DNA of 64,000 nt from a bacterium (GCA_965207065.1 OZ242260.1:736001-800000), one strand, 5' to 3'. Positions 1 to 64,000 are shown, numbered from the stretch's first letter. Program-made: numbers and translations. The notes: generated by a model from the letters alone, not told the origin.

Positions 1-105
1 CCGACTGCGGATTGGGCATTGACCGGTGCGAAAAACAAGGTCAAGCCTAACAATATCGTGATGAAGGGGGAGGTTGAGCCCATCGATTTGAATTTGGAAA
101 GATAA
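1..105 (+). CDS. 3' end of a gene entering from the left (product unknown)
   Basis: Frame 1 is open from base 1 (PTADWALTGAKNKVKPNNIVMKGEVEPIDLNLER) to TAA at 103-105; too short to identify. Confidence 0.35.
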   Translation, partial: PTADWALTGAKNKVKPNNIVMKGEVEPIDLNLER

Positions 106-385
106 AGAGAGTTCCGCATTTTTTCCCTTCTCCATGCATCAACTGTACCGGCGGCAACAAACACCACATCACTGGTTTTAGATATACCAAAGTTCCATCC
201 ATGTGAAAATGGGCAAATAGCTGAAAAAAGATTGATTGTCGCTTTCATGCGGGTTCATGTGGTTGTAAGGGCACGATTCTCGGCCATCCGCATCGACGCG
301 AGGCGAACGGAGGGATATTCTCTCCACCATCCGGAAAGAACCGGCCGCGATGTCATCCGGGAGAGTTTCTTGAAAAGATGAGCGC

Positions 386-1261
386 ATGAGTCTCGAATCC
401 CAAACCATTCTACTGGCCATTTCGGCGGCCTTCGTGAGCGCGGCGACGAATATCACCTTCGCGCCCGCCTTGCGGCAGATGGGTTCGTTCGCCCTGGCGC
501 AGTTCAACAACCTGGGCAACACCTTGATGCTGGGGGTCATCGGATTCTGGCTGTACGAGCCGGGGAGTTTTCGCTGGGAGGCGTTCGCCTGGTTCGGCGT
601 TCTGGGCGTGATGAACTACAGCATCAACCGCTGGGTGTTCTACACCGGCATGAACATCGTCGGCCCCGCGCGCCACATCACCATCACGAGCATGGTTCCG
701 CTTCCCAGCCTGTTTCTGGCGGTCATTTTCCTGGGAGAAGAACCCGGCCTCTGGGTATTGTTCGGAACGCTTCTCGTCGTCTTAGGGATTGCCGCCGTGA
801 GCTATGAGCCTTCGGGCGGAAGGTGGTTCCGCGTAGGCATCGGCTGGTCGCTCATGAGCATGCTCATGCTGGTGGGCAGCGCGTTCATGCGAAAACAGGG
901 AATGTCGTACATGGCGGCGCCCGCCCTGCTCACCGCATGGTCGGCCATGGTCGCCATCCCCACCTCAGAGGGTTTGCGGCATTTCCTGCCGAAACGTTAT
1001 TTCCAATGGGGCTCGAAGCGCTATCTTCCCCTGCTGGTGTTTGGAACGATCATCAACGGGCTGATGCAAATCCTCATCAACCTCTCCTTGAAGGGAAAAC
1101 TCTCACTGGCGGTTCCCATCCTGAGCAGCACGCCGATTTTCGCCTTGTGCCTTTCCGCTTTGTTTCTGCGCGACATCGAACGCCTGAACGCGCGCGTGGT
1201 GGTGGGCATATGCATCGCCGTGCTGGGCATCGTGGCCGTAAGCATCGGCCGGCACGGCTAA
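386..1261 (+). CDS. DMT/EamA family transporter
   Basis: 291 aa, about 10 hydrophobic segments in two EamA-like repeats; FLGEEPG motif. Confidence 0.85.
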   Translation: MSLESQTILLAISAAFVSAATNITFAPALRQMGSFALAQFNNLGNTLMLGVIGFWLYEPGSFRWEAFAWFGVLGVMNYSINRWVFYTGMNIVGPARHITITSMVPLPSLFLAVIFLGEEPGLWVLFGTLLVVLGIAAVSYEPSGGRWFRVGIGWSLMSMLMLVGSAFMRKQGMSYMAAPALLTAWSAMVAIPTSEGLRHFLPKRYFQWGSKRYLPLLVFGTIINGLMQILINLSLKGKLSLAVPILSSTPIFALCLSALFLRDIERLNARVVVGICIAVLGIVAVSIGRHG

Positions 1262-1268
1262 CCCCGCC

Positions 1269-2138
1269 ATGGACAACACGATGGGAATCATCTGGGCGCT
1301 GGCCGCGGCTGTCATGGCGGCGTTCACGGGCGTACTCGCCGCGCGGCCCTTGCGCCACATGGGCCTGATGTCCGCCACCCTGCTCACGAACATCTTCAAC
1401 ATGCTCGTTCTGGCCCTTTTCGGCTGGTGGGAATACGACCCCGAGGACGTCTCGCTCGAAGGAATGCTCTGGTTCGCCCTTTTGGGCGTCACCGCCTACA
1501 GCTACGGGCGTCTGGTGTACTACAAGGCCATCGACTCCATCGGCCCGCCCCGGCTGATGACGCTCATGAGCACATCCCCTTTGCTCAGCCTGTCCCTGGC
1601 CGTCCTTTACCTGGGCGAGGAGCCCGGCCCGGCCGTTCTGGGGGGCACAGGCCTCGTGGTGGCGGGCGTCATTCTGGTGAGCTATGAACCCGCCAAGGGA
1701 CGCTGGTTTCAGCCGGGAATTCTCTGGGGTTTCGCCAGCGCCGTCTCTTTGGGCGTGAGCGTGTTCATCCGCAAGAAAGGCCTGGACGCCATGCCGAGCA
1801 TCGCTCTCACGGTCGCGTGGTCGAACATGGTGAGCATCCCCATCATCTATAGCCTGAGATACCTCTCCCCGCCTGCGCTGTTCGACTGGGGGCCGCGCTG
1901 GGCGGTCGTGACCATCATCGTGGTCGGCGTGCTGAACTCGGGCAACCAGCTCCTCTACAACCTCGCCATCATCAATTCAGACGTCAGCGTCGTCGGCCCC
2001 ATCATCGCCTCGATGCCGATCTTTTCGGTCATTTTCACCGTCCTCATGCTGCGCGACATGACCCGCGTGCGCCCCCGTCTCGTCTGGGGCGTATGCGTCA
2101 CGGTGACCGGAATGGCCGCCGTCGCGCTCGGCCGCTGA
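1269..2138 (+). CDS. DMT/EamA family transporter (tandem paralog)
   Basis: 289 aa, same architecture; shares LGEEPG and VSYEPxxGRWF with the upstream gene; 7-nt gap. Confidence 0.85.
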   Translation: MDNTMGIIWALAAAVMAAFTGVLAARPLRHMGLMSATLLTNIFNMLVLALFGWWEYDPEDVSLEGMLWFALLGVTAYSYGRLVYYKAIDSIGPPRLMTLMSTSPLLSLSLAVLYLGEEPGPAVLGGTGLVVAGVILVSYEPAKGRWFQPGILWGFASAVSLGVSVFIRKKGLDAMPSIALTVAWSNMVSIPIIYSLRYLSPPALFDWGPRWAVVTIIVVGVLNSGNQLLYNLAIINSDVSVVGPIIASMPIFSVIFTVLMLRDMTRVRPRLVWGVCVTVTGMAAVALGR

Positions 2139-2654
2139 GGCGCGGTAGCCCCGAAACCGACCCCGAAACGCGCCGCATGTATGCGACCCCTATACCCTTT
2201 CGCGTCCTTCGCGGAGTGGTCTCGAAAGAAGAGAGGGGCGACCAAGAACGATGAACGGTTTTTGCAGGGACAGCCCCTCCCCGGGGGTTGTCCCACAGGC
2301 CGCGACCACGGACAGGCACGGAGGTCTGTCCCTGTGGAACCCCTCCCCGGTCGGCAAAGCAGTTCCTTCCTTCCCGGTCGGAACTGATCTTCATCGGTCG
2401 CGTCAATTCCTCTCGTATTCGGGCTGTTGAAAAACCACCCCGGCGCCTTTCCGCCTTGTTCGGTCCATTCCTCCTGCCTGGTTCGGAACGGACCCTCCCC
2501 CACCGGGACGAAGGCGCATCTGACCGCATTTGCCTTCGGGGGTTTTCGCGCCGGTGGTGTATGCTGGAAAGGCCGCCCGTTTGCCTTTGGTTTTTCAGGA
2601 GGTGCTGCCCGCAGGAATCGGGCCGTCGCCCGGACGAGGCGCGGGAGGCGCAAT

Positions 2655-2823
2655 ATGCAAACAATAATCCCTGAAAAATTCGATAAATATCGATAAATTC
2701 ACGGGGTATTTCGATAAATTTCCGGCAAATAATTTGCTCTGGAATGGGCGCAGAAGTAACGACGCAGGGGCATTCTGACATGAACCGCGACTCCCACGAT
2801 GACGGCAAATGCGGGGAGTTGCG
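2655..2823 (+). repeat. Dispersed non-coding repeat, copy 1
   Basis: CGATAAAT at 2681, 2691, 2712, then GACGCAGGGGCATTCTGACAT and CGATGACGGCAAATGCGGGGAGTTGCG; aligns by eye with copies at 49546 and 53381. Confidence 0.85.
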
Positions 2824-2850
2824 TGCGCCCCCATCCGGCGCGGGAAGGGT

Positions 2851-4068
2851 CTACATGGCGCCCGCGAAGGCCTCTCCCGCGAGGAGCCCGCCGAGCTTCA
2901 AGCGCGTCGTGTCGTTCAGCCCGTCGATGTGGTAGCACATCATCGCGTCGCGCAGGTGGCGCTCGGCCGGGTGGGTGTCCATATAGCCGTTGCCGCCGAA
3001 GATGTTCATCCCCTTGATGCAGACCTGGGGCGCCATCTCTGATGCGAACAGGGCGGCGCGCATGCCCTCCTTGTGGTCGTATTCGTCGTCCCCCGCCGTA
3101 TCCGCGTGCCAGGCCGCGCGCCAGACGGTGTCCCGCGCGACGGTGATGTTCACGTACATGTCGGCGAGAATCTCGCGAATCCGCGCGTGCTCGATGATGG
3201 GCTTTCCGCCCTGCACGCGCTCCCTCGCGTAGGCGTGGGCGTCCTCGAAGGCGGCGCGGGCGATGCCGACGCCGAAGGTGGCCGTGGTCGGCGAGTGGCG
3301 CGAGAAGACGCGGGCCATATAGGGCAGGCCGCCGTCCACCTCGCTAAGGCGCCATTTTTCAGGTACTTCAGCGTTCTCGAAGATGAGCTCGCCGTTCATC
3401 AGAAGCCGCGCGCCGAGCTTGCCGTGGATGATTCCGTGCCGGAAGCCGGGTATCTCATCCGTCATGATGAACATGGTGGTTCCCTCGTTGACGGGGACGT
3501 TCGGGTTGGTCCTCGCCACGATGAAATTGATGTTGCTCATCGACGCGCAGGCGATGAAGTGCTTCTTGCCGTTCAGTATCCAGGTGTCGCCCTGCCTGAC
3601 GGCGGAGAGCCGCGCGCCGCCGTCGATGTTCGTGGCGGGCATGATGTTGTCCGTGCCCGCCTGGGGCTCCGTCATGCCGATGGCCATGGTGGAGGTGTCC
3701 ACGTCCATATAGCGGGGCAGGAACTCCGCGCGCTGCTCCTCGGTGGTGAAGTGGCAGAGCATCTTGGCGAGCTTCCAGTTCTGGTGGATGACGGAGGCGA
3801 AGCCCGCCTCGCCCTGGAAAAGCTCCTCCAGCAGGACCACGTGGGCGAATATGCCGAAACCCTCGCCGCCCAACTCCTTTGGCGTCGTGAGTGTCCGGAT
3901 GCCCGCTGCCGAGGCCTTTCTGAGCGCATCCAGGGGAAAGGAACTCGTCGGATCGATTCCGTTCTGGCGGTCCCACTCGGCCGCATAGGGCCGCAACTCG
4001 TTCTTCGAGAATTCAGCAATCTTGCTCTGCCAGGCTTTCAGTTCGTCGTCCAGAATATAATCAACCAT
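2851..4068 (-). CDS. Acyl-CoA dehydrogenase family protein
   Basis: 405 aa; GMTEPQAGTD, LNGKKHFI, YARERVQGGKPI and FGGNGY ACAD motifs. Confidence 0.9.
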   Translation of the reverse strand: MVDYILDDELKAWQSKIAEFSKNELRPYAAEWDRQNGIDPTSSFPLDALRKASAAGIRTLTTPKELGGEGFGIFAHVVLLEELFQGEAGFASVIHQNWKLAKMLCHFTTEEQRAEFLPRYMDVDTSTMAIGMTEPQAGTDNIMPATNIDGGARLSAVRQGDTWILNGKKHFIACASMSNINFIVARTNPNVPVNEGTTMFIMTDEIPGFRHGIIHGKLGARLLMNGELIFENAEVPEKWRLSEVDGGLPYMARVFSRHSPTTATFGVGIARAAFEDAHAYARERVQGGKPIIEHARIREILADMYVNITVARDTVWRAAWHADTAGDDEYDHKEGMRAALFASEMAPQVCIKGMNIFGGNGYMDTHPAERHLRDAMMCYHIDGLNDTTRLKLGGLLAGEAFAGAM

Positions 4069-4090
4069 GTCGGCTCCCTCGCAAGAAGGT

Positions 4091-5065
4091 TCACGAACCT
4101 GAATTTCGCTCCTGTGTCTTCTCCAACCCCTTGTTTTTCCGGTATATACGAATCAACTCCGAATCCCGCGCCCGCGCCGCCTCCCGGGCCGATTCCTCCG
4201 TCCATTTATAAAACCCCTCGCCGCTCTTGATGCCGAGCAGGTTCTTCTCGACCATCTCGTCCACAAAGGGGCTGGGTTCCGACCGGTGGTCCAGGGAGGG
4301 CTGAATATGCCGGTGCACGTCGCGCAAAACGTCCATTCCCGAGAAATCATTGAGCTTGCACAACCCCAAGGCCGGAAAGAGAGGGGCTATCGAGCGCCAT
4401 ACGGCATCGACGTCTTCGGGGCGCGCATAGCCCTTCTCCACGATATGAAAGGCCTCGCGCCTGAGCGCCGTCGTGAGCCTCACCCCGATGTGCCCGGGCA
4501 CTTCCCGGCACACGATGGGCTCTTTTCCCGCTATTTCGAGTAACTCGCACGTGATCCGCGTCGTGTCCGGACTCGTCCGGCGGCCGGCCACCACTTCCAC
4601 GACAGGTATGAGATGAGGCGGGGTGTAATTGTGCGTGACGATGCAGCGCTCGGGGTGAGTCGTTCGCGCAGAAATATCTGTCATCCCCAGGCCCGAGGTC
4701 TCGCTCGCCAATATCACGTCGGGCGGAGCAATTGCGTCCATCTTCTCGAAAACTTCCTGTTTGAGCGATATAATTTCACTCACCGCCTCGACGACGAAAT
4801 CACCGCCCTGGACGGCTTCGTGAAAGTCCTGCGTTTGGGTGATGCGCTCTGAAATATCGCGCGCGTCTGAATCACCCAACGCTTCCGCATCGACAAGAAT
4901 ATCAAGGCTTTTTGCGATTTCAGCGCGCGCGCGGCCCGCGCTCTCCGGGCTTCGGTTGAACGTGATAACGCTATAATTCGCCAAAGCGAACTGCAACGCC
5001 ACGCCCCGGCCCACGTATCCACCCCCGATGACAGCGACGTTTCGGATATCGCTTGTCTCGCGCAT
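4091..5065 (-). CDS. 3-hydroxyacyl-CoA dehydrogenase family protein
   Basis: 324 aa; VAVIGGGYVG Rossmann motif, VVEAVSE..LKQEVF, THNYTPPHLIPVVEVV. Confidence 0.9.
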   Translation of the reverse strand: MRETSDIRNVAVIGGGYVGRGVALQFALANYSVITFNRSPESAGRARAEIAKSLDILVDAEALGDSDARDISERITQTQDFHEAVQGGDFVVEAVSEIISLKQEVFEKMDAIAPPDVILASETSGLGMTDISARTTHPERCIVTHNYTPPHLIPVVEVVAGRRTSPDTTRITCELLEIAGKEPIVCREVPGHIGVRLTTALRREAFHIVEKGYARPEDVDAVWRSIAPLFPALGLCKLNDFSGMDVLRDVHRHIQPSLDHRSEPSPFVDEMVEKNLLGIKSGEGFYKWTEESAREAARARDSELIRIYRKNKGLEKTQERNSGS

Positions 5066-5187
5066 AATGGCTCCCGGTATGGAATGGACTCGAGGTATGG
5101 GTGAAAATGTATCACAGGCGCGTTTCCGAGGCCATGAGGGCTACTCGAAGTCTGCCGTGCGAATAACGGATAGCCAAGGGAGTATTG

Positions 5188-6288
5188 ATGGGAAAACGAA
5201 CGATTTTCTTTTTTTTGCTCGGCATCGCCCTGGCTTCCTGCAGCGGCGAGGGGGAATTCTCCCCGACAGGAAACTTGAACACCCCCCGGCACGGACATAC
5301 GGCCACAAAACTCGAATCAGGCGAAATACTCATCGCCGCGGGCCTCACGAAAACCTCTCCGCTCAATGATTTCGAGATATTCGACCCGGCCCAGGGGATT
5401 TTCAAGCCCTACAAGATTCAAGGCCTGCGCAGCCGGGGATGGCACAAGGCGATCCTCCTCAAGGGTGGAGTGCTGATTTCCGGTGGTTGGACGAATGGCG
5501 GGGAGGCGCTCAGAGATTCATATCTCATGCAGTCCGGCGGGGGAGTCCTCGTACGCGCCATGATGAAGTATGGCCGCTATGACCACACGATGACAAAGCT
5601 GCCCACCGGAGACGTACTCATCGCCGGCGGCAACGACGGGAAAAACGCCATTCGTCATCTGGAAATATACGCGCCCGACAAGAGGCGCTTCATCCCGGCG
5701 CGCAGGCCCATGCTCATGGCGCGCCAGCAGCACAGCGCCACAGCGTTGTCTGGAGGCGATGTCCTCATCCTGGGAGGCGCGGAAGGAAAAGGGGCGCGCT
5801 ACGCGGAGCTTTTCCAGCCCTCCCGAGGGAGAACGCGACTGGTCCGAAGCCTGACGACGCAAAGAAGCCGCCACAGCGCCACGCGACTGAAGGACGGGAG
5901 AGTTCTCATCGCAGGCGGCCTGGGAAAAGAAAAAACGCTAGATAGCGCAGAAATCTTCAACCCGGCGACGGAGAAATTCACCCCGCTGGAAAGCAAACTG
6001 CGCGTCAACCGCCAGCAACATACCGCCATTTTGCTCCCGGACGGAAGAGTCGTGCTGATCGGCGGCTGGGGCGGCGAGGGGCGGACCCTCGCCGGCGCGG
6101 AAGTGTACGAGCCCGAGAAAGGATGCTTCTGGCAGGTGGGAGTCGAAATGAAATATCCCAGACGCCTCCATACGGCCACTTCGCTGGGAGGAGGGCGGGT
6201 TCTCATCACAGGGGGCGCAACCGACAACGAAGTTCTGAAATCAGCGGAAATTCTCACCATCAAGCAGGAAGGGAAAAGCGGATGCTGA
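5188..6288 (+). CDS. Kelch-repeat (beta-propeller) lipoprotein
   Basis: Signal peptide with lipobox LASC; six to seven RxxHtAtxLxdGrVLixGG repeats; ATG at 5188 preferred over TTG at 5185. Confidence 0.85.
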   Translation: MGKRTIFFFLLGIALASCSGEGEFSPTGNLNTPRHGHTATKLESGEILIAAGLTKTSPLNDFEIFDPAQGIFKPYKIQGLRSRGWHKAILLKGGVLISGGWTNGGEALRDSYLMQSGGGVLVRAMMKYGRYDHTMTKLPTGDVLIAGGNDGKNAIRHLEIYAPDKRRFIPARRPMLMARQQHSATALSGGDVLILGGAEGKGARYAELFQPSRGRTRLVRSLTTQRSRHSATRLKDGRVLIAGGLGKEKTLDSAEIFNPATEKFTPLESKLRVNRQQHTAILLPDGRVVLIGGWGGEGRTLAGAEVYEPEKGCFWQVGVEMKYPRRLHTATSLGGGRVLITGGATDNEVLKSAEILTIKQEGKSGC

Positions 6289-6349
6289 GCTTCTGGATAT
6301 CCCGATTACTACGGACAATCATATAACCTGACCAAACGAGGAGCACCGT

Positions 6350-7555
6350 ATGACTTTGAAGCATACCCGCCAACGGGACAACCAGCAATGGATTCTGGAT
6401 TACATCGCCAAGACGGCCGGAATGGTCCAGAACTTCGAAGACGATAAGTTCGAGCTTCCCAAGGGCGTAAAGAACTACAAGATGATCAGCAAGCTCCAAG
6501 GCGAGGACGCTGAGCACAAAGAAGAAATCGCCCGGGTGGCGGAGGAAGCCGGCATGCGGGAAACGGCTCTTGAACTCTACATCCAGGCGTCGGAATCATA
6601 CCGCAAAGGACAACACGTCATCTTTGAAGACAATCATCCGCAGAAGATCAAGCTCCACGCCGGGTTGATTCGCTGCTATGACCGCGCCATGGCTCTGGCC
6701 GATTACCCGGTGGAGCGAATCGAAGTTCCCTTTGAGGGTCAGGAGATTCAAATCATTCTCCATCTCCTGCCGGAAGGGAGAAAAGCTCCGTGCATCATTT
6801 ACATTCCCGGCATGGACCAGACGAAAGAGTTTTATCCCTACATCCTGCAGAACGACATGATTCGGCGGGGCATGCACGCTTGCGCCATCGATGGCCCCGG
6901 ACAAGGAATCTCCAACATGCGCAAGATCCGCGTGACCGAGAATAACTATGAGCGCGCCGTTTCGGCGGTAGTCGATTACCTTGTGACACGCGAGGAAATC
7001 GAGGCGGAAAAAATCGGCGTCTTCGGCATCAGCATGGGTTCATACTGGGCGCCGCTCGCCGCAGCGATGGACGACAGGATCAAGGCCTGCGCGGGCGGCA
7101 GCGCCACCTTTTCTGACAAGCACGTGATCTTCGGTGAAGCGTCTCCGCGCTTCAAGCAAATCTTCATGTACATGGCCGGATACACGGAAGAAGACGCCTT
7201 TGATGAGATGGCTTCGAAGATGACGCTCAAGGGCTGCGGGGAGAAAATCTCCTGCCCGACGCTATTGGCCACCGGAGAATTCGACCCGCTGAGCCATTTG
7301 GAAGATGCTCTCCGCTTTTTCGACGAGATCAAAGCGCCCAAGGAATTGTGGGTGCTGGAAAACGAGTTCCACAGGGTGTGGGGAATGCAGGGCCTGGGCA
7401 ACCTGGACCTGAACCCCTGGGCCGTGGATTGGTTAAGAAAAGCGCTAAGCGGAGAAATTTCCGACGATCATGACAAGACCGTCTACATCAGACAAAAATC
7501 GGGCCGCGGCGCCTTGAGCGGTCCCATTCCGGACGATCATCCCAGGCGATGGTGA
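6350..7555 (+). CDS. Alpha/beta hydrolase (2,6-dihydroxypseudooxynicotine hydrolase / FrsA-like)
   Basis: 401 aa; PGMDQTKE, DGPGQG, nucleophile motif GISMG; GAGGAG RBS. Confidence 0.8.
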   Translation: MTLKHTRQRDNQQWILDYIAKTAGMVQNFEDDKFELPKGVKNYKMISKLQGEDAEHKEEIARVAEEAGMRETALELYIQASESYRKGQHVIFEDNHPQKIKLHAGLIRCYDRAMALADYPVERIEVPFEGQEIQIILHLLPEGRKAPCIIYIPGMDQTKEFYPYILQNDMIRRGMHACAIDGPGQGISNMRKIRVTENNYERAVSAVVDYLVTREEIEAEKIGVFGISMGSYWAPLAAAMDDRIKACAGGSATFSDKHVIFGEASPRFKQIFMYMAGYTEEDAFDEMASKMTLKGCGEKISCPTLLATGEFDPLSHLEDALRFFDEIKAPKELWVLENEFHRVWGMQGLGNLDLNPWAVDWLRKALSGEISDDHDKTVYIRQKSGRGALSGPIPDDHPRRW

Positions 7556-7786
7556 AAGGTATCAAGGCACATGTAAAAGCACCACGCCGCATACGTTCTT
7601 TCTGTACACCCACTGGTTGAGCGCTTGGCTGCATGTTCGGAATACTTCGAACTCTTTGCGCATTCATTGTGAACCGACGATGGTGTAGTATTCACGACAA
7701 AAAGCGCCGGCTACGTCCTTGAAAATGGGCCTTCCCTTTCGAGGCTCTGGAAAAAGCCGGCGCGCATTCACCATGCTGGAGACGAA

Positions 7787-8878
7787 TTGGCCGTTCAATT
7801 TCATTGGGCTTTGTGCTCGTTTAATGCGGGCGATGGCCATCAAATCAACCCCGCAGTCCCGGAGCGTTCCGCCACACTGGATTATCTGGCCCGTGTCGCG
7901 CAAGCGGCCGAAGACGCCGGGTGCGTCAACATTCTGGTGCCGACGGGCACGCACTGTCTGGATGCCTGGCAGACGGCATCCGCTCTGGCGACCCAGACGA
8001 AGAAAATCAAATTTCTGGTCGCCTTCCGCCCCGGTCTCGTGGGTCCGGTCTACGCCGCCCAGCAGGCGAACACGCTCGATTACTTCACGAAAGGCCGCTT
8101 ATCCTTGAACGTCGTCTCGGGCGCGAACTCTGCAGACCTCAGACGCTATGGCTACCATGCGCCTCATGACGAAAGATACGAGGTGACCGAGGAATTTCTG
8201 GATATCGTACATCGCCTCTGGCAAGAAGACGGGCCCGTCAATTACAAGGGGAGCTTCTTCCATGTGGAAGACGCCCACGTCTGGCCGAAGCGCTATTCGG
8301 ACCCTCACCCCACTATCTTTTTGGCGGGCAGTTCTCCCGGTGGAAAGCGAGTCGCCGCGCACTTCGGCGACGTTCACGTCTACTTCGCCTATGAACCCGA
8401 AACAGTGGCGAAGGAAATCAAAGAGGTCAAAAAACTGGAAAAAGAATACGAGCGAGTAGCCCCCCTCGAATTCGGAGTTCGCCACTGCGTCTGCGTGCGG
8501 GAGACAAAACAGGAAGCGAGGCGCGCCGTGGAAGGCTGGCTGAACGACAGCGACATCGGCAATACCGCCACCTGGGCGGATTCGGTTCGCCTGAGCGAAT
8601 CCACCAGCCAGGCGCGCATCAACGAAATGGCATCGAGAGATTCCCTTTGGCTCACCGACACCATCTGGATGGGCGTGAACAAGGTGCGCGCCGGCGGGGC
8701 CACTACTTTCGTTGGCACACCGCAGATGGTGGCGGACCAGTTCCGAGAATACATTGACGCCGGCGTGACGCATTTCATCATGCACGGCTGGCCTTATCTG
8801 GAAGAAGCGCAGATATTCGGTCGCGAGGTTCTGCCGCTGCTCAAGGACGTGGAGCCGGTGATTCTACCCAACCCTTGA
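7787..8878 (+). CDS. LLM-class flavin-dependent monooxygenase (SsuD-like)
   Basis: 363 aa; ILVPTG, KFLVAFRPG, GRLSLNVVSG, HDERY, LAGSS, GWPYLEEA. Confidence 0.85.
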   Translation: MAVQFHWALCSFNAGDGHQINPAVPERSATLDYLARVAQAAEDAGCVNILVPTGTHCLDAWQTASALATQTKKIKFLVAFRPGLVGPVYAAQQANTLDYFTKGRLSLNVVSGANSADLRRYGYHAPHDERYEVTEEFLDIVHRLWQEDGPVNYKGSFFHVEDAHVWPKRYSDPHPTIFLAGSSPGGKRVAAHFGDVHVYFAYEPETVAKEIKEVKKLEKEYERVAPLEFGVRHCVCVRETKQEARRAVEGWLNDSDIGNTATWADSVRLSESTSQARINEMASRDSLWLTDTIWMGVNKVRAGGATTFVGTPQMVADQFREYIDAGVTHFIMHGWPYLEEAQIFGREVLPLLKDVEPVILPNP

Positions 8879-8937
8879 GAGAACGAATAAATATGCTTAT
8901 GCATGTTTTACGAGATGAACGAGAAATGTGTAATGAC

Positions 8938-8960
8938 AATGTGCGATTAAAGTTCACATT
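8938..8960. promoter_or_regulatory. Possible operator: inverted repeat AATGTG-N11-CACATT
   Basis: 6-bp inverted repeat in the AT-rich spacer about 50 nt upstream of the 9009 gene; short enough to be chance. Confidence 0.25.
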
Positions 8961-9008
8961 TTCGCCGATCCCGCATCAGGCGATGAAAATCCATCAAAGG
9001 AGGTTGTA

Positions 9009-10271
9009 ATGCCAGGCTATCCCGTAAACGGCGACTTGGAACCCACCACAGAGAATTGGCGGATATCGCAGCACTGCTTCTCCGAGGAAATCCGCTCGCA
9101 GATGACGCTTCCGGAGAAATTCCAGCTTTGCGACATCACCCTGAGGGAAGGCAGGCAGCTTCCCGGAGTGTCCCTGAGGCGGGATGAGGTGATCCGCATC
9201 GCCGATGCGCTCGTCGACGCCGGCGTGAGCATGGTGCAGATGCACCACGACGACCCTTTGGAAATCGAGGAGGTGAAAAAGCGCCACCCCGACCTCATCG
9301 TGGAAGCCCTCGTGCACCCCACCGCGGTTCTGAATCCCGAACTCGCCAAGGTGGAAGTCGACATGAACGTGGAACACGGCGCGGACTATACGACCCTTTG
9401 CTTCTCCTTCTCCCCGAACCAGATGTGCCTGTTCGAATCGATGGCCGGAGACCCGAACATCACCATCGAACAGGCTATCGAGCGGGCCTGCGGCTCCGTG
9501 GCCTACGCCCGGGAGAAATCTGGCCCGGACAGGAAAGTGGGCTGCCTGATCCAGGACTGCACGCGCATCCCGATCGAACGACTCGCCGAAGTATGCGGCA
9601 AACTCGTGGACTCGGGCGCGGACATGATCAAGCTCGACGACATCAACGGCATGGCGATCACGCCGGTATACACATACGTCGTTCGCGAGATGAAGCGCCT
9701 GCTGCCAGGCACGCAAATCGGCCTCCACACCCACAACGACATCGGCATGGCATGCGCCGCTTTGTATGCGGGGCTAGAAGGCGGAGCGGACCTCATCGAC
9801 GCCTGCGTAAACGGGCTGGGCGAGCGCGCCCACATCGCGCCCCTGGCGGAAGTCGCCGCCGTGATTCAGATCTACTACGGCATCGACTGCGGGATTAAGC
9901 TCGAGAAAATGTATGAACTCTCGAGACTCGTCTCCGACATCATGAAGTGGCCCATGACGGACACCATGCCCTTCGTCGGGAAAACGGCTTTTTCGCATTT
10001 GGTCGAAGTGCATTATTGCGTGCCCGATACGGAGGAGGGCTTCTGGGCGTATTCGTGCATGAAGCCCGAGATGTTCGGAAACGGCATGCACAATCTCCTG
10101 GGCCATTATTCGGGCAACTGGGCGGTGCGCACCAAGGCGCGGGAACTGGGCCTCGACCTCCCGCAGGAGAAGGAAAAAGACGTGGTCGAGCGGGTCCGCA
10201 CCGAAATCCGCTGGCGCAAACGCCAACTGGGGAACGAGGAATTCGAGGCCATCGTCCGGGAAGTTTGCTGA
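9009..10271 (+). CDS. DRE-TIM metallolyase, homocitrate/isopropylmalate synthase-like
   Basis: 420 aa; DITLREGRQ, HTHNDIGMA, NGLGERA; too short for a LeuA regulatory domain. Confidence 0.8.
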   Translation: MPGYPVNGDLEPTTENWRISQHCFSEEIRSQMTLPEKFQLCDITLREGRQLPGVSLRRDEVIRIADALVDAGVSMVQMHHDDPLEIEEVKKRHPDLIVEALVHPTAVLNPELAKVEVDMNVEHGADYTTLCFSFSPNQMCLFESMAGDPNITIEQAIERACGSVAYAREKSGPDRKVGCLIQDCTRIPIERLAEVCGKLVDSGADMIKLDDINGMAITPVYTYVVREMKRLLPGTQIGLHTHNDIGMACAALYAGLEGGADLIDACVNGLGERAHIAPLAEVAAVIQIYYGIDCGIKLEKMYELSRLVSDIMKWPMTDTMPFVGKTAFSHLVEVHYCVPDTEEGFWAYSCMKPEMFGNGMHNLLGHYSGNWAVRTKARELGLDLPQEKEKDVVERVRTEIRWRKRQLGNEEFEAIVREVC

Positions 10272-10340
10272 ATAAAAAAACGCTTTTTTCGATCAATCAC
10301 GCTTGAATTCCGGGGAATGATTCCCTGGTAAGGAGAAGAC

Positions 10341-11117
10341 ATGAAACTCGAAGGCAAAGTCGCATTCATCACGGGCGCATCCGGCGGCATCGGCGGCGCC
10401 ATCGCTCGCTCCTACGCCAGCGAGGGCGCGAACCTCGCCCTGGCCGCCCGTTCCGTGGACAAGCTCGAAGCGCTCGCCGGGGAGATAGAGGCCATGGGGC
10501 GAAAGGCGCTCGTCTGTCCTTGCGACGTTCTGAAGGACGAGGACATTCTCGATTCGCTGCGCAAAACGGTCGACGCGCTCGGCCCCATCGACATCTTGGT
10601 GAACAACGCGGGCATCGTGAGCTTCGAGGCGGTCCATGAGCTTCCCGACGAAGTTTGGGAGCGCACCATGCAAATCAACGCCAAGGCGCCGTTCACGGCG
10701 ATCCGAGAGGTATTGCCCTCGATGCTCGAGCGCAAATCGGGAAAGATCATCAACGTGGCGTCTGTTTCGGGGAAAATCGGCCTGGCTTACAGGAGCGCCT
10801 ATGCGGCGTCGAAACACGCCGTTCTGGGTCTCACCAAGGCGCTCTCCGCCGAAGTCGCCCCCTTCGGCATCACGGCGAACTGCATCTGCCCCACATTTGT
10901 CTCCACCGGCATGTTCGAGGAAAGCATCCAGAAATGGGCCGATGAAACGGGCAAGACCTTTGAAGAACAATCGGAGGAGCTCAGGAACAGGGTGCCGATG
11001 AAGCGCTTCATCGATCCGGAAGAATGCGCTCCGCTTGCGCTTCTTCTGGCGTGTGAGGACTCAGGCGGCATTACGGGCCAGGCCATCAACGTGGACGGCG
11101 GCTTCGTTCAATTCTAA
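10341..11117 (+). CDS. SDR oxidoreductase (3-hydroxybutyrate dehydrogenase-like)
   Basis: 258 aa; TGASGGIG, NNAG, YAASK. Confidence 0.9.
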   Translation: MKLEGKVAFITGASGGIGGAIARSYASEGANLALAARSVDKLEALAGEIEAMGRKALVCPCDVLKDEDILDSLRKTVDALGPIDILVNNAGIVSFEAVHELPDEVWERTMQINAKAPFTAIREVLPSMLERKSGKIINVASVSGKIGLAYRSAYAASKHAVLGLTKALSAEVAPFGITANCICPTFVSTGMFEESIQKWADETGKTFEEQSEELRNRVPMKRFIDPEECAPLALLLACEDSGGITGQAINVDGGFVQF

Positions 11118-11130
11118 ACGGGAGACCCGC

Positions 11131-11880
11131 ATGCGGCTGAAAGATAAGGCGGCCATCATCACGGGAGCGGGCAGCGGTCTGGGCGAGGCCATCGCCAGGC
11201 GCTTCGCGGCCGAGGGCGCGTCTTTACTCATCTGCGACAAAAAAGCCCGGGCCGTCCAGGCCCTCTCGGAGGAGCTATCCGTGCATGCGCCCGGCGTTCT
11301 GGCTTGTGAGGCCGACGTTTCGGATTCCGCCGCCGTGGGGGAGATGGTCGAGTCCTGCCTGAAGGCATTTGGACGAATCGACATTCTCATCAACAACGCG
11401 GGCATCTCACCCAAGAAGGGATATCTCGAATACACGGAAGCAGACTGGGACGCCGTGATCGACGTGAACCTGAAGGGAGAATACCTCTGCGCCCGCGCCG
11501 TCTCGGAGCACATGATGGAGAGGCGCTATGGCCGCATCGTCAATCTCTCATCATCCGCATGGCGTTCGGGCGGCTTTGCGGGCGGAATCCCCTACACATC
11601 GGCAAAAGCCGGCGTCATCGGCCTCACGCGCTCGCTCGCCAAAACGCTTGGGCCTTACGGCATCACCGTGAACGCCATCGCGCCCGGCCCCACGGCCACG
11701 CCGCTTACGGACGAATGGCTCCCCGCCCGCACCGATGAGATAGTGAAACAGATTCCACTCGGCCGCGTGGGCAAACCCCTGGACGTGGCCAACGCCGCGC
11801 TATTCCTGGCCTCGGACGAAGCGGAATACATCACGGGCATCTGCCTGGACGTGAACGGCGGCATCGCCATGGGTGGGTGA
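11131..11880 (+). CDS. SDR oxidoreductase (FabG-like)
   Basis: TGAGSGLG, NNAG, YTSAK; start reassigned to ATG 11131 after a GGGAG RBS. Confidence 0.9.
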   Translation: MRLKDKAAIITGAGSGLGEAIARRFAAEGASLLICDKKARAVQALSEELSVHAPGVLACEADVSDSAAVGEMVESCLKAFGRIDILINNAGISPKKGYLEYTEADWDAVIDVNLKGEYLCARAVSEHMMERRYGRIVNLSSSAWRSGGFAGGIPYTSAKAGVIGLTRSLAKTLGPYGITVNAIAPGPTATPLTDEWLPARTDEIVKQIPLGRVGKPLDVANAALFLASDEAEYITGICLDVNGGIAMGG

Positions 11881-11935
11881 TCCATCTAGATGAGACGGCG
11901 ACAAGATTTCGAGAATTATCCAGAGTAGTTTGATC

Positions 11936-12376
11936 TTAGGTAGAACCTTCCGGCGAAGTTATCGTTTGCTTCTCCTGCTCTGGCGAAGGTGATGCTTGAC
12001 GCCCCCCGAAATAAAATCCGATAACGGAACCGGCAAGAGTGCCGAAAGCGGTGATGACCTGCTCGAAATGATTCGGAAATACCCCAGCGCCAAATACCAA
12101 AATGTTTATGAACGAACCGACGATCAACAAAGCCAACATCGCCCGCACAGAACCTCTGGGAAAGTTCAAGCCCCTAAGAGATTTGGAAGATTCATCAGAT
12201 CGTCGAGCCCAATTTGCATAAAAGGGCGCCCCTATCAAAACCAGCAACACCAACAATAATTCAATCCAAAAAAGCGGTTCTTGAAGCCAAATGATTTCAG
12301 TAGCTTTATTTCCTGATTCAACCTGTTGGGTGGCGGCGTGCGCTATACTCGTAAACATGAGAAATCTCCTTCTCAT
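11936..12376 (-). CDS. Small membrane protein of unknown function (about 3 TM)
   Basis: 146 aa; PRGSVRAMLALLIVG and GSVIGFYFG segments; lies in a locally AT-richer stretch. Confidence 0.6.
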   Translation of the reverse strand: MRRRFLMFTSIAHAATQQVESGNKATEIIWLQEPLFWIELLLVLLVLIGAPFYANWARRSDESSKSLRGLNFPRGSVRAMLALLIVGSFINILVFGAGVFPNHFEQVITAFGTLAGSVIGFYFGGRQASPSPEQEKQTITSPEGST

Positions 12377-12696
12377 TCGTTCTATTCAACCGAGCAGTAT
12401 TGTCGATGAATTGTTGCGCTAATTCAAGGATGCGATTCCGTTGATAGTGGTGGCCTATTCAGGGCTTTTTTGTCATTGGCGAAATGGCAGTGATTCAAGC
12501 GCGCTCCAACGCTCCGCTTGCAATTTTCCGTCCTGCATGACACCCTTTTTCGGTTCATGAGTCATTGTTCGAGCATTCGTCGAGACAGCGCATTCTCCGC
12601 CACCTCATTGAGTTCGGGGAGATGGGTAGCGACATGTTATCGACATGAATTCAGAAAACCGAATCCGAGATATTACATATTGGAGAGGAGCCCGTC

Positions 12697-13854
12697 ATGA
12701 ACCTGCCTTTTGATGACAACAAGCTCAGCGCCTTGATGGAAGACCAGGGAGCGGACGTCGTTCTCGCCACTTCAAAGGAAAACGTCCGTTACCTGCTCGG
12801 CGGCTATCAATTCTTCTTTTTCGCCCACAAGGACGCCATCGGCGTAAGCCGCTACCAGCCGATAGTGGGCCTCCCCAAGGGTGCGCCCGATAAAGCGTTC
12901 TACATCGGAAACATCATGGAGGGCTGGCAGCAGGAAGTCGAACCCCTGTGGGTGCCCGAGAAGAGAAACAACCAGTGGCACACCGATCAGGCCGGCAAGG
13001 ACGCGGCCGATTTCATCCGCAGGCTCGGCCACGAGAAAGGCACCGTGGCGGTGGAGAAATGCTTCCTGCCGGCGGACTCATACGAGGCGCTTCAGGAGGA
13101 ATTGCCCGACGCGAAATTCATCGACGCCGTCTACCTGCTCGAGGAACTCCGGGCCGTGAAGCAGCCCCACGAACTCACCTTGCTCAAGGACGCTTCGGAA
13201 ACCATCGTCGAGTGCATGCTCGACGTCATGAAGAGCACTCCTCCGGGCACCACCATGTACGAGGTGGCGGACGAGATGAAAAAACTCGAGACCCAAAGGG
13301 GACTCGACTTCGAGTACTGCCTCACCTGCACGGGGCCCAGTTTCAACCGCGCCCCCTCGAACGCGACATGGGATGAGGGGAACATCCTCTCGCTCGATTC
13401 GGGCGGGAACAAGCAGGGATACCTGGGCGATCTTTGCCGCATGGCCGTTTTGGGAGAACCCACGACGCTCATGGAGGATTTGCTCGGTGAAATCCAGGCA
13501 GTGCAGACGGCCGCGCGCGCGGTCGTACGCCCGGGAGTCACGGGACAGGAAATCTACGACGCCGCTCTCAAAGAGCAGGCCAAATGCGAGCACGACGACC
13601 AGATGGTCTTCCTGGCGCATGGCATGGGCATCATCCAGCACGAAGCGCCGCACCTCACCTCCTCGGGCGTCGTGCCCTACCCCGCCACCTATGAGACCAG
13701 GGGTCTCGAACCCGGAATGGTGGTGTCCATCGAAACTGACATTAAAAACCCCGAAGTCGGCTTCGTGAAGCTCGAGGACACCGTGGTCGTCACCGAAGAC
13801 GGGTCGGTTGGCTACGGCGACGAAGGACGGGGCTGGAACCGAGGCGGCGCATAG
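12697..13854 (+). CDS. M24 family (Xaa-Pro peptidase / creatinase-fold) hydrolase
   Basis: 385 aa; LDSGG..GYLGDLCR, HGMG...HEAP, SIET, KLEDTVVV metal-ligand motifs. Confidence 0.85.
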   Translation: MNLPFDDNKLSALMEDQGADVVLATSKENVRYLLGGYQFFFFAHKDAIGVSRYQPIVGLPKGAPDKAFYIGNIMEGWQQEVEPLWVPEKRNNQWHTDQAGKDAADFIRRLGHEKGTVAVEKCFLPADSYEALQEELPDAKFIDAVYLLEELRAVKQPHELTLLKDASETIVECMLDVMKSTPPGTTMYEVADEMKKLETQRGLDFEYCLTCTGPSFNRAPSNATWDEGNILSLDSGGNKQGYLGDLCRMAVLGEPTTLMEDLLGEIQAVQTAARAVVRPGVTGQEIYDAALKEQAKCEHDDQMVFLAHGMGIIQHEAPHLTSSGVVPYPATYETRGLEPGMVVSIETDIKNPEVGFVKLEDTVVVTEDGSVGYGDEGRGWNRGGA

Positions 13855-13886
13855 ATTCCAATTCGTGAACGGTAAGGAAGAAGCAG

Positions 13887-15062
13887 GTGGATTTTCGTAT
13901 CAACCCCGAAAATAAAGATTTGCTCGAACGCGCGAAAGTCTACGCAAAGGAAATCCTGGCCCCGAGAGCCGAGAAAATCGACGAGGAAGGAATTTTTCCC
14001 CGCGAGAATTTCAACGATCTGGCCAAAGAGGGTTTCACCTCCCTGACGCTTCCAAAAGACCTGGGCGGCAGAGACCTCTACGAGGACACCGCCACCTACT
14101 CGATGGTCCTCTACGAATTGTCCAAGGGCTGTACCAATACGGCCATGCTATTCCATATGCACAGCTCCATCTCGCACGTCATCACCTATCTGGGAACGGA
14201 TGAGCAAAAGCACAGGTACGGCGAAATCATAAGAAGCGGAAAAATCATCGCGAGCTACGCGAGCGAGAACACCTCGAGCCTCCACGGCGTCTGGCGCATG
14301 GAGACCAAGGCGATTCGGGACGGCGACGTATACCGGATCAACGGCAGGAAATACTTCTGCTCCATGGCCGGCGAGGCGGATTACTACGTGCTTTGGGTGC
14401 AGCTCGAAGGGGAGGAAGACCTTACGAAAAGCCTGGGGCTCCTCATCGCTCCCTCGGACAATCCCGGCTTCAAGATAGATCAGGAGTGGAACTCCTTCGC
14501 CATGCGCGGAACGATGAGCCACTCGATGATATACGACGACGTGAAGATACCGGTGGAGGATCTGGTGGGCCGGGGCGGAGACCCGATACGCCCGGACGTT
14601 CTGCCCAAGTTCGGTTTCGGCTATTCCGCCGTCTACCTGGGCGCCGGCGGCGGCGCCTTCGACTGGGTGGTCAACTACGCGCAAACCCGAAAGCTCATGC
14701 CAGACAACGTGCCCATCGCCTCTTATCCCGCCATACAGCGCCAGATAGGGGAGATGAAAATAGCGCTCGAGGGGGCGATTCTCATGCTCCAGAGAGCGGG
14801 CTGGATGATCAACGCCCACGGCGCGGACAAAGCGTACGGCGCCATCAACGAGGCGAAATACGTTTGCGCGGAAGCGTCCGCCTTCATTACGGAAAAAGCG
14901 ATCAAGGTCGCCGGCGGCCCGGGACTGTTCCGGCACAATCCGCTACAGCGCTTTCACCGCGAGGCGAGAGCCGGCCTCATCATGCCGCCCAACACGGAAA
15001 AGTGCCTGGAACTCACCGCCAAAACCGTGCTCGAGGGCAGTGCGAACATGCTGGGCTCATAA
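13887..15062 (+). CDS. Acyl-CoA dehydrogenase-fold flavoprotein, paralog 1
   Basis: 391 aa; INGRKYFCS, AMRGTMSH, YSAVYLG, PLQRFHREA. Confidence 0.85.
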   Translation: MDFRINPENKDLLERAKVYAKEILAPRAEKIDEEGIFPRENFNDLAKEGFTSLTLPKDLGGRDLYEDTATYSMVLYELSKGCTNTAMLFHMHSSISHVITYLGTDEQKHRYGEIIRSGKIIASYASENTSSLHGVWRMETKAIRDGDVYRINGRKYFCSMAGEADYYVLWVQLEGEEDLTKSLGLLIAPSDNPGFKIDQEWNSFAMRGTMSHSMIYDDVKIPVEDLVGRGGDPIRPDVLPKFGFGYSAVYLGAGGGAFDWVVNYAQTRKLMPDNVPIASYPAIQRQIGEMKIALEGAILMLQRAGWMINAHGADKAYGAINEAKYVCAEASAFITEKAIKVAGGPGLFRHNPLQRFHREARAGLIMPPNTEKCLELTAKTVLEGSANMLGS

Positions 15063-15082
15063 CCGATGGAGGAAAATCGCCG

Positions 15083-16654
15083 ATGAGTGAAAACGCGAAA
15101 CTTCCTCCCTATTTCCGTCCCCCGCTCGAATATCCCGATTACGCGTTCCACGGCCTGCTCAAGACGGCGTGCGCGCGCCGCCCGGACGCAATCGCCCTGG
15201 TGGACGGGGATATCCACATGAGCTTCCGGGAACTCGACGTACTCTCGAACGCCTGCGCCCGCGCCATGCTCACCGAGGGTATCGGAATCGGGGACCGCGT
15301 CGGCCTGTTCCTGCCGAATTCAGCCGAATTCGAAATCGCCGCTTTCGGCGCATCGAAGATAGGCGCCGTCTTCACGCCGATGAACCCCGCCTACAAGAAA
15401 ACCGAGGCTGCTTATCAGCTAAGCGATTCGGGCGCTAAGATTCTGATCACAACGGCGGAGGGAGCCGCCGTGGTTCGAGAAGTGCAGAAAAACCTCCCGA
15501 CGCTTGAATCCGTCATCGTCACGGATGAGGATGGGGGAGACATTCGCTTCAATGAGTGGATAGGCGGGCACTCGCCTGAGAACCTGCCAGAGCCTGAAAT
15601 CGACTTTGCCCAGGATTTAATCGCCCTGCCCTATTCGAGCGGCACGACGGGTCTTCCCAAGGGCGTGATGCTCACCCACAGGAATCTGGTGTCGAACTAC
15701 CACCAGTGCGTGGCGAACCATCAAATCACGGACCGGGATTCGGGCCTCCTGTTCCTGCCGCTTTATCACATCTACGGCGCGCTGATCATGGGTTCGCTGA
15801 TTCTCGCAGGCGCCACCCATGTATTGATGAATCGCTTCACCGTGCCTGACGCCCTGCGTCTCGTGGAAGAACACAAGCTCACACTCTTCTTTGGCGTACC
15901 GCCTGCGCTCCTGGCGATCGCGCATCATGAAAATCTGGGCGACTACGACCTTTCCTCCCTGAGGTACATCATGAGCGGGGCGGCACCCCTGCCGCCCGAG
16001 GTGAGACGCATCGTGCAGGAAAGGACGGGCGTACTCACCTTCATGGGCTACGGACTGACCGAAGCCTCGCCTCTCACGCACCTGAACCCTCCGGTGGAGG
16101 CTCTCATCCGGGAAGAGTCCGTAGGGCCTCCCGTCTCCGATCAAGAACAGAAAATCGTCGACGTCGAGACGGGAACAAAAGAACTGCCCGTGGGCGAGGC
16201 GGGCGAGTTGATCATCAAGGGTCCCCACATCATGAAGGGCTACTGGAACGCGCCCGAGGCCACGGCCGAGGCGCTGCGTGACGGCTGGCTCCATACGGGC
16301 GACATCGGGCGGGTGGACGAGCAGGGCTACGTCTATCTGATGGACAGGAAAAAGGAGATGATCAAATACAAGGGCTTCTCCGTCGCGCCCGCCGAGCTGG
16401 AAGCCTGTCTGCACCTACACCCCGACGTTGCGGACGCGGCTGTCGTCCCCCGCGAGGACCCCGCAGCGGGTGAAATTCCGATGGCCTTCGTGGTTCCCAA
16501 AGAAGGCGTCCAGATCGACGAAGAGGCCTTGATGGAATTCGTGAACGAAAAAGTCGCGGGCTACAAGCAAATTCGCGCGGTGGCCTTTATCGACGCAATC
16601 CCGAAATCGGGCAGCGGGAAAATACTGCGCCGCTTACTGAAAGAACAAACATAA
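15083..16654 (+). CDS. AMP-forming acyl/aryl-CoA ligase (4-coumarate-CoA ligase-like)
   Basis: YSSGTTGLPKG, GYGLTE, LHTGDIG, PKSGSGKILRR; start reassigned to ATG 15083 after GGAGG. Confidence 0.9.
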   Translation: MSENAKLPPYFRPPLEYPDYAFHGLLKTACARRPDAIALVDGDIHMSFRELDVLSNACARAMLTEGIGIGDRVGLFLPNSAEFEIAAFGASKIGAVFTPMNPAYKKTEAAYQLSDSGAKILITTAEGAAVVREVQKNLPTLESVIVTDEDGGDIRFNEWIGGHSPENLPEPEIDFAQDLIALPYSSGTTGLPKGVMLTHRNLVSNYHQCVANHQITDRDSGLLFLPLYHIYGALIMGSLILAGATHVLMNRFTVPDALRLVEEHKLTLFFGVPPALLAIAHHENLGDYDLSSLRYIMSGAAPLPPEVRRIVQERTGVLTFMGYGLTEASPLTHLNPPVEALIREESVGPPVSDQEQKIVDVETGTKELPVGEAGELIIKGPHIMKGYWNAPEATAEALRDGWLHTGDIGRVDEQGYVYLMDRKKEMIKYKGFSVAPAELEACLHLHPDVADAAVVPREDPAAGEIPMAFVVPKEGVQIDEEALMEFVNEKVAGYKQIRAVAFIDAIPKSGSGKILRRLLKEQT

Positions 16655-16691
16655 AATTCGTTTTCATTTTCAAACTCTTTAACGAGAATTC

Positions 16692-17867
16692 ATGGACCTA
16701 CGCCTAAACCCGAAAATCGAGACCCTGATCGCCCAAGCCAGAGAACTCGCTCAAAACGTACTGGCCCTTTACGCTGACCAATGCGATCAGGAACAGCGCT
16801 TTCCGCGAGAGAGTTTCGACGCCTTGACTCGGGAGGGCTTCACGCGCCTCACGCTGCCCGAGTCCTACGGCGGACAAGCGCTCTGGAGCGACCCCGTCTG
16901 CTACGCCATGGTGTTTCACGAACTGAGCAAGGGCTGCACGAACACCGCCATGACGCTGCACATGCACAGCTCGATTCTATATTTTCTCCTCACACTCTCC
17001 GATGAAGAGCAAAAAAACCGCTTCGCAGAGGCGGCTGCGAACGGCGCCATCTTCGGCAGCCATGCAGGCGAGGCGGCCTCCAGCCCCCAGTGGAACCGCA
17101 CCATCACCACGCGCGCACGCAAGGAGGGCGATGTATACGTCATCAACGGCCAGAAGTATTTTTGCTCCATGGCCGGGGAGGCGGATTATTACGTGCTCTG
17201 GTGCCTGCTCGAAGGAGTGGAGGAACTCCAAGCCGGCCTGCGCTGGGCGGTTCTGGACAAAAACCTCTCCGGCATCACTATCCCGAGCCGCTGGGACGCC
17301 TTCGCCATGCGGGGCACGGCCAGCCACTCGCTCGCCTATGAGGACGTGCGGGTTCCGGCACGCAACATCGTCGGCACGGGTGAGGGTATCCTCCAGCCCG
17401 ATTTCGTGCCCCGGTTCGGCCTGGGATACTCCGCCGTCTATCTGGGCGCGGGCGCCGCCGCGCTGGACTGGATTGTGGACTACGCACTCAATCGCAAACT
17501 CCTGCCCGACAACGTGCCTATCGCGAGCTACCCGGCGATTCAGCGCCAGATCGGGGAGATGAAAATTGCTTACGAAACCGCGCTCATCATGATCCAGAAA
17601 GCCGCCTGGGTGCTGGAGACCCAGGGCGCAGCCAAGGCCATTCCCTTCATCAACGAGGCGAAATACACCGCTTCGGAAGCGGCGGCTTCCATGACGGAAA
17701 AGGCGCTCAAAATCGCGGGCGGACCCGGCCTGATGAACGACAAGCCGCTCCAGCGTTTCCACCGCGACGCCAGGGCCGCGCTGGTGATGCCTCCCAGTAC
17801 GGAGAAGTGTCTGCAAATGGCGTCGAACTTCGTTTTGAGTCAAAATGAGGCGGCATCCATCTTCTAA
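16692..17867 (+). CDS. Acyl-CoA dehydrogenase-fold flavoprotein, paralog 2
   Basis: 391 aa; shares ELSKGCTNTAM, KYFCSMAGEADYYVLW and DNVPIASYPAIQRQIGEMKIA with the 13887 gene. Confidence 0.85.
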   Translation: MDLRLNPKIETLIAQARELAQNVLALYADQCDQEQRFPRESFDALTREGFTRLTLPESYGGQALWSDPVCYAMVFHELSKGCTNTAMTLHMHSSILYFLLTLSDEEQKNRFAEAAANGAIFGSHAGEAASSPQWNRTITTRARKEGDVYVINGQKYFCSMAGEADYYVLWCLLEGVEELQAGLRWAVLDKNLSGITIPSRWDAFAMRGTASHSLAYEDVRVPARNIVGTGEGILQPDFVPRFGLGYSAVYLGAGAAALDWIVDYALNRKLLPDNVPIASYPAIQRQIGEMKIAYETALIMIQKAAWVLETQGAAKAIPFINEAKYTASEAAASMTEKALKIAGGPGLMNDKPLQRFHRDARAALVMPPSTEKCLQMASNFVLSQNEAASIF

Positions 17868-17897
17868 GTCCAATAAAATTCTCGTGAGGGAGAGCGC

Positions 17898-19571
17898 ATG
17901 AAAAGCGGCAACGGCTCCGACCTGTTCCTGGAAACACTCATCGACGAGGGTGTCTATTGCATGTTCGGCAACCCGGGCACCACCGAACTGCCCCTCATGG
18001 ACGCGCTGGTGAACGAGAGCAGGCTCGATTACATCCTCTGCCTCCAGGAGTCCGTCACCATCGGCGCGGCGGAGGGCTACGCCTACGCCACCGGCGGCGT
18101 GGGCGTGGTGAACCTCCACGTGGCGCCCGGCCTCGGCAACGCCATGGGCATGCTCTACAACATCAAACGTGCCGGCACGCCACTCATCGTCACGGCGGGT
18201 AACCAGGGCCAGCGCGGCCAACTCTCCGAGCCCGTGCTCTGGGACGATTTGCCGCGCATGGCGGAGCCGCTCACCAAATGGTCCTACGAGGTGCGCCGGG
18301 TGGAGGATCTGGAGCAAAGCGTCCGCCGGGCGATAAAATACGCGCTCACGCCGCCCACGGGTCCGGTCTTCCTCTCATTGCCCGGTGACGTCATGCTCGC
18401 GGAGACGGGAGGCCTCACGGGCCGTCCCACGCGGCTTTCGAGCGCGTTTCCCGCGCCTGCGGAATCCATCGAACGCGCGGCGCAGATGCTCGCCGAAGCC
18501 GAGAACCCCTACATCGTCACCGGTTCGCGCGTCACCCGCTCGGGTGCGGTGGACGAAGTCGCCCGGCTGGCGGAGCGCATCGGGGCGAAGGTGTTTTCCG
18601 ACAACCGTCCCAATTCCCTCTCGGTCTCCCTCACCCATCCCCTGTACGCGGGAGAACTCCTGAACACCATCGAACCGCTGCTGGACCAGATAGAAGACGC
18701 GGACGTCGTGTTCTTCATCGGCACGGAGACCTACACCTTCTCCTTCCCGCCGGAAGGTCCGCTGGCCCCGCGCGGCGCGCGGATCATTCACCTGGACCTG
18801 GACCCCTGGGAGATCGGCAAGAACTTCCCCGTCGACGTCGCCATGCTGGGAGACCCGAAGACCACGCTCGTCGAACTCACCGGGGCGGTGGAGAAGAAAC
18901 TGGGTGAGGCGGGCATCCATAGCGCGGGAGAGCGCCGCGCGTGGCTCGAGAAGGAACTGGCGGCCTCCAGAAGAGAGATCGCCCCCAAGGCAGGCGACGA
19001 CAGCGGCACCCTGACGAAAGAAACATTCCAGGCCGCTTTCGGTGAAGCTCTGCCCCAAGGGACGGCGCTGGTGGATGAATCCCTCACCATGGGGCACGGG
19101 GGCGGCTTGAAAAGCGCGATAGCGGGGAAGGTAGATTCGCTGTTCGGCATGAAGGGAGGCGGCATCGGCCTGGGCCTGCCCAGCGCGCTGGGCGTCAAGA
19201 AAGCCCTGCCCGATACGCCCGTGGTCTGCCTCTCGGGAGACGGCTCCGCGATGTACGCCATTCAGGCGCTCTGGAGCGCCGCGAAATACGACCTGGACGC
19301 CGTGTTCGTGATTCTGAACAACAAGAGCTACCGCATCCTCAAAGAGCGAGTCCTGAGGCTCGACGGCAAGACGCAGGAGTACCGGCAATTCGTCGCCATG
19401 GATTTCAAGGAGCCCGAACTCGATTTCATCCAGATGGCGCATTCCATGGGCGTGGACGCCATCCGGGCGAAAACGCCGGCGGAACTCAAAGAGGCCATGG
19501 GAAAAGGACTGGCGAGCGGCAAGCCGTACCTGATCGACGCCCACATCGAATACGAACGCCTGGAGAATTAA
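17898..19571 (+). CDS. TPP-dependent decarboxylase, benzoylformate decarboxylase-like
   Basis: 557 aa; FGNPGTTELP, NLHVAPGLGNAMG, GDGSAMY...NN TPP motif. Confidence 0.85.
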   Translation: MKSGNGSDLFLETLIDEGVYCMFGNPGTTELPLMDALVNESRLDYILCLQESVTIGAAEGYAYATGGVGVVNLHVAPGLGNAMGMLYNIKRAGTPLIVTAGNQGQRGQLSEPVLWDDLPRMAEPLTKWSYEVRRVEDLEQSVRRAIKYALTPPTGPVFLSLPGDVMLAETGGLTGRPTRLSSAFPAPAESIERAAQMLAEAENPYIVTGSRVTRSGAVDEVARLAERIGAKVFSDNRPNSLSVSLTHPLYAGELLNTIEPLLDQIEDADVVFFIGTETYTFSFPPEGPLAPRGARIIHLDLDPWEIGKNFPVDVAMLGDPKTTLVELTGAVEKKLGEAGIHSAGERRAWLEKELAASRREIAPKAGDDSGTLTKETFQAAFGEALPQGTALVDESLTMGHGGGLKSAIAGKVDSLFGMKGGGIGLGLPSALGVKKALPDTPVVCLSGDGSAMYAIQALWSAAKYDLDAVFVILNNKSYRILKERVLRLDGKTQEYRQFVAMDFKEPELDFIQMAHSMGVDAIRAKTPAELKEAMGKGLASGKPYLIDAHIEYERLEN

Positions 19572-19577
19572 GGGCGC

Positions 19578-20828
19578 TCAGGCAACGCCCATTTTCTCGC
19601 CATAGGCTTCGAGCGCCTGTTCGAAACAGGCGAGAGGCGCGCGCACCACGCCCGCGCCCACCTGGCCGACGCCGGGTTCCTTGTGGGCGATGCCAGTGTT
19701 GATGACGGGCGTGACGCCCAACTTCACCACCTTGGTGATGTCTATCCCTGTGGGAACCCCCTGAAAATCAAGAGCCGGAATCGTCCACTCGGGGTTTCGG
19801 CCCTGGGTGATCTCGTACATGGAGCGCGAAAAATTCAGCGCGTCCGCTGCGCTCCCCGCCCCCACGAACCCGACGACAGCGGGCGCCGCGGCCATGGCGA
19901 ATCCCCCCAGCCCCATCGTCTCGATGATCGTGGAATCGCCCATGTCCGGGTTGGCGTCGTCCTCACCGAAGCCTGGGAAATACAGCCCCTCTGGCATCTC
20001 CACCGGCGCGGTGAACCACGCATCCCCCGTCGCGCTCACCCGTACCCCGAAGTCCGTTCCGTTGCGGCACATCGCCGTGACGATGCTCGACGCCTCGATA
20101 CCGCGCACCGGGTCCATCACCGCCTTCCCGGTCGCCATCGCGACGTTCAGGAAGAACTGATCGTTTCCGCCGATGAAGGACAACACCTCTTCCAGCGCCT
20201 TGCTCTCCCTCACGACACGCGCCAGCGCAGGCGCCGCCTCGCGCATGAAGAGGCTCGTGCAGGCCACGTTGCGCTGGTGCATCTCGTCACCCATCGAAAG
20301 CCCCCGTGCGACGATGCTCTTGAGCGGCAGCCCTCCCGTGGCCTTAAGGGCGTCCGAGAGCGCGGGCCCGAGACGCTCCGCCAGCCAGCGAAGCCGGTTC
20401 AGCACCTCTTCGTCGTTTCCGCCGAAGCGCATCACCTTTCCCAGACCCTCGTTCAGGGTGCAATACGCCCGGTTCCCGAATTTCCTGTTCTCCACGATCA
20501 TCACCGGCATCGAGCGCGTGGTGATGCCCGTCATGGGGCCGACGGCGTCGAAATGATGATTCGGGTGGAAGGCGACGCCGCCCGAGGCGGCGAGCGCTTC
20601 GCCCGAGGCCAAATCGCCCGCCCAGCCCTCCAGGACGGCCGCCCCCGCAATCGCCCCGCGCAGTGGGCCGCACATCCGCTCCCACTCGATCGGGGGGCCG
20701 GCATGAAGGAGAACGCCATCCTCCAGACCCGGTATCACTTCGCCCGCCGGGCGCACGTCCACCAGGACGGGTTCCGCTTCAGTGATGCGGCTTAGCGCTT
20801 CTGCATTCGCGTCCGAGATCACGCCCAT
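19578..20828 (-). CDS. DUF1116 / YlbE (AllG-like) protein
   Basis: 416 aa; LLHAGPP, GDEMHQRN, NGTDFGVR, DMGDS..ET.GLGG, INTGIAHKEPGVGQVGAG. Confidence 0.8.
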   Translation of the reverse strand: MGVISDANAEALSRITEAEPVLVDVRPAGEVIPGLEDGVLLHAGPPIEWERMCGPLRGAIAGAAVLEGWAGDLASGEALAASGGVAFHPNHHFDAVGPMTGITTRSMPVMIVENRKFGNRAYCTLNEGLGKVMRFGGNDEEVLNRLRWLAERLGPALSDALKATGGLPLKSIVARGLSMGDEMHQRNVACTSLFMREAAPALARVVRESKALEEVLSFIGGNDQFFLNVAMATGKAVMDPVRGIEASSIVTAMCRNGTDFGVRVSATGDAWFTAPVEMPEGLYFPGFGEDDANPDMGDSTIIETMGLGGFAMAAAPAVVGFVGAGSAADALNFSRSMYEITQGRNPEWTIPALDFQGVPTGIDITKVVKLGVTPVINTGIAHKEPGVGQVGAGVVRAPLACFEQALEAYGEKMGVA

Positions 20829-22088
20829 CTATTCCATCTCCCGCCAGGTTGTCTGCGCGACGTTCTCCACGATGATGCGCCCGCCTTTCACCACGAATCT
20901 CTTCTCGGGCTGATCGATGAGGATATCGTCTAAATTCACCGAATCGAGCACCACGAAATCGGCCGCGCAGCCGGGCCTCAGGCCATAGCCCTCCTCCACT
21001 CCCAAGGCCTTCGCGCCGTTGGTCGTGAAAAGCCGGGGAATCACGCTCCTGTCCGCTGCGCCGCTCATGTGGAGTGTGTGGGCGAGGAGAAGACCGATTT
21101 CCAGCAAATCGCCGCGTCCAGAGGGCGTAAAGGCGTTGCGGATGTTGTTCGATGAAACGGCCACGTTGACGCCCCCACTCAGCAGGTCCTTCACGGGCGC
21201 GAGGCTTCTGAAGCGAGGCGGCTCCTCTCCCCTGCCGCCCAGGAACAAATCCGTCGCCGGCAAGGGCAGGACGGAGATGCCCGCCTCGAGAATCTGCTCG
21301 ATGACCGGCGCGGCCTCATCCGGCGACATCGCGCCCAGGGAGGTGAGATGACCGACGGCCACCCTGCCCTGCAAGCCTGCGGCCATCGTGCGGGCGGCCA
21401 CGGATTCGACCTTCTTCACCCGGGGGTCGTCCGCGAAATCGAGATGAAAATCCAGGCCGCAGCCGAACGTCTCGGCCATCGCGAAGACAATATCCAGGTG
21501 CCGCTCGGGGTCCAGGTCGTTATACGGGATACCGCCCACGAGGTCCCCGCCCATCCGCATGGCCTCGCGCATCAAATCCTCCGTTCCCGGCTGCTGCTCG
21601 ATGCCTTCCTGCGGAAAAACGACGAGTTGAAAATCCGCCACGCCTGCGTACTTCTCCTTGAGCGCCAGAGCGACTTCCACTCCCTTCAGCCCGACGATGG
21701 GGTCGACCTCCACCTGCGTGCGAAACCAGGTGGCGCCGTTCCGGATGCACATGCGCAGCGCACGCTCGGCGCGCTCCATGATGTCTTGTTTCGTGACGCC
21801 TTTCTTGAGCGCCAGGGTGATGGAGATGGCGTCCTCGAGCGTGCCGGAAAGATTGGGCTCCCGCTCTTCCAGAAACGCCTTGTCCAGATGAATGTGGCTC
21901 TCCACGAACGCGGGCAGCACGACGCGGGCCTCCAAATCGATTTCCTCGCATCCCGCCTCGCTTTCGAGCCCCGGTGAAATTCTCGAAAACCGGCCCCCGG
22001 CGACACGCAAGTCCACCAAAGGGCCGCTTGAGTCGATCCTAGCGTACCTGAAAATTCTTTCGTCCGTCATCTCGGCGCTCATGACCAT
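20829..22088 (-). CDS. Metal-dependent amidohydrolase, cytosine deaminase (CodA)-like
   Basis: 419 aa; ESHIHLDK, VFPQEG, DFHLD, GHLTSL, NIRNAFTP. Confidence 0.85.
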   Translation of the reverse strand: MVMSAEMTDERIFRYARIDSSGPLVDLRVAGGRFSRISPGLESEAGCEEIDLEARVVLPAFVESHIHLDKAFLEEREPNLSGTLEDAISITLALKKGVTKQDIMERAERALRMCIRNGATWFRTQVEVDPIVGLKGVEVALALKEKYAGVADFQLVVFPQEGIEQQPGTEDLMREAMRMGGDLVGGIPYNDLDPERHLDIVFAMAETFGCGLDFHLDFADDPRVKKVESVAARTMAAGLQGRVAVGHLTSLGAMSPDEAAPVIEQILEAGISVLPLPATDLFLGGRGEEPPRFRSLAPVKDLLSGGVNVAVSSNNIRNAFTPSGRGDLLEIGLLLAHTLHMSGAADRSVIPRLFTTNGAKALGVEEGYGLRPGCAADFVVLDSVNLDDILIDQPEKRFVVKGGRIIVENVAQTTWREME

Positions 22089-22386
22089 TTAACCTGAATG
22101 AAACATCACCCTAACAGATACGAAACGCGCATCGCCCACAGTCGCAAAAATGGAAAAGCTTGACACTGCGAACTCTATCTTTCCGCGTGGATTTTCGCCA
22201 GCGAAAAAGGCGGAAACGGGAAAAACCCCGTTTCACGTCAACTTGACCCACACCTGGAATCGTGAACATAATGAAAGCCTCAGGACCATATATCATCTGG
22301 GTTTCCGTGCGGGTTGAAGACCCGGTAACGCGCAGTGGGAGATTTGCTTTTAAGGTGCGCCGTCAGCGGATAAAAGCGAGATATGA

Positions 22387-23484
22387 ATGACCACCCTCAG
22401 CTTCGCGAACATTCTCGTTCTTAGTTATAATTCCCTCTCCTACGCCGCAATTTTGTTCCTACTGGCGAGCGGGCTCTCGCTCATCTTCGGCGTGATGCGC
22501 ATCGTGAACCTCGCGCACGCCGCTTTTTTCCTCTTCGCCGGCTATCTCGCCCTGGAATTCTATAACATCATTTTCGGCTCCCTGAGCCTGATGCCGAGAA
22601 TCATCCAGCTCGTTTCGTGGGCCCTGCTCTATTTCGCATGGCGGGGACTCACGCTATACATCGCTCCCAAACACGCAGCGCTGGCGCTGCTCCTCGCATA
22701 CATCGTAATGGAAGTTTTGTGCAGCCTGATATGGAGCTTCAGATTCTTCGAACTCTTCTTCCCGCACGTGCCCGTCAAACCGGTCGACAGGATCAATTTT
22801 CCGGGGATGATGGCCGCCATCGTCGTCGCGCTCACCATCGCGGCGCTGTGCGGGATGTTCATCGAGCGTTTTTTCCTGCGCCTTCTCGGACAGGACACGC
22901 TCGCGCAGGTGCTGGTGACCATCGGCTTCGCATTCATCTTACAAGACGGCTCGCTCTACACCTGGGGCGGTGACAACTTCATGCTCAAACAACCCTGGCC
23001 GCTCAACTTCAGCGCCGTCGTCGGGGGCCTGTCGCTGCCCCAGTACCGCGGTTTCATGATCGTCATCGCCGTCCTGGTGGCCGCCGCCCTGTTCCTGGGG
23101 ATAGAGCGCACCCGCCTCGGCGCCATCATGCGCGCGGCGGTGGACGACCCCGAGATGGCGCGCGGCATCGGCATCAACACCAACGTCGTGCAAATGTCAA
23201 TATTCGCCATCGGGGCGCTGCTCGCCGCCACGGGCGGCGTGGTGGGCGGCGCGTTCTTCGGCGTCTACCCGGGTCTCGACTTCGAGATACTTCCCTACGC
23301 GTTCGCCGTGGTGATCATCGGGGGACTCGGCAGCCTGGGCGGCGCCGTCCTCGGCAGCATTGTCGTCGGCTTCATCGAGAATTTCGGGACCGCGCTGTTT
23401 CCCGAACTCTCCTATTTCGCACTCTTCGCGCCCATGGCCATCATTCTGGCGATCAAGCCGACCGGGCTGTTCGGAAAGGGTTAA
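22387..23484 (+). CDS. livH: Branched-chain amino acid-type ABC permease (LivH-like)
   Basis: GLSLIFGVMRIVNLAHA, RTRLGAIMRA, VIIGGLGS, KPTGLFG; carries an insertion of about 70 aa. Confidence 0.85.
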   Translation: MTTLSFANILVLSYNSLSYAAILFLLASGLSLIFGVMRIVNLAHAAFFLFAGYLALEFYNIIFGSLSLMPRIIQLVSWALLYFAWRGLTLYIAPKHAALALLLAYIVMEVLCSLIWSFRFFELFFPHVPVKPVDRINFPGMMAAIVVALTIAALCGMFIERFFLRLLGQDTLAQVLVTIGFAFILQDGSLYTWGGDNFMLKQPWPLNFSAVVGGLSLPQYRGFMIVIAVLVAAALFLGIERTRLGAIMRAAVDDPEMARGIGINTNVVQMSIFAIGALLAATGGVVGGAFFGVYPGLDFEILPYAFAVVIIGGLGSLGGAVLGSIVVGFIENFGTALFPELSYFALFAPMAIILAIKPTGLFGKG

Positions 23485-23487
23485 GTC

Positions 23488-24513
23488 TTGTTGGAGAACC
23501 TGGCGGAAAAAAGAAGAGTGCTCATCGTGCTGGGCGTCTTCGTCGCTCTCGGAGTCATAACGCCGTTTCTCGACCTTTTCATGCAGAGCCTGGTGACGGA
23601 GATCCTCGTGTTCGGCATCCTGGCCATGAGCCTGGACCTGCTGCTGGGGTTCACCGGGCTGGCCTCTCTGGGACACGCCGCCTATTTCGGCGTCGCCTCC
23701 TACACCACGGCCATCATCATGACGAAAGAAGACTGGACGTGGACCTTCGCCGCCTTCCAGTGGGCGGACTCGCTGGGACTGGGCCTTTTCTACATCTTCA
23801 TATTCGCGTTGGTCGTCGCCACGGCCTTCGCCGCGTTCTTCGGTTTTCTGGCCATCCGCGCGGTGGGCGTGTATTTCCTGATGATCACCCTCTCGCTCGC
23901 CATGGTCATCTGGGGTCTGGCGTACCGCTGGAGCGCCGTGACGGAAGGGGACAACGGCATCAACGTGCTGGGGAGACCATCCCTGTTCGGCATATCGCTG
24001 GAATCGGAAATGCCGTTCTTCTACTTCACGCTCGCGGTGTTCCTGATCTGCCTGGGCCTGATGTACATGTTCGTGAGAAGTCCATTCGGAAAAACGCTGG
24101 TCGGCATCAGGGAGCGCGAGGAGCGCATGCAAATGCTCGGCTACAACATCTGGCTCCACAAATATCTCGCGTTCATAATCGCGGGCGTATTCAGCGGCGT
24201 GGCGGGCGTGATGTGGACGCTGTTCAACCTCTTCGTGAGTCCGCCGGACATCGAACTCATCACCTCGGCCGAGGCGCTCTTCATGGTGGCGCTGGGCGGA
24301 CCCGCCACGTTGATCGGCCCGGTGATCGGCTCGGCCATCATCCGCTCGCTGCAGCAGTTCATCAGCATCTACGTGGAACGCTGGCCGCTGATTCTGGGCG
24401 CCATCTACATCATCACCATCATGTTGGGACGCCTCTACGGCGTCGAGGGAATACTCGGATTGTTCGGCAAGTTCCGCAAACCCGCCGCCCCGTCGGAAAC
24501 CCCGGAGGGTTGA
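23488..24513 (+). CDS. livM: ABC permease (LivM-like)
   Basis: LLLGFTGLASLGHAAYFG, SPFGKTLVGIRE, MVALGG. Confidence 0.85.
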   Translation: MLENLAEKRRVLIVLGVFVALGVITPFLDLFMQSLVTEILVFGILAMSLDLLLGFTGLASLGHAAYFGVASYTTAIIMTKEDWTWTFAAFQWADSLGLGLFYIFIFALVVATAFAAFFGFLAIRAVGVYFLMITLSLAMVIWGLAYRWSAVTEGDNGINVLGRPSLFGISLESEMPFFYFTLAVFLICLGLMYMFVRSPFGKTLVGIREREERMQMLGYNIWLHKYLAFIIAGVFSGVAGVMWTLFNLFVSPPDIELITSAEALFMVALGGPATLIGPVIGSAIIRSLQQFISIYVERWPLILGAIYIITIMLGRLYGVEGILGLFGKFRKPAAPSETPEG

Positions 24514-24566
24514 GGACGGCGCGGCACCGCGTCTCTGATTCGAGACGAAATGAGGGAGGAAAACAG

Positions 24567-25820
24567 ATGAAACGGAAATTTATCACCATCATCGCAGTGC
24601 TCGGCCTCGCCTTCTCTGTCGGCTTCGGCAGCGCCCAGGCGGCCGAGGTGCGCATCGGGTTCATCGCGCCGATGACGGGCATCTTCGCCCAGATCGGCAA
24701 GGACATGAGCAACGGCTTCAAGATGTACATGGCGCACACGAAGAACAAGATGGGCCCACTGGACGTAAAGTTCATCCTCGAGGACTCGACCGGCAAACCG
24801 GCCGTGAACGTGCGCAAGGCGCTCAAGCTCATCAAGCGCGACAAGGTGCACATGTTCATCGGCGGACTGCTCGCCAGCACCGGGTATGCGCTCGCTCCGG
24901 TGGCAAACCGCTTCAAGACGCCCTACATCTCGCCCGTGCCGGCTGCGGACGACCTCACCCAGCGCAAGCTCTTCAAGCACTTCCTGCGCAGCGGCTTCAC
25001 GAGCAGCCAGAACAGCCATCCCCTCGGCGAGTGGGCCTACGACCAGGGCTACCGCAACGTGGTCACCATCGGCGCGGACTACGCTTTCGGCTACGAGACC
25101 GTGGGCGGCTTCCACAAGGCCTTCGAGGCGCGCGGCGGCAAGGTCGTCAAGAAGATCTGGGCGAAACTCGGCACCAAAGACTTCGGCCCCTATCTGCCGC
25201 AGATACCCAAGGACGCCGACGCCATCTTCACCCTGATGGTCGGCCCCATGTCCCTGGCTTTCCCGAAGCAGTTCCGCGCCGCGGGCTTCAAGATGCCGAT
25301 GCTCGGCGGCGTGACGAGCGCGGATGAGTTCATCCTGCCCAGCATGGGCGACGAGGCGCTCGGCTACGTGACGGCCGCGCAGTACAGCGCCGCCCTCGCG
25401 ACGGACAAGAACAAGGCGTTCGTCAAGGAATACCAGCAGCGCTACGGGAAGATGGCCTCCTACTATTCGGAGACCTGCTACACCACTGGCCAGTGGGTGG
25501 ACCTCGCACTCAAGAAAATCGGCTACAAGCCGGACAACAAAGATGCGTTCCTCAAGGCGTTCAAGGCCATCCGCATCGACGCCATCAGAGGGCCGGTGTA
25601 TCTGGACAAATACGGAAATCCGGTGCAGAACAGCTACATCCGCAAGGTGACCCGCGTGAAGGGCGATCGCCTGGGTCTGGGCGTGAAGTCGAACTCGCTC
25701 TGGAACCTCGTTATCAAGACCTACCCGGCCGTGGGTCAGTTCTGGAAGTGGTCGGATAAGGATTTCCTGAAAGACCCTGTGTACAGCAAGAAGTTCCCGC
25801 CGTGCCCGCATTGTAAGTAA
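24567..25820 (+). CDS. ABC substrate-binding protein (Liv/HAAT family)
   Basis: Start reassigned to ATG 24567 after GGGAGGA; signal peptide MKRKFITIIAVLGLAFSVGFGSAQA; IGFIAPMTG, DYAFGYE. Confidence 0.9.
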   Translation: MKRKFITIIAVLGLAFSVGFGSAQAAEVRIGFIAPMTGIFAQIGKDMSNGFKMYMAHTKNKMGPLDVKFILEDSTGKPAVNVRKALKLIKRDKVHMFIGGLLASTGYALAPVANRFKTPYISPVPAADDLTQRKLFKHFLRSGFTSSQNSHPLGEWAYDQGYRNVVTIGADYAFGYETVGGFHKAFEARGGKVVKKIWAKLGTKDFGPYLPQIPKDADAIFTLMVGPMSLAFPKQFRAAGFKMPMLGGVTSADEFILPSMGDEALGYVTAAQYSAALATDKNKAFVKEYQQRYGKMASYYSETCYTTGQWVDLALKKIGYKPDNKDAFLKAFKAIRIDAIRGPVYLDKYGNPVQNSYIRKVTRVKGDRLGLGVKSNSLWNLVIKTYPAVGQFWKWSDKDFLKDPVYSKKFPPCPHCK

Positions 25821-25832
25821 GGGCGAAATATC

Positions 25833-25864
25833 CCGCCGTCCGGGTTTCACGGCCCGGGCGGCGG
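25833..25864 (+). terminator. Intercistronic stem-loop after the binding-protein gene
   Basis: CCGCCGTCCGGG / CCCGGGCGGCGG 12-bp stem with one G-T pair; no U-tract. Confidence 0.5.
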
Positions 25865-25902
25865 ATTCGCGCCGGTAAACTTTTCGAAGGAGCAGTCACG
25901 TT

Positions 25903-26658
25903 TTGGCGAACGGGCAATCAGGGCTCGAGCTTGAGAACGTCACCAAGCATTTCGGCGGCCTTCACGCCGTCGAGGACGTGAACCTGCGCCTGAACCTCGG
26001 CGAGCGTCGGGGAATCCTGGGGCCGAACGGAGCGGGCAAGACCACGCTGTTTCACCTGATAACGGGCGTGCTTCCGCTCACCTCGGGCCGCATTCGCCTT
26101 TTCGGACAGGACGTCTCGGGATGGCCCACCCACAAGCGCGTGGCCTTGGGCATGGCGCGCACCTTCCAGATCACCAGCCTTTTCCCCAAGCTCACCGTGC
26201 TCGAGAACGTTCTGCTCGCCGTGCAGGGCTTGCGGAAGATGAAAATGATGATGCTGAAACCACTTTTCAAGTACAAGGACGTGTACGAAAAAGCCGAAAA
26301 GCTGCTGAGTGACGTGAACTTCTGGCATTTGAGGGATCAGGAGGTCCGCAACCTCTCCCATGGGGAGCAGCGCCAGCTCGAGATTGTCCTCGCCCTGGCA
26401 AGTGAGCCCAAGGTTTTGCTTCTCGACGAACCTTCCGCCGGCCTGGCCACGGGAGAATCCCACGAGATGGCCAATTTCCTGAAATCGCTCGACCCCGAAA
26501 TCGCCATTCTCATCATCGAGCACGATCTGGACGTCATATTCGGGGTCGTCTCCCACATCAGCGTTCTGCACTACGGCGAGGTTCTCGCCGAGGGGCCCAG
26601 CGACGACATCCGAAACGACCCCAAGGTGCAGGAAATCTATCTCGGGAAGGCGGATTGA
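25903..26658 (+). CDS. livG: ABC ATPase (LivG-like)
   Basis: GPNGAGKTT, ARTFQ, LSHGEQR, LLLDEP. Confidence 0.9.
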   Translation: MANGQSGLELENVTKHFGGLHAVEDVNLRLNLGERRGILGPNGAGKTTLFHLITGVLPLTSGRIRLFGQDVSGWPTHKRVALGMARTFQITSLFPKLTVLENVLLAVQGLRKMKMMMLKPLFKYKDVYEKAEKLLSDVNFWHLRDQEVRNLSHGEQRQLEIVLALASEPKVLLLDEPSAGLATGESHEMANFLKSLDPEIAILIIEHDLDVIFGVVSHISVLHYGEVLAEGPSDDIRNDPKVQEIYLGKAD

Positions 26659-26659
26659 C

Positions 26660-27370
26660 GTGTCGACCCTTCTGAGCGTGAACGACATCCATACCTACTA
26701 CGGCGACTCCTACGTCCTTCAGGGCCTGAGCATCCACGTCGACGAGGGGGAGACGCTGGGCATACTCGGAAGAAACGGCATGGGCAAGACGACGCTGATC
26801 AACTCGGTCATGGGTTTCGTTCCGCCGAGACGAGGCGCCATTCATTTCCGGGGAGAGGACATCACCACCACGAACAGCTTCGACATCTCCAAGATGGGAA
26901 TCGGGCTGTGCCCACAGGGCAGGCGCGTGTTCCCGACCCTCTCGGTGCGCGAAAATCTCCTGGTGGCCCAACAGGAGCACGACATGGGCTACCGCTGGAA
27001 TTTCAAGGAAGTCTACGAACTCTTCCCCCGTCTCGGGGAGCGCGCAGGTCAGCGGGCGGGTTCCCTCTCGGGCGGCGAGCAGCAGATGCTGGCCGTGGGC
27101 CGCGCCCTGATGACCAACCCGAGCTGCCTCATCATGGATGAACCCTCCGAAGGGCTCGCGCCCATGATCATCCAGGACATCGGAAACGCCATACAGTCGC
27201 TCAAGGCCGAAGGACTCGCCGTCGTACTCGTGGAGCAGAACGCCGCCTTCGCCGTAAAGACGGTGGACAGGGTTTGCGTCATCGCGAACGGAAAAGTCGT
27301 CTACGAATCTTCGCCGCAGGAATTGTGGGCAAATGAGGAAGTCAGGAAAACCCACCTGGGAATCGGCTGA
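26660..27370 (+). CDS. livF: ABC ATPase (LivF-like)
   Basis: GRNGMGKTT, LSGGEQQML, MDEPSEGLAP, LVEQN. Confidence 0.9.
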   Translation: MSTLLSVNDIHTYYGDSYVLQGLSIHVDEGETLGILGRNGMGKTTLINSVMGFVPPRRGAIHFRGEDITTTNSFDISKMGIGLCPQGRRVFPTLSVRENLLVAQQEHDMGYRWNFKEVYELFPRLGERAGQRAGSLSGGEQQMLAVGRALMTNPSCLIMDEPSEGLAPMIIQDIGNAIQSLKAEGLAVVLVEQNAAFAVKTVDRVCVIANGKVVYESSPQELWANEEVRKTHLGIG

Positions 27371-27589
27371 AAAAACCCTCGCGCAACAGAATCCATTCAT
27401 AGTATTCTTGTGTCGTTGTGACGGAAAGTAAAACTACAAATGAAGAGGTGTCCCGAGTTTCACATAAAGAGATGAGGCAGAACACTTGAGCGTCTCTCCC
27501 CATCATCCGAAGGAAGCCCTGTCTTGACGAGGGCGCCGTGGACCTGAATTGACGAACCCGCCGCCATACTCTACGGAAATTCCAAGACG

Positions 27590-29878
27590 ATGATTTCTGT
27601 ACTATTGGACCGCTATACCAACGCCGTTCTACGCTATCGTTGGCCGGTTATCGCGATCGCCACGCTGATCATGCTGCTCACGGGTGTCGGCGCGCTCTTC
27701 ATCGGCGTCACGAACGACTACCGCATCTTGTTCAGCGAAGAAAATCCACAGTACGCCGATTTCAAGGCGCTCGAAAACATTTTTTCCACATCCAACATGG
27801 CGTTCATCGCCATCGCTCCACGAGGGGGCTCGGTGTTCACCCGAGAAGCGCTCGCCGCGCTCGAGGAATTAACCGAAGCCGCGTGGCGAACACCCCATTC
27901 CAGACGGGTCAACTCACTTACGAACTATACCCATAGCCGGGCGAAGGGAGATGAGCTGATCGTCGAGCCGCTCGTCGATGATGCGCGCTCGCTGAGCGAT
28001 GCCGATCTCGCGCGAATCAGGAAAATCGCGCTCGAGTCGCGCGATCTGCCCGGTCGTCTGGTCTCCCGGGAGGGGCATGTGGCCGGGCTGGCGGTCACTT
28101 TCGTCCTGCCCGACGACATGGACGCTGCTGTGGTCTCTATAAACGATTACCTGAACGCTATCTTGAAGAAAGCCGGGGCCAGATACCCGGAAATCGCCTA
28201 CTACCTGAGCGGTGACGTGATCAGTAACCGCACCTTCTCCGTGGCGACTTACAATGATTTCGTCTACCTGGCTCCAATCGTGTTCATCATGATCGTCGTC
28301 ATCAGCACACTTCTTTTGCGCTCGTTTCTCGGCACGTTTTCCATCATCGTCGTGATCGGGTTCGTCATCTTCAACACGATGGGAATTGCGGGCTGGCTCG
28401 GCACGGTGTTCAGCCCCACAAATGCCGGCGTACCGACCATTGTCATGGCGACATGCGTCGCCCACTCAATCCACATCATCACGACCACGCTGCTGGGCAT
28501 GGACCATGGGTTGGACAAGGATGCGGCGATTGCCGAATCGCTTCGGAGCAACGCATGGCCGGTGTTCCTGACTTCGATCACGACCGCTATCGGATTCCTG
28601 AGCCTGAACTACTCGGATTCGCCTCCCGCCCGTATTCTGGGAAATCTCGTGGCGCTCGGCGTGCTGTGGGCCTTCGTCTACTCGATGACCCTGCTGCCGG
28701 CCGTACTTTCGGTTCTGCCGTTGCGCGCACGCCGAATCCCCTCCGGCAAATCCCCTTTTTTCGTCCGATTCGGCGCTTTCGTGGTCAAGCGCCGGGCGTT
28801 CCTGCTCTGTTTCGTCGCCGTTCTGACGGCTGTCCTCATCACAGGTATTCCCCGCAACGAGTTGACAGACAGATGGGCGCACTATTTCGACGAGCGCTAC
28901 CGGTTCCGCCGCGATTCGGATTTCATCTTTGATAACCTGAACAGCATGAATTTCCTGGAATACGCGCTCAAGGCGGGGCGCGAAGGCGGCATCACCGAGC
29001 CTGAATACCTGAAAAAAGTCGAAGCCTTCGCCAATTGGTACCGGGAACAGCCTGAAGTGAGCCACGTCCAGGCTTTTACGGACATCATGAAGCGTCTGAA
29101 CAAGAACATGCACGGCGACGACCCGGCCTACTACAGGCTCCCAAATGATCCGAAGCTCGCCGCGCAATATCTTCTGCTTTATGAATTCTCGCTTCCCTTC
29201 GGCATGGATATCAACGACCGCATCGACGTCGCCAAATCCACGACGCGAATGAGCGTCATGGTTCGCAACCGATCCTCCAAGGATCAGCGCGAACTCGACG
29301 AGCGCGCCAAAGCCTGGCTCAACGCCAACATACCCGAATTCGCTTCCGAGGCATCCGGCATCACCATGATCTTCGCCCATCTATCGCTCAGAAACATCCA
29401 CGGCATGCTGCGCGGCACGATCATCGCCATGCTGATTATCTCTTTACTCCTGATCTGGGTTTTCAAAAGCGTTCGGCTGGGGCTCATCAGCCTCGTGCCC
29501 AACTTTCTCCCCGCCGCCATGACCTTCGGCCTGTGGGGCTATCTGGTCGGCCAGGTGGACTTTGCCGGCTCGTTGATGACCGCCATCGCGTTCGGAATCA
29601 TCGTGGACGATACGATTCACTTCATGAGCCGATATCAAAAAGCCCGCCGGATGGGCTTCCCCGCGCCTGGAGCCGTGCGCGCCGCCTTTCGGATCGTGGG
29701 CCAGGCGCTATGGACGACGACGGCGGTATTGTCACTCAGCTTTTTGGTGTTCGCCACATCGGGGTTCCACGGCAGCAGGACGCTCGGCCTGATGGTGGCG
29801 ATCACGCTCGTATTCGCGCTCCTGGCCGATTTCCTGCTCCTGCCGACCCTGCTGATGGCTCTCGACCGGAAGAAGTGA
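27590..29878 (+). CDS. MMPL/RND family transporter, copy A (intact)
   Basis: 762 aa, two repeats of TM + periplasmic loop + 5 TM; LTSITTAIGF, GIIVDDTIH. Confidence 0.9.
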   Translation: MISVLLDRYTNAVLRYRWPVIAIATLIMLLTGVGALFIGVTNDYRILFSEENPQYADFKALENIFSTSNMAFIAIAPRGGSVFTREALAALEELTEAAWRTPHSRRVNSLTNYTHSRAKGDELIVEPLVDDARSLSDADLARIRKIALESRDLPGRLVSREGHVAGLAVTFVLPDDMDAAVVSINDYLNAILKKAGARYPEIAYYLSGDVISNRTFSVATYNDFVYLAPIVFIMIVVISTLLLRSFLGTFSIIVVIGFVIFNTMGIAGWLGTVFSPTNAGVPTIVMATCVAHSIHIITTTLLGMDHGLDKDAAIAESLRSNAWPVFLTSITTAIGFLSLNYSDSPPARILGNLVALGVLWAFVYSMTLLPAVLSVLPLRARRIPSGKSPFFVRFGAFVVKRRAFLLCFVAVLTAVLITGIPRNELTDRWAHYFDERYRFRRDSDFIFDNLNSMNFLEYALKAGREGGITEPEYLKKVEAFANWYREQPEVSHVQAFTDIMKRLNKNMHGDDPAYYRLPNDPKLAAQYLLLYEFSLPFGMDINDRIDVAKSTTRMSVMVRNRSSKDQRELDERAKAWLNANIPEFASEASGITMIFAHLSLRNIHGMLRGTIIAMLIISLLLIWVFKSVRLGLISLVPNFLPAAMTFGLWGYLVGQVDFAGSLMTAIAFGIIVDDTIHFMSRYQKARRMGFPAPGAVRAAFRIVGQALWTTTAVLSLSFLVFATSGFHGSRTLGLMVAITLVFALLADFLLLPTLLMALDRKK

Positions 29879-29961
29879 TGGGCCGGATCGCCTCACCCGT
29901 GAGGTAAAGGGCTCAAGAATATGAATGAATCCTAAGCGGAGGGATTGAGAGTGTACGGGGA

Positions 29962-30235
29962 AGCCGGAAAAATCCGCCCGGGAATCGGCTGAAATATCTC
30001 TTGCGCTGTGAATGGAATTGACAGTATATTCAAGAAACCACGAGGAAACCATAAAAGATACTGAAACAAATAGTTGCTGATGAAACTTTAAGAGTCAGAT
30101 AGGATTCGAACGGCTTTTCGAAAGTTTACTTACCGCTTTGTTCCAGCGGGACTCAATGAGTAGACGCACATGACTTTCGAAGGCCGCATTCATTTTTCAC
30201 CACGGTAGGGATTCGTGGAAACACGGAATGAACTT
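29962..30235 (+). repeat. Duplicated intergenic spacer, copy 1 (homologous to about 33026-33300)
   Basis: Collinear shared blocks CCGGGAATCGGxTGxAATAT, TGAAAxAAATAGTTGC, ACGGCTTTTC, GACTCAATGAGxAGACG. Confidence 0.7.
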
Positions 30236-30254
30236 CCGGGGAAACCTTACGGCG

Positions 30255-30613
30255 ATGCAAGTACCATCCTCCTACGTTGAAGGCTACGAGCAAAGGGCCC
30301 GTCCTCACGATCAGGAACTGGCGGACCTCTACATCGGGCATACCACCATCGGCGATCCCCTTCTGGACCCGATAATGGAGGAGTTATCTTCCATGCCCGC
30401 CTATGAACTGCACGCGTTTGTCGAGGCGGGCATCGAAGGGCATGACGGCGTTCTCCGATATGCGCCGCAACCCCTTCGCGATTTTTTCATAGCAAGCAAA
30501 TCGTCAAATCCCAGAATTTCTCGCAGCTTCTGCAGATTTCGGTATACGACGAGGGTGGTATCAGCTACCGTTTGCCCGACCAAGTCAAAGCGTCGGAATC
30601 GAGCAAGTGGTAA
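30255..30613 (+). pseudogene. DUF2236/MpaB-type oxygenase remnant with an internal deletion of about 800 bp
   Basis: 30255-30488 matches the 5' end of the 35471 gene; 30488-30613 matches its last ~125 nt through AAGTGGTAAGCGATGTCCG, out of frame. Confidence 0.9.
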
Positions 30614-30661
30614 GCGATGTCCGCATCCGCGCCCGACCCGTGATGCCGAAGTGATACGCAC

Positions 30662-32941
30662 GTGAAACTGGACCGCTATATCGACGCCGTTCTGCGCCAC
30701 CGGTGGCTGGTGGTCGCACTGGCCGTGTTGATTCTGCTGATCACGGGGGCGGGCGGGCGCTTCATCAAGACCACGAACGACTACCGCATCATGTTCGGCG
30801 AAGACAACCCCCAGCTCGCCGCCTTCAGGGCGCTTGAGAAAACCTTCTCCACATCCGACACCGCGCTCATCGCCGTCGCGCCCCGAAAGGGTTCGGTGTT
30901 CACCAAAGAGGCGCTCGGCGCGCTCGAGGAATTGACCCAAACCGCGTGGAAGACGCCGCATTCGAGCCGGGTCGACTCCCTCACGAACTACAACCACAGC
31001 CGGGCGGAGGGGGACGACCTGATCGTCGAGCCGCTCGTCGACGACGCGAGCGCGCTGATCGACGCCGACCTTGCGCGAATCCGGAAAATCGCGCTGGACG
31101 CCACTGAAATCGCCTGACGCCTCGTCTCCCGTGACGGGCGCGTGGGCGGGCTGGCGATCACTTTTATCCTGCCGGACGACCTCGACGCCGCGGTGATCGA
31201 GATAAGCGATTATCTGAACGCAGCTCTCAAGAAGGCGCGCGCGAAATACCCGAACATCTCCTTTCACCTGACCGGCGACGTCATCATGCACCGCGCCTTC
31301 GCCGACGTCACGAAAGAAGAGCTGGAAACGCTCATGCCGCTCGTGTTCCTCATGATCATCATCGCCACGGCGCTTCTTATGCGCTCGGTGCTGGGCACGC
31401 TGGCCATCGTCGTCTCCATCGTATTCATCCTCATAAACACGCTGGGGGTCGCAGGCTGGATCGGGTCGGTATTCAGCCCCACGAATTCCGGCGTGCCGAT
31501 TATCATCATGGCTATTTCCGTCGCGAACTCGATTCACATCGTCACGGCCACACTGCTGGGCATGGGAAATGGCCTCGACAAGAATGCGTCGATCGCGGCA
31601 TCGCTCCGGAGCAACGCCTGGCCGGTGTTTCTGACTTCGCTCACGACGGCGATCGGTTTTTTAAGCCTGAACACGTCCGATTCACCGCCCTTTCACGTCC
31701 TCGGCAACCTTGTGGCGCTCGGCGTACTGTTCTCCTTCGTCTACGCCATGACGCTGCTGCCGGCGCTGCTCTCGATTCTTCCGCTGCGCGCGCGCCGGAT
31801 TTCGTCCGAGAAATCCTCCTTTTTCGATCGTTTCGGCGACTTCGTCGTAGAACGCCGCGTGCTTCTGCTCACGTTCGTCGCGGTTCTGACGCTCGTCCTC
31901 ATCAGCGGCATTCCCCGAAACGAACTGACCGAGAGATGGGCGCACTACTTCGACGAACGCTACGAGTTCCGGCGCGATACGGATTTCGTATTCGACAACC
32001 TGACCGGCCTGGATTCGCTGGAATACTCGCTCAAGTCGGGGCGCGAAGGCGGCATCACCGACCCTGAATACCTCAAAAAAGTAGAGGCGTTCGCCGAATG
32101 GTGCCGGAAGCAGCCGAATGTGAGCCACGTGCGGGCCTTCTCGGACATCATGAAGCGCCTGAACAAGAACATGCACGGAGACGACCCGGCTTTTTTCAAA
32201 ATCCCGGAGGACCCCAAACTCGCCGCGCAATATCTGCTGCTCTACGAATTTTCGCTTCCGTTCGGCATGGACCTCAACAACCGCATCGACGTCGCGAAGT
32301 CCACGACGCGCATGACCGTGGTGATCCGCAGCCTCTCCTCCAAGGACCAGCGTGATTTCGACGGGCATGCGCAAGCCTGGCTCCGCGCCAACATACCCGA
32401 ATTCGCACAGGAAGCGTCGGGCATCACCATGGTCTTCGCTCACCTCACGCTCAGAAACATCCACAGCATGCTGCGCGGCACGATAATCGCCATGGCCCTC
32501 ATTTCATTGATCTTGATCCTGGTCTTCAAAAACGTGCGGCTGGGCCTCATCAGCCTCGTGCCCAACTTCATTCCCGCCGCCATGACCTTCGGCTTGTGGG
32601 GCCATCTGGTCGGCCGCGTGGGACTCGCAGGCTCCGTGATGACAGCGATCGCATTCGGGATCATCGTGGACGACACGATTCACTTTTTGAGCAAGTATCT
32701 GAGACATCGCCGCGAGGGCCTCTCCGCGACCGAGGCCGTGCGCGCCGTCTTTCACACCGTGGGCCACGCGCTATGGACGACGACAGCGGTCTTGTCACTC
32801 GGTTTTCTGGTGTTCGCCTCATCGGGGTTCGAGGTCAGCTGGGCGCTCGGCCTGATGGTGGCTATCACGCTCGTCTTCGCCCTGCTGGCGGATTTCCTGC
32901 TTCTGCCGACACTGCTGATGCTTCTCGACCGGAAAGAGTAA
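30662..32941 (+). pseudogene. MMPL/RND transporter, copy B, full length but interrupted by in-frame TGA at 31115-31117
   Basis: ORFs 30662-31117 and 31142-32941 are in the same frame; GAAATCGCC-TGA-CGCCTC here versus GAAATCGCC-GGA-CGCCTC in copy D. Confidence 0.85.
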
Positions 32942-33025
32942 TATAATGTATGTTCGTCTCATACATGGACAAAGGGGTTCGAGATCGTGGGGGAGTCTTC
33001 TCTACAACAACAGTAAATGAATCAG

Positions 33026-33300
33026 GAAGTGTAAAACTCATCCGGGAATCGGATGTAATATTTCTGGCATTAATATTAATTTTGAACATATTATATTCTG
33101 GACATTCCAAAGAACACATAAGTAGGAGTGAAAAAAATAGTTGCAGGCCAGCCAAATAGGCAACGAGGGGTCTTGACGGCTTTTCAGTAGTGTTGCTCAT
33201 CGCTTCGTTCGAGCGTGACTCAATGAGCAGACGGTCAGGTCTTCCGCGAATGAATTCACTCTTCGTCTCACCGAAGATTCGCAGAAGCTCTGAATTGCCA
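33026..33300 (+). repeat. Duplicated intergenic spacer, copy 2
   Basis: Same ordered blocks as 29962-30235. Confidence 0.7.
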
Positions 33301-33314
33301 ATCGAGAGAACCCG

Positions 33315-33482
33315 ATGCCCCTACGAGCACCATCAGCTTACGTCGAAGAATACGAGAAGCAAACACGTCCATACAATCCAGAACTGGCGCACAACTATAT
33401 CCGCCACACCACCATGGGCCAAACCGAACTGGACCCGGCGATGGAGGAAACTGTGAAGGAGCAAAAGAGGAGGAATCTCTAA
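33315..33482 (+). pseudogene. 55-aa ORF matching the N-terminus of the DUF2236/MpaB-type oxygenases
   Basis: MPLRAPSAYVEEYEKQTRPYNPELAHNYIRHTTMGQTELDPAMEE... versus PSAYVEGYENKARPHDQELADLYIRHTTIGDPVLDPIMEE; stop overlaps the next start (TAATG). Confidence 0.75.
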
Positions 33483-34648
33483 TGCAATGTCCGGCAGCGT
33501 ATAAGGACAGCCTTTCCAGGTGTTCCGACGACATGAAGGATGCGGCCGAGAACTATATCGCGCACACTACGATCGGGGATCCGGAGCTCGATCCGATCAT
33601 GGAGGAGCTCTCCTCGATACCGACCAATGACCTCCACCGGTTTATCGAGGCCGGCATCGAACAACAGGACCAGGTCTTTCGCGCCGCGCCACGGTGCTTG
33701 CGCGATTTCTTCGACAACCTCGAAGAACCCGCCTGGGTGGACCACAAAGCATTTACACCCGGGGTACGCGCGTTTCAGAACAATGTCGTCAAGGTATTCG
33801 CGGCCTTCGTGGCCGGCGTGCTGATCGACGGCTTCTCGACCCGAATCTCCAAGTCGTTCGTCCAAACGGGCCGTATCTTCGACAACGGGGTCGCGCGGCT
33901 CCAGCAGAACAACCGCCAGCAGGTCGAGATATTCTGGCCCGGTGGACTCTTGCGCGAATCCGACGGCTGGAAACTATCGGTCCGGATCAGGTTCGTTCAT
34001 GCCCGCGTGCGCTACCTGCTGGCCCGCTCGGGCGAATGGGATGTCGGGGTTCACGGCACACCGATCAGCGCCGCGCATCTGGGCTACTCGCTCGCGTGTT
34101 TCTCGGCCAGGACCCTGAAACATTCGACCACCCTGGGCGCCCGCTATACCCGGGAGGAACGCGAGAGCTTCTGTGCGGTCTGGCGCTACGCCGGCTACCT
34201 GATGGGCATCCCGGAAAGCATCATGTATCAGGGCGAGCAGGACGCATTGAAGATGTACCGCGTCGGCATGGCCTGCGAACCGGAACCCGATGAGGACGCA
34301 ATCGTCATGTCGAATGCCCTCATCAATTCAGCGCCCCTGGTCGCCGGCATCACGGATAAGATCGAACGGGCCGAACTCGTCCGGAACATCATCTATCCGG
34401 TGTCGCGGCTGCTGATAGGGAACACGATGGCCAACAAGCTCAATTTCCCGAAAAGCTCCAGGTTCAAGATGATGCGCGCGTTCCTCGAGTTCCGCTTCGA
34501 CAACGCGTTCACGTTGTTCAAGGAGCGCATTTTCCGGAAGGGTGGATCCAACCTTATCACGGCGTTTGGCGCATCCCTCTACAGCAACGCCGGCACCAGC
34601 TACAAGCTGCCCGACCACGTTCATGCAGAACGATCCTCGGAGTGGTAG
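33482..34648 (+). CDS. DUF2236 / MpaB / Lcp-like putative heme oxygenase
   Basis: 388 aa; RIRFVHARVRYLL (Lcp-type heme-His motif), W....GTPISAAHL, WRYAGYLMGIPE. Confidence 0.8.
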   Translation: MQCPAAYKDSLSRCSDDMKDAAENYIAHTTIGDPELDPIMEELSSIPTNDLHRFIEAGIEQQDQVFRAAPRCLRDFFDNLEEPAWVDHKAFTPGVRAFQNNVVKVFAAFVAGVLIDGFSTRISKSFVQTGRIFDNGVARLQQNNRQQVEIFWPGGLLRESDGWKLSVRIRFVHARVRYLLARSGEWDVGVHGTPISAAHLGYSLACFSARTLKHSTTLGARYTREERESFCAVWRYAGYLMGIPESIMYQGEQDALKMYRVGMACEPEPDEDAIVMSNALINSAPLVAGITDKIERAELVRNIIYPVSRLLIGNTMANKLNFPKSSRFKMMRAFLEFRFDNAFTLFKERIFRKGGSNLITAFGASLYSNAGTSYKLPDHVHAERSSEW

Positions 34649-34720
34649 TAGATTTTCCATCCAGGGCAGGCTGGGAGGAAACTGAACAGCGCCCTGCATC
34701 GCGAGGTCGACCGGGTCACG

Positions 34721-35122
34721 CAGGGAGACGGTTTAATCGTCGATCCGCTCGTTGATGACGCGAGCGCCCTGAGCAACGCCGATCTCGCGCGCATTCGGAA
34801 AATTGCGTTGAGCTCGGCGGATCTCGCCGGGCGTCTGGCCTCCCTTGACGGACGAGTGGCCGGACTCGCTATCAATTTCGTAAAGCCAGACAAGAAAAGC
34901 AATATGGTGGCCGAGGCCGTGCGCGCCGTCTTTCGGACCGTGGGGCACGCACTCTGGACGACGACCGTGGTTTTGTCGCTCGGTTTTTTGATGTTCACCT
35001 TATCGGGCTACGAGGGAAGTTGGACACTCGGTCTCATGGTTTCGATCACGATCGTCTTTGGGCTCCTCACCGACTTCCTGCTTCTGCCACCCTTGCTGAC
35101 GACACTCGACCGGAAGGATTGA
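34721..35122 (+). pseudogene. MMPL/RND transporter, copy C, remnant
   Basis: GDGLIVDPLVDDASALSNADLARIRKIAL...GRVAGLAINF joined directly to C-terminal AEAVRAVFRTVGHALWTTT...LDRKD; about 1.5 kb and the 5' end are missing. Confidence 0.85.
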
Positions 35123-35470
35123 CGGGGCGCGCTCGTCCCGCCCGCGCGGCATTGGGCCCAAGAGCGCGAGCAAATCCTCGCCTGTAGAATTGCGGGTGAA
35201 AGGGGCTATCGCAAAAACCTATTCCTGAATCTTCTGCTGCATTACCTTGATGAAAAAAAATTAAACGTGTTACATTCAAAGCGTTGCGACAAGAGGGTTA
35301 AGAAATTAGCATAAAGCTATCGTTACCCAGTGATGTAGAGGTGGGGAAACCACGAGTCCATTCTGTGGACTGACGAGTTAACGAATCGACTATTATCGTG
35401 CCGGTCTCATGGCCCTTGATAGTCTGTTGAACTCGGAGTCCAGAGAATACTCCTTTGGGAGCATGGACTC

Positions 35471-36643
35471 ATGGCAACTCCGGTAATCCCATCTGCCTAC
35501 GTTGAAGGCTACGAAAATAAGGCGCGCCCTCACGATCAGGAACTGGCGGACCTCTACATCCGGCACACCACCATCGGCGATCCCGTTCTGGACCCGATCA
35601 TGGAGGAGATATCCTCCCTCCCTGCCTATGATTTGCACGCGTTCATCGAGGCCGGCATAGAGCAGCATGACGGCGTTCTGAGGGATGCGCCGCAACCCCT
35701 TCGCGATTTCTTCTGGAATTTCGAAGAGCCAGCCTGGCTTGATCACGAAGCCTTCCGTCCCGGGATTCGTTGTTTCAACGTCAACGTCGATCTCATGCTC
35801 GTCGCGTTCGTGACGGGTGTGCTGGTGGAGGGTTTCTCGACGCTCATCGCCAAGTCCTTCAACAAGACCGGGCGGACGGCGGCAACCCCCAGGCGCCTCA
35901 TGCAGAACAACCGCCAGTTGATGGAGATATTCTACCCCGGCGGGCTGCTAAGGAACGGCGACGGCTGGAAGCTCTCCACGCGCGTCCGGTTCGTGCATGC
36001 GCGCATCAGAAGTCTACTGGCGAAATCAGGCGACTGGGACTTCGAGGCCTGGGGCGCGCCGCTGAGCGCGGCGAACCTGGGGTTGGCCATCTCCATCTTC
36101 TCGATGCAACTGCTCAGATACTCGAAACTCGTGGGAACGAGCTTCAGCATCGAGGAACAGGAGAGCGTACTCGCCGTCTGGCGCTACGCCGGCTATCTCA
36201 TGGGGATACCCGAAACCATCCTCTACACAGACGGGGCGGACGCGGAGAGGAAACACGACATCGCCTATATGTGCGAACCCCCTCCGAGCGCGGATTCGGT
36301 CGACATGGCGAACGCGCTGATCAGGGCCATTGCGCCGGTTGCGGGCGTAACGGACCCGAAGGAACAGGAAGACTTGACGGATCTGGCCTATCGCCTTTCC
36401 ACGGCGTTGATAGGGCAGGAACTCGCGGGTCAGTTCGGGTATCCGAAGCACTCCCGCCTCACCACGATGCTGACGCTTTACATTTTCCGGACGAAACAAC
36501 GCCTCCTGCGCTTTCTGCATAGCAAACAAATCGTCAAGTCCCAGAATTTTTCGCAGCTTCTCAAGATTTCGGTGTACGACGAGGGTGGAATCAGCTACCG
36601 GATGCCCGACCGAGTCAAAGCGTCGGAATCAAGCAAGTGGTAA
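35471..36643 (+). CDS. DUF2236 / MpaB / Lcp-like putative heme oxygenase (paralog)
   Basis: 390 aa; RVRFVHARIRSLL, WGAPLSAANL, WRYAGYLMGIPE. Confidence 0.8.
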   Translation: MATPVIPSAYVEGYENKARPHDQELADLYIRHTTIGDPVLDPIMEEISSLPAYDLHAFIEAGIEQHDGVLRDAPQPLRDFFWNFEEPAWLDHEAFRPGIRCFNVNVDLMLVAFVTGVLVEGFSTLIAKSFNKTGRTAATPRRLMQNNRQLMEIFYPGGLLRNGDGWKLSTRVRFVHARIRSLLAKSGDWDFEAWGAPLSAANLGLAISIFSMQLLRYSKLVGTSFSIEEQESVLAVWRYAGYLMGIPETILYTDGADAERKHDIAYMCEPPPSADSVDMANALIRAIAPVAGVTDPKEQEDLTDLAYRLSTALIGQELAGQFGYPKHSRLTTMLTLYIFRTKQRLLRFLHSKQIVKSQNFSQLLKISVYDEGGISYRMPDRVKASESSKW

Positions 36644-36722
36644 GCGATGTCCGTAATCAGATGCGCCCTGATGGTTCAGCCCCTATCCACACCGTGCCCG
36701 TGACCAAGAGGCGATAACTATC

Positions 36723-39008
36723 GTGCAACTGGATCGCTATATCGATGCCGTTATGCGTCATCGGTGGCTGGTAGTTGCGCTGGCCTTATCGATAATGATC
36801 ATCGCAGGGGCGGGCGGGCGCTTCATCACCGTTGCGAACGATTACCGCATTCTGTTCAGTGAAGACAATCCTCATCTCCTCGCTTTCGACGCGCTGGAGA
36901 ATACCTTTTCCTCATCCGACAACGCGCTTATCGCCATTGCGCCCAAAGGCGGTTCGGTTTTCACCAAGGAGGCGCTCGGCGTGCTCGAGGAGTTGAGCAA
37001 AGCCGCGTGGAAGACGCCGCATTCGAGCCGGGTCGACTCCCTCACGAACTATACCCACAGCCGCGCGGAGGGGGATGACCTGATCGTCGAGCCGCTCGTC
37101 GAAGACGCGGGTTCGCTTACAGAAACAGCCGTCTCGAGAATCCGGAAGATCGCGCTGGGCGCCACCGAAATCGCCGGACGCCTCGTCTCCCGTGACGGAC
37201 GCGTGGGCGGGCTGACGATCACTTTCAATCTGCCCGAAAACCAGGACCTCGCGGTGCGCGAGATAACCGATTACCTGAACGTGGTTCTCCAGAAGGCGCA
37301 CGCGAAACATCCGGACATTGCCTATTACATGACCGGCACCGTCGTCGTAAACCGGTCTTTCCAGGATGCCCCACAGGCCGAAAACAAGGTGCTGTTGCCG
37401 ATTGTGCTACTCGTCATCGTGAGTCTCACGATTATTCTCCTGCGCTCGTTTCTCGGCACTTTGGCGATCATGACCGTTATCATTTTCCCCATCGTTACCG
37501 CAATGGGATTCGCCGGCTGGGTCGGTGCGGTATTCAGTCCCACCAACGCCGGCGTGCCCGTCATCATCATGGTGATAGCTATTGCAGATGCTGTCCACAT
37601 CGTTTCGAGCACTCTTTTCGGCATGAGACGCGGTCTGGAAAAAGATGCCGCGATTGCGGAATCGATCCGCATCAACGCCTGGCCGGTGTTTCTCACCTCG
37701 CTCACGACGGCGATCGGTTTCCTGAGCCTGAACACCTCGGATTCGCCGCCCTTCCACGTCCTGGGCAATTGCGTGACGCTCGGCGTTTTGTGCGCTCTCG
37801 CCTACTCCCTGACGTTGCTGCCGGCGTTGCTATCGATTCTCCCGTTGCGCGCGCCTCGCCGCCGCACGAAGGGGTTAGACTTGTTCGAGCGCTTTGCCGA
37901 CTTCGTCATCTCCTGGCGCAAATTTCTGCTCGTGTTCTTCTCTCTGGCGGTGATTCTTCTGCTGACGGGTATCCCCCGCATCGAGCTGGGCGATGATCTC
38001 ACAAAATTTTTCGACGAGCGCTACCGTGTCCGCCGCGATACGGATTACATCTCCCAACATCTGACCGGCTTCGACAAGCTCGAATATTCCCTGAAAGCCG
38101 GGAGAGAGGGCGGTATTACCGATCCCGTATATCTGCGCAAGGTCGAGGCCTTCGCCGAATGGTACCGGCAGCAGCCGAAAGTGACCCACGTCCAGGCATT
38201 CCCGAACGTTCTGAAACGCCTCAACAAGAACATGCACGGCGACGACCCGGCCTTCTACAGGATCCCCGACGATCCGAAGCTCGCCGCGCAATATCTGCTG
38301 CTTTATGAGTTTTCCCTCCCCTTCGGCATGGACCTCAACAACCGCATCGATGTCTCTAAATCCACAACGCGCATGACCGTTACGATCAGGGACGCGACGT
38401 CGCGCGACCTGCGCACACTCGACAGGCGCGCACAGGCATGGCTCAGCGCCAATGCGCCCGGTTTCGCGCAGGAAGCATCCGGGCTGAGCGTCATCATGGC
38501 TCATGTCTCACAACGAAATATCAACAGCATGTTGAGCGGCACCATCATCGCCATGGCCCTCATTTCGCTCATCCTGATCTGGGTCTTCAAGAATCTCCGC
38601 ATCGGACTCATAAGCCTGCTGCCGAATTTCATCCCCGCGCTCATGACCTTCGGCCTGTGGGGCCATGTCGTCGGCCAATTGGGCCTGGCCTCCTCGGTTG
38701 TGCTCGGCGTTACCTTCGGAATCATCGTGGACGACACGATCCACTTCCTGAGCAAATATCTAAAGGCCCGGAGAGAGGAGGGACTCTCCGCACCCGAGGC
38801 CGTTCGCTATACCTTCCGCGCCGTGGGCCATGCGCTGTGGACTACGACCGTGGTCTTGTCAGCGGGCTTTCTGGTGTTCACCGCGTCGGGGTTCGAGCCC
38901 ACCCGGGTGCTTGGCCTCTTGGTAACGATCACGATTATCTTCGCGCTCCTGGCCGATTTCCTGCTTCTGCCAACCCTGCTGATGGCCATTGACCGGAGAA
39001 ATTCATGA
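36723..39008 (+). CDS. MMPL/RND family transporter, copy D (intact)
   Basis: 761 aa, collinear with copies A and B; AIADAVH and GIIVDDTIH. Confidence 0.9.
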   Translation: MQLDRYIDAVMRHRWLVVALALSIMIIAGAGGRFITVANDYRILFSEDNPHLLAFDALENTFSSSDNALIAIAPKGGSVFTKEALGVLEELSKAAWKTPHSSRVDSLTNYTHSRAEGDDLIVEPLVEDAGSLTETAVSRIRKIALGATEIAGRLVSRDGRVGGLTITFNLPENQDLAVREITDYLNVVLQKAHAKHPDIAYYMTGTVVVNRSFQDAPQAENKVLLPIVLLVIVSLTIILLRSFLGTLAIMTVIIFPIVTAMGFAGWVGAVFSPTNAGVPVIIMVIAIADAVHIVSSTLFGMRRGLEKDAAIAESIRINAWPVFLTSLTTAIGFLSLNTSDSPPFHVLGNCVTLGVLCALAYSLTLLPALLSILPLRAPRRRTKGLDLFERFADFVISWRKFLLVFFSLAVILLLTGIPRIELGDDLTKFFDERYRVRRDTDYISQHLTGFDKLEYSLKAGREGGITDPVYLRKVEAFAEWYRQQPKVTHVQAFPNVLKRLNKNMHGDDPAFYRIPDDPKLAAQYLLLYEFSLPFGMDLNNRIDVSKSTTRMTVTIRDATSRDLRTLDRRAQAWLSANAPGFAQEASGLSVIMAHVSQRNINSMLSGTIIAMALISLILIWVFKNLRIGLISLLPNFIPALMTFGLWGHVVGQLGLASSVVLGVTFGIIVDDTIHFLSKYLKARREEGLSAPEAVRYTFRAVGHALWTTTVVLSAGFLVFTASGFEPTRVLGLLVTITIIFALLADFLLLPTLLMAIDRRNS

Positions 39009-39036
39009 TGCGCCTTTCACGAGTGAGGACCCAATC

Positions 39037-40410
39037 ATGTCACGATCGACGCAAAGAGATACCTATGAAACGAAAAGAGTAGTCATTATTGGAGGAGGTG
39101 CGGCCGGGCTAAGCGCCGCTTACACACTCAAGAAGTACGGCATCAAAGCCGTCTTGTTCGAGGCTGGTGATCGCGTGGGCGGTCGCCTGGGCGGCGACAG
39201 GGTGGACGGTTTTTCCCTGGACGAGGGCGCGGACTTCTTCTGTTCCTCCTACGACGTTGCTTTTCGTATATGCGAGGAACTGGGATTGCCCCTGATTCGA
39301 TCGGATATGGACCTCGGCTGGTACAGAAACGGCCAGTGGATACGGACGACGCCAATCAAGTCCCTTCGCACTGCCGTCCAGAACATACCGGCATTCTGGA
39401 AGCTGGGGTTGTTATCTACCGGGTTCCTGATGCTGGCCAGGGCGGTCAAGGCCGACTCGGAATACCTGAATTTCGCCAGCGACTCGCGACTCGTCGAGCT
39501 CGACGGGGAGGAGAACGCCGGGGGCTACATGAAGAGAATGCGCTTGTCCGAATCCTTGAAAACGACGTTGCGGGGATTTCTGGAGATGACGATGGGCGAT
39601 GTCGATGAAATGGGCGCTGCGTACATCCGGACGTATCTCGCGGAAATGCTCCTGAAGTCCGACCAGATATACGTGCCCGAAAAAGGAGCCGGGGAACTGA
39701 CTCACGCCTTGGCCGATGCCTGCGGAGCCGAGGTCCGTGTCTCGACACCCGTCAACAAAGTCATCGTCCAGGACGGCGCCGTAAGAAGCGTGTTGCTGGA
39801 CGATGGTCCCATCGAGGCGGACGCGGTCATTTGCGCGACTTCCGCCTCGATGGTAAGTGGAATCATTCCCGACCTGCCGAGCAAAATTCGAAGCGCGCTC
39901 GGCACGGTACAATACTCACGCGGATGCCGGGTGGTGATCGGCCTCGACCATCGCCCGCTTCCCGAAGGATGGAACGGCGCGTTGTATCCCGAGGACGAGA
40001 CGCCCCTGCTGCTGGACCGGTCCATCAACCTGCCCGCTGCCGCGCCGCCGGGCAAAAGCACCCTCGACCTGCTCGTCGGCCGTGACCGCGCCGAAGAATT
40101 GTTTCCTCTTGACGATGAGGAAATCAAGCGCCGGATGCTGGCAGACGCGCGCCGGAACCCCCCTCCCGGCTCCAATCTCCCCGGCGACGACGAGGGCTTG
40201 TTCACCCGCGTGTACCGCTGGCCGGAGGCCGTGTGCATGGGCTTGCCCGGCATGTTCAAGGCGGTAGCGGAAATGCGTCTTCAACTCAAACGCGATGTCC
40301 AGAATCTCTTTCTTGCGGGCGACTACATGCGGATTCCCTGTGTGAACGGCGCCCTGGCCAGCGGCGTCGACGCAGCCGAAGAGGTTGTGGCGTTGCTTTC
40401 AGATCGTTGA
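39037..40410 (+). CDS. FAD-dependent oxidoreductase (amine oxidase / protoporphyrinogen oxidase-like)
   Basis: IIGGGAAGLSAA, EAGDRVGGR, LDEGA, LFLAGDY...NGALASG; start reassigned to ATG 39037 after GAGGA. Confidence 0.85.
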   Translation: MSRSTQRDTYETKRVVIIGGGAAGLSAAYTLKKYGIKAVLFEAGDRVGGRLGGDRVDGFSLDEGADFFCSSYDVAFRICEELGLPLIRSDMDLGWYRNGQWIRTTPIKSLRTAVQNIPAFWKLGLLSTGFLMLARAVKADSEYLNFASDSRLVELDGEENAGGYMKRMRLSESLKTTLRGFLEMTMGDVDEMGAAYIRTYLAEMLLKSDQIYVPEKGAGELTHALADACGAEVRVSTPVNKVIVQDGAVRSVLLDDGPIEADAVICATSASMVSGIIPDLPSKIRSALGTVQYSRGCRVVIGLDHRPLPEGWNGALYPEDETPLLLDRSINLPAAAPPGKSTLDLLVGRDRAEELFPLDDEEIKRRMLADARRNPPPGSNLPGDDEGLFTRVYRWPEAVCMGLPGMFKAVAEMRLQLKRDVQNLFLAGDYMRIPCVNGALASGVDAAEEVVALLSDR

Positions 40411-40486
40411 AGGCGACGTGCAATTTCCAGTACGGATTTTCGTCGTCTGGGCCGATTGCCGGGAGTGAATAAAGAAACTCCCGAGA

Positions 40487-42781
40487 CTACGACCTCTTCT
40501 TCAGGAGCGCCATGGCGACCCTGTCCGGCGTCAGGGGCAGGTCGTGGAACCGGACGCCCGTGGCGTCATGAATCGCGTTGGCGATGGCCGCCGCCGTGGG
40601 CACGGTCACCTGCTCCCCGACTCCCTTGGCCCCGTAAGGGCCGTTCGAATAGCCATCCTCCACGATGATGGACGCCACCCGGTCCGGCATGTCCTCGACC
40701 GTGGGTGCGAGATAGCCGTGCATGTCGGGGTTCTGCATCAGACCCTCGCGCTGAACGACCTCCTCCATCATGCAGAAGCCGACCCCCATGTAGACGCCGC
40801 CCTCGATCTGCTGCTCCACGCCCATGGGGCTGATGGCCCGGCCCACGTCGTGAGCGGCCCAGACGCCGGTGACCTCCACCTCGCCCGTCTCCTCGTCCAC
40901 GAGCACCTCGGCCACCTGGCTGCCGAACCCGTAGATCTCATACGGCTCGCCCAGGCCCGTCTCCTTGTCGGTTTTCGCGGGCGGCGGAATGCTGTCCGCG
41001 GCGCCGATCTGCTTGAGTTCGTCGGCGACATACGCCTTCGCTATTTCGGCAAGCGTGATCCGGGTTTCCGCATGCGAGCGCGAGCGAACCACGCCGCCGC
41101 GAAGCTCCAGATCCGCAGGGTCCGCCTCCAGCAGAATCCCGCCCAGGCGCAGCAACTCCTCGCGCGCCTTGATGGCGGCGTTGTAGACCGCCTTGCCGCC
41201 CTGCATGGTTATGCGCGAACTCGAACTCGTGCCGCCGAAGGGGTCGATGGCGGTGTCCACGCTCTCCATCAGGAACTCGGAATAGGGAATGTCCAGCGTC
41301 TCGGCGGCGATCTGGCAAAGCACCGTCTTGCTGCCCTGGCCGAAATCCACGACGCCCGCGGCCACCTGCACCTTGCCCTCCGCCGTGAGGAAGACGTGCG
41401 CCTCGGCCGGGGAATACGCGTTGCCCGTGCCGTAGAGGCAACTCGCCACCCCGCGACCGCGCAAGCGGCCGTCTTTGGTTCTTCCGTTTCCCCCGCTTCC
41501 CCAGGATGAGGCCCGCTCCACTTCCTTCAGCGTATCGAGAAAGCCCACGCTCTCGGGCAAATGCTGGTTCCAGGCCGTCCTGGCGCCGACGCGCAGCCCG
41601 TTCACGCGCCTGATCTCGATGGGGTCCATTCCCAAAACCCTGGCGAGTTCGTCCATCTGCTGCTCGCCCGCGAAGTGGACCTGGGGGCATCCCGGCCCGC
41701 GCATCTGACCCCCGTAGGGGTGGTTCGTGTGCACGCAGTGGACGTCCACCTTCACGTGGGGCGCCTGGTAGGGTCCCGCGGCATGGTAGGTCGCGCGCTT
41801 GAACGCAGGCGGGTTGTCCCCCCCGTTCGCCACGTACGCCCCCTTGTCCAGCCACACTTCCACCTGAACGGCTACGAGACGTCCGTCCTTCGTCGCTCCC
41901 GTTTTCGAGCGGATGAAAGAGGCGTGGCGCTTGGTGGAGGCTATCATGCTCTCCTCGCGCGAATAGACAAGCTTCACGGGCCTGCCCGCGGCGCGGGCGA
42001 GGACGGCGGCGCGCAGGCACACGTCGAGGCTCGCCTCGCTCTTTCCGCCGAAAGCCCCGCCGGTGGTCGTCTGGACGAAACGAACCGAACTCTCGCCCTT
42101 GAGGCCCAGTATGCGGGCGACGTTCTGCCGCACCAGGAAGGGCTGCTGGGTCGAACCCCAGATTTGAACCCCGCCGCCGGGGTTGGGGCTCGCGCAGGCC
42201 GCCTCCACTTCGAGATAGAGGTGATCGATGGAGGGCGTGGAGTACTCGTTCTCGACGATGACGTCGGCCTTCCCGAAGCCCTCCTCGACCTCCCCTTTCC
42301 GTATCTTCGCCTGGTTGAGCACGTTGCCGCCGGGGAAGATGACTTCCGCGTCTTCTTCCATCGCCGCGCGTGGACAGGAGACGACGGGCAGTGGCCGGTA
42401 TTCGACCTGTATCAGCCGCGTCGCCGCCTCGGCCGCCTCTGGCGTCTCCGCCGCGACGAGGGCGACCACCTCGCCCATGTAGCGCACCCTGTCGTGGGCG
42501 ATGACGGGCATGGCCCGATTATGGGCGGTGATGCAGGGATGGTCGGCCAGGTCGTCTCCCGTGAGAACGGTGACGACGCCGGGGACGCGCAGCGCCTCGC
42601 TCGCATCGACCGAAACAATCCCGGCGTGCGCGTGTTCGCTGCGGAGCGCCTTGCCGACCAGCATTCCCGGAAGCTGGAGGTCGTCGAGATAATCCGCTGT
42701 GCCCGCCGCCTTTTCGGGGTCGTCCAGAAAGGGAAGGGACTCGCCGACTACGGCGCCGCCCATGTCTTTGGCTTCCGCCAT
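40487..42781 (-). CDS. Xanthine dehydrogenase family molybdopterin-binding subunit
   Basis: 764 aa; GGAFGGK, MRGPG, DFGQGS, EQQIEGG, GAKGVGE. Confidence 0.9.
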   Translation of the reverse strand: MAEAKDMGGAVVGESLPFLDDPEKAAGTADYLDDLQLPGMLVGKALRSEHAHAGIVSVDASEALRVPGVVTVLTGDDLADHPCITAHNRAMPVIAHDRVRYMGEVVALVAAETPEAAEAATRLIQVEYRPLPVVSCPRAAMEEDAEVIFPGGNVLNQAKIRKGEVEEGFGKADVIVENEYSTPSIDHLYLEVEAACASPNPGGGVQIWGSTQQPFLVRQNVARILGLKGESSVRFVQTTTGGAFGGKSEASLDVCLRAAVLARAAGRPVKLVYSREESMIASTKRHASFIRSKTGATKDGRLVAVQVEVWLDKGAYVANGGDNPPAFKRATYHAAGPYQAPHVKVDVHCVHTNHPYGGQMRGPGCPQVHFAGEQQMDELARVLGMDPIEIRRVNGLRVGARTAWNQHLPESVGFLDTLKEVERASSWGSGGNGRTKDGRLRGRGVASCLYGTGNAYSPAEAHVFLTAEGKVQVAAGVVDFGQGSKTVLCQIAAETLDIPYSEFLMESVDTAIDPFGGTSSSSRITMQGGKAVYNAAIKAREELLRLGGILLEADPADLELRGGVVRSRSHAETRITLAEIAKAYVADELKQIGAADSIPPPAKTDKETGLGEPYEIYGFGSQVAEVLVDEETGEVEVTGVWAAHDVGRAISPMGVEQQIEGGVYMGVGFCMMEEVVQREGLMQNPDMHGYLAPTVEDMPDRVASIIVEDGYSNGPYGAKGVGEQVTVPTAAAIANAIHDATGVRFHDLPLTPDRVAMALLKKRS

Positions 42782-43183
42782 GGCATGCTCCCAATGAGAA
42801 GAGAACCAAGAAATGATAAGTCGCTGAATGAGCCGTCAATCTACATGCTCGGGCGTCGTTTGTCTATGAAATCGGGGGGTCAATTCCGAGCGAGGAGGGA
42901 GGAATTGCAAGCCGGTGTGTTACTTATCCGCAAGCGATCGCTTCTTACGAAACCGGCTCGAATACGAGTTCCGGCACGATCACCTCCCAGGCGTCGCATC
43001 GTATGGAGTCGTGATACTCCGGTTTGGAAGCCTCACGGCTCCACCCGGTGACGGCCCACACTTCGGCGGAGCGGCAACGGGTTCCGGGCGGCGGCTGGAA
43101 ACCAGCGGCGAGGCTTTCATCCTTGGGGAACAGCCTCGATGAGGGAAGGGAGTGCGCGGCTATATCAAGGGACAGTGGAACTA

Positions 43184-43633
43184 TTAGCTAGCTCTCCCGT
43201 TCGGCAAATTGTCCTTTTCGCTGTCGAAAAATTCACGAATTGTGGACAGAACATCGTCGGGGCGCTGTAGATGGCACTCCCAAACGGTCAAGACCCTCCA
43301 ACCGTCGGCTTCCAGAGAAGCAGCGTTTTCCCGATCTCGAATCCGGGTTCGCTCCAGCTTTGGTTTCCAATAAGCAAGATTAGACTTCGGCAGCCCCGCT
43401 ATCGGGCAATTCGGATCCGGATGCCAATGCCAGAAACAACCATTGACGAAGATCACCGCACGGTGGCGAGGAAGAACCAAATCAGGCCTCCCGGCCATTC
43501 CGCGCCGATGAAGCCGAAAACGATATCCAAGGCGGTGAACCATTGAGCGGACTATTCGTTCGGGTTTCATATCCTGCGAACGAATCCGGGACATGCACCA
43601 AGATCGATCTTGCGGACTCAGATTGTCTGCCAT
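43184..43633 (-). CDS. vsr: Very short patch repair endonuclease
   Basis: 149 aa; MADNLS..RSWCMSRIRSQDMKPE, GRPDLV, FVNGCFWH, GWRVLTVWEC. Confidence 0.95.
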   Translation of the reverse strand: MADNLSPQDRSWCMSRIRSQDMKPERIVRSMVHRLGYRFRLHRRGMAGRPDLVLPRHRAVIFVNGCFWHWHPDPNCPIAGLPKSNLAYWKPKLERTRIRDRENAASLEADGWRVLTVWECHLQRPDDVLSTIREFFDSEKDNLPNGRAS

Positions 43634-43639
43634 TTCAAA

Positions 43640-44401
43640 TCACTGCGCTGCGACCCCATTGACGGCGAGTTCGGCCTCCTCCCGCAACAATCGGTCAAGG
43701 GCTGTATCCGGCAGTGCATCTAACAGCACAACACCGCCTCTGCGGTTTAGGGCAATCATCCAGTTTCGAAAGACGTCTCGTTCAAACAACTCGCCACCGT
43801 TCGCCCAGTGCTCTCGCATCACTGCATATATAGCGCGCAGAAGCTTTTGGTTCATCGATACCGACGGGCGTTCAATCAGCGCCGAACGAACATCTTGTCT
43901 ATGCAGAAGTATGGTCAGGAATTCGCCTGGATGCTCGGGGTCAACATCGTGGGCTATCTTTCCTAGCCACCATAATCGCGAAACCCCGTTATCTCGAATC
44001 ACCGCCCTGTTTCCCGCTGCGAAGAAGTGATTTAGAACTTCGCGGACTGCCTGCTCATTGTCGTCCGGGCGCTGCTTCAGCCACCGCGCAGAAACATATT
44101 GCGGGCAGTCAAAGTGGCACAGATAAACCCACATCCGTTCAATGGACGCCTGATGCGGGGTCAGATCTCGCAATGCGTTGTAGGCAACCAGTGCGTTAAA
44201 AACATCGGTTGCCGAGGGCTGTGGATCATCGACGGAAAGTTTTTCGGCAAGCTCCGGTGCTTCGATTGTTGACTCCCTAGAACCGCCGAACGAAGCCGGA
44301 TGAATAGAGTTGACCGGATCGTAATACCAATCAAGACGATGTTGGACGGTTCGCCTAAGGCTTTCGAGCGTATTGATCGTGCAATAGCGGAGTTTCATCA
44401 T
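43640..44401 (-). CDS. Uncharacterised protein, DUF6339-like
   Basis: 253 aa; ERMWVYLCH...RW and RDNGVSRLWW motifs, which I associate with DUF6339 from memory. Confidence 0.6.
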   Translation of the reverse strand: MMKLRYCTINTLESLRRTVQHRLDWYYDPVNSIHPASFGGSRESTIEAPELAEKLSVDDPQPSATDVFNALVAYNALRDLTPHQASIERMWVYLCHFDCPQYVSARWLKQRPDDNEQAVREVLNHFFAAGNRAVIRDNGVSRLWWLGKIAHDVDPEHPGEFLTILLHRQDVRSALIERPSVSMNQKLLRAIYAVMREHWANGGELFERDVFRNWMIALNRRGGVVLLDALPDTALDRLLREEAELAVNGVAAQ

Positions 44402-45264
44402 GAATTATCCATCTCGGCACGCTCAATCAGCGGCATCCTCGGAAAGGGGGAGTCAAGCACCTTTTGGGCGTCAACTAGGCGGTTCGAATTATTTTCCCCC
44501 AAAGGTGAACACCCCACAGCTTCAAGGCGCTGGTCGAGAGAGGAAAACCACCGAAACTCTCGATAAACTTCGGAGTCTTGGTCGACTTCATTTAATACGG
44601 CTATCAATGCGGGCAAATAGAGACCATTCATAAGGTATTGCCCTTCAGGTTGGTTGCCGACATGTTCCCGCGCTATGCCATATTGCCGGGAATCTGCATC
44701 TGACATCACAATATAAATACGATCTTCTTCCAGTTCATATTTCCAACGACCGTCTGCAATATTCGAGCGGGATTTGTGTGAAAAAATTGAACCAAGCGGC
44801 GCTTCATCTGCCGTATCGATCCAGTAGTCTTTAGGAACGTCTTCAGCAAGTACGGCACCCGGCTCGATGTCAAATTTCCGTCCGGCAAAATCAGAGTGCC
44901 ATCCTTCCGCGTAAAAATCTAAAAGAGCCTCGATACACACCAAGAATGGGGCAAACTCCACTCGGCCCGATAGGAAGCCTGCGGGGAACGAGTGTTGGAT
45001 ATTTGGTTGGCTTGACTGTAAGAGTTGCCGACAGTGCGTCTGCGAAGACCTGATCAGCAGCGCAAACTGCGCCTTGTTCTGCTTCAAGAGTTCAAGGAGA
45101 CTTGGTTCGCTGAGTTCGAAGAAAGCATCCACTTTGACCGCAGTGCTCTTTATGGTGCGCTTAACTTCAATTTCGACTTCAAACTCCGTGCGCGGGTAGT
45201 CGTCGCCGTAGCTGGATGGCCGTAAAACTGGATGCGGCCAAGCTTTGCCGGGATCGAACTTCAT
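44398..45264 (-). CDS. Uncharacterised protein
   Basis: 288 aa; N-terminal WPHPVLR...DDY; ATGA overlaps with both neighbours support a real gene. Confidence 0.75.
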   Translation of the reverse strand: MKFDPGKAWPHPVLRPSSYGDDYPRTEFEVEIEVKRTIKSTAVKVDAFFELSEPSLLELLKQNKAQFALLIRSSQTHCRQLLQSSQPNIQHSFPAGFLSGRVEFAPFLVCIEALLDFYAEGWHSDFAGRKFDIEPGAVLAEDVPKDYWIDTADEAPLGSIFSHKSRSNIADGRWKYELEEDRIYIVMSDADSRQYGIAREHVGNQPEGQYLMNGLYLPALIAVLNEVDQDSEVYREFRWFSSLDQRLEAVGCSPLGENNSNRLVDAQKVLDSPFPRMPLIERAEMDNS

Positions 45265-47231
45265 ACCTCATTCCCTTCCGTTGTCAGAGCAGCAGACAGA
45301 CGCCAAGCCCTGCCGTCAATCGGTTCGTCAGCAGTGATTTCAATCACGGTTCGCTGGCCTTTCTTTACGCGAACCCGATCAAGCGAAATATCTGGAGTTA
45401 CTGCACGAACGTCATTGCGTGGTATCGGAGATGAATCGCCGGCCTCAGCGAGAATCAAACGGGCAATTCCGTCAGCTTCAGACAAGAAGCTAAGCTGGGA
45501 ACAATTTTCCCGTCCTGCAATCGGAAGGATCCGGACTGCCGAAACGGGAATGCCCTGCCGATTGCTGCTTCCTCCGCGTGTTCCAGTACCGCCTCGACCT
45601 CCTCCGTCCCCCTGTCCTCCGTCACCCTCACCACTACCGTTTTTGCCAGTTCCCGCGCCTCCCTCGTTGCCAATATCTTCGCCGTCGCCCTCTGTGTTTG
45701 AGCCGTCATTTTCCGGCAACCTAGGCGGCACGGGTCTGCGGACCGGTTTGAGTGAAATAGTTACCTTATCTCCAAAGCCTGGTTCGCTATCACCTTCGTC
45801 CTTCTCGGAGCTGGAATCATCGAAAGATTCTTCTGGTTGGTAATCTGGCAGGTACTGTGAGAGTTCTGAGAGTACAGTCCTTCTTCCTCCCTCCGGTGGG
45901 CCAGCATGTTTTCTGATCTCGCTGCGAACCCAAGCGGTTATACGTTTGAGCGCCTTACGGCCTCGCTCTTGTTCTTCTTGAGGCAGTCGTTCTGGTTCGA
46001 ATTGATCGTGTTTTGGATTCTCCATCCTACGCAGGAGCTCATTTCCTTCCGGGTCTTCAAATACACAAAGCGCTGCAAAATCACGAAATCCAGGAAACCG
46101 TAGCAACCCATTTTGTCGGGTAGTCACTAGCATTCCAGTGTTGCGTATGAACGCAACCTTGCCGGGCAACCCATCATCTGTACGAAGCCAAAGCTTGCAA
46201 TGTCCGAGATCGACGTCTTGTTTTTCCACAATTGGCTCACCTTTTGATAATTCCCAAAAGATTTGAGCATCCTGCAGCGTATTGTCAGTTACGGTCTCCG
46301 AGTTCTCCGGGTCATCCGCTTCGATCAAATGCTGGAACCAATCGTCAATGGTGTTACGTTCTATCTCCATGAGATCGGTGAGGTCATCTGGCTCCACGAG
46401 AACAGTCAACCGTCCCGTTCCAATTGCAAAGAAAAAATTTTCAATAACGCTCGCCGCTATGCGATTGCGCCAGTTTTCAGTTTCCCGAAAACCCATAATT
46501 GTCAGGCATGCGCCTTGTTGCGGAAGGCGGGCTTTGTTGAGTACGCGAAATTGGGCTGGGATTTGTTCTGTTAATTCTAAACCTAGTAACTCTCGACACT
46601 CTTTCTTGAATCCATAGAAACCCGTACCTTGCGTTTCGTTTCCACCCGCGTCGCGGTGCGACATGAGAACTGATTTTCCCTGGAATTTTTCCTGATTCTT
46701 GCCGTTCTCAGAAAAATAGGTCCAATAAAAAACCGTCCTCAGCTTCGAGACCGCAAATGGAGCATACTTTCCGATGCCATGTGAACCTCCTGCGCCTTGT
46801 CCTGCCAACTCCGGTTTGTAGCTGACTCCTTGCTTCTTGACGAGATTACTCCAGTGTTCGCCTCGCAGCCCCGTCGTATTGCGGTCAGATACTCGCAGAC
46901 AAGGAATTTTTTTCGATTTTATACTCCGTTCCGCTTCTTGCAGAGGTGCTACAGCAATCGTATCGTTGCTGTCTTTAGCAATTTGCAAACATGCGACAAT
47001 CGCACTTGCGAGTTCGCCCCGGCCAACGATTTCAGGATCTAGGTCAACCAGTTCAAAAGACACATACACCGGGCTGTCTAGCGAAAGACGGGCATCGAGA
47101 GAATTCTGTATCGCCTCTCGTGCGAGACTCGCCAAGGGGGCTCCAGTAAAATGAGCTATGCCTGGGTCATTAAAACCTGCACTCATGCCACCGTTCGTTG
47201 GCGGAAAATGCCAACCGATAGATTCATTCAT
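45261..47231 (-). CDS. GHKL (HSP90/MutL/MORC-like) ATPase-domain protein
   Basis: 656 aa; REAIQNSLDA (N box), SDRNTTGL (G1), GGSHGIGK (G2); acidic Gly-rich linker before a C-terminal domain of about 90 aa. Confidence 0.75.
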   Translation of the reverse strand: MNESIGWHFPPTNGGMSAGFNDPGIAHFTGAPLASLAREAIQNSLDARLSLDSPVYVSFELVDLDPEIVGRGELASAIVACLQIAKDSNDTIAVAPLQEAERSIKSKKIPCLRVSDRNTTGLRGEHWSNLVKKQGVSYKPELAGQGAGGSHGIGKYAPFAVSKLRTVFYWTYFSENGKNQEKFQGKSVLMSHRDAGGNETQGTGFYGFKKECRELLGLELTEQIPAQFRVLNKARLPQQGACLTIMGFRETENWRNRIAASVIENFFFAIGTGRLTVLVEPDDLTDLMEIERNTIDDWFQHLIEADDPENSETVTDNTLQDAQIFWELSKGEPIVEKQDVDLGHCKLWLRTDDGLPGKVAFIRNTGMLVTTRQNGLLRFPGFRDFAALCVFEDPEGNELLRRMENPKHDQFEPERLPQEEQERGRKALKRITAWVRSEIRKHAGPPEGGRRTVLSELSQYLPDYQPEESFDDSSSEKDEGDSEPGFGDKVTISLKPVRRPVPPRLPENDGSNTEGDGEDIGNEGGAGTGKNGSGEGDGGQGDGGGRGGTGTRGGSSNRQGIPVSAVRILPIAGRENCSQLSFLSEADGIARLILAEAGDSSPIPRNDVRAVTPDISLDRVRVKKGQRTVIEITADEPIDGRAWRLSAALTTEGNEV

Positions 47232-48279
47232 TTAAGGCCACCTCACGAATTAGAATCTCTGCGCACAAACTCCCCACCAAACGTGCAAGGCCAACGCAAA
47301 CTGCATTTCCCAGCAAACGATACTGTTCACTCGAAGGCATGTCAGGAAAAAGTTCGTCTGTGCCGTCAAAGCCCTGAAACCGCGCCACCTCATTGATGCT
47401 TAAACGCCGGATCCCCCACTGATCACGAACAAACGGAACATTATGCCCTCCTATTCCCATGTTCGCTGTCAGTGTCGGGCATAGCCCCAGTTTTTTTTCT
47501 CGAACGTATGAACGCCTTAATTGGTAGATGTTCGCATCCGACTCACCTTCATCCATCGCTTTGGCAATCATCTTGAAATAGCGGTTGTCAGGGGGCAGAT
47601 AAGTTCCATTCTCACCAGGCTTCTTGCGGTTGACAAAATCTTCGAGAGGGCGCTTCGTAGCCCCTAATCCGTTAGAAGTGAGAGGAGGCGAGAATGGGTT
47701 GTAAGTAAATCTCCTTTTTGATGCCGCGACCATGAATAGCCGTTCGCGATCCTGCGGCAAATTAGTCGCTTCTTTTACGTTTATGGTCCAACACGACTCC
47801 TCTCGAAACCAGTACCCGGCCCGGCGCAATGCGCGGCGAATCTGATCAAACCAAGCCCCTTTTTCTCCGTGGAGGATGTGGGGCACATTCTCCAAAAGTA
47901 TCAACGAAGGCCGCTTCTCCGGCGGATACTCCTCGATCAGGCGCGGAATCTCGAAAAATAGCGCCCCCCTTGGGTCTTCGAATCCCAAGCGGCCTCCCGC
48001 CTGAGAAAAACTCTGGCAAGGAAATCCCGCAGCTAACAAATCAACTTCATTTAAGCCGTCCGCCTGGACAGACAGCTCACGCACATCCTTGTTGATCACG
48101 GGAACGCCGGGGAAGCGGTACTGGAAAGTAGCACATGCAAATTCATCATTGTCGCTGGCCCAGCGAATCGCAAAACCAGCTTTAACCAGCCCGGACGCAA
48201 ACCCCCCCATGCCGCTGAATAAGCAACCTGCAGTTATTGCGCCGGCTTCGGCAGGCGACGAAGCGCCGTCCACCCTCAT
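47224..48279 (-). CDS. dcm: DNA (cytosine-5)-methyltransferase
   Basis: LFSGMGG (I), GFPCQSFS (IV), LENV (VI), QDRERLF (VIII), RFQGF (IX), GNAV (X); start uncertain, ATG 48279 preferred over 48441; the symbol denotes the family, not CCWGG specificity. Confidence 0.92.
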   Translation of the reverse strand: MRVDGASSPAEAGAITAGCLFSGMGGFASGLVKAGFAIRWASDNDEFACATFQYRFPGVPVINKDVRELSVQADGLNEVDLLAAGFPCQSFSQAGGRLGFEDPRGALFFEIPRLIEEYPPEKRPSLILLENVPHILHGEKGAWFDQIRRALRRAGYWFREESCWTINVKEATNLPQDRERLFMVAASKRRFTYNPFSPPLTSNGLGATKRPLEDFVNRKKPGENGTYLPPDNRYFKMIAKAMDEGESDANIYQLRRSYVREKKLGLCPTLTANMGIGGHNVPFVRDQWGIRRLSINEVARFQGFDGTDELFPDMPSSEQYRLLGNAVCVGLARLVGSLCAEILIREVALNE

Positions 48280-48655
48280 GGCGAACGGCCCTGATGCGAC
48301 CGGAGAGTTGCCATGTCGTAATTGGTCCTCACCTAATCGGAGCCTGCGGATCGGCTCGCGCCGTGAACGAGGACATGCGTTCGAATGTATCGCGGGGAAA
48401 CGTTCGTCGAAGGGACGAGTCGAAGGGTAAAACGGTCTCACCGGCTGCGGTCGCGCCGATGGCTGGGCCTTCCGTTTCCGCCTGTAATTCGGGCGTGTTC
48501 CTCGTGATGAGACAGATTATACCCACGAAAATCGTAACCGCGCAAGAGGAGCGCCGTCGCGCCGGCTGTGTGATACTGAGGCGGTGGAACCATCGCCCGA
48601 CGGGAAGAACGGCCCTTCGCGGGCGCATCGACGAACGCCGAAATGGAACAACGGG

Positions 48656-49402
48656 ATGCTTGACGCCGCCACCATCATCGCCATCGCCGGAACCTTTCTG
48701 CTCGCAGGCGCGGTCAAAGGGGTCATCGGCCTCGGCCTTCCCACGGTGAGCCTCGCCGTTCTGGCGGTGGCGCTCAACCTGACGAACGCGATGGCCCTGC
48801 TCCTCGTGCCTTCGTTGGTGACCAACGTCTGGCAGGCGGTGGTCGGCGGCCACGGCTGGTCGCTTCTGCGCCGTATCTGGCTGTTCCTGCTGGTGGCGGC
48901 GGTCACCGTGCGGCTGGGGGCGTCCGCGCTGACGCGCGTCGATTTCTCGCTGCTGACCGCGCTCCTCGGGTTGCTGCTCGTGGCGTACGCCGCCGCGAAC
49001 CTGCTCGGGTTGCGATTCCAAGTCCAGGCCCGCCATGAAAAATGGATGGGCCCGCTGGCCGGACTCGTGAACGGCGTTCTGACGGGCATGACGGGGTCTT
49101 TCGTCGTGCCGGGAGTGATGTACTTACAGGCGCTCGGCCTCTCGCGCGACGCGCTGATTCAGGCGATGGGAATGCTCTTCACGGTATCGACGCTGGCGCT
49201 CGGGTTCGCGCTTCAGGCCAACGACCTGCTGCGGATGGAGCACGGCGTCCTCTCCACCGTGGCCCTTGCGCCGGCGGTGGCGGGCATGGTCATCGGGCAG
49301 CGAATCCGGAGCCGGCTCTCAGAGCAGCTGTTCCGGAAAATCTTCTTCCTCTCCCTCCTCGCGCTGGGCGCCTACCTCGCCTCCCGCGCGTTCGGGGGCT
49401 GA
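48656..49402 (+). CDS. Sulfite exporter TauE/SafE family protein
   Basis: AGAVKGVIGLGLP, PSLVTNVWQ, GVLTGMTG, about 8 TM; start reassigned to ATG 48656. Confidence 0.85.
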   Translation: MLDAATIIAIAGTFLLAGAVKGVIGLGLPTVSLAVLAVALNLTNAMALLLVPSLVTNVWQAVVGGHGWSLLRRIWLFLLVAAVTVRLGASALTRVDFSLLTALLGLLLVAYAAANLLGLRFQVQARHEKWMGPLAGLVNGVLTGMTGSFVVPGVMYLQALGLSRDALIQAMGMLFTVSTLALGFALQANDLLRMEHGVLSTVALAPAVAGMVIGQRIRSRLSEQLFRKIFFLSLLALGAYLASRAFGG

Positions 49403-49545
49403 AAGAAGCAGACTGCTCACCGGCGAATCAGGGCGAAGGGCGCTCTTGAGCCCCGATGAATCCGGCTCGTCCCGTGAGGAGGCGGGGCGCATTTGCTCGC
49501 ATCTGCCCGTGGCGGCGAAGTTCCGGCTCAGGTATGGTGTCGCTT

Positions 49546-49738
49546 CGCAATGAAATCGATAAGGAAAAATGAATTTCCGTAAATATCGATAAAATCAGAT
49601 AAATTAACGGGGTAATTCGATAAATTTCTGAAAATTAAATTGTTGGGAAAAGACGCCGCCGAACCGCGACGCAGGGGAATATTGCCATGGCCCGCGGCTC
49701 CCGCGATAACTGCGAATGCGGGGAAATGCGGGGAAATG
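49546..49738 (+). repeat. Dispersed non-coding repeat, copy 2
   Basis: (C/A)GATAAA at 49587, 49597, 49618; GACGCAGGGGAATATTGCCAT; GCGGGGAAAT twice. Confidence 0.85.
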
Positions 49739-49764
49739 CACACTCGACCGGAGGAATCCAGAAG

Positions 49765-50436
49765 ATGCAGGAACGAGGAAATCCGGCGCGCGCGCTGTTT
49801 CCCGAAATACCGCAAGTCGTTGATTTATATGAGCGAGAAACGGAAGGCCTCCCCGAGGAGGTATTGCGCAGAACGAGAGAGGAGAAGAGCTGGGGCCTGT
49901 GGTCCATCCGGGATCAGGCGAGCCACGTGGCTTCTCTACCCTACCGGTGGCTGCTGATTCGCTGGGGGAAAATACTCTTCGGAGACGACCTCCCGCGCGA
50001 TAAGGAACTCTTCGAGCGCTTCGACGGGCGAATGATGAAAGAGGCGTATTGCCCGCAGATTCAAGACCTTATCGGCGTCATGCGGGACTCGTTCGCTCTC
50101 GCCTGGGAGGTGTTGGGAGCCGAGACGACCGAATCCATCCGCGACGGGAGACATATCACAGAGCGGGTGCCGCACGGCAAGATACGGCCCGGAACCGGCG
50201 AGGACGTGCGCGAATGGCGCGAAAACGTCACCCTCAAGGCCCATGACACCGGCGTTTGGATCGACCCCGACGATGCGGAGCTGTTTCACTTCAACCTCGA
50301 ATACACGTTCCGACACATGCTCTGGGAAGCGTATGCGCATCTCAAAACCATCCAGATGCACAAGAAAGAGGAAGGCCTGGAGCCGCTCGTCCAGATACCG
50401 CAAGAGGGTTACATCCGTGTGCTGAGATGGGAATAA
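49765..50436 (+). CDS. DinB/YfiT-like protein
   Basis: WSIRDQASHV and HMLWEAYAHLKTIQ fit the DinB four-helix pattern; ATG 49765 follows GGAGGA. Confidence 0.6.
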   Translation: MQERGNPARALFPEIPQVVDLYERETEGLPEEVLRRTREEKSWGLWSIRDQASHVASLPYRWLLIRWGKILFGDDLPRDKELFERFDGRMMKEAYCPQIQDLIGVMRDSFALAWEVLGAETTESIRDGRHITERVPHGKIRPGTGEDVREWRENVTLKAHDTGVWIDPDDAELFHFNLEYTFRHMLWEAYAHLKTIQMHKKEEGLEPLVQIPQEGYIRVLRWE

Positions 50437-50503
50437 AAACAATATAAACAAACAGTTTCGGGAATAGCATCTTTCGCATCCAAACCCTGGAGGACATTCT
50501 AAG

Positions 50504-51067
50504 ATGGTCGAAAGCATCAATTATCCCTGGCATGAAAGCTCTGTGCCCGGCGAGCGGCCGATCGATAAACCCGAACTTCCAAAAGACGGTTATGAGATCA
50601 CCATGCTCGCAAAGACGGAAACGATGGACGATGGACAACTCAAAATCGGGCGATTCCGGCACTTTGAAGTTTTCAGCGACGAACCGCCACGCATCGGAGG
50701 AGAGGACAGGTATCCACAGCCTCTCACTTACATCGCCATGGGAGTCGGCTTCTGACTGTTGACCCAGCTTGGGCGGTACGCCCATATGACGAAAACGACA
50801 TTCGAGAAGGCCACCTGCCGCGTGGAATTCGATTATTTCCTGAAAGGTTCCGTCCTCAAGGGCGATGTGAATTCTGGATGCCGGAGGGTGCGCACGCATT
50901 TCAAAGTCGAATCGAACGAGACGGAAGAGAAAATCCTGAACATCATTCAATTGGCGAAACAGGGCTGCTATGCCGAGCAGATGGTTCAGACGGCCGTTCC
51001 GCTCACGAGCACGGTTGAGTTAAACGGAAAAAACCTTGAACTGAAAGGAATTACGGACACGAATTGA
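50504..51067 (+). CDS. OsmC/Ohr-family protein, probable selenoprotein (TGA 50753-50755 read as Sec)
   Basis: ORFs 50504-50755 and 50759-51067 are in frame; read-through gives DEPPRIGGEDRYPQPLTYIAMGVGF-U-LLTQ ... AKQGCYAE, with U at the first catalytic Cys position. Confidence 0.8.
50756..50800 (+). promoter_or_regulatory. Candidate bacterial SECIS element
   Basis: Hairpin TGGGC-GGTAC-GCCCA at 50770-50784; G-leading loop begins about 19 nt after the TGA. Confidence 0.6.
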
Positions 51068-51085
51068 CGCGGACGAGAGGGTTTC

Positions 51086-51161
<76 letters not shown>

Positions 51162-51341
51162 AGTATGTGGAGCAATCAACGGACAACCAAGGGTTGTTCC
51201 TTATCGACTCATTTGCCCCAAAAGGCAAGAGTTTCCATGCCTTTACGGGAAAGACGGGATTCTAAAACGCCCCAACCCGGGCGTCAACACGAAAACGCTT
51301 TTCGCTCTTGATGTGAAAGGCCTCCTCCCCATGGCAGGAAG

Positions 51342-52355
51342 ATGGTAAAACAGCCTCCATTTCCAGTGGGTAAACTTCCGCCAGATGTACTGGATAATCT
51401 GCTCAAGAGCGCAAGTTCGCACCCGCGTCTTGTAGTGGGTCCAAAGATTGGAGAAGACGCGGCCGTCATCGACATGGGAGACCGCTATCTCATCGCGAAA
51501 TCAGACCCCATCACGTTTGTGGAACACCACATCGGCCGCTATGCCGTACACGTAAACGCGAACGACATCGCCTGCATGGGCGCTACTCCTTTGTGGTTCC
51601 TGATGACCCTGCTTCTGCCGGAAGGACGCGCTGATGAGGCGATGATAAGCCGTATCTGGAAAGAGGTGGAAAATACTTGCGACGATTTGGACATCACCAT
51701 ATGTGGCGGACATACGGAGATTACCTCGGGACTGGAATTTCCGATTCTTTCGGGCCACATGCTGGGGGAAGTATCGAAGGAGAATCTGGTACGCGGCGCA
51801 GACGCACAAGTAGATGATTTAATTCTGCTTACGCGTCCCATACCTGTGGAGGGAACGGCTATCCTGGCGGATGCGAAATACGATTTTCTGAAAAACCACA
51901 TGGATGTCGAGATCTTGGAAAATGCGAAAAAGACCCTGGAATCTCCCGGCATCAGCGTGGTGGCGCAAGCTTTGGCGGCGGCCGGTACAGGCCAGGTGCA
52001 CGCGATGCACGACCCGACCGAAGGAGGGCTGGCCACCGGCATCCATGAAATGGCGGAGGCCGCCGGCCTGGGAGCCATTGTTGAGGAGAACAACATACCC
52101 ATTTCCTTTGAAGGGGGGAAGATTTGCAAGGCATTGAATCTGGACCCTTTAGGTGTCATTACATCGGGAGCGCTTTTGCTGGCGGTTCCGGCGGAAGGGG
52201 AAGAAACCGTTCGGGAAACGCTCATGGCGACGGGTGCAATGGGTGTGCAAATCGGCAGGTTATGCGCCCCTGATTCAGGAGTTGTGATTCAGCGCGACGG
52301 AAAAACTTCTCCGCTTAGGCGTTTTGATTCCGACGAAATTTCAAAAGTGCTGTAA
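51342..52355 (+). CDS. AIR synthase-related protein (PurM/HypE/ThiL superfamily)
   Basis: 337 aa; GKLP, GEDAAV, KSDPIT, NANDIACMGA, GGHTE, MHDPTEGGL. Confidence 0.85.
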   Translation: MVKQPPFPVGKLPPDVLDNLLKSASSHPRLVVGPKIGEDAAVIDMGDRYLIAKSDPITFVEHHIGRYAVHVNANDIACMGATPLWFLMTLLLPEGRADEAMISRIWKEVENTCDDLDITICGGHTEITSGLEFPILSGHMLGEVSKENLVRGADAQVDDLILLTRPIPVEGTAILADAKYDFLKNHMDVEILENAKKTLESPGISVVAQALAAAGTGQVHAMHDPTEGGLATGIHEMAEAAGLGAIVEENNIPISFEGGKICKALNLDPLGVITSGALLLAVPAEGEETVRETLMATGAMGVQIGRLCAPDSGVVIQRDGKTSPLRRFDSDEISKVL

Positions 52356-52365
52356 GGGAGCGAGG

Positions 52366-52950
52366 ATGAAACGAGCCATGGAGGGTGTGCTGCTCGATTT
52401 TGACGGCACGCTCACGAAACCCGCCTTTGACTGGCCCGTCATGAAAGAGGAGATGGGATTGCTCGACGGGGAGGTATCGATACTGGATTATCTCCCAACG
52501 CTCTCTCCCGAAAGAGCGCGTGAAATATCGGATATCCTTGAAAAACATGAACTTAAAGCCGCCGATATCGCGGAGGCCAACGATGGCTCGCATGCTTTGA
52601 TTGCGTACCTGCGAACCAGAAAAATCCCCTTCGGCGTCGTTACGAACAATGCGGAGCGGCATGTTCTGAAAATGGTGAAAAAAATAAATATCTCTTTCGA
52701 AGTCCTGATCACCCGGGATATCGGCTACTGGAAGCCGGACCCGAGACCCATGCTCGCAGGCGCCGAGGCGATCGGCGTATCGCCTGAAAAATGCGTCGTC
52801 ATCGGCGACGGGAAATACGACATGATGGCCGCCAAAGCGGCGGGAATGTTGTCGGTCCACCTGACGGAACGCTCCTCGATTCCCAGTGATCTGACGCTTC
52901 GCAGCCTCCGGGATGCGCCTGCCCTGCTCAAACAACTGATTGATAAATAA
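52366..52950 (+). CDS. HAD family hydrolase
   Basis: DFDGTL, VTNN, KPDP, IGDGKYD; start ATG 52366 or 52378. Confidence 0.9.
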   Translation: MKRAMEGVLLDFDGTLTKPAFDWPVMKEEMGLLDGEVSILDYLPTLSPERAREISDILEKHELKAADIAEANDGSHALIAYLRTRKIPFGVVTNNAERHVLKMVKKINISFEVLITRDIGYWKPDPRPMLAGAEAIGVSPEKCVVIGDGKYDMMAAKAAGMLSVHLTERSSIPSDLTLRSLRDAPALLKQLIDK

Positions 52951-53380
52951 AGACTTGGGGCACGCCCTTTTGGGACATGCCCCATGGTGGAAGGAATCCG
53001 CCCAACTCGGGCGAATCGTTTGGCGAGATGTCAGTGAATCAGCATCGGGGGACCCTTCAACTGACCACCGGGGAGAAAAGGCTCCTCTTTTGCAAGGCGC
53101 CCATTGAGGGCAAAAGGTACACACCCTTATATATTGCACAAATCGTGCCAAAGAAGAACATTCTACGGCTAAAAACAAAACAAGCGCATAATGATAATGA
53201 TATCAGTCAGATACAATTTCTACACAGCGCGATAATCTCAGGATATACGCCCCTCAGGTTCCGGCGGGCGGCATCACACTTTGACTATTATTCGGGAACG
53301 GGAGGCCCCGGTCTGACAATATGTCAATCCAGGACCCGGATGAGTTCCGCCGAAGCCGGAAATTATGGCAGTTATATGAT

Positions 53381-53569
53381 AATTCCCCGCAACTCCCCGC
53401 TTTTGCCGTCATCGGGGCAGGCACGGACCGTGGCAGAATTCCCCTGCGCCGCGCGATGCGGTTGCATCTTTTCCGAAGAAAACCTCATCATTTAATTACC
53501 GGAAAACCTCGTGAATTTATCGAATAACCCCGTGAATTTATCTATATTTATCGAAATTATTATTTGCAT
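53381..53569 (-). repeat. Dispersed non-coding repeat, copy 3 (inverted)
   Basis: Reverse complement reads CGATAAATATAGATAAATTCACGGGGTTATTCGATAAATT...GGCGCAGGGGAATTCTGCCAC...CGATGACGGCAAAAGCGGGGAGTTGCGGGGAATT. Confidence 0.85.
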
Positions 53570-53719
53570 TAAATGGCCTTTCATCATTTCTGAATAAGCC
53601 CGGCGACCCTGCCCTTCTTTCATCTTGCCCCCCCGGTCTCGCCCAGCCCCTGGAACCTCATCGCGATGCTCACCCCTGCATATCGCCTGAACCGAGGCCA
53701 CCCATCGGGACCTTCCCGA

Positions 53720-54139
53720 TTATCGAAAGCGGCTCTTGCGGTAGACGCCGCCCAGACCCAGGAGAAGCCGGATCTTCGAGGCCTTCGATTCGAGCTTCTC
53801 ACCCGACCCGTCGACAGCCGTCTCCGCATCGTCGACCCTCTGCTCCAGGTCCAGTGAATCACGCAGGGAGAGCGCCCAGCCCTCGAAGGCGCGCCCGATC
53901 CCGGAGACAACGCCCACGCCGCCCTTGATGCGCGCCGTATCTCAGACCGAGACCCGTGCGTCCACCGAATCGGTGAACGCATCCACCGAAACCCCAGAGT
54001 TCGCGTCCATCCCATCAATTGCTGACAGGAGCGCTCTAGGATGTGCGAGAGTCTGAATTGTTTCGCTTGCGTTATGATTACATCTTTTTGAAAGCAACCC
54101 ACAAAGAAAATCCAAAAGAATATCCACAATGGTTTCCAT
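53720..54139 (-). pseudogene. Probable degraded gene fragment of unknown family
   Basis: ORFs 53942-54139 and 53720-53917 are in frame across one TGA; coiled-coil-like C-terminal part. Confidence 0.3.
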
Positions 54140-54369
54140 AATCTAAAAAGACTTCACCGCCGATGGAAACGCCCGAAGGTCTATAAACAGGCTAACATTA
54201 TCAACGAACTCGTTATCCTGCTGGTCCACTTCAGGCTATCGAACGTTATCTGCCTGCCAAGCGCTGGTCGCCTCTCTCCTGCGCGTCCACTGGCGGGCAT
54301 TTTCTCATCGACGACGAAACATCCTTTGTACTCCAGGAACGTTTCGCACGGTATCTCCCGCTCTGTGCC

Positions 54370-54518
54370 ATGAACAGCTCGGACCGGAGAGGGCCGGGAC
54401 GGTGCTTGAAACGCTCGGACAATCGCTGACCCGCGAAGAGCGCGGGGAAATGGCTTATGTCAGCGCGCAGATGCCGGGGTGGCTGGTGGAACCCGTGAGT
54501 CGACTGGCGCATGGCTGA
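54370..54518 (+). pseudogene. C-terminal remnant of a DUF6088/AbiEi-like antitoxin
   Basis: LGPERAGTVLETLGQSLTREERGEMAYVSAQMPGWLVEPVSRLAHG*, overlapping the toxin start as in type IV TA operons; family from memory. Confidence 0.5.
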
Positions 54519-54975
54519 GCGCTATCTGAATCTCTCGCCGTGACCGTCGGGAAGTGCTTGAATTCGCCGCCGGCGTGTCAGGAAGACCGGCGTATCTGCT
54601 TGAGAAGGACATCCGGGTCGTCCGGGCTATCCAGACGCTCTTTGGAGTTCCCATAGGCGCGCCGCTCCTCTTCAAGGGCGGCGCCTCCCTGTCCAAGGCG
54701 TATCGTGCCATTGGACGTTTTGCCGGGGATTTCGACCTGAGACCCTATGACAACCGGGCGCTCGCACCCGACCTCGTGGGCGGCAGGCCGTGTGCGCTGC
54801 CGACAAGTAAGAGCCAGGAACAGCGATGGACGAGAGAGGTCCGTCGGCGTTTACCGCCTGGATGCATGACGAGGCCGTCCCGTTCCTGGAGAAGGGGCTC
54901 CATGCAGCAGGGGCGGACGACGGGACCAGGGTCGAGGACGGCGAACTCTTCTTCCACTATGCGCCGCGGACGCCG
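54511..54975 (+). pseudogene. AbiEii-family nucleotidyltransferase toxin, frameshifted and truncated
   Basis: MAERYLNLSP, frameshift, then DRREVLE...YLLEKDI...LLFKGGASLSKAYRAIGRFAGDFDL (KGGTSL..RFSEDID motif degraded). Confidence 0.75.
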
Positions 54976-54983
54976 ACTGCGGC

Positions 54984-55296
54984 GTGATTCTGGGCAGGCG
55001 CACGGGGATTCACTGGAGCCGCCGGTTCGCGCGCCGGGGCTGGGTACGTGAACGCCGGGGCCATGGGGCGTCCGGCCATCTACGGGCGAACATGCGTCTG
55101 GTATGCTACGCTATCCACGGGCGCGGACCGGCTGGAAGTGGGGCATGTTCCGGTCCGCTACGATCACGAGGCGCTGGTTCGCGAAATGGCGGGAGAGGGC
55201 ATCAGTGAAGAGTTCGTCACGACGATTCGCACCGGGTGGTGGACCACCAGCCTGGAGCCCCCGCCGGGCAGGGAACGGGCTCGCGGGCGCTACTGA
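54984..55296 (+). pseudogene. C-terminal remnant of a metallophosphoesterase-like gene
   Basis: TGIHWSRRF..GWV, frameshift, NAGAMGRPA..GRTCVWYA..YDHEAL..EEFVTTIRTGWWTT; N-terminus missing; family from memory. Confidence 0.5.
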
Positions 55297-55344
55297 GGGT
55301 CCGTGGTCCCGGCTTTCCTCCGGTACGCCAACCGGGAGGCGCCG

Positions 55345-57171
55345 TTGAGTGCTCACATCGCCTATCTGGACGGACCGCGCCTGCGCCGGTCTCTGGTCGC
55401 TGCCTGCGAGTATACCCGCCAGCAGCGGCAGGAATTGAACCGCATCAACGTCTTTCCGGTGCCCGACGGCGACACCGGCACCAACCTGGGCCTTACCGTG
55501 GAGGCCATCGCGGACCGCCTGCGGCGCAACTGCGACCGGGCGGTTTCCGCCGTCGCGGACGATGCAGCCGAAGCGGCGCTGCTGGGTGCGCGCGGCAACA
55601 GCGGGATGATGCTGTCGCACTTCCTGCTGGGCTTCGCGGCCCACCTGAAGGGACGCGAGCGCGTGGGCCCGCGTGGGTTCGCCGAGGCGCTGGGCGGGGG
55701 CATCGACAACCTCTACAACGCGCTCGACAACCCGGTCGAGGGCACCATTCTGACCGTCATCCGGGACACCGCGAACGCTGCGAAGGAGAGCTCCGCCACG
55801 GACTTCGTCCTCTGCGTCGATCGCTTGGTGGACGCCGCGCGCGAGTCGCTCGAGCACACGCCCTCGCTGCTCCCGGTGCTCAAGGCGGCGGGGGTGGTGG
55901 ACGCTGGCGGCCGCGGTTTCGTGCACATGCTGGAGGGCGTGCTCCTGCTCATCAACGGGGACCCGATCGTCGCCTCCGGAGACGAGACGGATTACGCGCA
56001 GGTCCCGGCGACCGTCGCCGAGGTCGAGTATCCCGAGAATGAAGAGCAGTACCGCTACTGCACCGAGGCGTTGGTGCGCGGCGAGGGGCTGCCGGCGTCC
56101 GCGATCGTGCGTGAGGAACTGCGCCGCCATGGCGATTCCATCATCGTGGTCAGCACCGACACCCTGCTCAAGGTGCACGTGCACACGGACGGTCCTGATG
56201 GAGTCTTCTCCTACCTGCGCACGCTGGGCAGGCTCGCCACGAAGAAGGCCGAGGACATGCGCGCCCAGCACGCGGCGGCGCGCCACGGCGGGGGCGGCCA
56301 TCAGACCCTGGTGCGGCGTCCCTTCGCGATCGTGACCGACAGCGGCAACGATCTCCCCGAAGACATCATCCGCGCCCACGGCATCCACGTGGTCCCGGTC
56401 GTGCTGGTGGACGGAGACCGCCCCCTGCGCGACGGTATCGACATCACCGCGGAGGAATTCCACGAGAAGATGCGCGACGCCGGCGGAGAACTGCCCACAA
56501 CCTCGCAGCCTCCGCCGCAGGCCTTCCTGGACGGCTTCGCGCGGGCCGCCGAGGACGGCGACCAGATCATGGGCGTCGTGCTTGGAAGCGGCGTGTCCGG
56601 CACCTTCGGTTCTGCGGAAGCGGCGGCGCGGACCTTCGACAAGGTGCCGGTGCACCTCTTCGACTCCTGCGGAGTGTCTATTCTCGAGGGGCTGCTTGTG
56701 CTGAAGGCGGCGGAACTGGCGGAGAGCGGAACGAGCGCCTGCGAGATCCTGGCCGAACTCTCCCGCGTGCGCGCGCAGTCCGGCATTTTCGCCACCGTGG
56801 ACACCTTCGACCGCCTGCTGCACTCGGGGAGGGTGGGGAAAGGCCAGGCCTGGTTCGGGGGCATGCTGGGGGTGAAGCCCATCCTGTCGCTGACCGAGGA
56901 GGGGAAGGTCGTTCCGGTCGGCAAGGTGATCGGCCGCAATAAGGTGCTTCCGGCGGTTCTCGGTCTTCTGGAGGACCGCATCCCGGCCGGTACAAAGAAA
57001 CTCCGCTTCGGCGTGGTGCACGTCGGGTGCCCGGAGATCGTCGAGCAGGTCTCGGCCGCCCTCCACGCGCGCTACGGCGACGTGGACATCCTCGGCGGCC
57101 CCACGGCCCCGATCTTCGCCACCCACCTGGGACTGGGCGCCTGGTGCCTGGCCTACATGGTCGAGGACTAG
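55345..57171 (+). CDS. DAK2 + DegV fusion (fatty acid kinase FakA-FakB-like)
   Basis: LNRINVFPVPDGDTGTN, GARGNSG, PVEGTILTV, VVDAGG, KVHVHT, then DegV IVTDS, PTTSQP, SGTF, LLHSGR, VKPIL, THLG; TTG start after GGGAGG. Confidence 0.9.
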   Translation: MSAHIAYLDGPRLRRSLVAACEYTRQQRQELNRINVFPVPDGDTGTNLGLTVEAIADRLRRNCDRAVSAVADDAAEAALLGARGNSGMMLSHFLLGFAAHLKGRERVGPRGFAEALGGGIDNLYNALDNPVEGTILTVIRDTANAAKESSATDFVLCVDRLVDAARESLEHTPSLLPVLKAAGVVDAGGRGFVHMLEGVLLLINGDPIVASGDETDYAQVPATVAEVEYPENEEQYRYCTEALVRGEGLPASAIVREELRRHGDSIIVVSTDTLLKVHVHTDGPDGVFSYLRTLGRLATKKAEDMRAQHAAARHGGGGHQTLVRRPFAIVTDSGNDLPEDIIRAHGIHVVPVVLVDGDRPLRDGIDITAEEFHEKMRDAGGELPTTSQPPPQAFLDGFARAAEDGDQIMGVVLGSGVSGTFGSAEAAARTFDKVPVHLFDSCGVSILEGLLVLKAAELAESGTSACEILAELSRVRAQSGIFATVDTFDRLLHSGRVGKGQAWFGGMLGVKPILSLTEEGKVVPVGKVIGRNKVLPAVLGLLEDRIPAGTKKLRFGVVHVGCPEIVEQVSAALHARYGDVDILGGPTAPIFATHLGLGAWCLAYMVED

Positions 57172-57631
57172 GGACTAGCTCGGCGAGGGGGTAGCACACA
57201 TGGGCCGCCAGGCGGGCGAGGTGCGTCTCCTGGGACGTGGGGCTGGTCATCACGATGTGCAGATCAACTGCCATGCCGCCATTCCCTGAACGTCACCGCG
57301 CGGAACCACGCCCATCACGGGACGAATGAACGGATGCGAAGACGCTCCGACAGGAATGCTCCAGGTTGCGCACGAGTTTGAATTCACCCGCTACCGTTTC
57401 GATTACATATTGCAATAACCGGGTCTCAATCGAAACTCGAAAAAACCAATACCCGAAATGTTTTCAATAAATTATAAGGATTCCCCGCCCGTCGGACATC
57501 CCCCACTGTCTCTCAACGGGCGCAGGGCGCTCTCACAATTTTATTCCTTAGATTTTCGCCGGAAATCAAATTTGCACCCGCTAGGTTCACCCGAGGAAAA
57601 GTCCCTTGCCAAGTAGAGTTGGACTGGCGGT

Positions 57632-58873
57632 TTACGCATTGCCTTCCAATTCGATGCGCTTGAAGTAGTAGCTGTCTTCGGCCGTCACGACCAGCCCCTC
57701 CGTCGAGGCATTGCGGATCGCCGTAACCTCGATCTGGTACTTCAAGCCGTAATGCGAAATTTTCCCCAATCCGGCTTCGACGGAATTCCTGGCGGGAAAC
57801 GGGAAAGCGAAGAAGTTCCTGTAAAGGGCGTTGTAGGCGTCATAGTCACGGAAATCGGTCAGCGTCACCTGCGATTGCGCGACGTCCAACACCTCCATGT
57901 CGAACTCCTTCAGTAGGTGTTCCACATTGGCAAGGACGTTTCGCGTCTGCTTCTGGATGTCCCCTGGATCGCGCACGCCACCTTCGTCATCCACGCTGAG
58001 GATTCCGTTGGAAATCATCATCTCACCGGCCAGGACGCCTCGGGCGTTTCCGGGCCCCGTCCGATATTCCTTCTCCCCAAGGTATGCGGTCGGCTCTATC
58101 ATTACGTCGGCTTCGAGAATCGGCAAAGGCGCCGTCACGGTCGTCGTGATTGGTATCGGCTCCCCAAATGCGTCGGCGATGGCCGCATCTACAGCCTCCA
58201 CGTCTCTCATGTCACGGACGAACACCCGCAGGCGAATGATGTCCCCTAGGGATCCGCCGTTTTCAGCCAATATGTCTCCAATTCCCTGGAGAATGGCTTC
58301 GGCCTGCGCCTTTGAATTCCCCGGCGAGACGACTTGACCTTCGGCGTCGATCGGCAGCCGCGCGCTCAGGCACAACAGGTCGCCCATCCTCCTCCCGGCG
58401 CAGGAAGGCGCATACTCATGCGCCTGCTTCACCGCCGGCAGGAGTGGTGTGGTTTCTACGGCGCCGGCCAGCCCCTCGATTTCCATGATCATCGACGGCA
58501 TATACAGGCCGTAGCCGACGAGCGTGTCAGCCGGTTCGGCCGGGCCGCGGTGCTTCTCGTACGCTTTGACGAATGGCCCGATCTCTTTCCAACCCTCGAG
58601 GAAATGATTCAGACGAAGAACGTCACGCCACTTGCCGCCGGCAATCTCAACGGAGAGTTTCAGAGACTCGATGGCCTGGCGCGTCTGGGCTTCCATGTCG
58701 GCCCGACCGGGCGTTTCTCCGGCCATTCGGCCATTCGGGACGCCATCGACAATCAACGCTTCCGTCGTGATGCCCGGCATCCCGCCAAGAAAGATGTAAC
58801 CCCCCGCCCGAAACGCGTAACAGTAAGGTCCAGATGGAGGAGGCAGTCTCGGATCTTGTATTGTCCTGGGCAT
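57632..58873 (-). CDS. Rid (YjgF/YER057c/UK114) family protein with three tandem domains
   Basis: 413 aa; three repeats of about 125 aa with G.(M/S/I)..Q(T/A)....L...G and a terminal IE..A strand. Confidence 0.8.
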   Translation of the reverse strand: MPRTIQDPRLPPPSGPYCYAFRAGGYIFLGGMPGITTEALIVDGVPNGRMAGETPGRADMEAQTRQAIESLKLSVEIAGGKWRDVLRLNHFLEGWKEIGPFVKAYEKHRGPAEPADTLVGYGLYMPSMIMEIEGLAGAVETTPLLPAVKQAHEYAPSCAGRRMGDLLCLSARLPIDAEGQVVSPGNSKAQAEAILQGIGDILAENGGSLGDIIRLRVFVRDMRDVEAVDAAIADAFGEPIPITTTVTAPLPILEADVMIEPTAYLGEKEYRTGPGNARGVLAGEMMISNGILSVDDEGGVRDPGDIQKQTRNVLANVEHLLKEFDMEVLDVAQSQVTLTDFRDYDAYNALYRNFFAFPFPARNSVEAGLGKISHYGLKYQIEVTAIRNASTEGLVVTAEDSYYFKRIELEGNA

Positions 58874-58990
58874 ACTCGGATCCTCCTGTTATGAGACTCG
58901 TGATGACCGCTCGTCACAGTTCACACGCATATCGCTTTTGGTTGGCGTCTTCGTCGTCTCGCATCGGCCGCAACACACGACTTCAAAATG

Positions 58991-59695
58991 TTACCCCCCG
59001 AGGTAGTGGCGTATCAGGTCGCCGTCCCCGACAAGATTGGCGGTGGGCCCGGCCATGGAGATATTACCGTCGCGCAATATGTACCCGTAGTCGGCGACCG
59101 AGAGCGCCAGATGAACATTTTGCTCGACCAGAAGAATCGTCATCCCGCTCTCCTTCAGTTGCATGATGATTTCGCCCAGGCGCTCGACGAGGATCGGCGC
59201 AAGCCCTGAGGAAGGTTCATCGAGCAGCAGAAGCTTCGGCCGCGAGATCAGACCGCGTCCGAATGCGACGAGCTGCTGTTGCCCGACACTGAGCGCATTA
59301 CCCTTGCGCCTCAGCCATTGGCGAACCTCCGGAAACCGTTCGTAGATAGCCTCGAAGTCGTCCTTCGATTTCTCTTGGCGACGCCGCGCGTAAGCGCCGA
59401 GCCTCAGGTTCTCCATAACCGTCAGAGGCGCGAAGATGCGGCGGCCCTGCGGCACAAGAGAAATGCCCATTGGAACGATTTCACGAGGTTCCATGCCACA
59501 GATTTCCTTGTCCTCGAATCGAATGCTGCCGGCGCTCGCCTTAACGGCGCCGACGATCGTTTTCAGCGTTGTCGATTTTCCCGAGCCATTGCCGCCAAGC
59601 AGGGTAATGACCTTGCCGGCGGGAACTTCGAGCGATACCCCGCTCAGAACCTGTACGGGGCCATACGAGGCCCAGATATTCTCAAGCGTCAACAT
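58991..59695 (-). CDS. livF: ABC ATPase (LivF-like)
   Basis: GGNGSGKST, LSVGQQQL, LDEPSSGLAP, LVEQN. Confidence 0.9.
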   Translation of the reverse strand: MLTLENIWASYGPVQVLSGVSLEVPAGKVITLLGGNGSGKSTTLKTIVGAVKASAGSIRFEDKEICGMEPREIVPMGISLVPQGRRIFAPLTVMENLRLGAYARRRQEKSKDDFEAIYERFPEVRQWLRRKGNALSVGQQQLVAFGRGLISRPKLLLLDEPSSGLAPILVERLGEIIMQLKESGMTILLVEQNVHLALSVADYGYILRDGNISMAGPTANLVGDGDLIRHYLGG

Positions 59696-60461
59696 ACTTC
59701 ATCGCCTTGCCCAGATAGGCCTCGATTACATTCGGATCCTTGCGAACCACCTCGGGTGTCCCCTCGGCGATCTTCTCGCCGTGATCGAGAACCGTGATAC
59801 GGTCGGAAATACTCATCACCAGGCGGATGACGTGCTCTATCAGCAATATACTCGTCTTCCCGTGAGATCGCAGGTTACCCAGAATTTCGGTGAGCCGCTC
59901 GTACATCACCGGACTTAAACCCGCGGCCGGTTCGTCCAGCAGGATAAGCAGCGGCTCGGAAACCAGCGCGCGCGCGAGTTCCAGCATGCGTTGTTGGCCA
60001 AACGACATCCGGTTTGCCGGCCGGTTGGCGAGATGAGCGAGACGCACGGATTCAAGCGCCTCATACGCCCTGTCCCTGATCTCAGAATCTTCCCGTACGA
60101 CCCGAGGCGGACGAAAGATCCCGCCGATAACACCGCTTCGGCTCTTGCCGTGATAGCCGACCATGACGTTCTCGAGCCCCGTCATTTCCGAAAACACCTG
60201 GAGGTCCTGAAAGGTGCGCGAAATTCCCAGGCTTGCCATGTTGTATGCCCTGGTCGAACTGATCTTCTGGCCGTTAAAGACGACCTCACCCGACTTCTGG
60301 CGCAAAAACCCCGTGATCGCGTTGCAAAGAGTCGTCTTTCCCGATCCGTTCGGACCAATCAGTCCATGTATCTCACCATTGCCAATTTCGAGCGATACGT
60401 TCGATAGAGCCGTAAGCGCCCCATAATTCACGGTCAGATCATCTATCTTAAGAACTGACAT
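59682..60461 (-). CDS. livG: ABC ATPase (LivG-like)
   Basis: GPNGSGKTT, SRTFQ, MSFGQQR, LDEPAAG, EAYLG. Confidence 0.9.
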   Translation of the reverse strand: MSVLKIDDLTVNYGALTALSNVSLEIGNGEIHGLIGPNGSGKTTLCNAITGFLRQKSGEVVFNGQKISSTRAYNMASLGISRTFQDLQVFSEMTGLENVMVGYHGKSRSGVIGGIFRPPRVVREDSEIRDRAYEALESVRLAHLANRPANRMSFGQQRMLELARALVSEPLLILLDEPAAGLSPVMYERLTEILGNLRSHGKTSILLIEHVIRLVMSISDRITVLDHGEKIAEGTPEVVRKDPNVIEAYLGKAMKYVDA

Positions 60462-62406
60462 TGTTTTTCACCGGATTGGCGGCCAGGATTTCGTTCTGCT
60501 CCGAGCTGACGGCCGAGACGTCAGGAGTTCCTTCCTTCCGTCTGAATGCGGACAGCAACCGGTGGACCAGGTCCGCCAGTCCCCCCGGCAAGAACATCAT
60601 GAACGCGACCAGAAGCAGTCCGAAGATCAGGATTCGGTACTCCGCAAGCGTACGCAGCATTTCCGGAACCCCAAGGACGAAGAACGCCCCGATAACGGCT
60701 CCGGCGAAACTGCCAAGACCGCCAATCACGACCATCGTAAGGAATGCGATCGACTGCAGTATAGTGAAGGAATCCGGACTGATATAGGAGAAGAAGTGAG
60801 CATACAGAGAACCTGCAATCCCGGCGCAACCGGCGGCGATGCAGAAGGAGAGCGTCCGGTACCAGGCAACATTCACTCCCATGGAGATTGCAGCCAGTTC
60901 ATTCTCACGGGCCGCGACCAAACCACGGCCATAGCGTGACCTTATCAGGCGCTGCAGCGCTACGAAGACGACCACCAGGACGGCTATCGTCAGGAAATAG
61001 AAAGGTGCGCCTTCCCCGAACACAAAGGAGCCGATGGACGGTTTTCGAATGCCGCTGATGCCCGACATCCCGTTTGTTACGGCCTTCCAGTTGATGAACA
61101 CGAGATGCATAATCTCGCCAAAACCCAGGGTTGCGATGGCGCAGAAATGAGTCGGCAGCCTCAAAATTGGTCCGAACAGCAAGGCGAATACTGCAGCGAC
61201 AATCGCAGCCGCAATCATTGCGGGGAGGAACGGAACGCCTAAGTATACGGTCAAAATCGCCGAAGTGTAGGCGCCAATTCCCAGGAACGCCGCATGACCG
61301 ACGATAATCGCACCGGCGTATCCGATCACGAGCTGCAATCCGAGGGCGCCCGTGGCATAGATCAGGATGAGGGTAACGAGGTAGACCTCATATGTATCGA
61401 GGAGCAACGGCAGCAGGAAGGCGAGGACACCGAGCGCGGCGCTCATGGCGTACCTGAGACGGGCGGCTTGCTTGTCGTTCAACTCGAACAAGTCCGCTAT
61501 GGATTGTCGTCCGTACCGGAACACCAGGCTCCCGCCACGCGGCATACGAGGAATCGCCACGAGCATCAGCACGATGATGGTGACCCCAAAAGCAATCCCG
61601 TTCTTGTAAGCGGATGAAATATAACCCGCGGCGAAAGTCTCCAGCAGGCCGAGAATGGGACCGCCAATCATCGTACCGAGTATGTGAAACTGCCCCAGCG
61701 CCGCACCGGCGAATGATCGAGGTCCCTGCAGCCAAAGGTCCTGCGCGACAAAAAACAATGGTGCGATGAGGACGCCAGCAGCGCCTGCCAACATGGAACT
61801 GATACCGAAAGTCATCGTGACGACGCGATCGAAACTTACACCCAGAATTTCCGCCGTGTATGAGTCATACGCCGACGCCCGCCACGCGATGCCGGGAAGC
61901 GTTCGCTCAAAGAAGTAATGCAGACCGAGCATTGAAAGGATGGCAAGGGCGATAATCCAGATATGCTGAATGCTCATCGGCAGCCCGGCCACGACAAGAT
62001 GGCCTACCTGGCCGACGGATACCGGGTAACGCAGCGGCGCGGCCCCCCATATCAGCTGCGAGACCAGCCGAAGGCATATCCCAATCCCGATTGTTGCGAT
62101 TATCAAATTCAAGAGCGGCGATTGCCGCATTCGAATCGGGCGCAGGGCTACGCGCTCGATCAGCATGCCCAGAATGCCCGTCAGGATGCTCGCTACGATG
62201 AATACGGCCAGATAAGGCAGCGGTGTTACCACCAGGAGGGTATATCCGATGAAGGCGCCTGACATCACGAGTTCGCCCTGTGCGAAGTTGACGAGCTCGG
62301 TGGCCCGCAACATCATCGTGAAGCCAAGAGCGATCAGGGCGTAAACGCAGCCGACCGCCAGCCCGCCGACAACCTGCTGCGTGACGATATGTAAATCTAT
62401 CCCCAT
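60448..62406 (-). CDS. Fused LivH-LivM ABC permease
   Basis: 652 aa; N-half YALIALGF..VNFAQG (LivH), C-half GYAG...GHAAF, SRYGRGLVAARENE, MVVIGGLG (LivM). Confidence 0.88.
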   Translation of the reverse strand: MGIDLHIVTQQVVGGLAVGCVYALIALGFTMMLRATELVNFAQGELVMSGAFIGYTLLVVTPLPYLAVFIVASILTGILGMLIERVALRPIRMRQSPLLNLIIATIGIGICLRLVSQLIWGAAPLRYPVSVGQVGHLVVAGLPMSIQHIWIIALAILSMLGLHYFFERTLPGIAWRASAYDSYTAEILGVSFDRVVTMTFGISSMLAGAAGVLIAPLFFVAQDLWLQGPRSFAGAALGQFHILGTMIGGPILGLLETFAAGYISSAYKNGIAFGVTIIVLMLVAIPRMPRGGSLVFRYGRQSIADLFELNDKQAARLRYAMSAALGVLAFLLPLLLDTYEVYLVTLILIYATGALGLQLVIGYAGAIIVGHAAFLGIGAYTSAILTVYLGVPFLPAMIAAAIVAAVFALLFGPILRLPTHFCAIATLGFGEIMHLVFINWKAVTNGMSGISGIRKPSIGSFVFGEGAPFYFLTIAVLVVVFVALQRLIRSRYGRGLVAARENELAAISMGVNVAWYRTLSFCIAAGCAGIAGSLYAHFFSYISPDSFTILQSIAFLTMVVIGGLGSFAGAVIGAFFVLGVPEMLRTLAEYRILIFGLLLVAFMMFLPGGLADLVHRLLSAFRRKEGTPDVSAVSSEQNEILAANPVKNNVSS

Positions 62407-62429
62407 TTCACCGTTCCGCGTCGTTCGTA

Positions 62430-62643
62430 TTGACCCCGCATCGCCCGGGCAACCTTCAGTTCCTTATTGACCATATCCGAATTTCACAGCCGCCGGGATG
62501 GGGTTTCCGCCGCGGCGGGTTTTCATTGCAGGCCATCTGTCAAGGCGGAGATTTTTGGGGAACAGGTTGCTCGGCGCGGCAACCCCGCCATTTGGAACAC
62601 AATGCATCACCCGTGACTGACTACCTCCACGCCGATCTTCAAG
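62430..62643 (-). mobile_element. Degenerate 3' fragment of an IS1380-family transposase
   Basis: Minus strand reads LKIGVEVVSHG*CIVFQMA / VAAPSNLFPKNLRL / DGLQ*KPAAA, matching the IS1380 C-terminal pattern KIGAKVVxHGRYxxFQxAEVAVPRxLF as I recall it. Confidence 0.65.
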
Positions 62644-62684
62644 CGATGGGGCCATCTACCCTCGAGTCGCCGGCCCGAAAACCA

Positions 62685-62724
62685 CTCACGGCAGTCCGGT
62701 TGCAGGCAACCGGACTGCCGTGAG
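62685..62724 (-). terminator. Perfect 19-bp inverted repeat after the binding-protein gene
   Basis: CTCACGGCAGTCCGGTTGC-AG-GCAACCGGACTGCCGTGAG, 13 nt past the stop of the 62738 gene. Confidence 0.7.
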
Positions 62725-62737
62725 CTGGAAATAGACG

Positions 62738-63922
62738 CTATCGACCGAGAGAACGCCAAAACTCTCCATCGGCATTGCCGCTATCGACAATTTCCCCGAT
62801 GATCGGAGCCCAGTCGCCGTCTCCGTTTTTAGAAAAATAGACGTTGCCCAGGATACCGCTGTAGCTGTTCTTCGCGCTGGTGAGATTGCGCGTGAACGCG
62901 CCTATCTGTTTGCTGTCGGGAACGTAGCCGTTGGCCTTGACAGCCTCGAATACGATGCCTACCGCGTCATAGAACTCGCCGGCCCAGGGGTCGGGACGTT
63001 CATTGAATTTCGCGATGTAGGCCTTCATGAAGGGCGCCAGACGCTTGTCGGCGCTTACGGGGATGAAGGTCGTGGCGAACACCATACCCTCTACGTGCTT
63101 GCCGCCGAGTTCCACGAACTTCGGATTCCCGCCGATGGTATCGCCACCGAGAAGCCGAACCTTCATGCCGAGTTCTTTCACCTGGCGGGCAATGATGGCC
63201 TGCTCCTGGAATCCCGTCGCCATGATGACCGCATCCGCGCCCGCGGCCTTGATGCGGCCGAGTTGGCCCGTGAAGTCCTTGTCGCCGCGCGCATATTCCT
63301 GTTTCGCCGCGGGCTTGAGCCCAAGCGATTTCAATACAGCGGCGGTACTGGCGGAAAAGGATTTACCGACCTCCTCATTGGACGAGAGGATGGCGATCTT
63401 TTTCAGACCAAGATTCTTAACGGCGTAATTGACGGTTGCGATATTCAGGCCCTTGGTCGGAATGGCAACCCGGAAGATCCACTTGGAACCCTGCTGGGTG
63501 ATAGGCCCCGCAACACTCGTCGTGTATTGCGGAATTTTCGCCGCTGCGGTGATCGGAACGATGGCGAGCGTACAGGTGCTTTGCCAAGCGCCGAGGAGCG
63601 CATGAATCTTGTCGCGCGCGATCAGCTTGCGTGCCGCCGAGACCGAGACGTCGCATTTGGATTCGTCATCCTCGGCGATGATCTCGATCTTGACCTTGTC
63701 CTGCATCTTGTTCAGTTCTTCGGCCTTCAGTTGAGCCCCCTTTAGCTGGAATTGACCACCGAACGCAAGATCGCCGGTAAGAGGGCCGAGCACGCCCAGC
63801 CGCAATACTTTCGCAGCCTCGGCGCGACCGCCGAAGGGCGTGAAAACCAAGACTGCCAGAGTGAATACTAGAACTGTTGCGGAAATTTGAATCTGACGCT
63901 GGATAGGGATTGTGTAGCGCAT
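62738..63922 (-). CDS. ABC substrate-binding protein (LivJ/K family)
   Basis: 394 aa; signal peptide ending AEA, LGVLGPLTG, EDDES, DKDFTGQL; AGGAGG RBS. Confidence 0.9.
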   Translation of the reverse strand: MRYTIPIQRQIQISATVLVFTLAVLVFTPFGGRAEAAKVLRLGVLGPLTGDLAFGGQFQLKGAQLKAEELNKMQDKVKIEIIAEDDESKCDVSVSAARKLIARDKIHALLGAWQSTCTLAIVPITAAAKIPQYTTSVAGPITQQGSKWIFRVAIPTKGLNIATVNYAVKNLGLKKIAILSSNEEVGKSFSASTAAVLKSLGLKPAAKQEYARGDKDFTGQLGRIKAAGADAVIMATGFQEQAIIARQVKELGMKVRLLGGDTIGGNPKFVELGGKHVEGMVFATTFIPVSADKRLAPFMKAYIAKFNERPDPWAGEFYDAVGIVFEAVKANGYVPDSKQIGAFTRNLTSAKNSYSGILGNVYFSKNGDGDWAPIIGEIVDSGNADGEFWRSLGR

Positions 63923-64000
63923 CTTGAACCTCCTTTGAAAAGAGATTGACTAGCGCGTATGAAACCTTCGTATTTCTATATGATGGCAGGAATGATTTGA

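Follow-up and report, generated by a model that had tools for sequence, protein, structure and literature searches.

In a compact operon of five genes, a C5 cytosine DNA methyltransferase and a Vsr endonuclease are combined with three central genes, A, B, and C, which encode a predicted GHKL ATPase and two partner proteins. We propose, at a probability of roughly one half, that this operon is a candidate restriction-modification (R-M)-like defense module with a MutL-like ATPase effector complex. The proposal is built on the gene set, the fold of protein A, sequence conservation, the codivergence of the methylase and A, natural B-C fusions, the decay of A, and the defense context of relatives, all of which we observed. 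The operon is widespread and may represent a new type of phage defense akin to restriction.

Operon layout and genomic setting

ORF calling in the window, a 64,000-nt stretch of bacterial DNA whose positions we count from its first letter, placed five tightly packed genes at 43184-48279, all on the minus strand:

47224..48279, minus strand: C5 cytosine DNA methyltransferase, 351 aa from the ATG at 48279 (PF00145, TIGR00675)
45261..47231, minus strand: protein A, PDC-M33A, predicted GHKL ATPase, 656 aa (PADLOC PDLC04582; AF2 and Foldseek)
44398..45264, minus strand: protein B, PDC-M33B, 288 aa (PADLOC PDLC04583; AF2)
43640..44401, minus strand: protein C, DUF6339, PDC-M33C, 253 aa (PF19866; PADLOC PDLC04586)
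43184..43633, minus strand: Vsr very-short-patch repair endonuclease, 149 aa (TIGR00632, PF03852)
48280..48583, no strand assigned: intergenic region separating the divergently oriented methylase and TauE genes, putative operon promoter region (sequence read)

Read directly, the methylase/A junction (ATGAATGA) is an 8-nt overlap that lays the methylase stop over the A start, the A/B and B/C junctions are each a 4-nt overlap (ATGA), and Vsr lies downstream of C after a 6-nt gap. The longest form of the methylase ORF (47224..48441) opens with a GTG at 48441 and would encode 405 aa, against 351 aa from the in-frame ATG at 48279. The ATG is the likelier true start because the GTG-to-ATG extension carries two in-frame stops in the closest relative (L001) and the methylase homologues are mostly 336 to 373 aa long.

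The GC content of the operon block is 0.518, compared with 0.588 for the window and 0.625 and 0.570 for the two flanks, and is the minimum of the window (0 of 236 sliding 5096-bp windows are as low). The block sits among housekeeping genes rather than in a defense island; a molybdopterin-cofactor enzyme (40487..42781, minus strand) flanks it on one side and TauE (48584..49402, plus strand) on the other. Its position is syntenic with a related genome, and it is therefore no recent arrival. No sigma-70-like site was called in 48280..48583; positions 48312-48460 are ~95% identical to L001, compared with 83% for the operon. A preliminary description of this DNA had reported five co-oriented genes with the same overlaps and gap, a block richer in AT than its flanks, and Mo-enzyme and TauE neighbors. 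The junctions read the same in our hands, the GC content falls below that of all 236 equal-sized windows, and both neighbors were found at the block edges.

Gene products

The methylase matches PF00145 at 6.8e-53 (profile 6-319 of 324) and TIGR00675 at 189 bits (cut-off 100.65), with M.HhaI and M.HaeIII as its nearest solved relatives. FxGxG, PCQ, ENV, and GNAV strings, which we take to be standard C5 methylase motifs, are visible in its translation, and the clade shows strong conservation of its target-recognition region (0.92 in block 261-280). Vsr scores 135 bits against TIGR00632 (cut-off 97.85; profile 1-118 of 119) and 2e-25 against PF03852, and all 17 clade members compared share its residues D51, C66, H69, and H71.

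Protein A is, on its modeled structure, a GHKL ATPase with a Bergerat fold. In the AF2 model, a conserved strap (residues 1-30) leads into the GHKL ATPase and a transducer-like middle domain (~31-445), followed by a disordered Gly/Asp/Glu-rich linker (446-558) and a beta domain (~560-650). Foldseek returned 142 PDB matches to this model at E<=1e-3, foremost among them Topo VI-B (4.1e-7), TRAP1/Hsp90 (TRAP1, 1e-6), MLH1/MutL (MLH1, 6.8e-6), and ParE/GyrB (GyrB, 1.4e-5). The alignments with the GHKL and transducer fragments of MutL, GyrB, ParE, and Topo VI-B extend over 400-560 columns with low TM-scores (0.22-0.31) and suggest that the middle domain is transducer-like. Across 14 family members, the most distant at 23% identity, residues E39, N43, D46, D116, G121, and G149/152/154 are invariant, and they represent all three of what we take to be the Bergerat motifs, namely the N-box (ExxxNxxD), G1 (DxGxG-like), and G2 (GxxGxG); R363 and E404-P406-H408 are invariant beyond the ATP-binding motifs. 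No Pfam model, GHKL models included, matches A at E<=0.1 or the 14 family members at E<=5, and no NCBIfam family or MutL model matches A.

Protein B is predicted to comprise an N-terminal beta-sandwich (~28-187) and a C-terminal helical domain (189-286; AF2, pLDDT 81.4), for which Foldseek found no PDB match at E<=1e-3 and only generic Ig/FN3-like matches in BFVD. Protein C matches DUF6339 (PF19866) at 1e-42 and has no match among PDB sequences; its family spans 1814 representative clusters at E<=1e-3, with W91, R106, F127, and W145 invariant throughout. Two natural proteins fuse B to C, one of which (P0186) aligns with the B profile at an hhalign probability of 99.8 and also carries DUF6339 (the other is P0275), and these fusions support the view that B and C probably form one unit.

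Searches of A, B, and C with Pfam, NCBIfam, PHROGs, PADLOC restriction-enzyme models, and PDB sequence profiles yielded no nuclease, helicase, or other effector domain, and DUF6339 on C was the only family match in Pfam, NCBIfam, or PHROGs. No PD-(D/E)xK, HNH, PLD, or GIY-YIG endonuclease was recognized in the trio, and Foldseek found no nuclease fold in the predicted structures of A and B, C having been covered by sequence searches alone. B and C have no profile similarity to Vsr, which is the sole recognized nuclease of the operon. Most of what the preliminary description had read from these proteins is borne out: the complete C5 motifs and intact Vsr by near full-length matches above the NCBIfam cut-offs, the GHKL ATPase by Foldseek (4e-7 to 1e-5) and the invariant Bergerat motifs, the DUF6339-like call by PF19866, and the lack of a recognized helicase or nuclease in the central genes by Pfam, NCBIfam, PHROGs, and PADLOC searches that returned no such domain.

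PADLOC recognizes the trio. The contiguous genes, in the order A-B-C, match PDC-M33A, PDC-M33B, and PDC-M33C near end to end and make up the PDC-M33 gene set: A at 1.4e-104 (PDLC04582; residues 1-636 on profile 1-603 of 627), B at 4.3e-42 (PDLC04583), and C at 1.6e-42 (PDLC04586). At E<=0.1 these are the only PADLOC matches of A, B, and C, with PDC-M33A alone for A and no restriction-enzyme model for any of them. The preliminary description had known the gene set under no name. The trio is, in fact, catalogued, and therefore an unpublished candidate rather than an unrecognized one; what stands is that the article texts searched mention neither PDC-M33 nor DUF6339. The relevant passage of PMC11811056 terms PDC-x systems "unpublished candidate systems." PDC-M33 holds the same three genes in the same order as this operon but is an unvalidated three-gene candidate, and to judge by its HMM names the operonic C5 methylase and Vsr lie outside its definition.

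Conservation, codivergence, and decay in related loci

Two peptide patterns derived from A retrieved 38 related genomic loci, which therefore comprise near relatives only. The survey of gene order that the preliminary description had called for found all five genes, methylase-A-B-C-Vsr, in order at 27 of these 38 loci. By their record titles, the hosts are Chloroflexota, Acidobacteriota, Alpha- and Gammaproteobacteria, Spirochaetia, Poribacteria, Actinomycetota, Binatia, and Thermodesulfobacteriota, and a five-gene arrangement shared across several phyla recurs beyond chance. The same methylase family stands directly upstream of A at 34/38 loci and Vsr downstream of C at 28/38; A, B, and C are intact in six (L014, L018, L020, L034, L035, and L037) of the 10 loci from which Vsr is absent.

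Distances for the methylase and for A are strongly correlated over the 19 loci where both genes are intact (Mantel r 0.916, a value reached in none of 5000 permutations), and the two genes have codiverged in this clade. Together with the conserved target-recognition region, this correlation would fit one fixed specificity that travels with the trio.

The five genes do not decay alike. A is broken at 15/38 loci, seven times by IS insertion or truncation and eight by frameshift or nonsense, compared with three breakages of the methylase, two of B, none of C, and one of Vsr; A thus takes 15 of 21 breakage events although it accounts for 0.386 of the length (binomial P 0.0024), with the reservation that some of its eight frameshifts, four of which fall in the Gly-rich repeat region, are possibly assembly errors. 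Every locus with a broken methylase (L030, L033, and L036) has a broken A as well. Preferential decay of A fits the pattern of a costly or toxic restriction part.

Distant trios and their neighbors

On plasmids, in a prophage, and at two genomic loci, a conserved ORF of ~75 aa takes the place of the methylase before A-B-C. The trios on Lactococcus and Ligilactobacillus plasmids have no C5 methylase in their 6-kb flanks, and methylation is therefore not the universal means of self-protection in this family. A C5 methylase does lie within 6 kb in 7/10 plasmid or phage contexts examined. In distant branches, C5 methylases have been added to the trio independently: one follows C in a Bacteroidales locus (L038), two haloarchaeal plasmids have one upstream in the orientation of the trio, one fused to an HTH lies downstream of the trio in a prophage-like phage genome, and one forms part of a dcm-vsr pair upstream of the trio in Deinococcus. 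In Arthrobacter, Paenarthrobacter, and Priestia plasmids, the dcm near the trio already has its own restriction enzyme.

The neighbors of related trios include Shedu, AbiGI/GII, R-M genes of types I and II, and a phage integrase. One point of the preliminary description holds only in part: the link to methylation is upheld in this clade (34/38 upstream, r 0.916) but is not binding elsewhere, where the trio also occurs without an operonic methylase. The defense context that the description proposed to survey was found for the wider family but not for the window's own operon.

Proposed mechanism and alternatives

Under the R-M-like reading, the C5 methylase would mark one fixed short sequence in host DNA, and Vsr would repair the T:G mismatches left by m5C deamination, so that Vsr would pay for the methylase rather than serve as the weapon. 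Protein A would act as a MutL-like GHKL ATPase, with an ATP-gated N-terminal clamp, a flexible linker, and a C-terminal domain, and together with a B-C unit it would form an ATP-dependent effector against DNA without the mark. We infer that A, B, and C work in one complex that damages or blocks unmethylated DNA; the candidates for its catalytic site are the invariant E404-P406-H408 motif in the middle domain of A, or protein C. More tentatively, A-B-C may be the restriction arm of an uncharacterized class of R-M-like immunity, in which a MutL-like GHKL clamp and two subunits replace the endonuclease and self-protection is interchangeable, supplied in this clade by the operonic C5 methylase, accompanied by Vsr, and on plasmids and prophages by the ~75-aa protein that occupies its place. 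If so, the family would show the passage from a methylation-independent defense module to an R-M system via methylase capture, or the reverse.

The trio might instead be a self-contained defense that senses infection or DNA structure and is kept in check by, for example, the small upstream protein, with the methylase and Vsr as an orphan module traveling in the same transcript. Such an arrangement would suit the small ORF and A-B-C found on plasmids, and beside an integrase in a phage genome, with no operonic methylase, as well as the three-gene scope of the PADLOC candidate, the nearby dcm genes that have their own restriction enzyme, and the lack of a recognized sequence-reading or nuclease domain in the trio. 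We nevertheless judge it unlikely, given the translational coupling of methylase and A by an 8-nt overlap, kept in 34/38 loci, their codivergence, the separate acquisition of unrelated C5 methylases elsewhere in the operon, and the breakage of the methylase only alongside that of A.

Quite improbable, in our estimation, is a cassette dedicated to methylation and the repair of m5C damage, with no weapon, in which A would load or stimulate Vsr at T:G mismatches and B-C would be accessory DNA-binding subunits. Vsr is missing from six loci where the trio is intact, distant trios without operonic dcm or vsr occur in a phage genome and beside R-M, Abi, and Shedu genes, the trio has an entry in PADLOC as a defense candidate, and the frequent destruction of A while methylase and Vsr stay intact would be odd for the helper of a mutagenic methylase. 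This is so despite the MutL-like architecture of A (GHKL and transducer, long disordered linker, C-terminal domain), MLH1 and MutL among its fold matches, Vsr as the one recognized nuclease, the housekeeping setting of the operon, and the functional interaction of E. coli MutL and Vsr, as cited in a passage of PMC2292703. Modification-dependent, type IV-like restriction, by which the trio would attack foreign-modified DNA while the methylase served an unrelated role, strikes us as very improbable: the trio does occur with no methylase beside it, and the mostly aromatic and arginine invariants of C might suit a base-reading pocket, but coupling to and coinheritance with a methylase would be unexpected for such an enzyme, and Pfam reveals no SRA, PUA, YTH, or similar modified-base reader domain.

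Relation to known systems

Type II dcm-vsr-restriction enzyme cassettes likewise have a C5 methylase and Vsr bracketing restriction-like genes, and the decay seen here fits a toxic R part. The operon has the cognate methyltransferase of a type II system but, C being judged on primary structure only, no recognizable restriction endonuclease; three genes, including an ATPase, replace the single enzyme. E. coli MutL with Vsr/MutH repair offers a second parallel, in that A resembles MutL in layout and fold class and shares its operon with Vsr. The likeness ends at fold class and layout, with no MutL match in Pfam or NCBIfam; the C-terminal part of A is a small beta domain with no recognized MutL endonuclease motif, and the trio is also found without Vsr.

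Tiamat, according to the pertinent part of its description (bioRxiv 10.64898/2026.09.30.754977), is a single-gene GHL ATPase-nuclease defense with a NOV_C / PD-(D/E)xK nuclease, and thus a GHKL-family ATPase in anti-phage defense often found near methylases, mostly adenine-modifying ones. A is not Tiamat; it has no NOV_C / DUF3883 nuclease by Pfam, and PADLOC gives PDC-M33A only. The HEF_HK/Response_reg_2 loci, in the sections of Bellieny-Rabelo et al. (2021, PMC8011034) that treat them, follow the operon logic seen here, combining a C5 methylase, a divergent GHKL protein, and a small partner with Vsr directly downstream, and are called "two-component-like." These families differ from ours, with PF19191 and PF19192 unmatched by A, B, and C at E<=0.1.

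The MORC/paraMORC systems, as the relevant passages of Iyer, Abhiman, and Aravind (2008, PMC2292703) present them, encode a GHKL and transducer ATPase alongside a nuclease of the Vsr superfamily and a cytosine methylase, are spread widely and patchily with lateral mobility, and have a proposed R-M-like role. In MORC/paraMORC proteins an S5-fold transducer domain follows the GHKL domain; the middle domain of A may be comparable, given its long Foldseek alignments with low TM-scores. A has no match to HATPase_c_3 or any GHKL Pfam model, a distinction drawn from Pfam models rather than paraMORC1-5 sequences, and its partners here are B and DUF6339; the operonic cytosine methylase and Vsr that mark the MORC/paraMORC loci are both present in this operon.

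Organization and setting of the operon

The operon is real, conserved, and laterally mobile, and it is of the kind formed by GHKL-associated, methylase-linked restriction-like systems. An ORF listing recovers its five genes on the minus strand at the positions assigned in the preliminary description; we refer to the three central proteins (656, 288, and 253 aa) as A, B, and C, and collectively as the trio.

47224..48279 (alternative start 48441), minus strand, C5 methylase
45261..47231, minus strand, protein A
44398..45264, minus strand, protein B
43640..44401, minus strand, protein C (DUF6339)
43184..43633, minus strand, Vsr

All five genes are intact, and the methylase and Vsr are full-length family members that score above curated cut-offs. 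The junctions also read as described, with ATGAATGA (an 8-nt overlap), ATGA, ATGA, and then a 6-nt gap. The methylase more likely starts at the ATG at 48279 than farther upstream, because the upstream extension contains two stops in the closest relative, L001, and most homologues are 336 to 373 aa long. The block is indeed AT-rich (GC 0.518 versus 0.588 for the window), and none of the 236 other 5096-bp stretches of the window has a GC content as low. It is flanked by a molybdopterin enzyme and TauE. Synteny with L001 spans window positions 36001 to 53525, operon included, and indicates that the operon is old at this site; identity to L001 is 92% for the flanking Mo-enzyme gene and 83% for the operon.

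Several smaller features border the operon. Approximately 268 bp just 3' of Vsr (42880 to 43147) are missing in the otherwise syntenic L001. Upstream of the methylase, the noncoding stretch from 48312 to 48460 is ~95% identical to L001, versus 83% for the operon; it belongs either to the host flank or to a conserved regulatory region. A 12-codon leader ORF (48277 to 48314), preceded by the Shine-Dalgarno-like AGGTGAGGA and ending in an ATGA shared with the start of the methylase, was dropped as probably a chance occurrence, since it is not conserved in L001. A promoter and terminator scan returned counts not above those in shuffles.

The trio and its protein families

A PADLOC run matches all three central proteins to one candidate, PDC-M33 (A, 1.4e-104 across its whole length; B, 4.3e-42; C, 1.6e-42), so the trio had already been flagged as a candidate defense system. 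Neither A nor B belongs to a family in Pfam, NCBIfam, or PHROGs, and the only Pfam match within the trio is that of C to DUF6339 (1e-42).

The AF2 model of A (pLDDT 65.8) is confident over residues ~31 to 445 and 560 to 650 and disordered from 446 to 558. In Foldseek it matches 142 PDB chains at E<=1e-3, and all of the matches listed are GHKL proteins, the best being Topo VI-B (4.1e-7) and TRAP1/Hsp90 (1e-6), along with ParE/GyrB, MLH1, and MutL; the TM-scores against GHKL chains are low (0.22 to 0.31) because the alignment covers just part of each chain. The ATP-binding motifs (E39, N43, D46; D116, T119, G121; G149, G152, G154) do not vary among 14 A-family members with identities as low as 23%, nor do R363, M367, and the E404-P406-H408 motif of the middle domain, and Pfam GHKL models detect none of these 14 members even at E<=5. 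Taken together, the fold matches, the invariant motifs, and the silence of the Pfam models identify A as a predicted divergent GHKL ATPase, which upholds the earlier assignment, with a MutL-like layout of ATPase and middle domain, long flexible linker, and small C-terminal domain. Its relatives (617 scored at E<=1e-3) are unnamed or "hypothetical" throughout the 120 matches listed, and residues 1 to 450 match only "hypothetical protein" clusters in the ESM Atlas. We found no longer (fused) forms of A, which is weak evidence.

The B model is confident (pLDDT 81.4) and consists of a beta-sandwich and a helical domain. It has zero PDB matches at E<=1e-3 in Foldseek and three BFVD matches at that threshold (TM<=0.27), all generic Ig/FN3-like sandwiches and hence not informative. 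No acidic or histidine cluster is conserved across the B family. The C family retains invariant W91, R106, F127, and W145 and near-invariant H96, D170, R178, and R212; C has no usable match in the ESM Atlas. Neither single sequences nor profiles of A, B, and C found more than low-complexity or chance matches among the sequences of PDB chains. Aligning the B and C profiles with that of Vsr, and B with C, by hhalign gave probabilities of <1%, so B and C are not detectable Vsr-type nucleases, nor are they paralogues of one another. The preliminary description saw no obvious nuclease gene, and family and profile searches, together with fold searches of the A and B models, likewise recognize none in the operon besides Vsr.

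The DUF6339 profile detects 1814 representative clusters, and longer DUF6339 proteins (336 to 355 aa) carry no extra Pfam domain. The search for longer forms of B returned only a fusion to C, P0275 (541 aa), which combines a region 61% identical to B with PF19866. Another fusion, P0186 (528 aa), combines a B region (profile probability 99.8, E 4.6e-30) with DUF6339. Given these natural fusions, B and C probably act as a single unit. A complex prediction for A(1-455), B, and C (score 0.02, mark 0.32) weighs neither for nor against binding.

Two architectures of the trio

Scanning one genome per species yielded 57 pattern matches, 40 of them confirmed, and 38 loci, mostly in metagenome-assembled genomes from many phyla; these loci were retrieved through A-derived patterns and therefore represent near relatives only. 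By tblastn, a methylase of the same family lies directly upstream of A in 34 of the 38, Vsr follows C in 28, and the gene order of the window is kept in full in 27, a conservation that the preliminary description had proposed surveying. Among the exceptions, L020 combines A-B-C with another C5 methylase, which lies 1.6 kb off on the opposite strand, L029 has lost the 5' end of A, L037 is a short contig with a weak trace of a truncated small ORF before A (L037:3-113), and L038 (Bacteroidales) has a small ORF-A-B-C with a C5 methylase of unrelated type and two further genes downstream on the same strand. The genes of this third arrangement (L038:6049-13339) mostly overlap, and the last two encode proteins of 194 aa and 622 aa that have no Pfam families. 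At L014, a second, unrelated C5 methylase-Vsr pair (L014:2722-4199; 33% and 41% identity) lies ~4 kb upstream of a methylase-A-B-C block that has no Vsr.

Searching with A by tblastn also returned 25 plasmid records (27 to 33% identity) and 2 phage records, and the trio is present in all 10 contexts examined (9 plasmid, 1 phage). A conserved ~75-aa ORF directly precedes A in Deinococcus, Arthrobacter, Paenarthrobacter, and Priestia plasmids and in phage NatCom_9291, where the trio adjoins an integrase. These loci form an architecture without an operonic methylase:

~75-aa ORF, just upstream of A in L039, L041, L042, L045, and L046

The ~75-aa ORF sits in the operon slot taken by the methylase in the window. 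Its copies align and are related to each other (mutual tblastn E 1e-9 to 1e-20); they belong to no Pfam family and lack homologues both in the window and in the methylase-linked loci. In the defense context that the preliminary description suggested surveying, Shedu nuclease, AbiGI/GII, and AlwI and other type II enzymes neighbor the plasmid and phage trios, and a type I S+M pair lies directly upstream of one. On a Deinococcus plasmid (L039:4139-5284), a NOV_C (DUF3883, PD-(D/E)xK-type) protein lies between dcm-vsr and the small ORF-A-B-C, on the opposite strand. Two haloarchaeal plasmids (L043, L048) carry an archaeal form of the system. There, dcm is separated from A on the same strand by two genes that have no annotation or Pfam family and encode 257 and 508 aa, and A is followed by a B of greater length (356 aa) and then by C.

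Preferential decay of A

Damage to these operons falls disproportionately on A.

Broken genes among the 38 loci of the genome scan
Gene; loci broken; details
A; 15/38; 7 by transposase insertion or truncation (L009, L013, L021, L025, L029, L033, L036), 8 by frameshift or nonsense (L011, L016, L017, L019, L028, L030, L031, L032)
Methylase; 3/38; A broken too in every case
B; 2/38
C; 0/38
Vsr; 1/38

A accounts for 15 of 21 events with 39% of the operon length (binomial P 0.0024; events not fully independent), and four of its frameshifts fall within the Gly-rich repeat, in which assembly errors can arise. This bias is what a costly or dangerous A and a protective methylase would be expected to give. 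Transposases in or directly after A (L009, L010, L013, L021, L025, L033, L036) are of the DDE_5, IS66, DDE_Tnp_1, DDE_3, IS21/IS110, and Mu-like types; one lies within B (L010) and one within the methylase (L033), with A the preferred casualty.

A restriction-like reading and its rivals

We give a probability of roughly one half to the reading that the operon is a restriction-modification-like module, in which the methylase would mark self DNA, Vsr would keep the mutational cost of m5C down, and A, as a MutL-like ATP-gated clamp paired with the B-C unit, would be directed at unmarked DNA. Its main rival, which we consider doubtful, is that the trio acts independently of methylation and the methylase-Vsr pair merely co-travels. 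Among the 19 loci in which neither the methylase nor A is broken, the distances of the two genes correlate tightly (Mantel r 0.916, a value that none of 5000 permutations reached), and the target-recognition region is among the best-conserved parts of the methylase. Of the 10 plasmid and phage contexts, 7 have a C5 methylase within 6 kb, upstream of the trio on the same strand in the two haloarchaeal plasmids and HTH-fused and downstream of it in the phage; within 6 kb it is absent from the flanks in Lactococcus (two D12 N6 methylases with AlwI), Ligilactobacillus (type I), and Halobacterium DL1. The trio is thus separable from methylases, and C5 methylases have joined it repeatedly, in varied positions and from unrelated lineages. 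The preliminary description would have taken a lack of co-occurrence between the central genes and C5 methylases as a refutation; the operonic methylase stands directly upstream in 34 of 38 loci, and the 6-kb flanks of 3 of the 10 contexts have none.

A methylation-plus-repair cassette, with the MutL-Vsr precedent taken literally, is less probable still: the trio exists without Vsr, defense genes adjoin it, and A is preferentially lost. A modification-dependent reading we regard as very improbable.

Relation to known systems

The operon is a member of the PADLOC candidate PDC-M33, and PMC11811056 describes PDC-x entries as unpublished candidate systems. The preliminary description did not recognize the gene set as a named system: the trio does have this candidate label, and neither "PDC-M33" nor "DUF6339" is mentioned in the literature searched. 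A restriction-like role for GHKL ATPases encoded alongside cytosine methylases and Vsr has been predicted since 2008, and the operon logic resembles that of the GHKL-containing R-M operons that Iyer et al. 2008 (PMC2292703) predicted, as well as that of the C5 methylase-GHKL-RR-like-Vsr loci in Bellieny-Rabelo et al. 2021 (PMC8011034). Sequence tests for MORC (HATPase_c_3), HEF_HK/Response_reg_2, Tiamat, and MutL were negative. We found no biochemical account of the methylase-Vsr kind of GHKL system in the literature. Our searches turned up no printed account of the five-gene methylase/Vsr form, of the form with the small ORF, of the fused B-C proteins, or of the pattern of decay; supplements or PADLOC documentation may list them.

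The family is large (1814 DUF6339 clusters, 617 A relatives), with members in bacteria and archaea, on plasmids, and in a phage genome, and two of its three core proteins lack a known fold or motif. The methylase is predicted to be essential only while A is intact, methylation to occur at a single fixed site, and B and C to work as a unit. The methylase and small-protein architectures offer a natural pair for studying swaps of self-protection, and if the effector proved to be a new nuclease, or else a DNA clamp without nucleolytic activity, restriction biology would gain a new mechanism.

Other features of the window

The region from 49250 to 53500 has a GC content of 0.51 to 0.60, below that of the left flank, and the sole tRNA of the window, tRNA-Phe (GAA), lies at 51086 to 51161 on the minus strand. 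Two long ORFs overlap on opposite strands at 55111 to 57171; the minus-strand ORF encodes 671 aa of no family, and the plus-strand ORF is a real gene with DAK2, FakA-like, and DegV domains.
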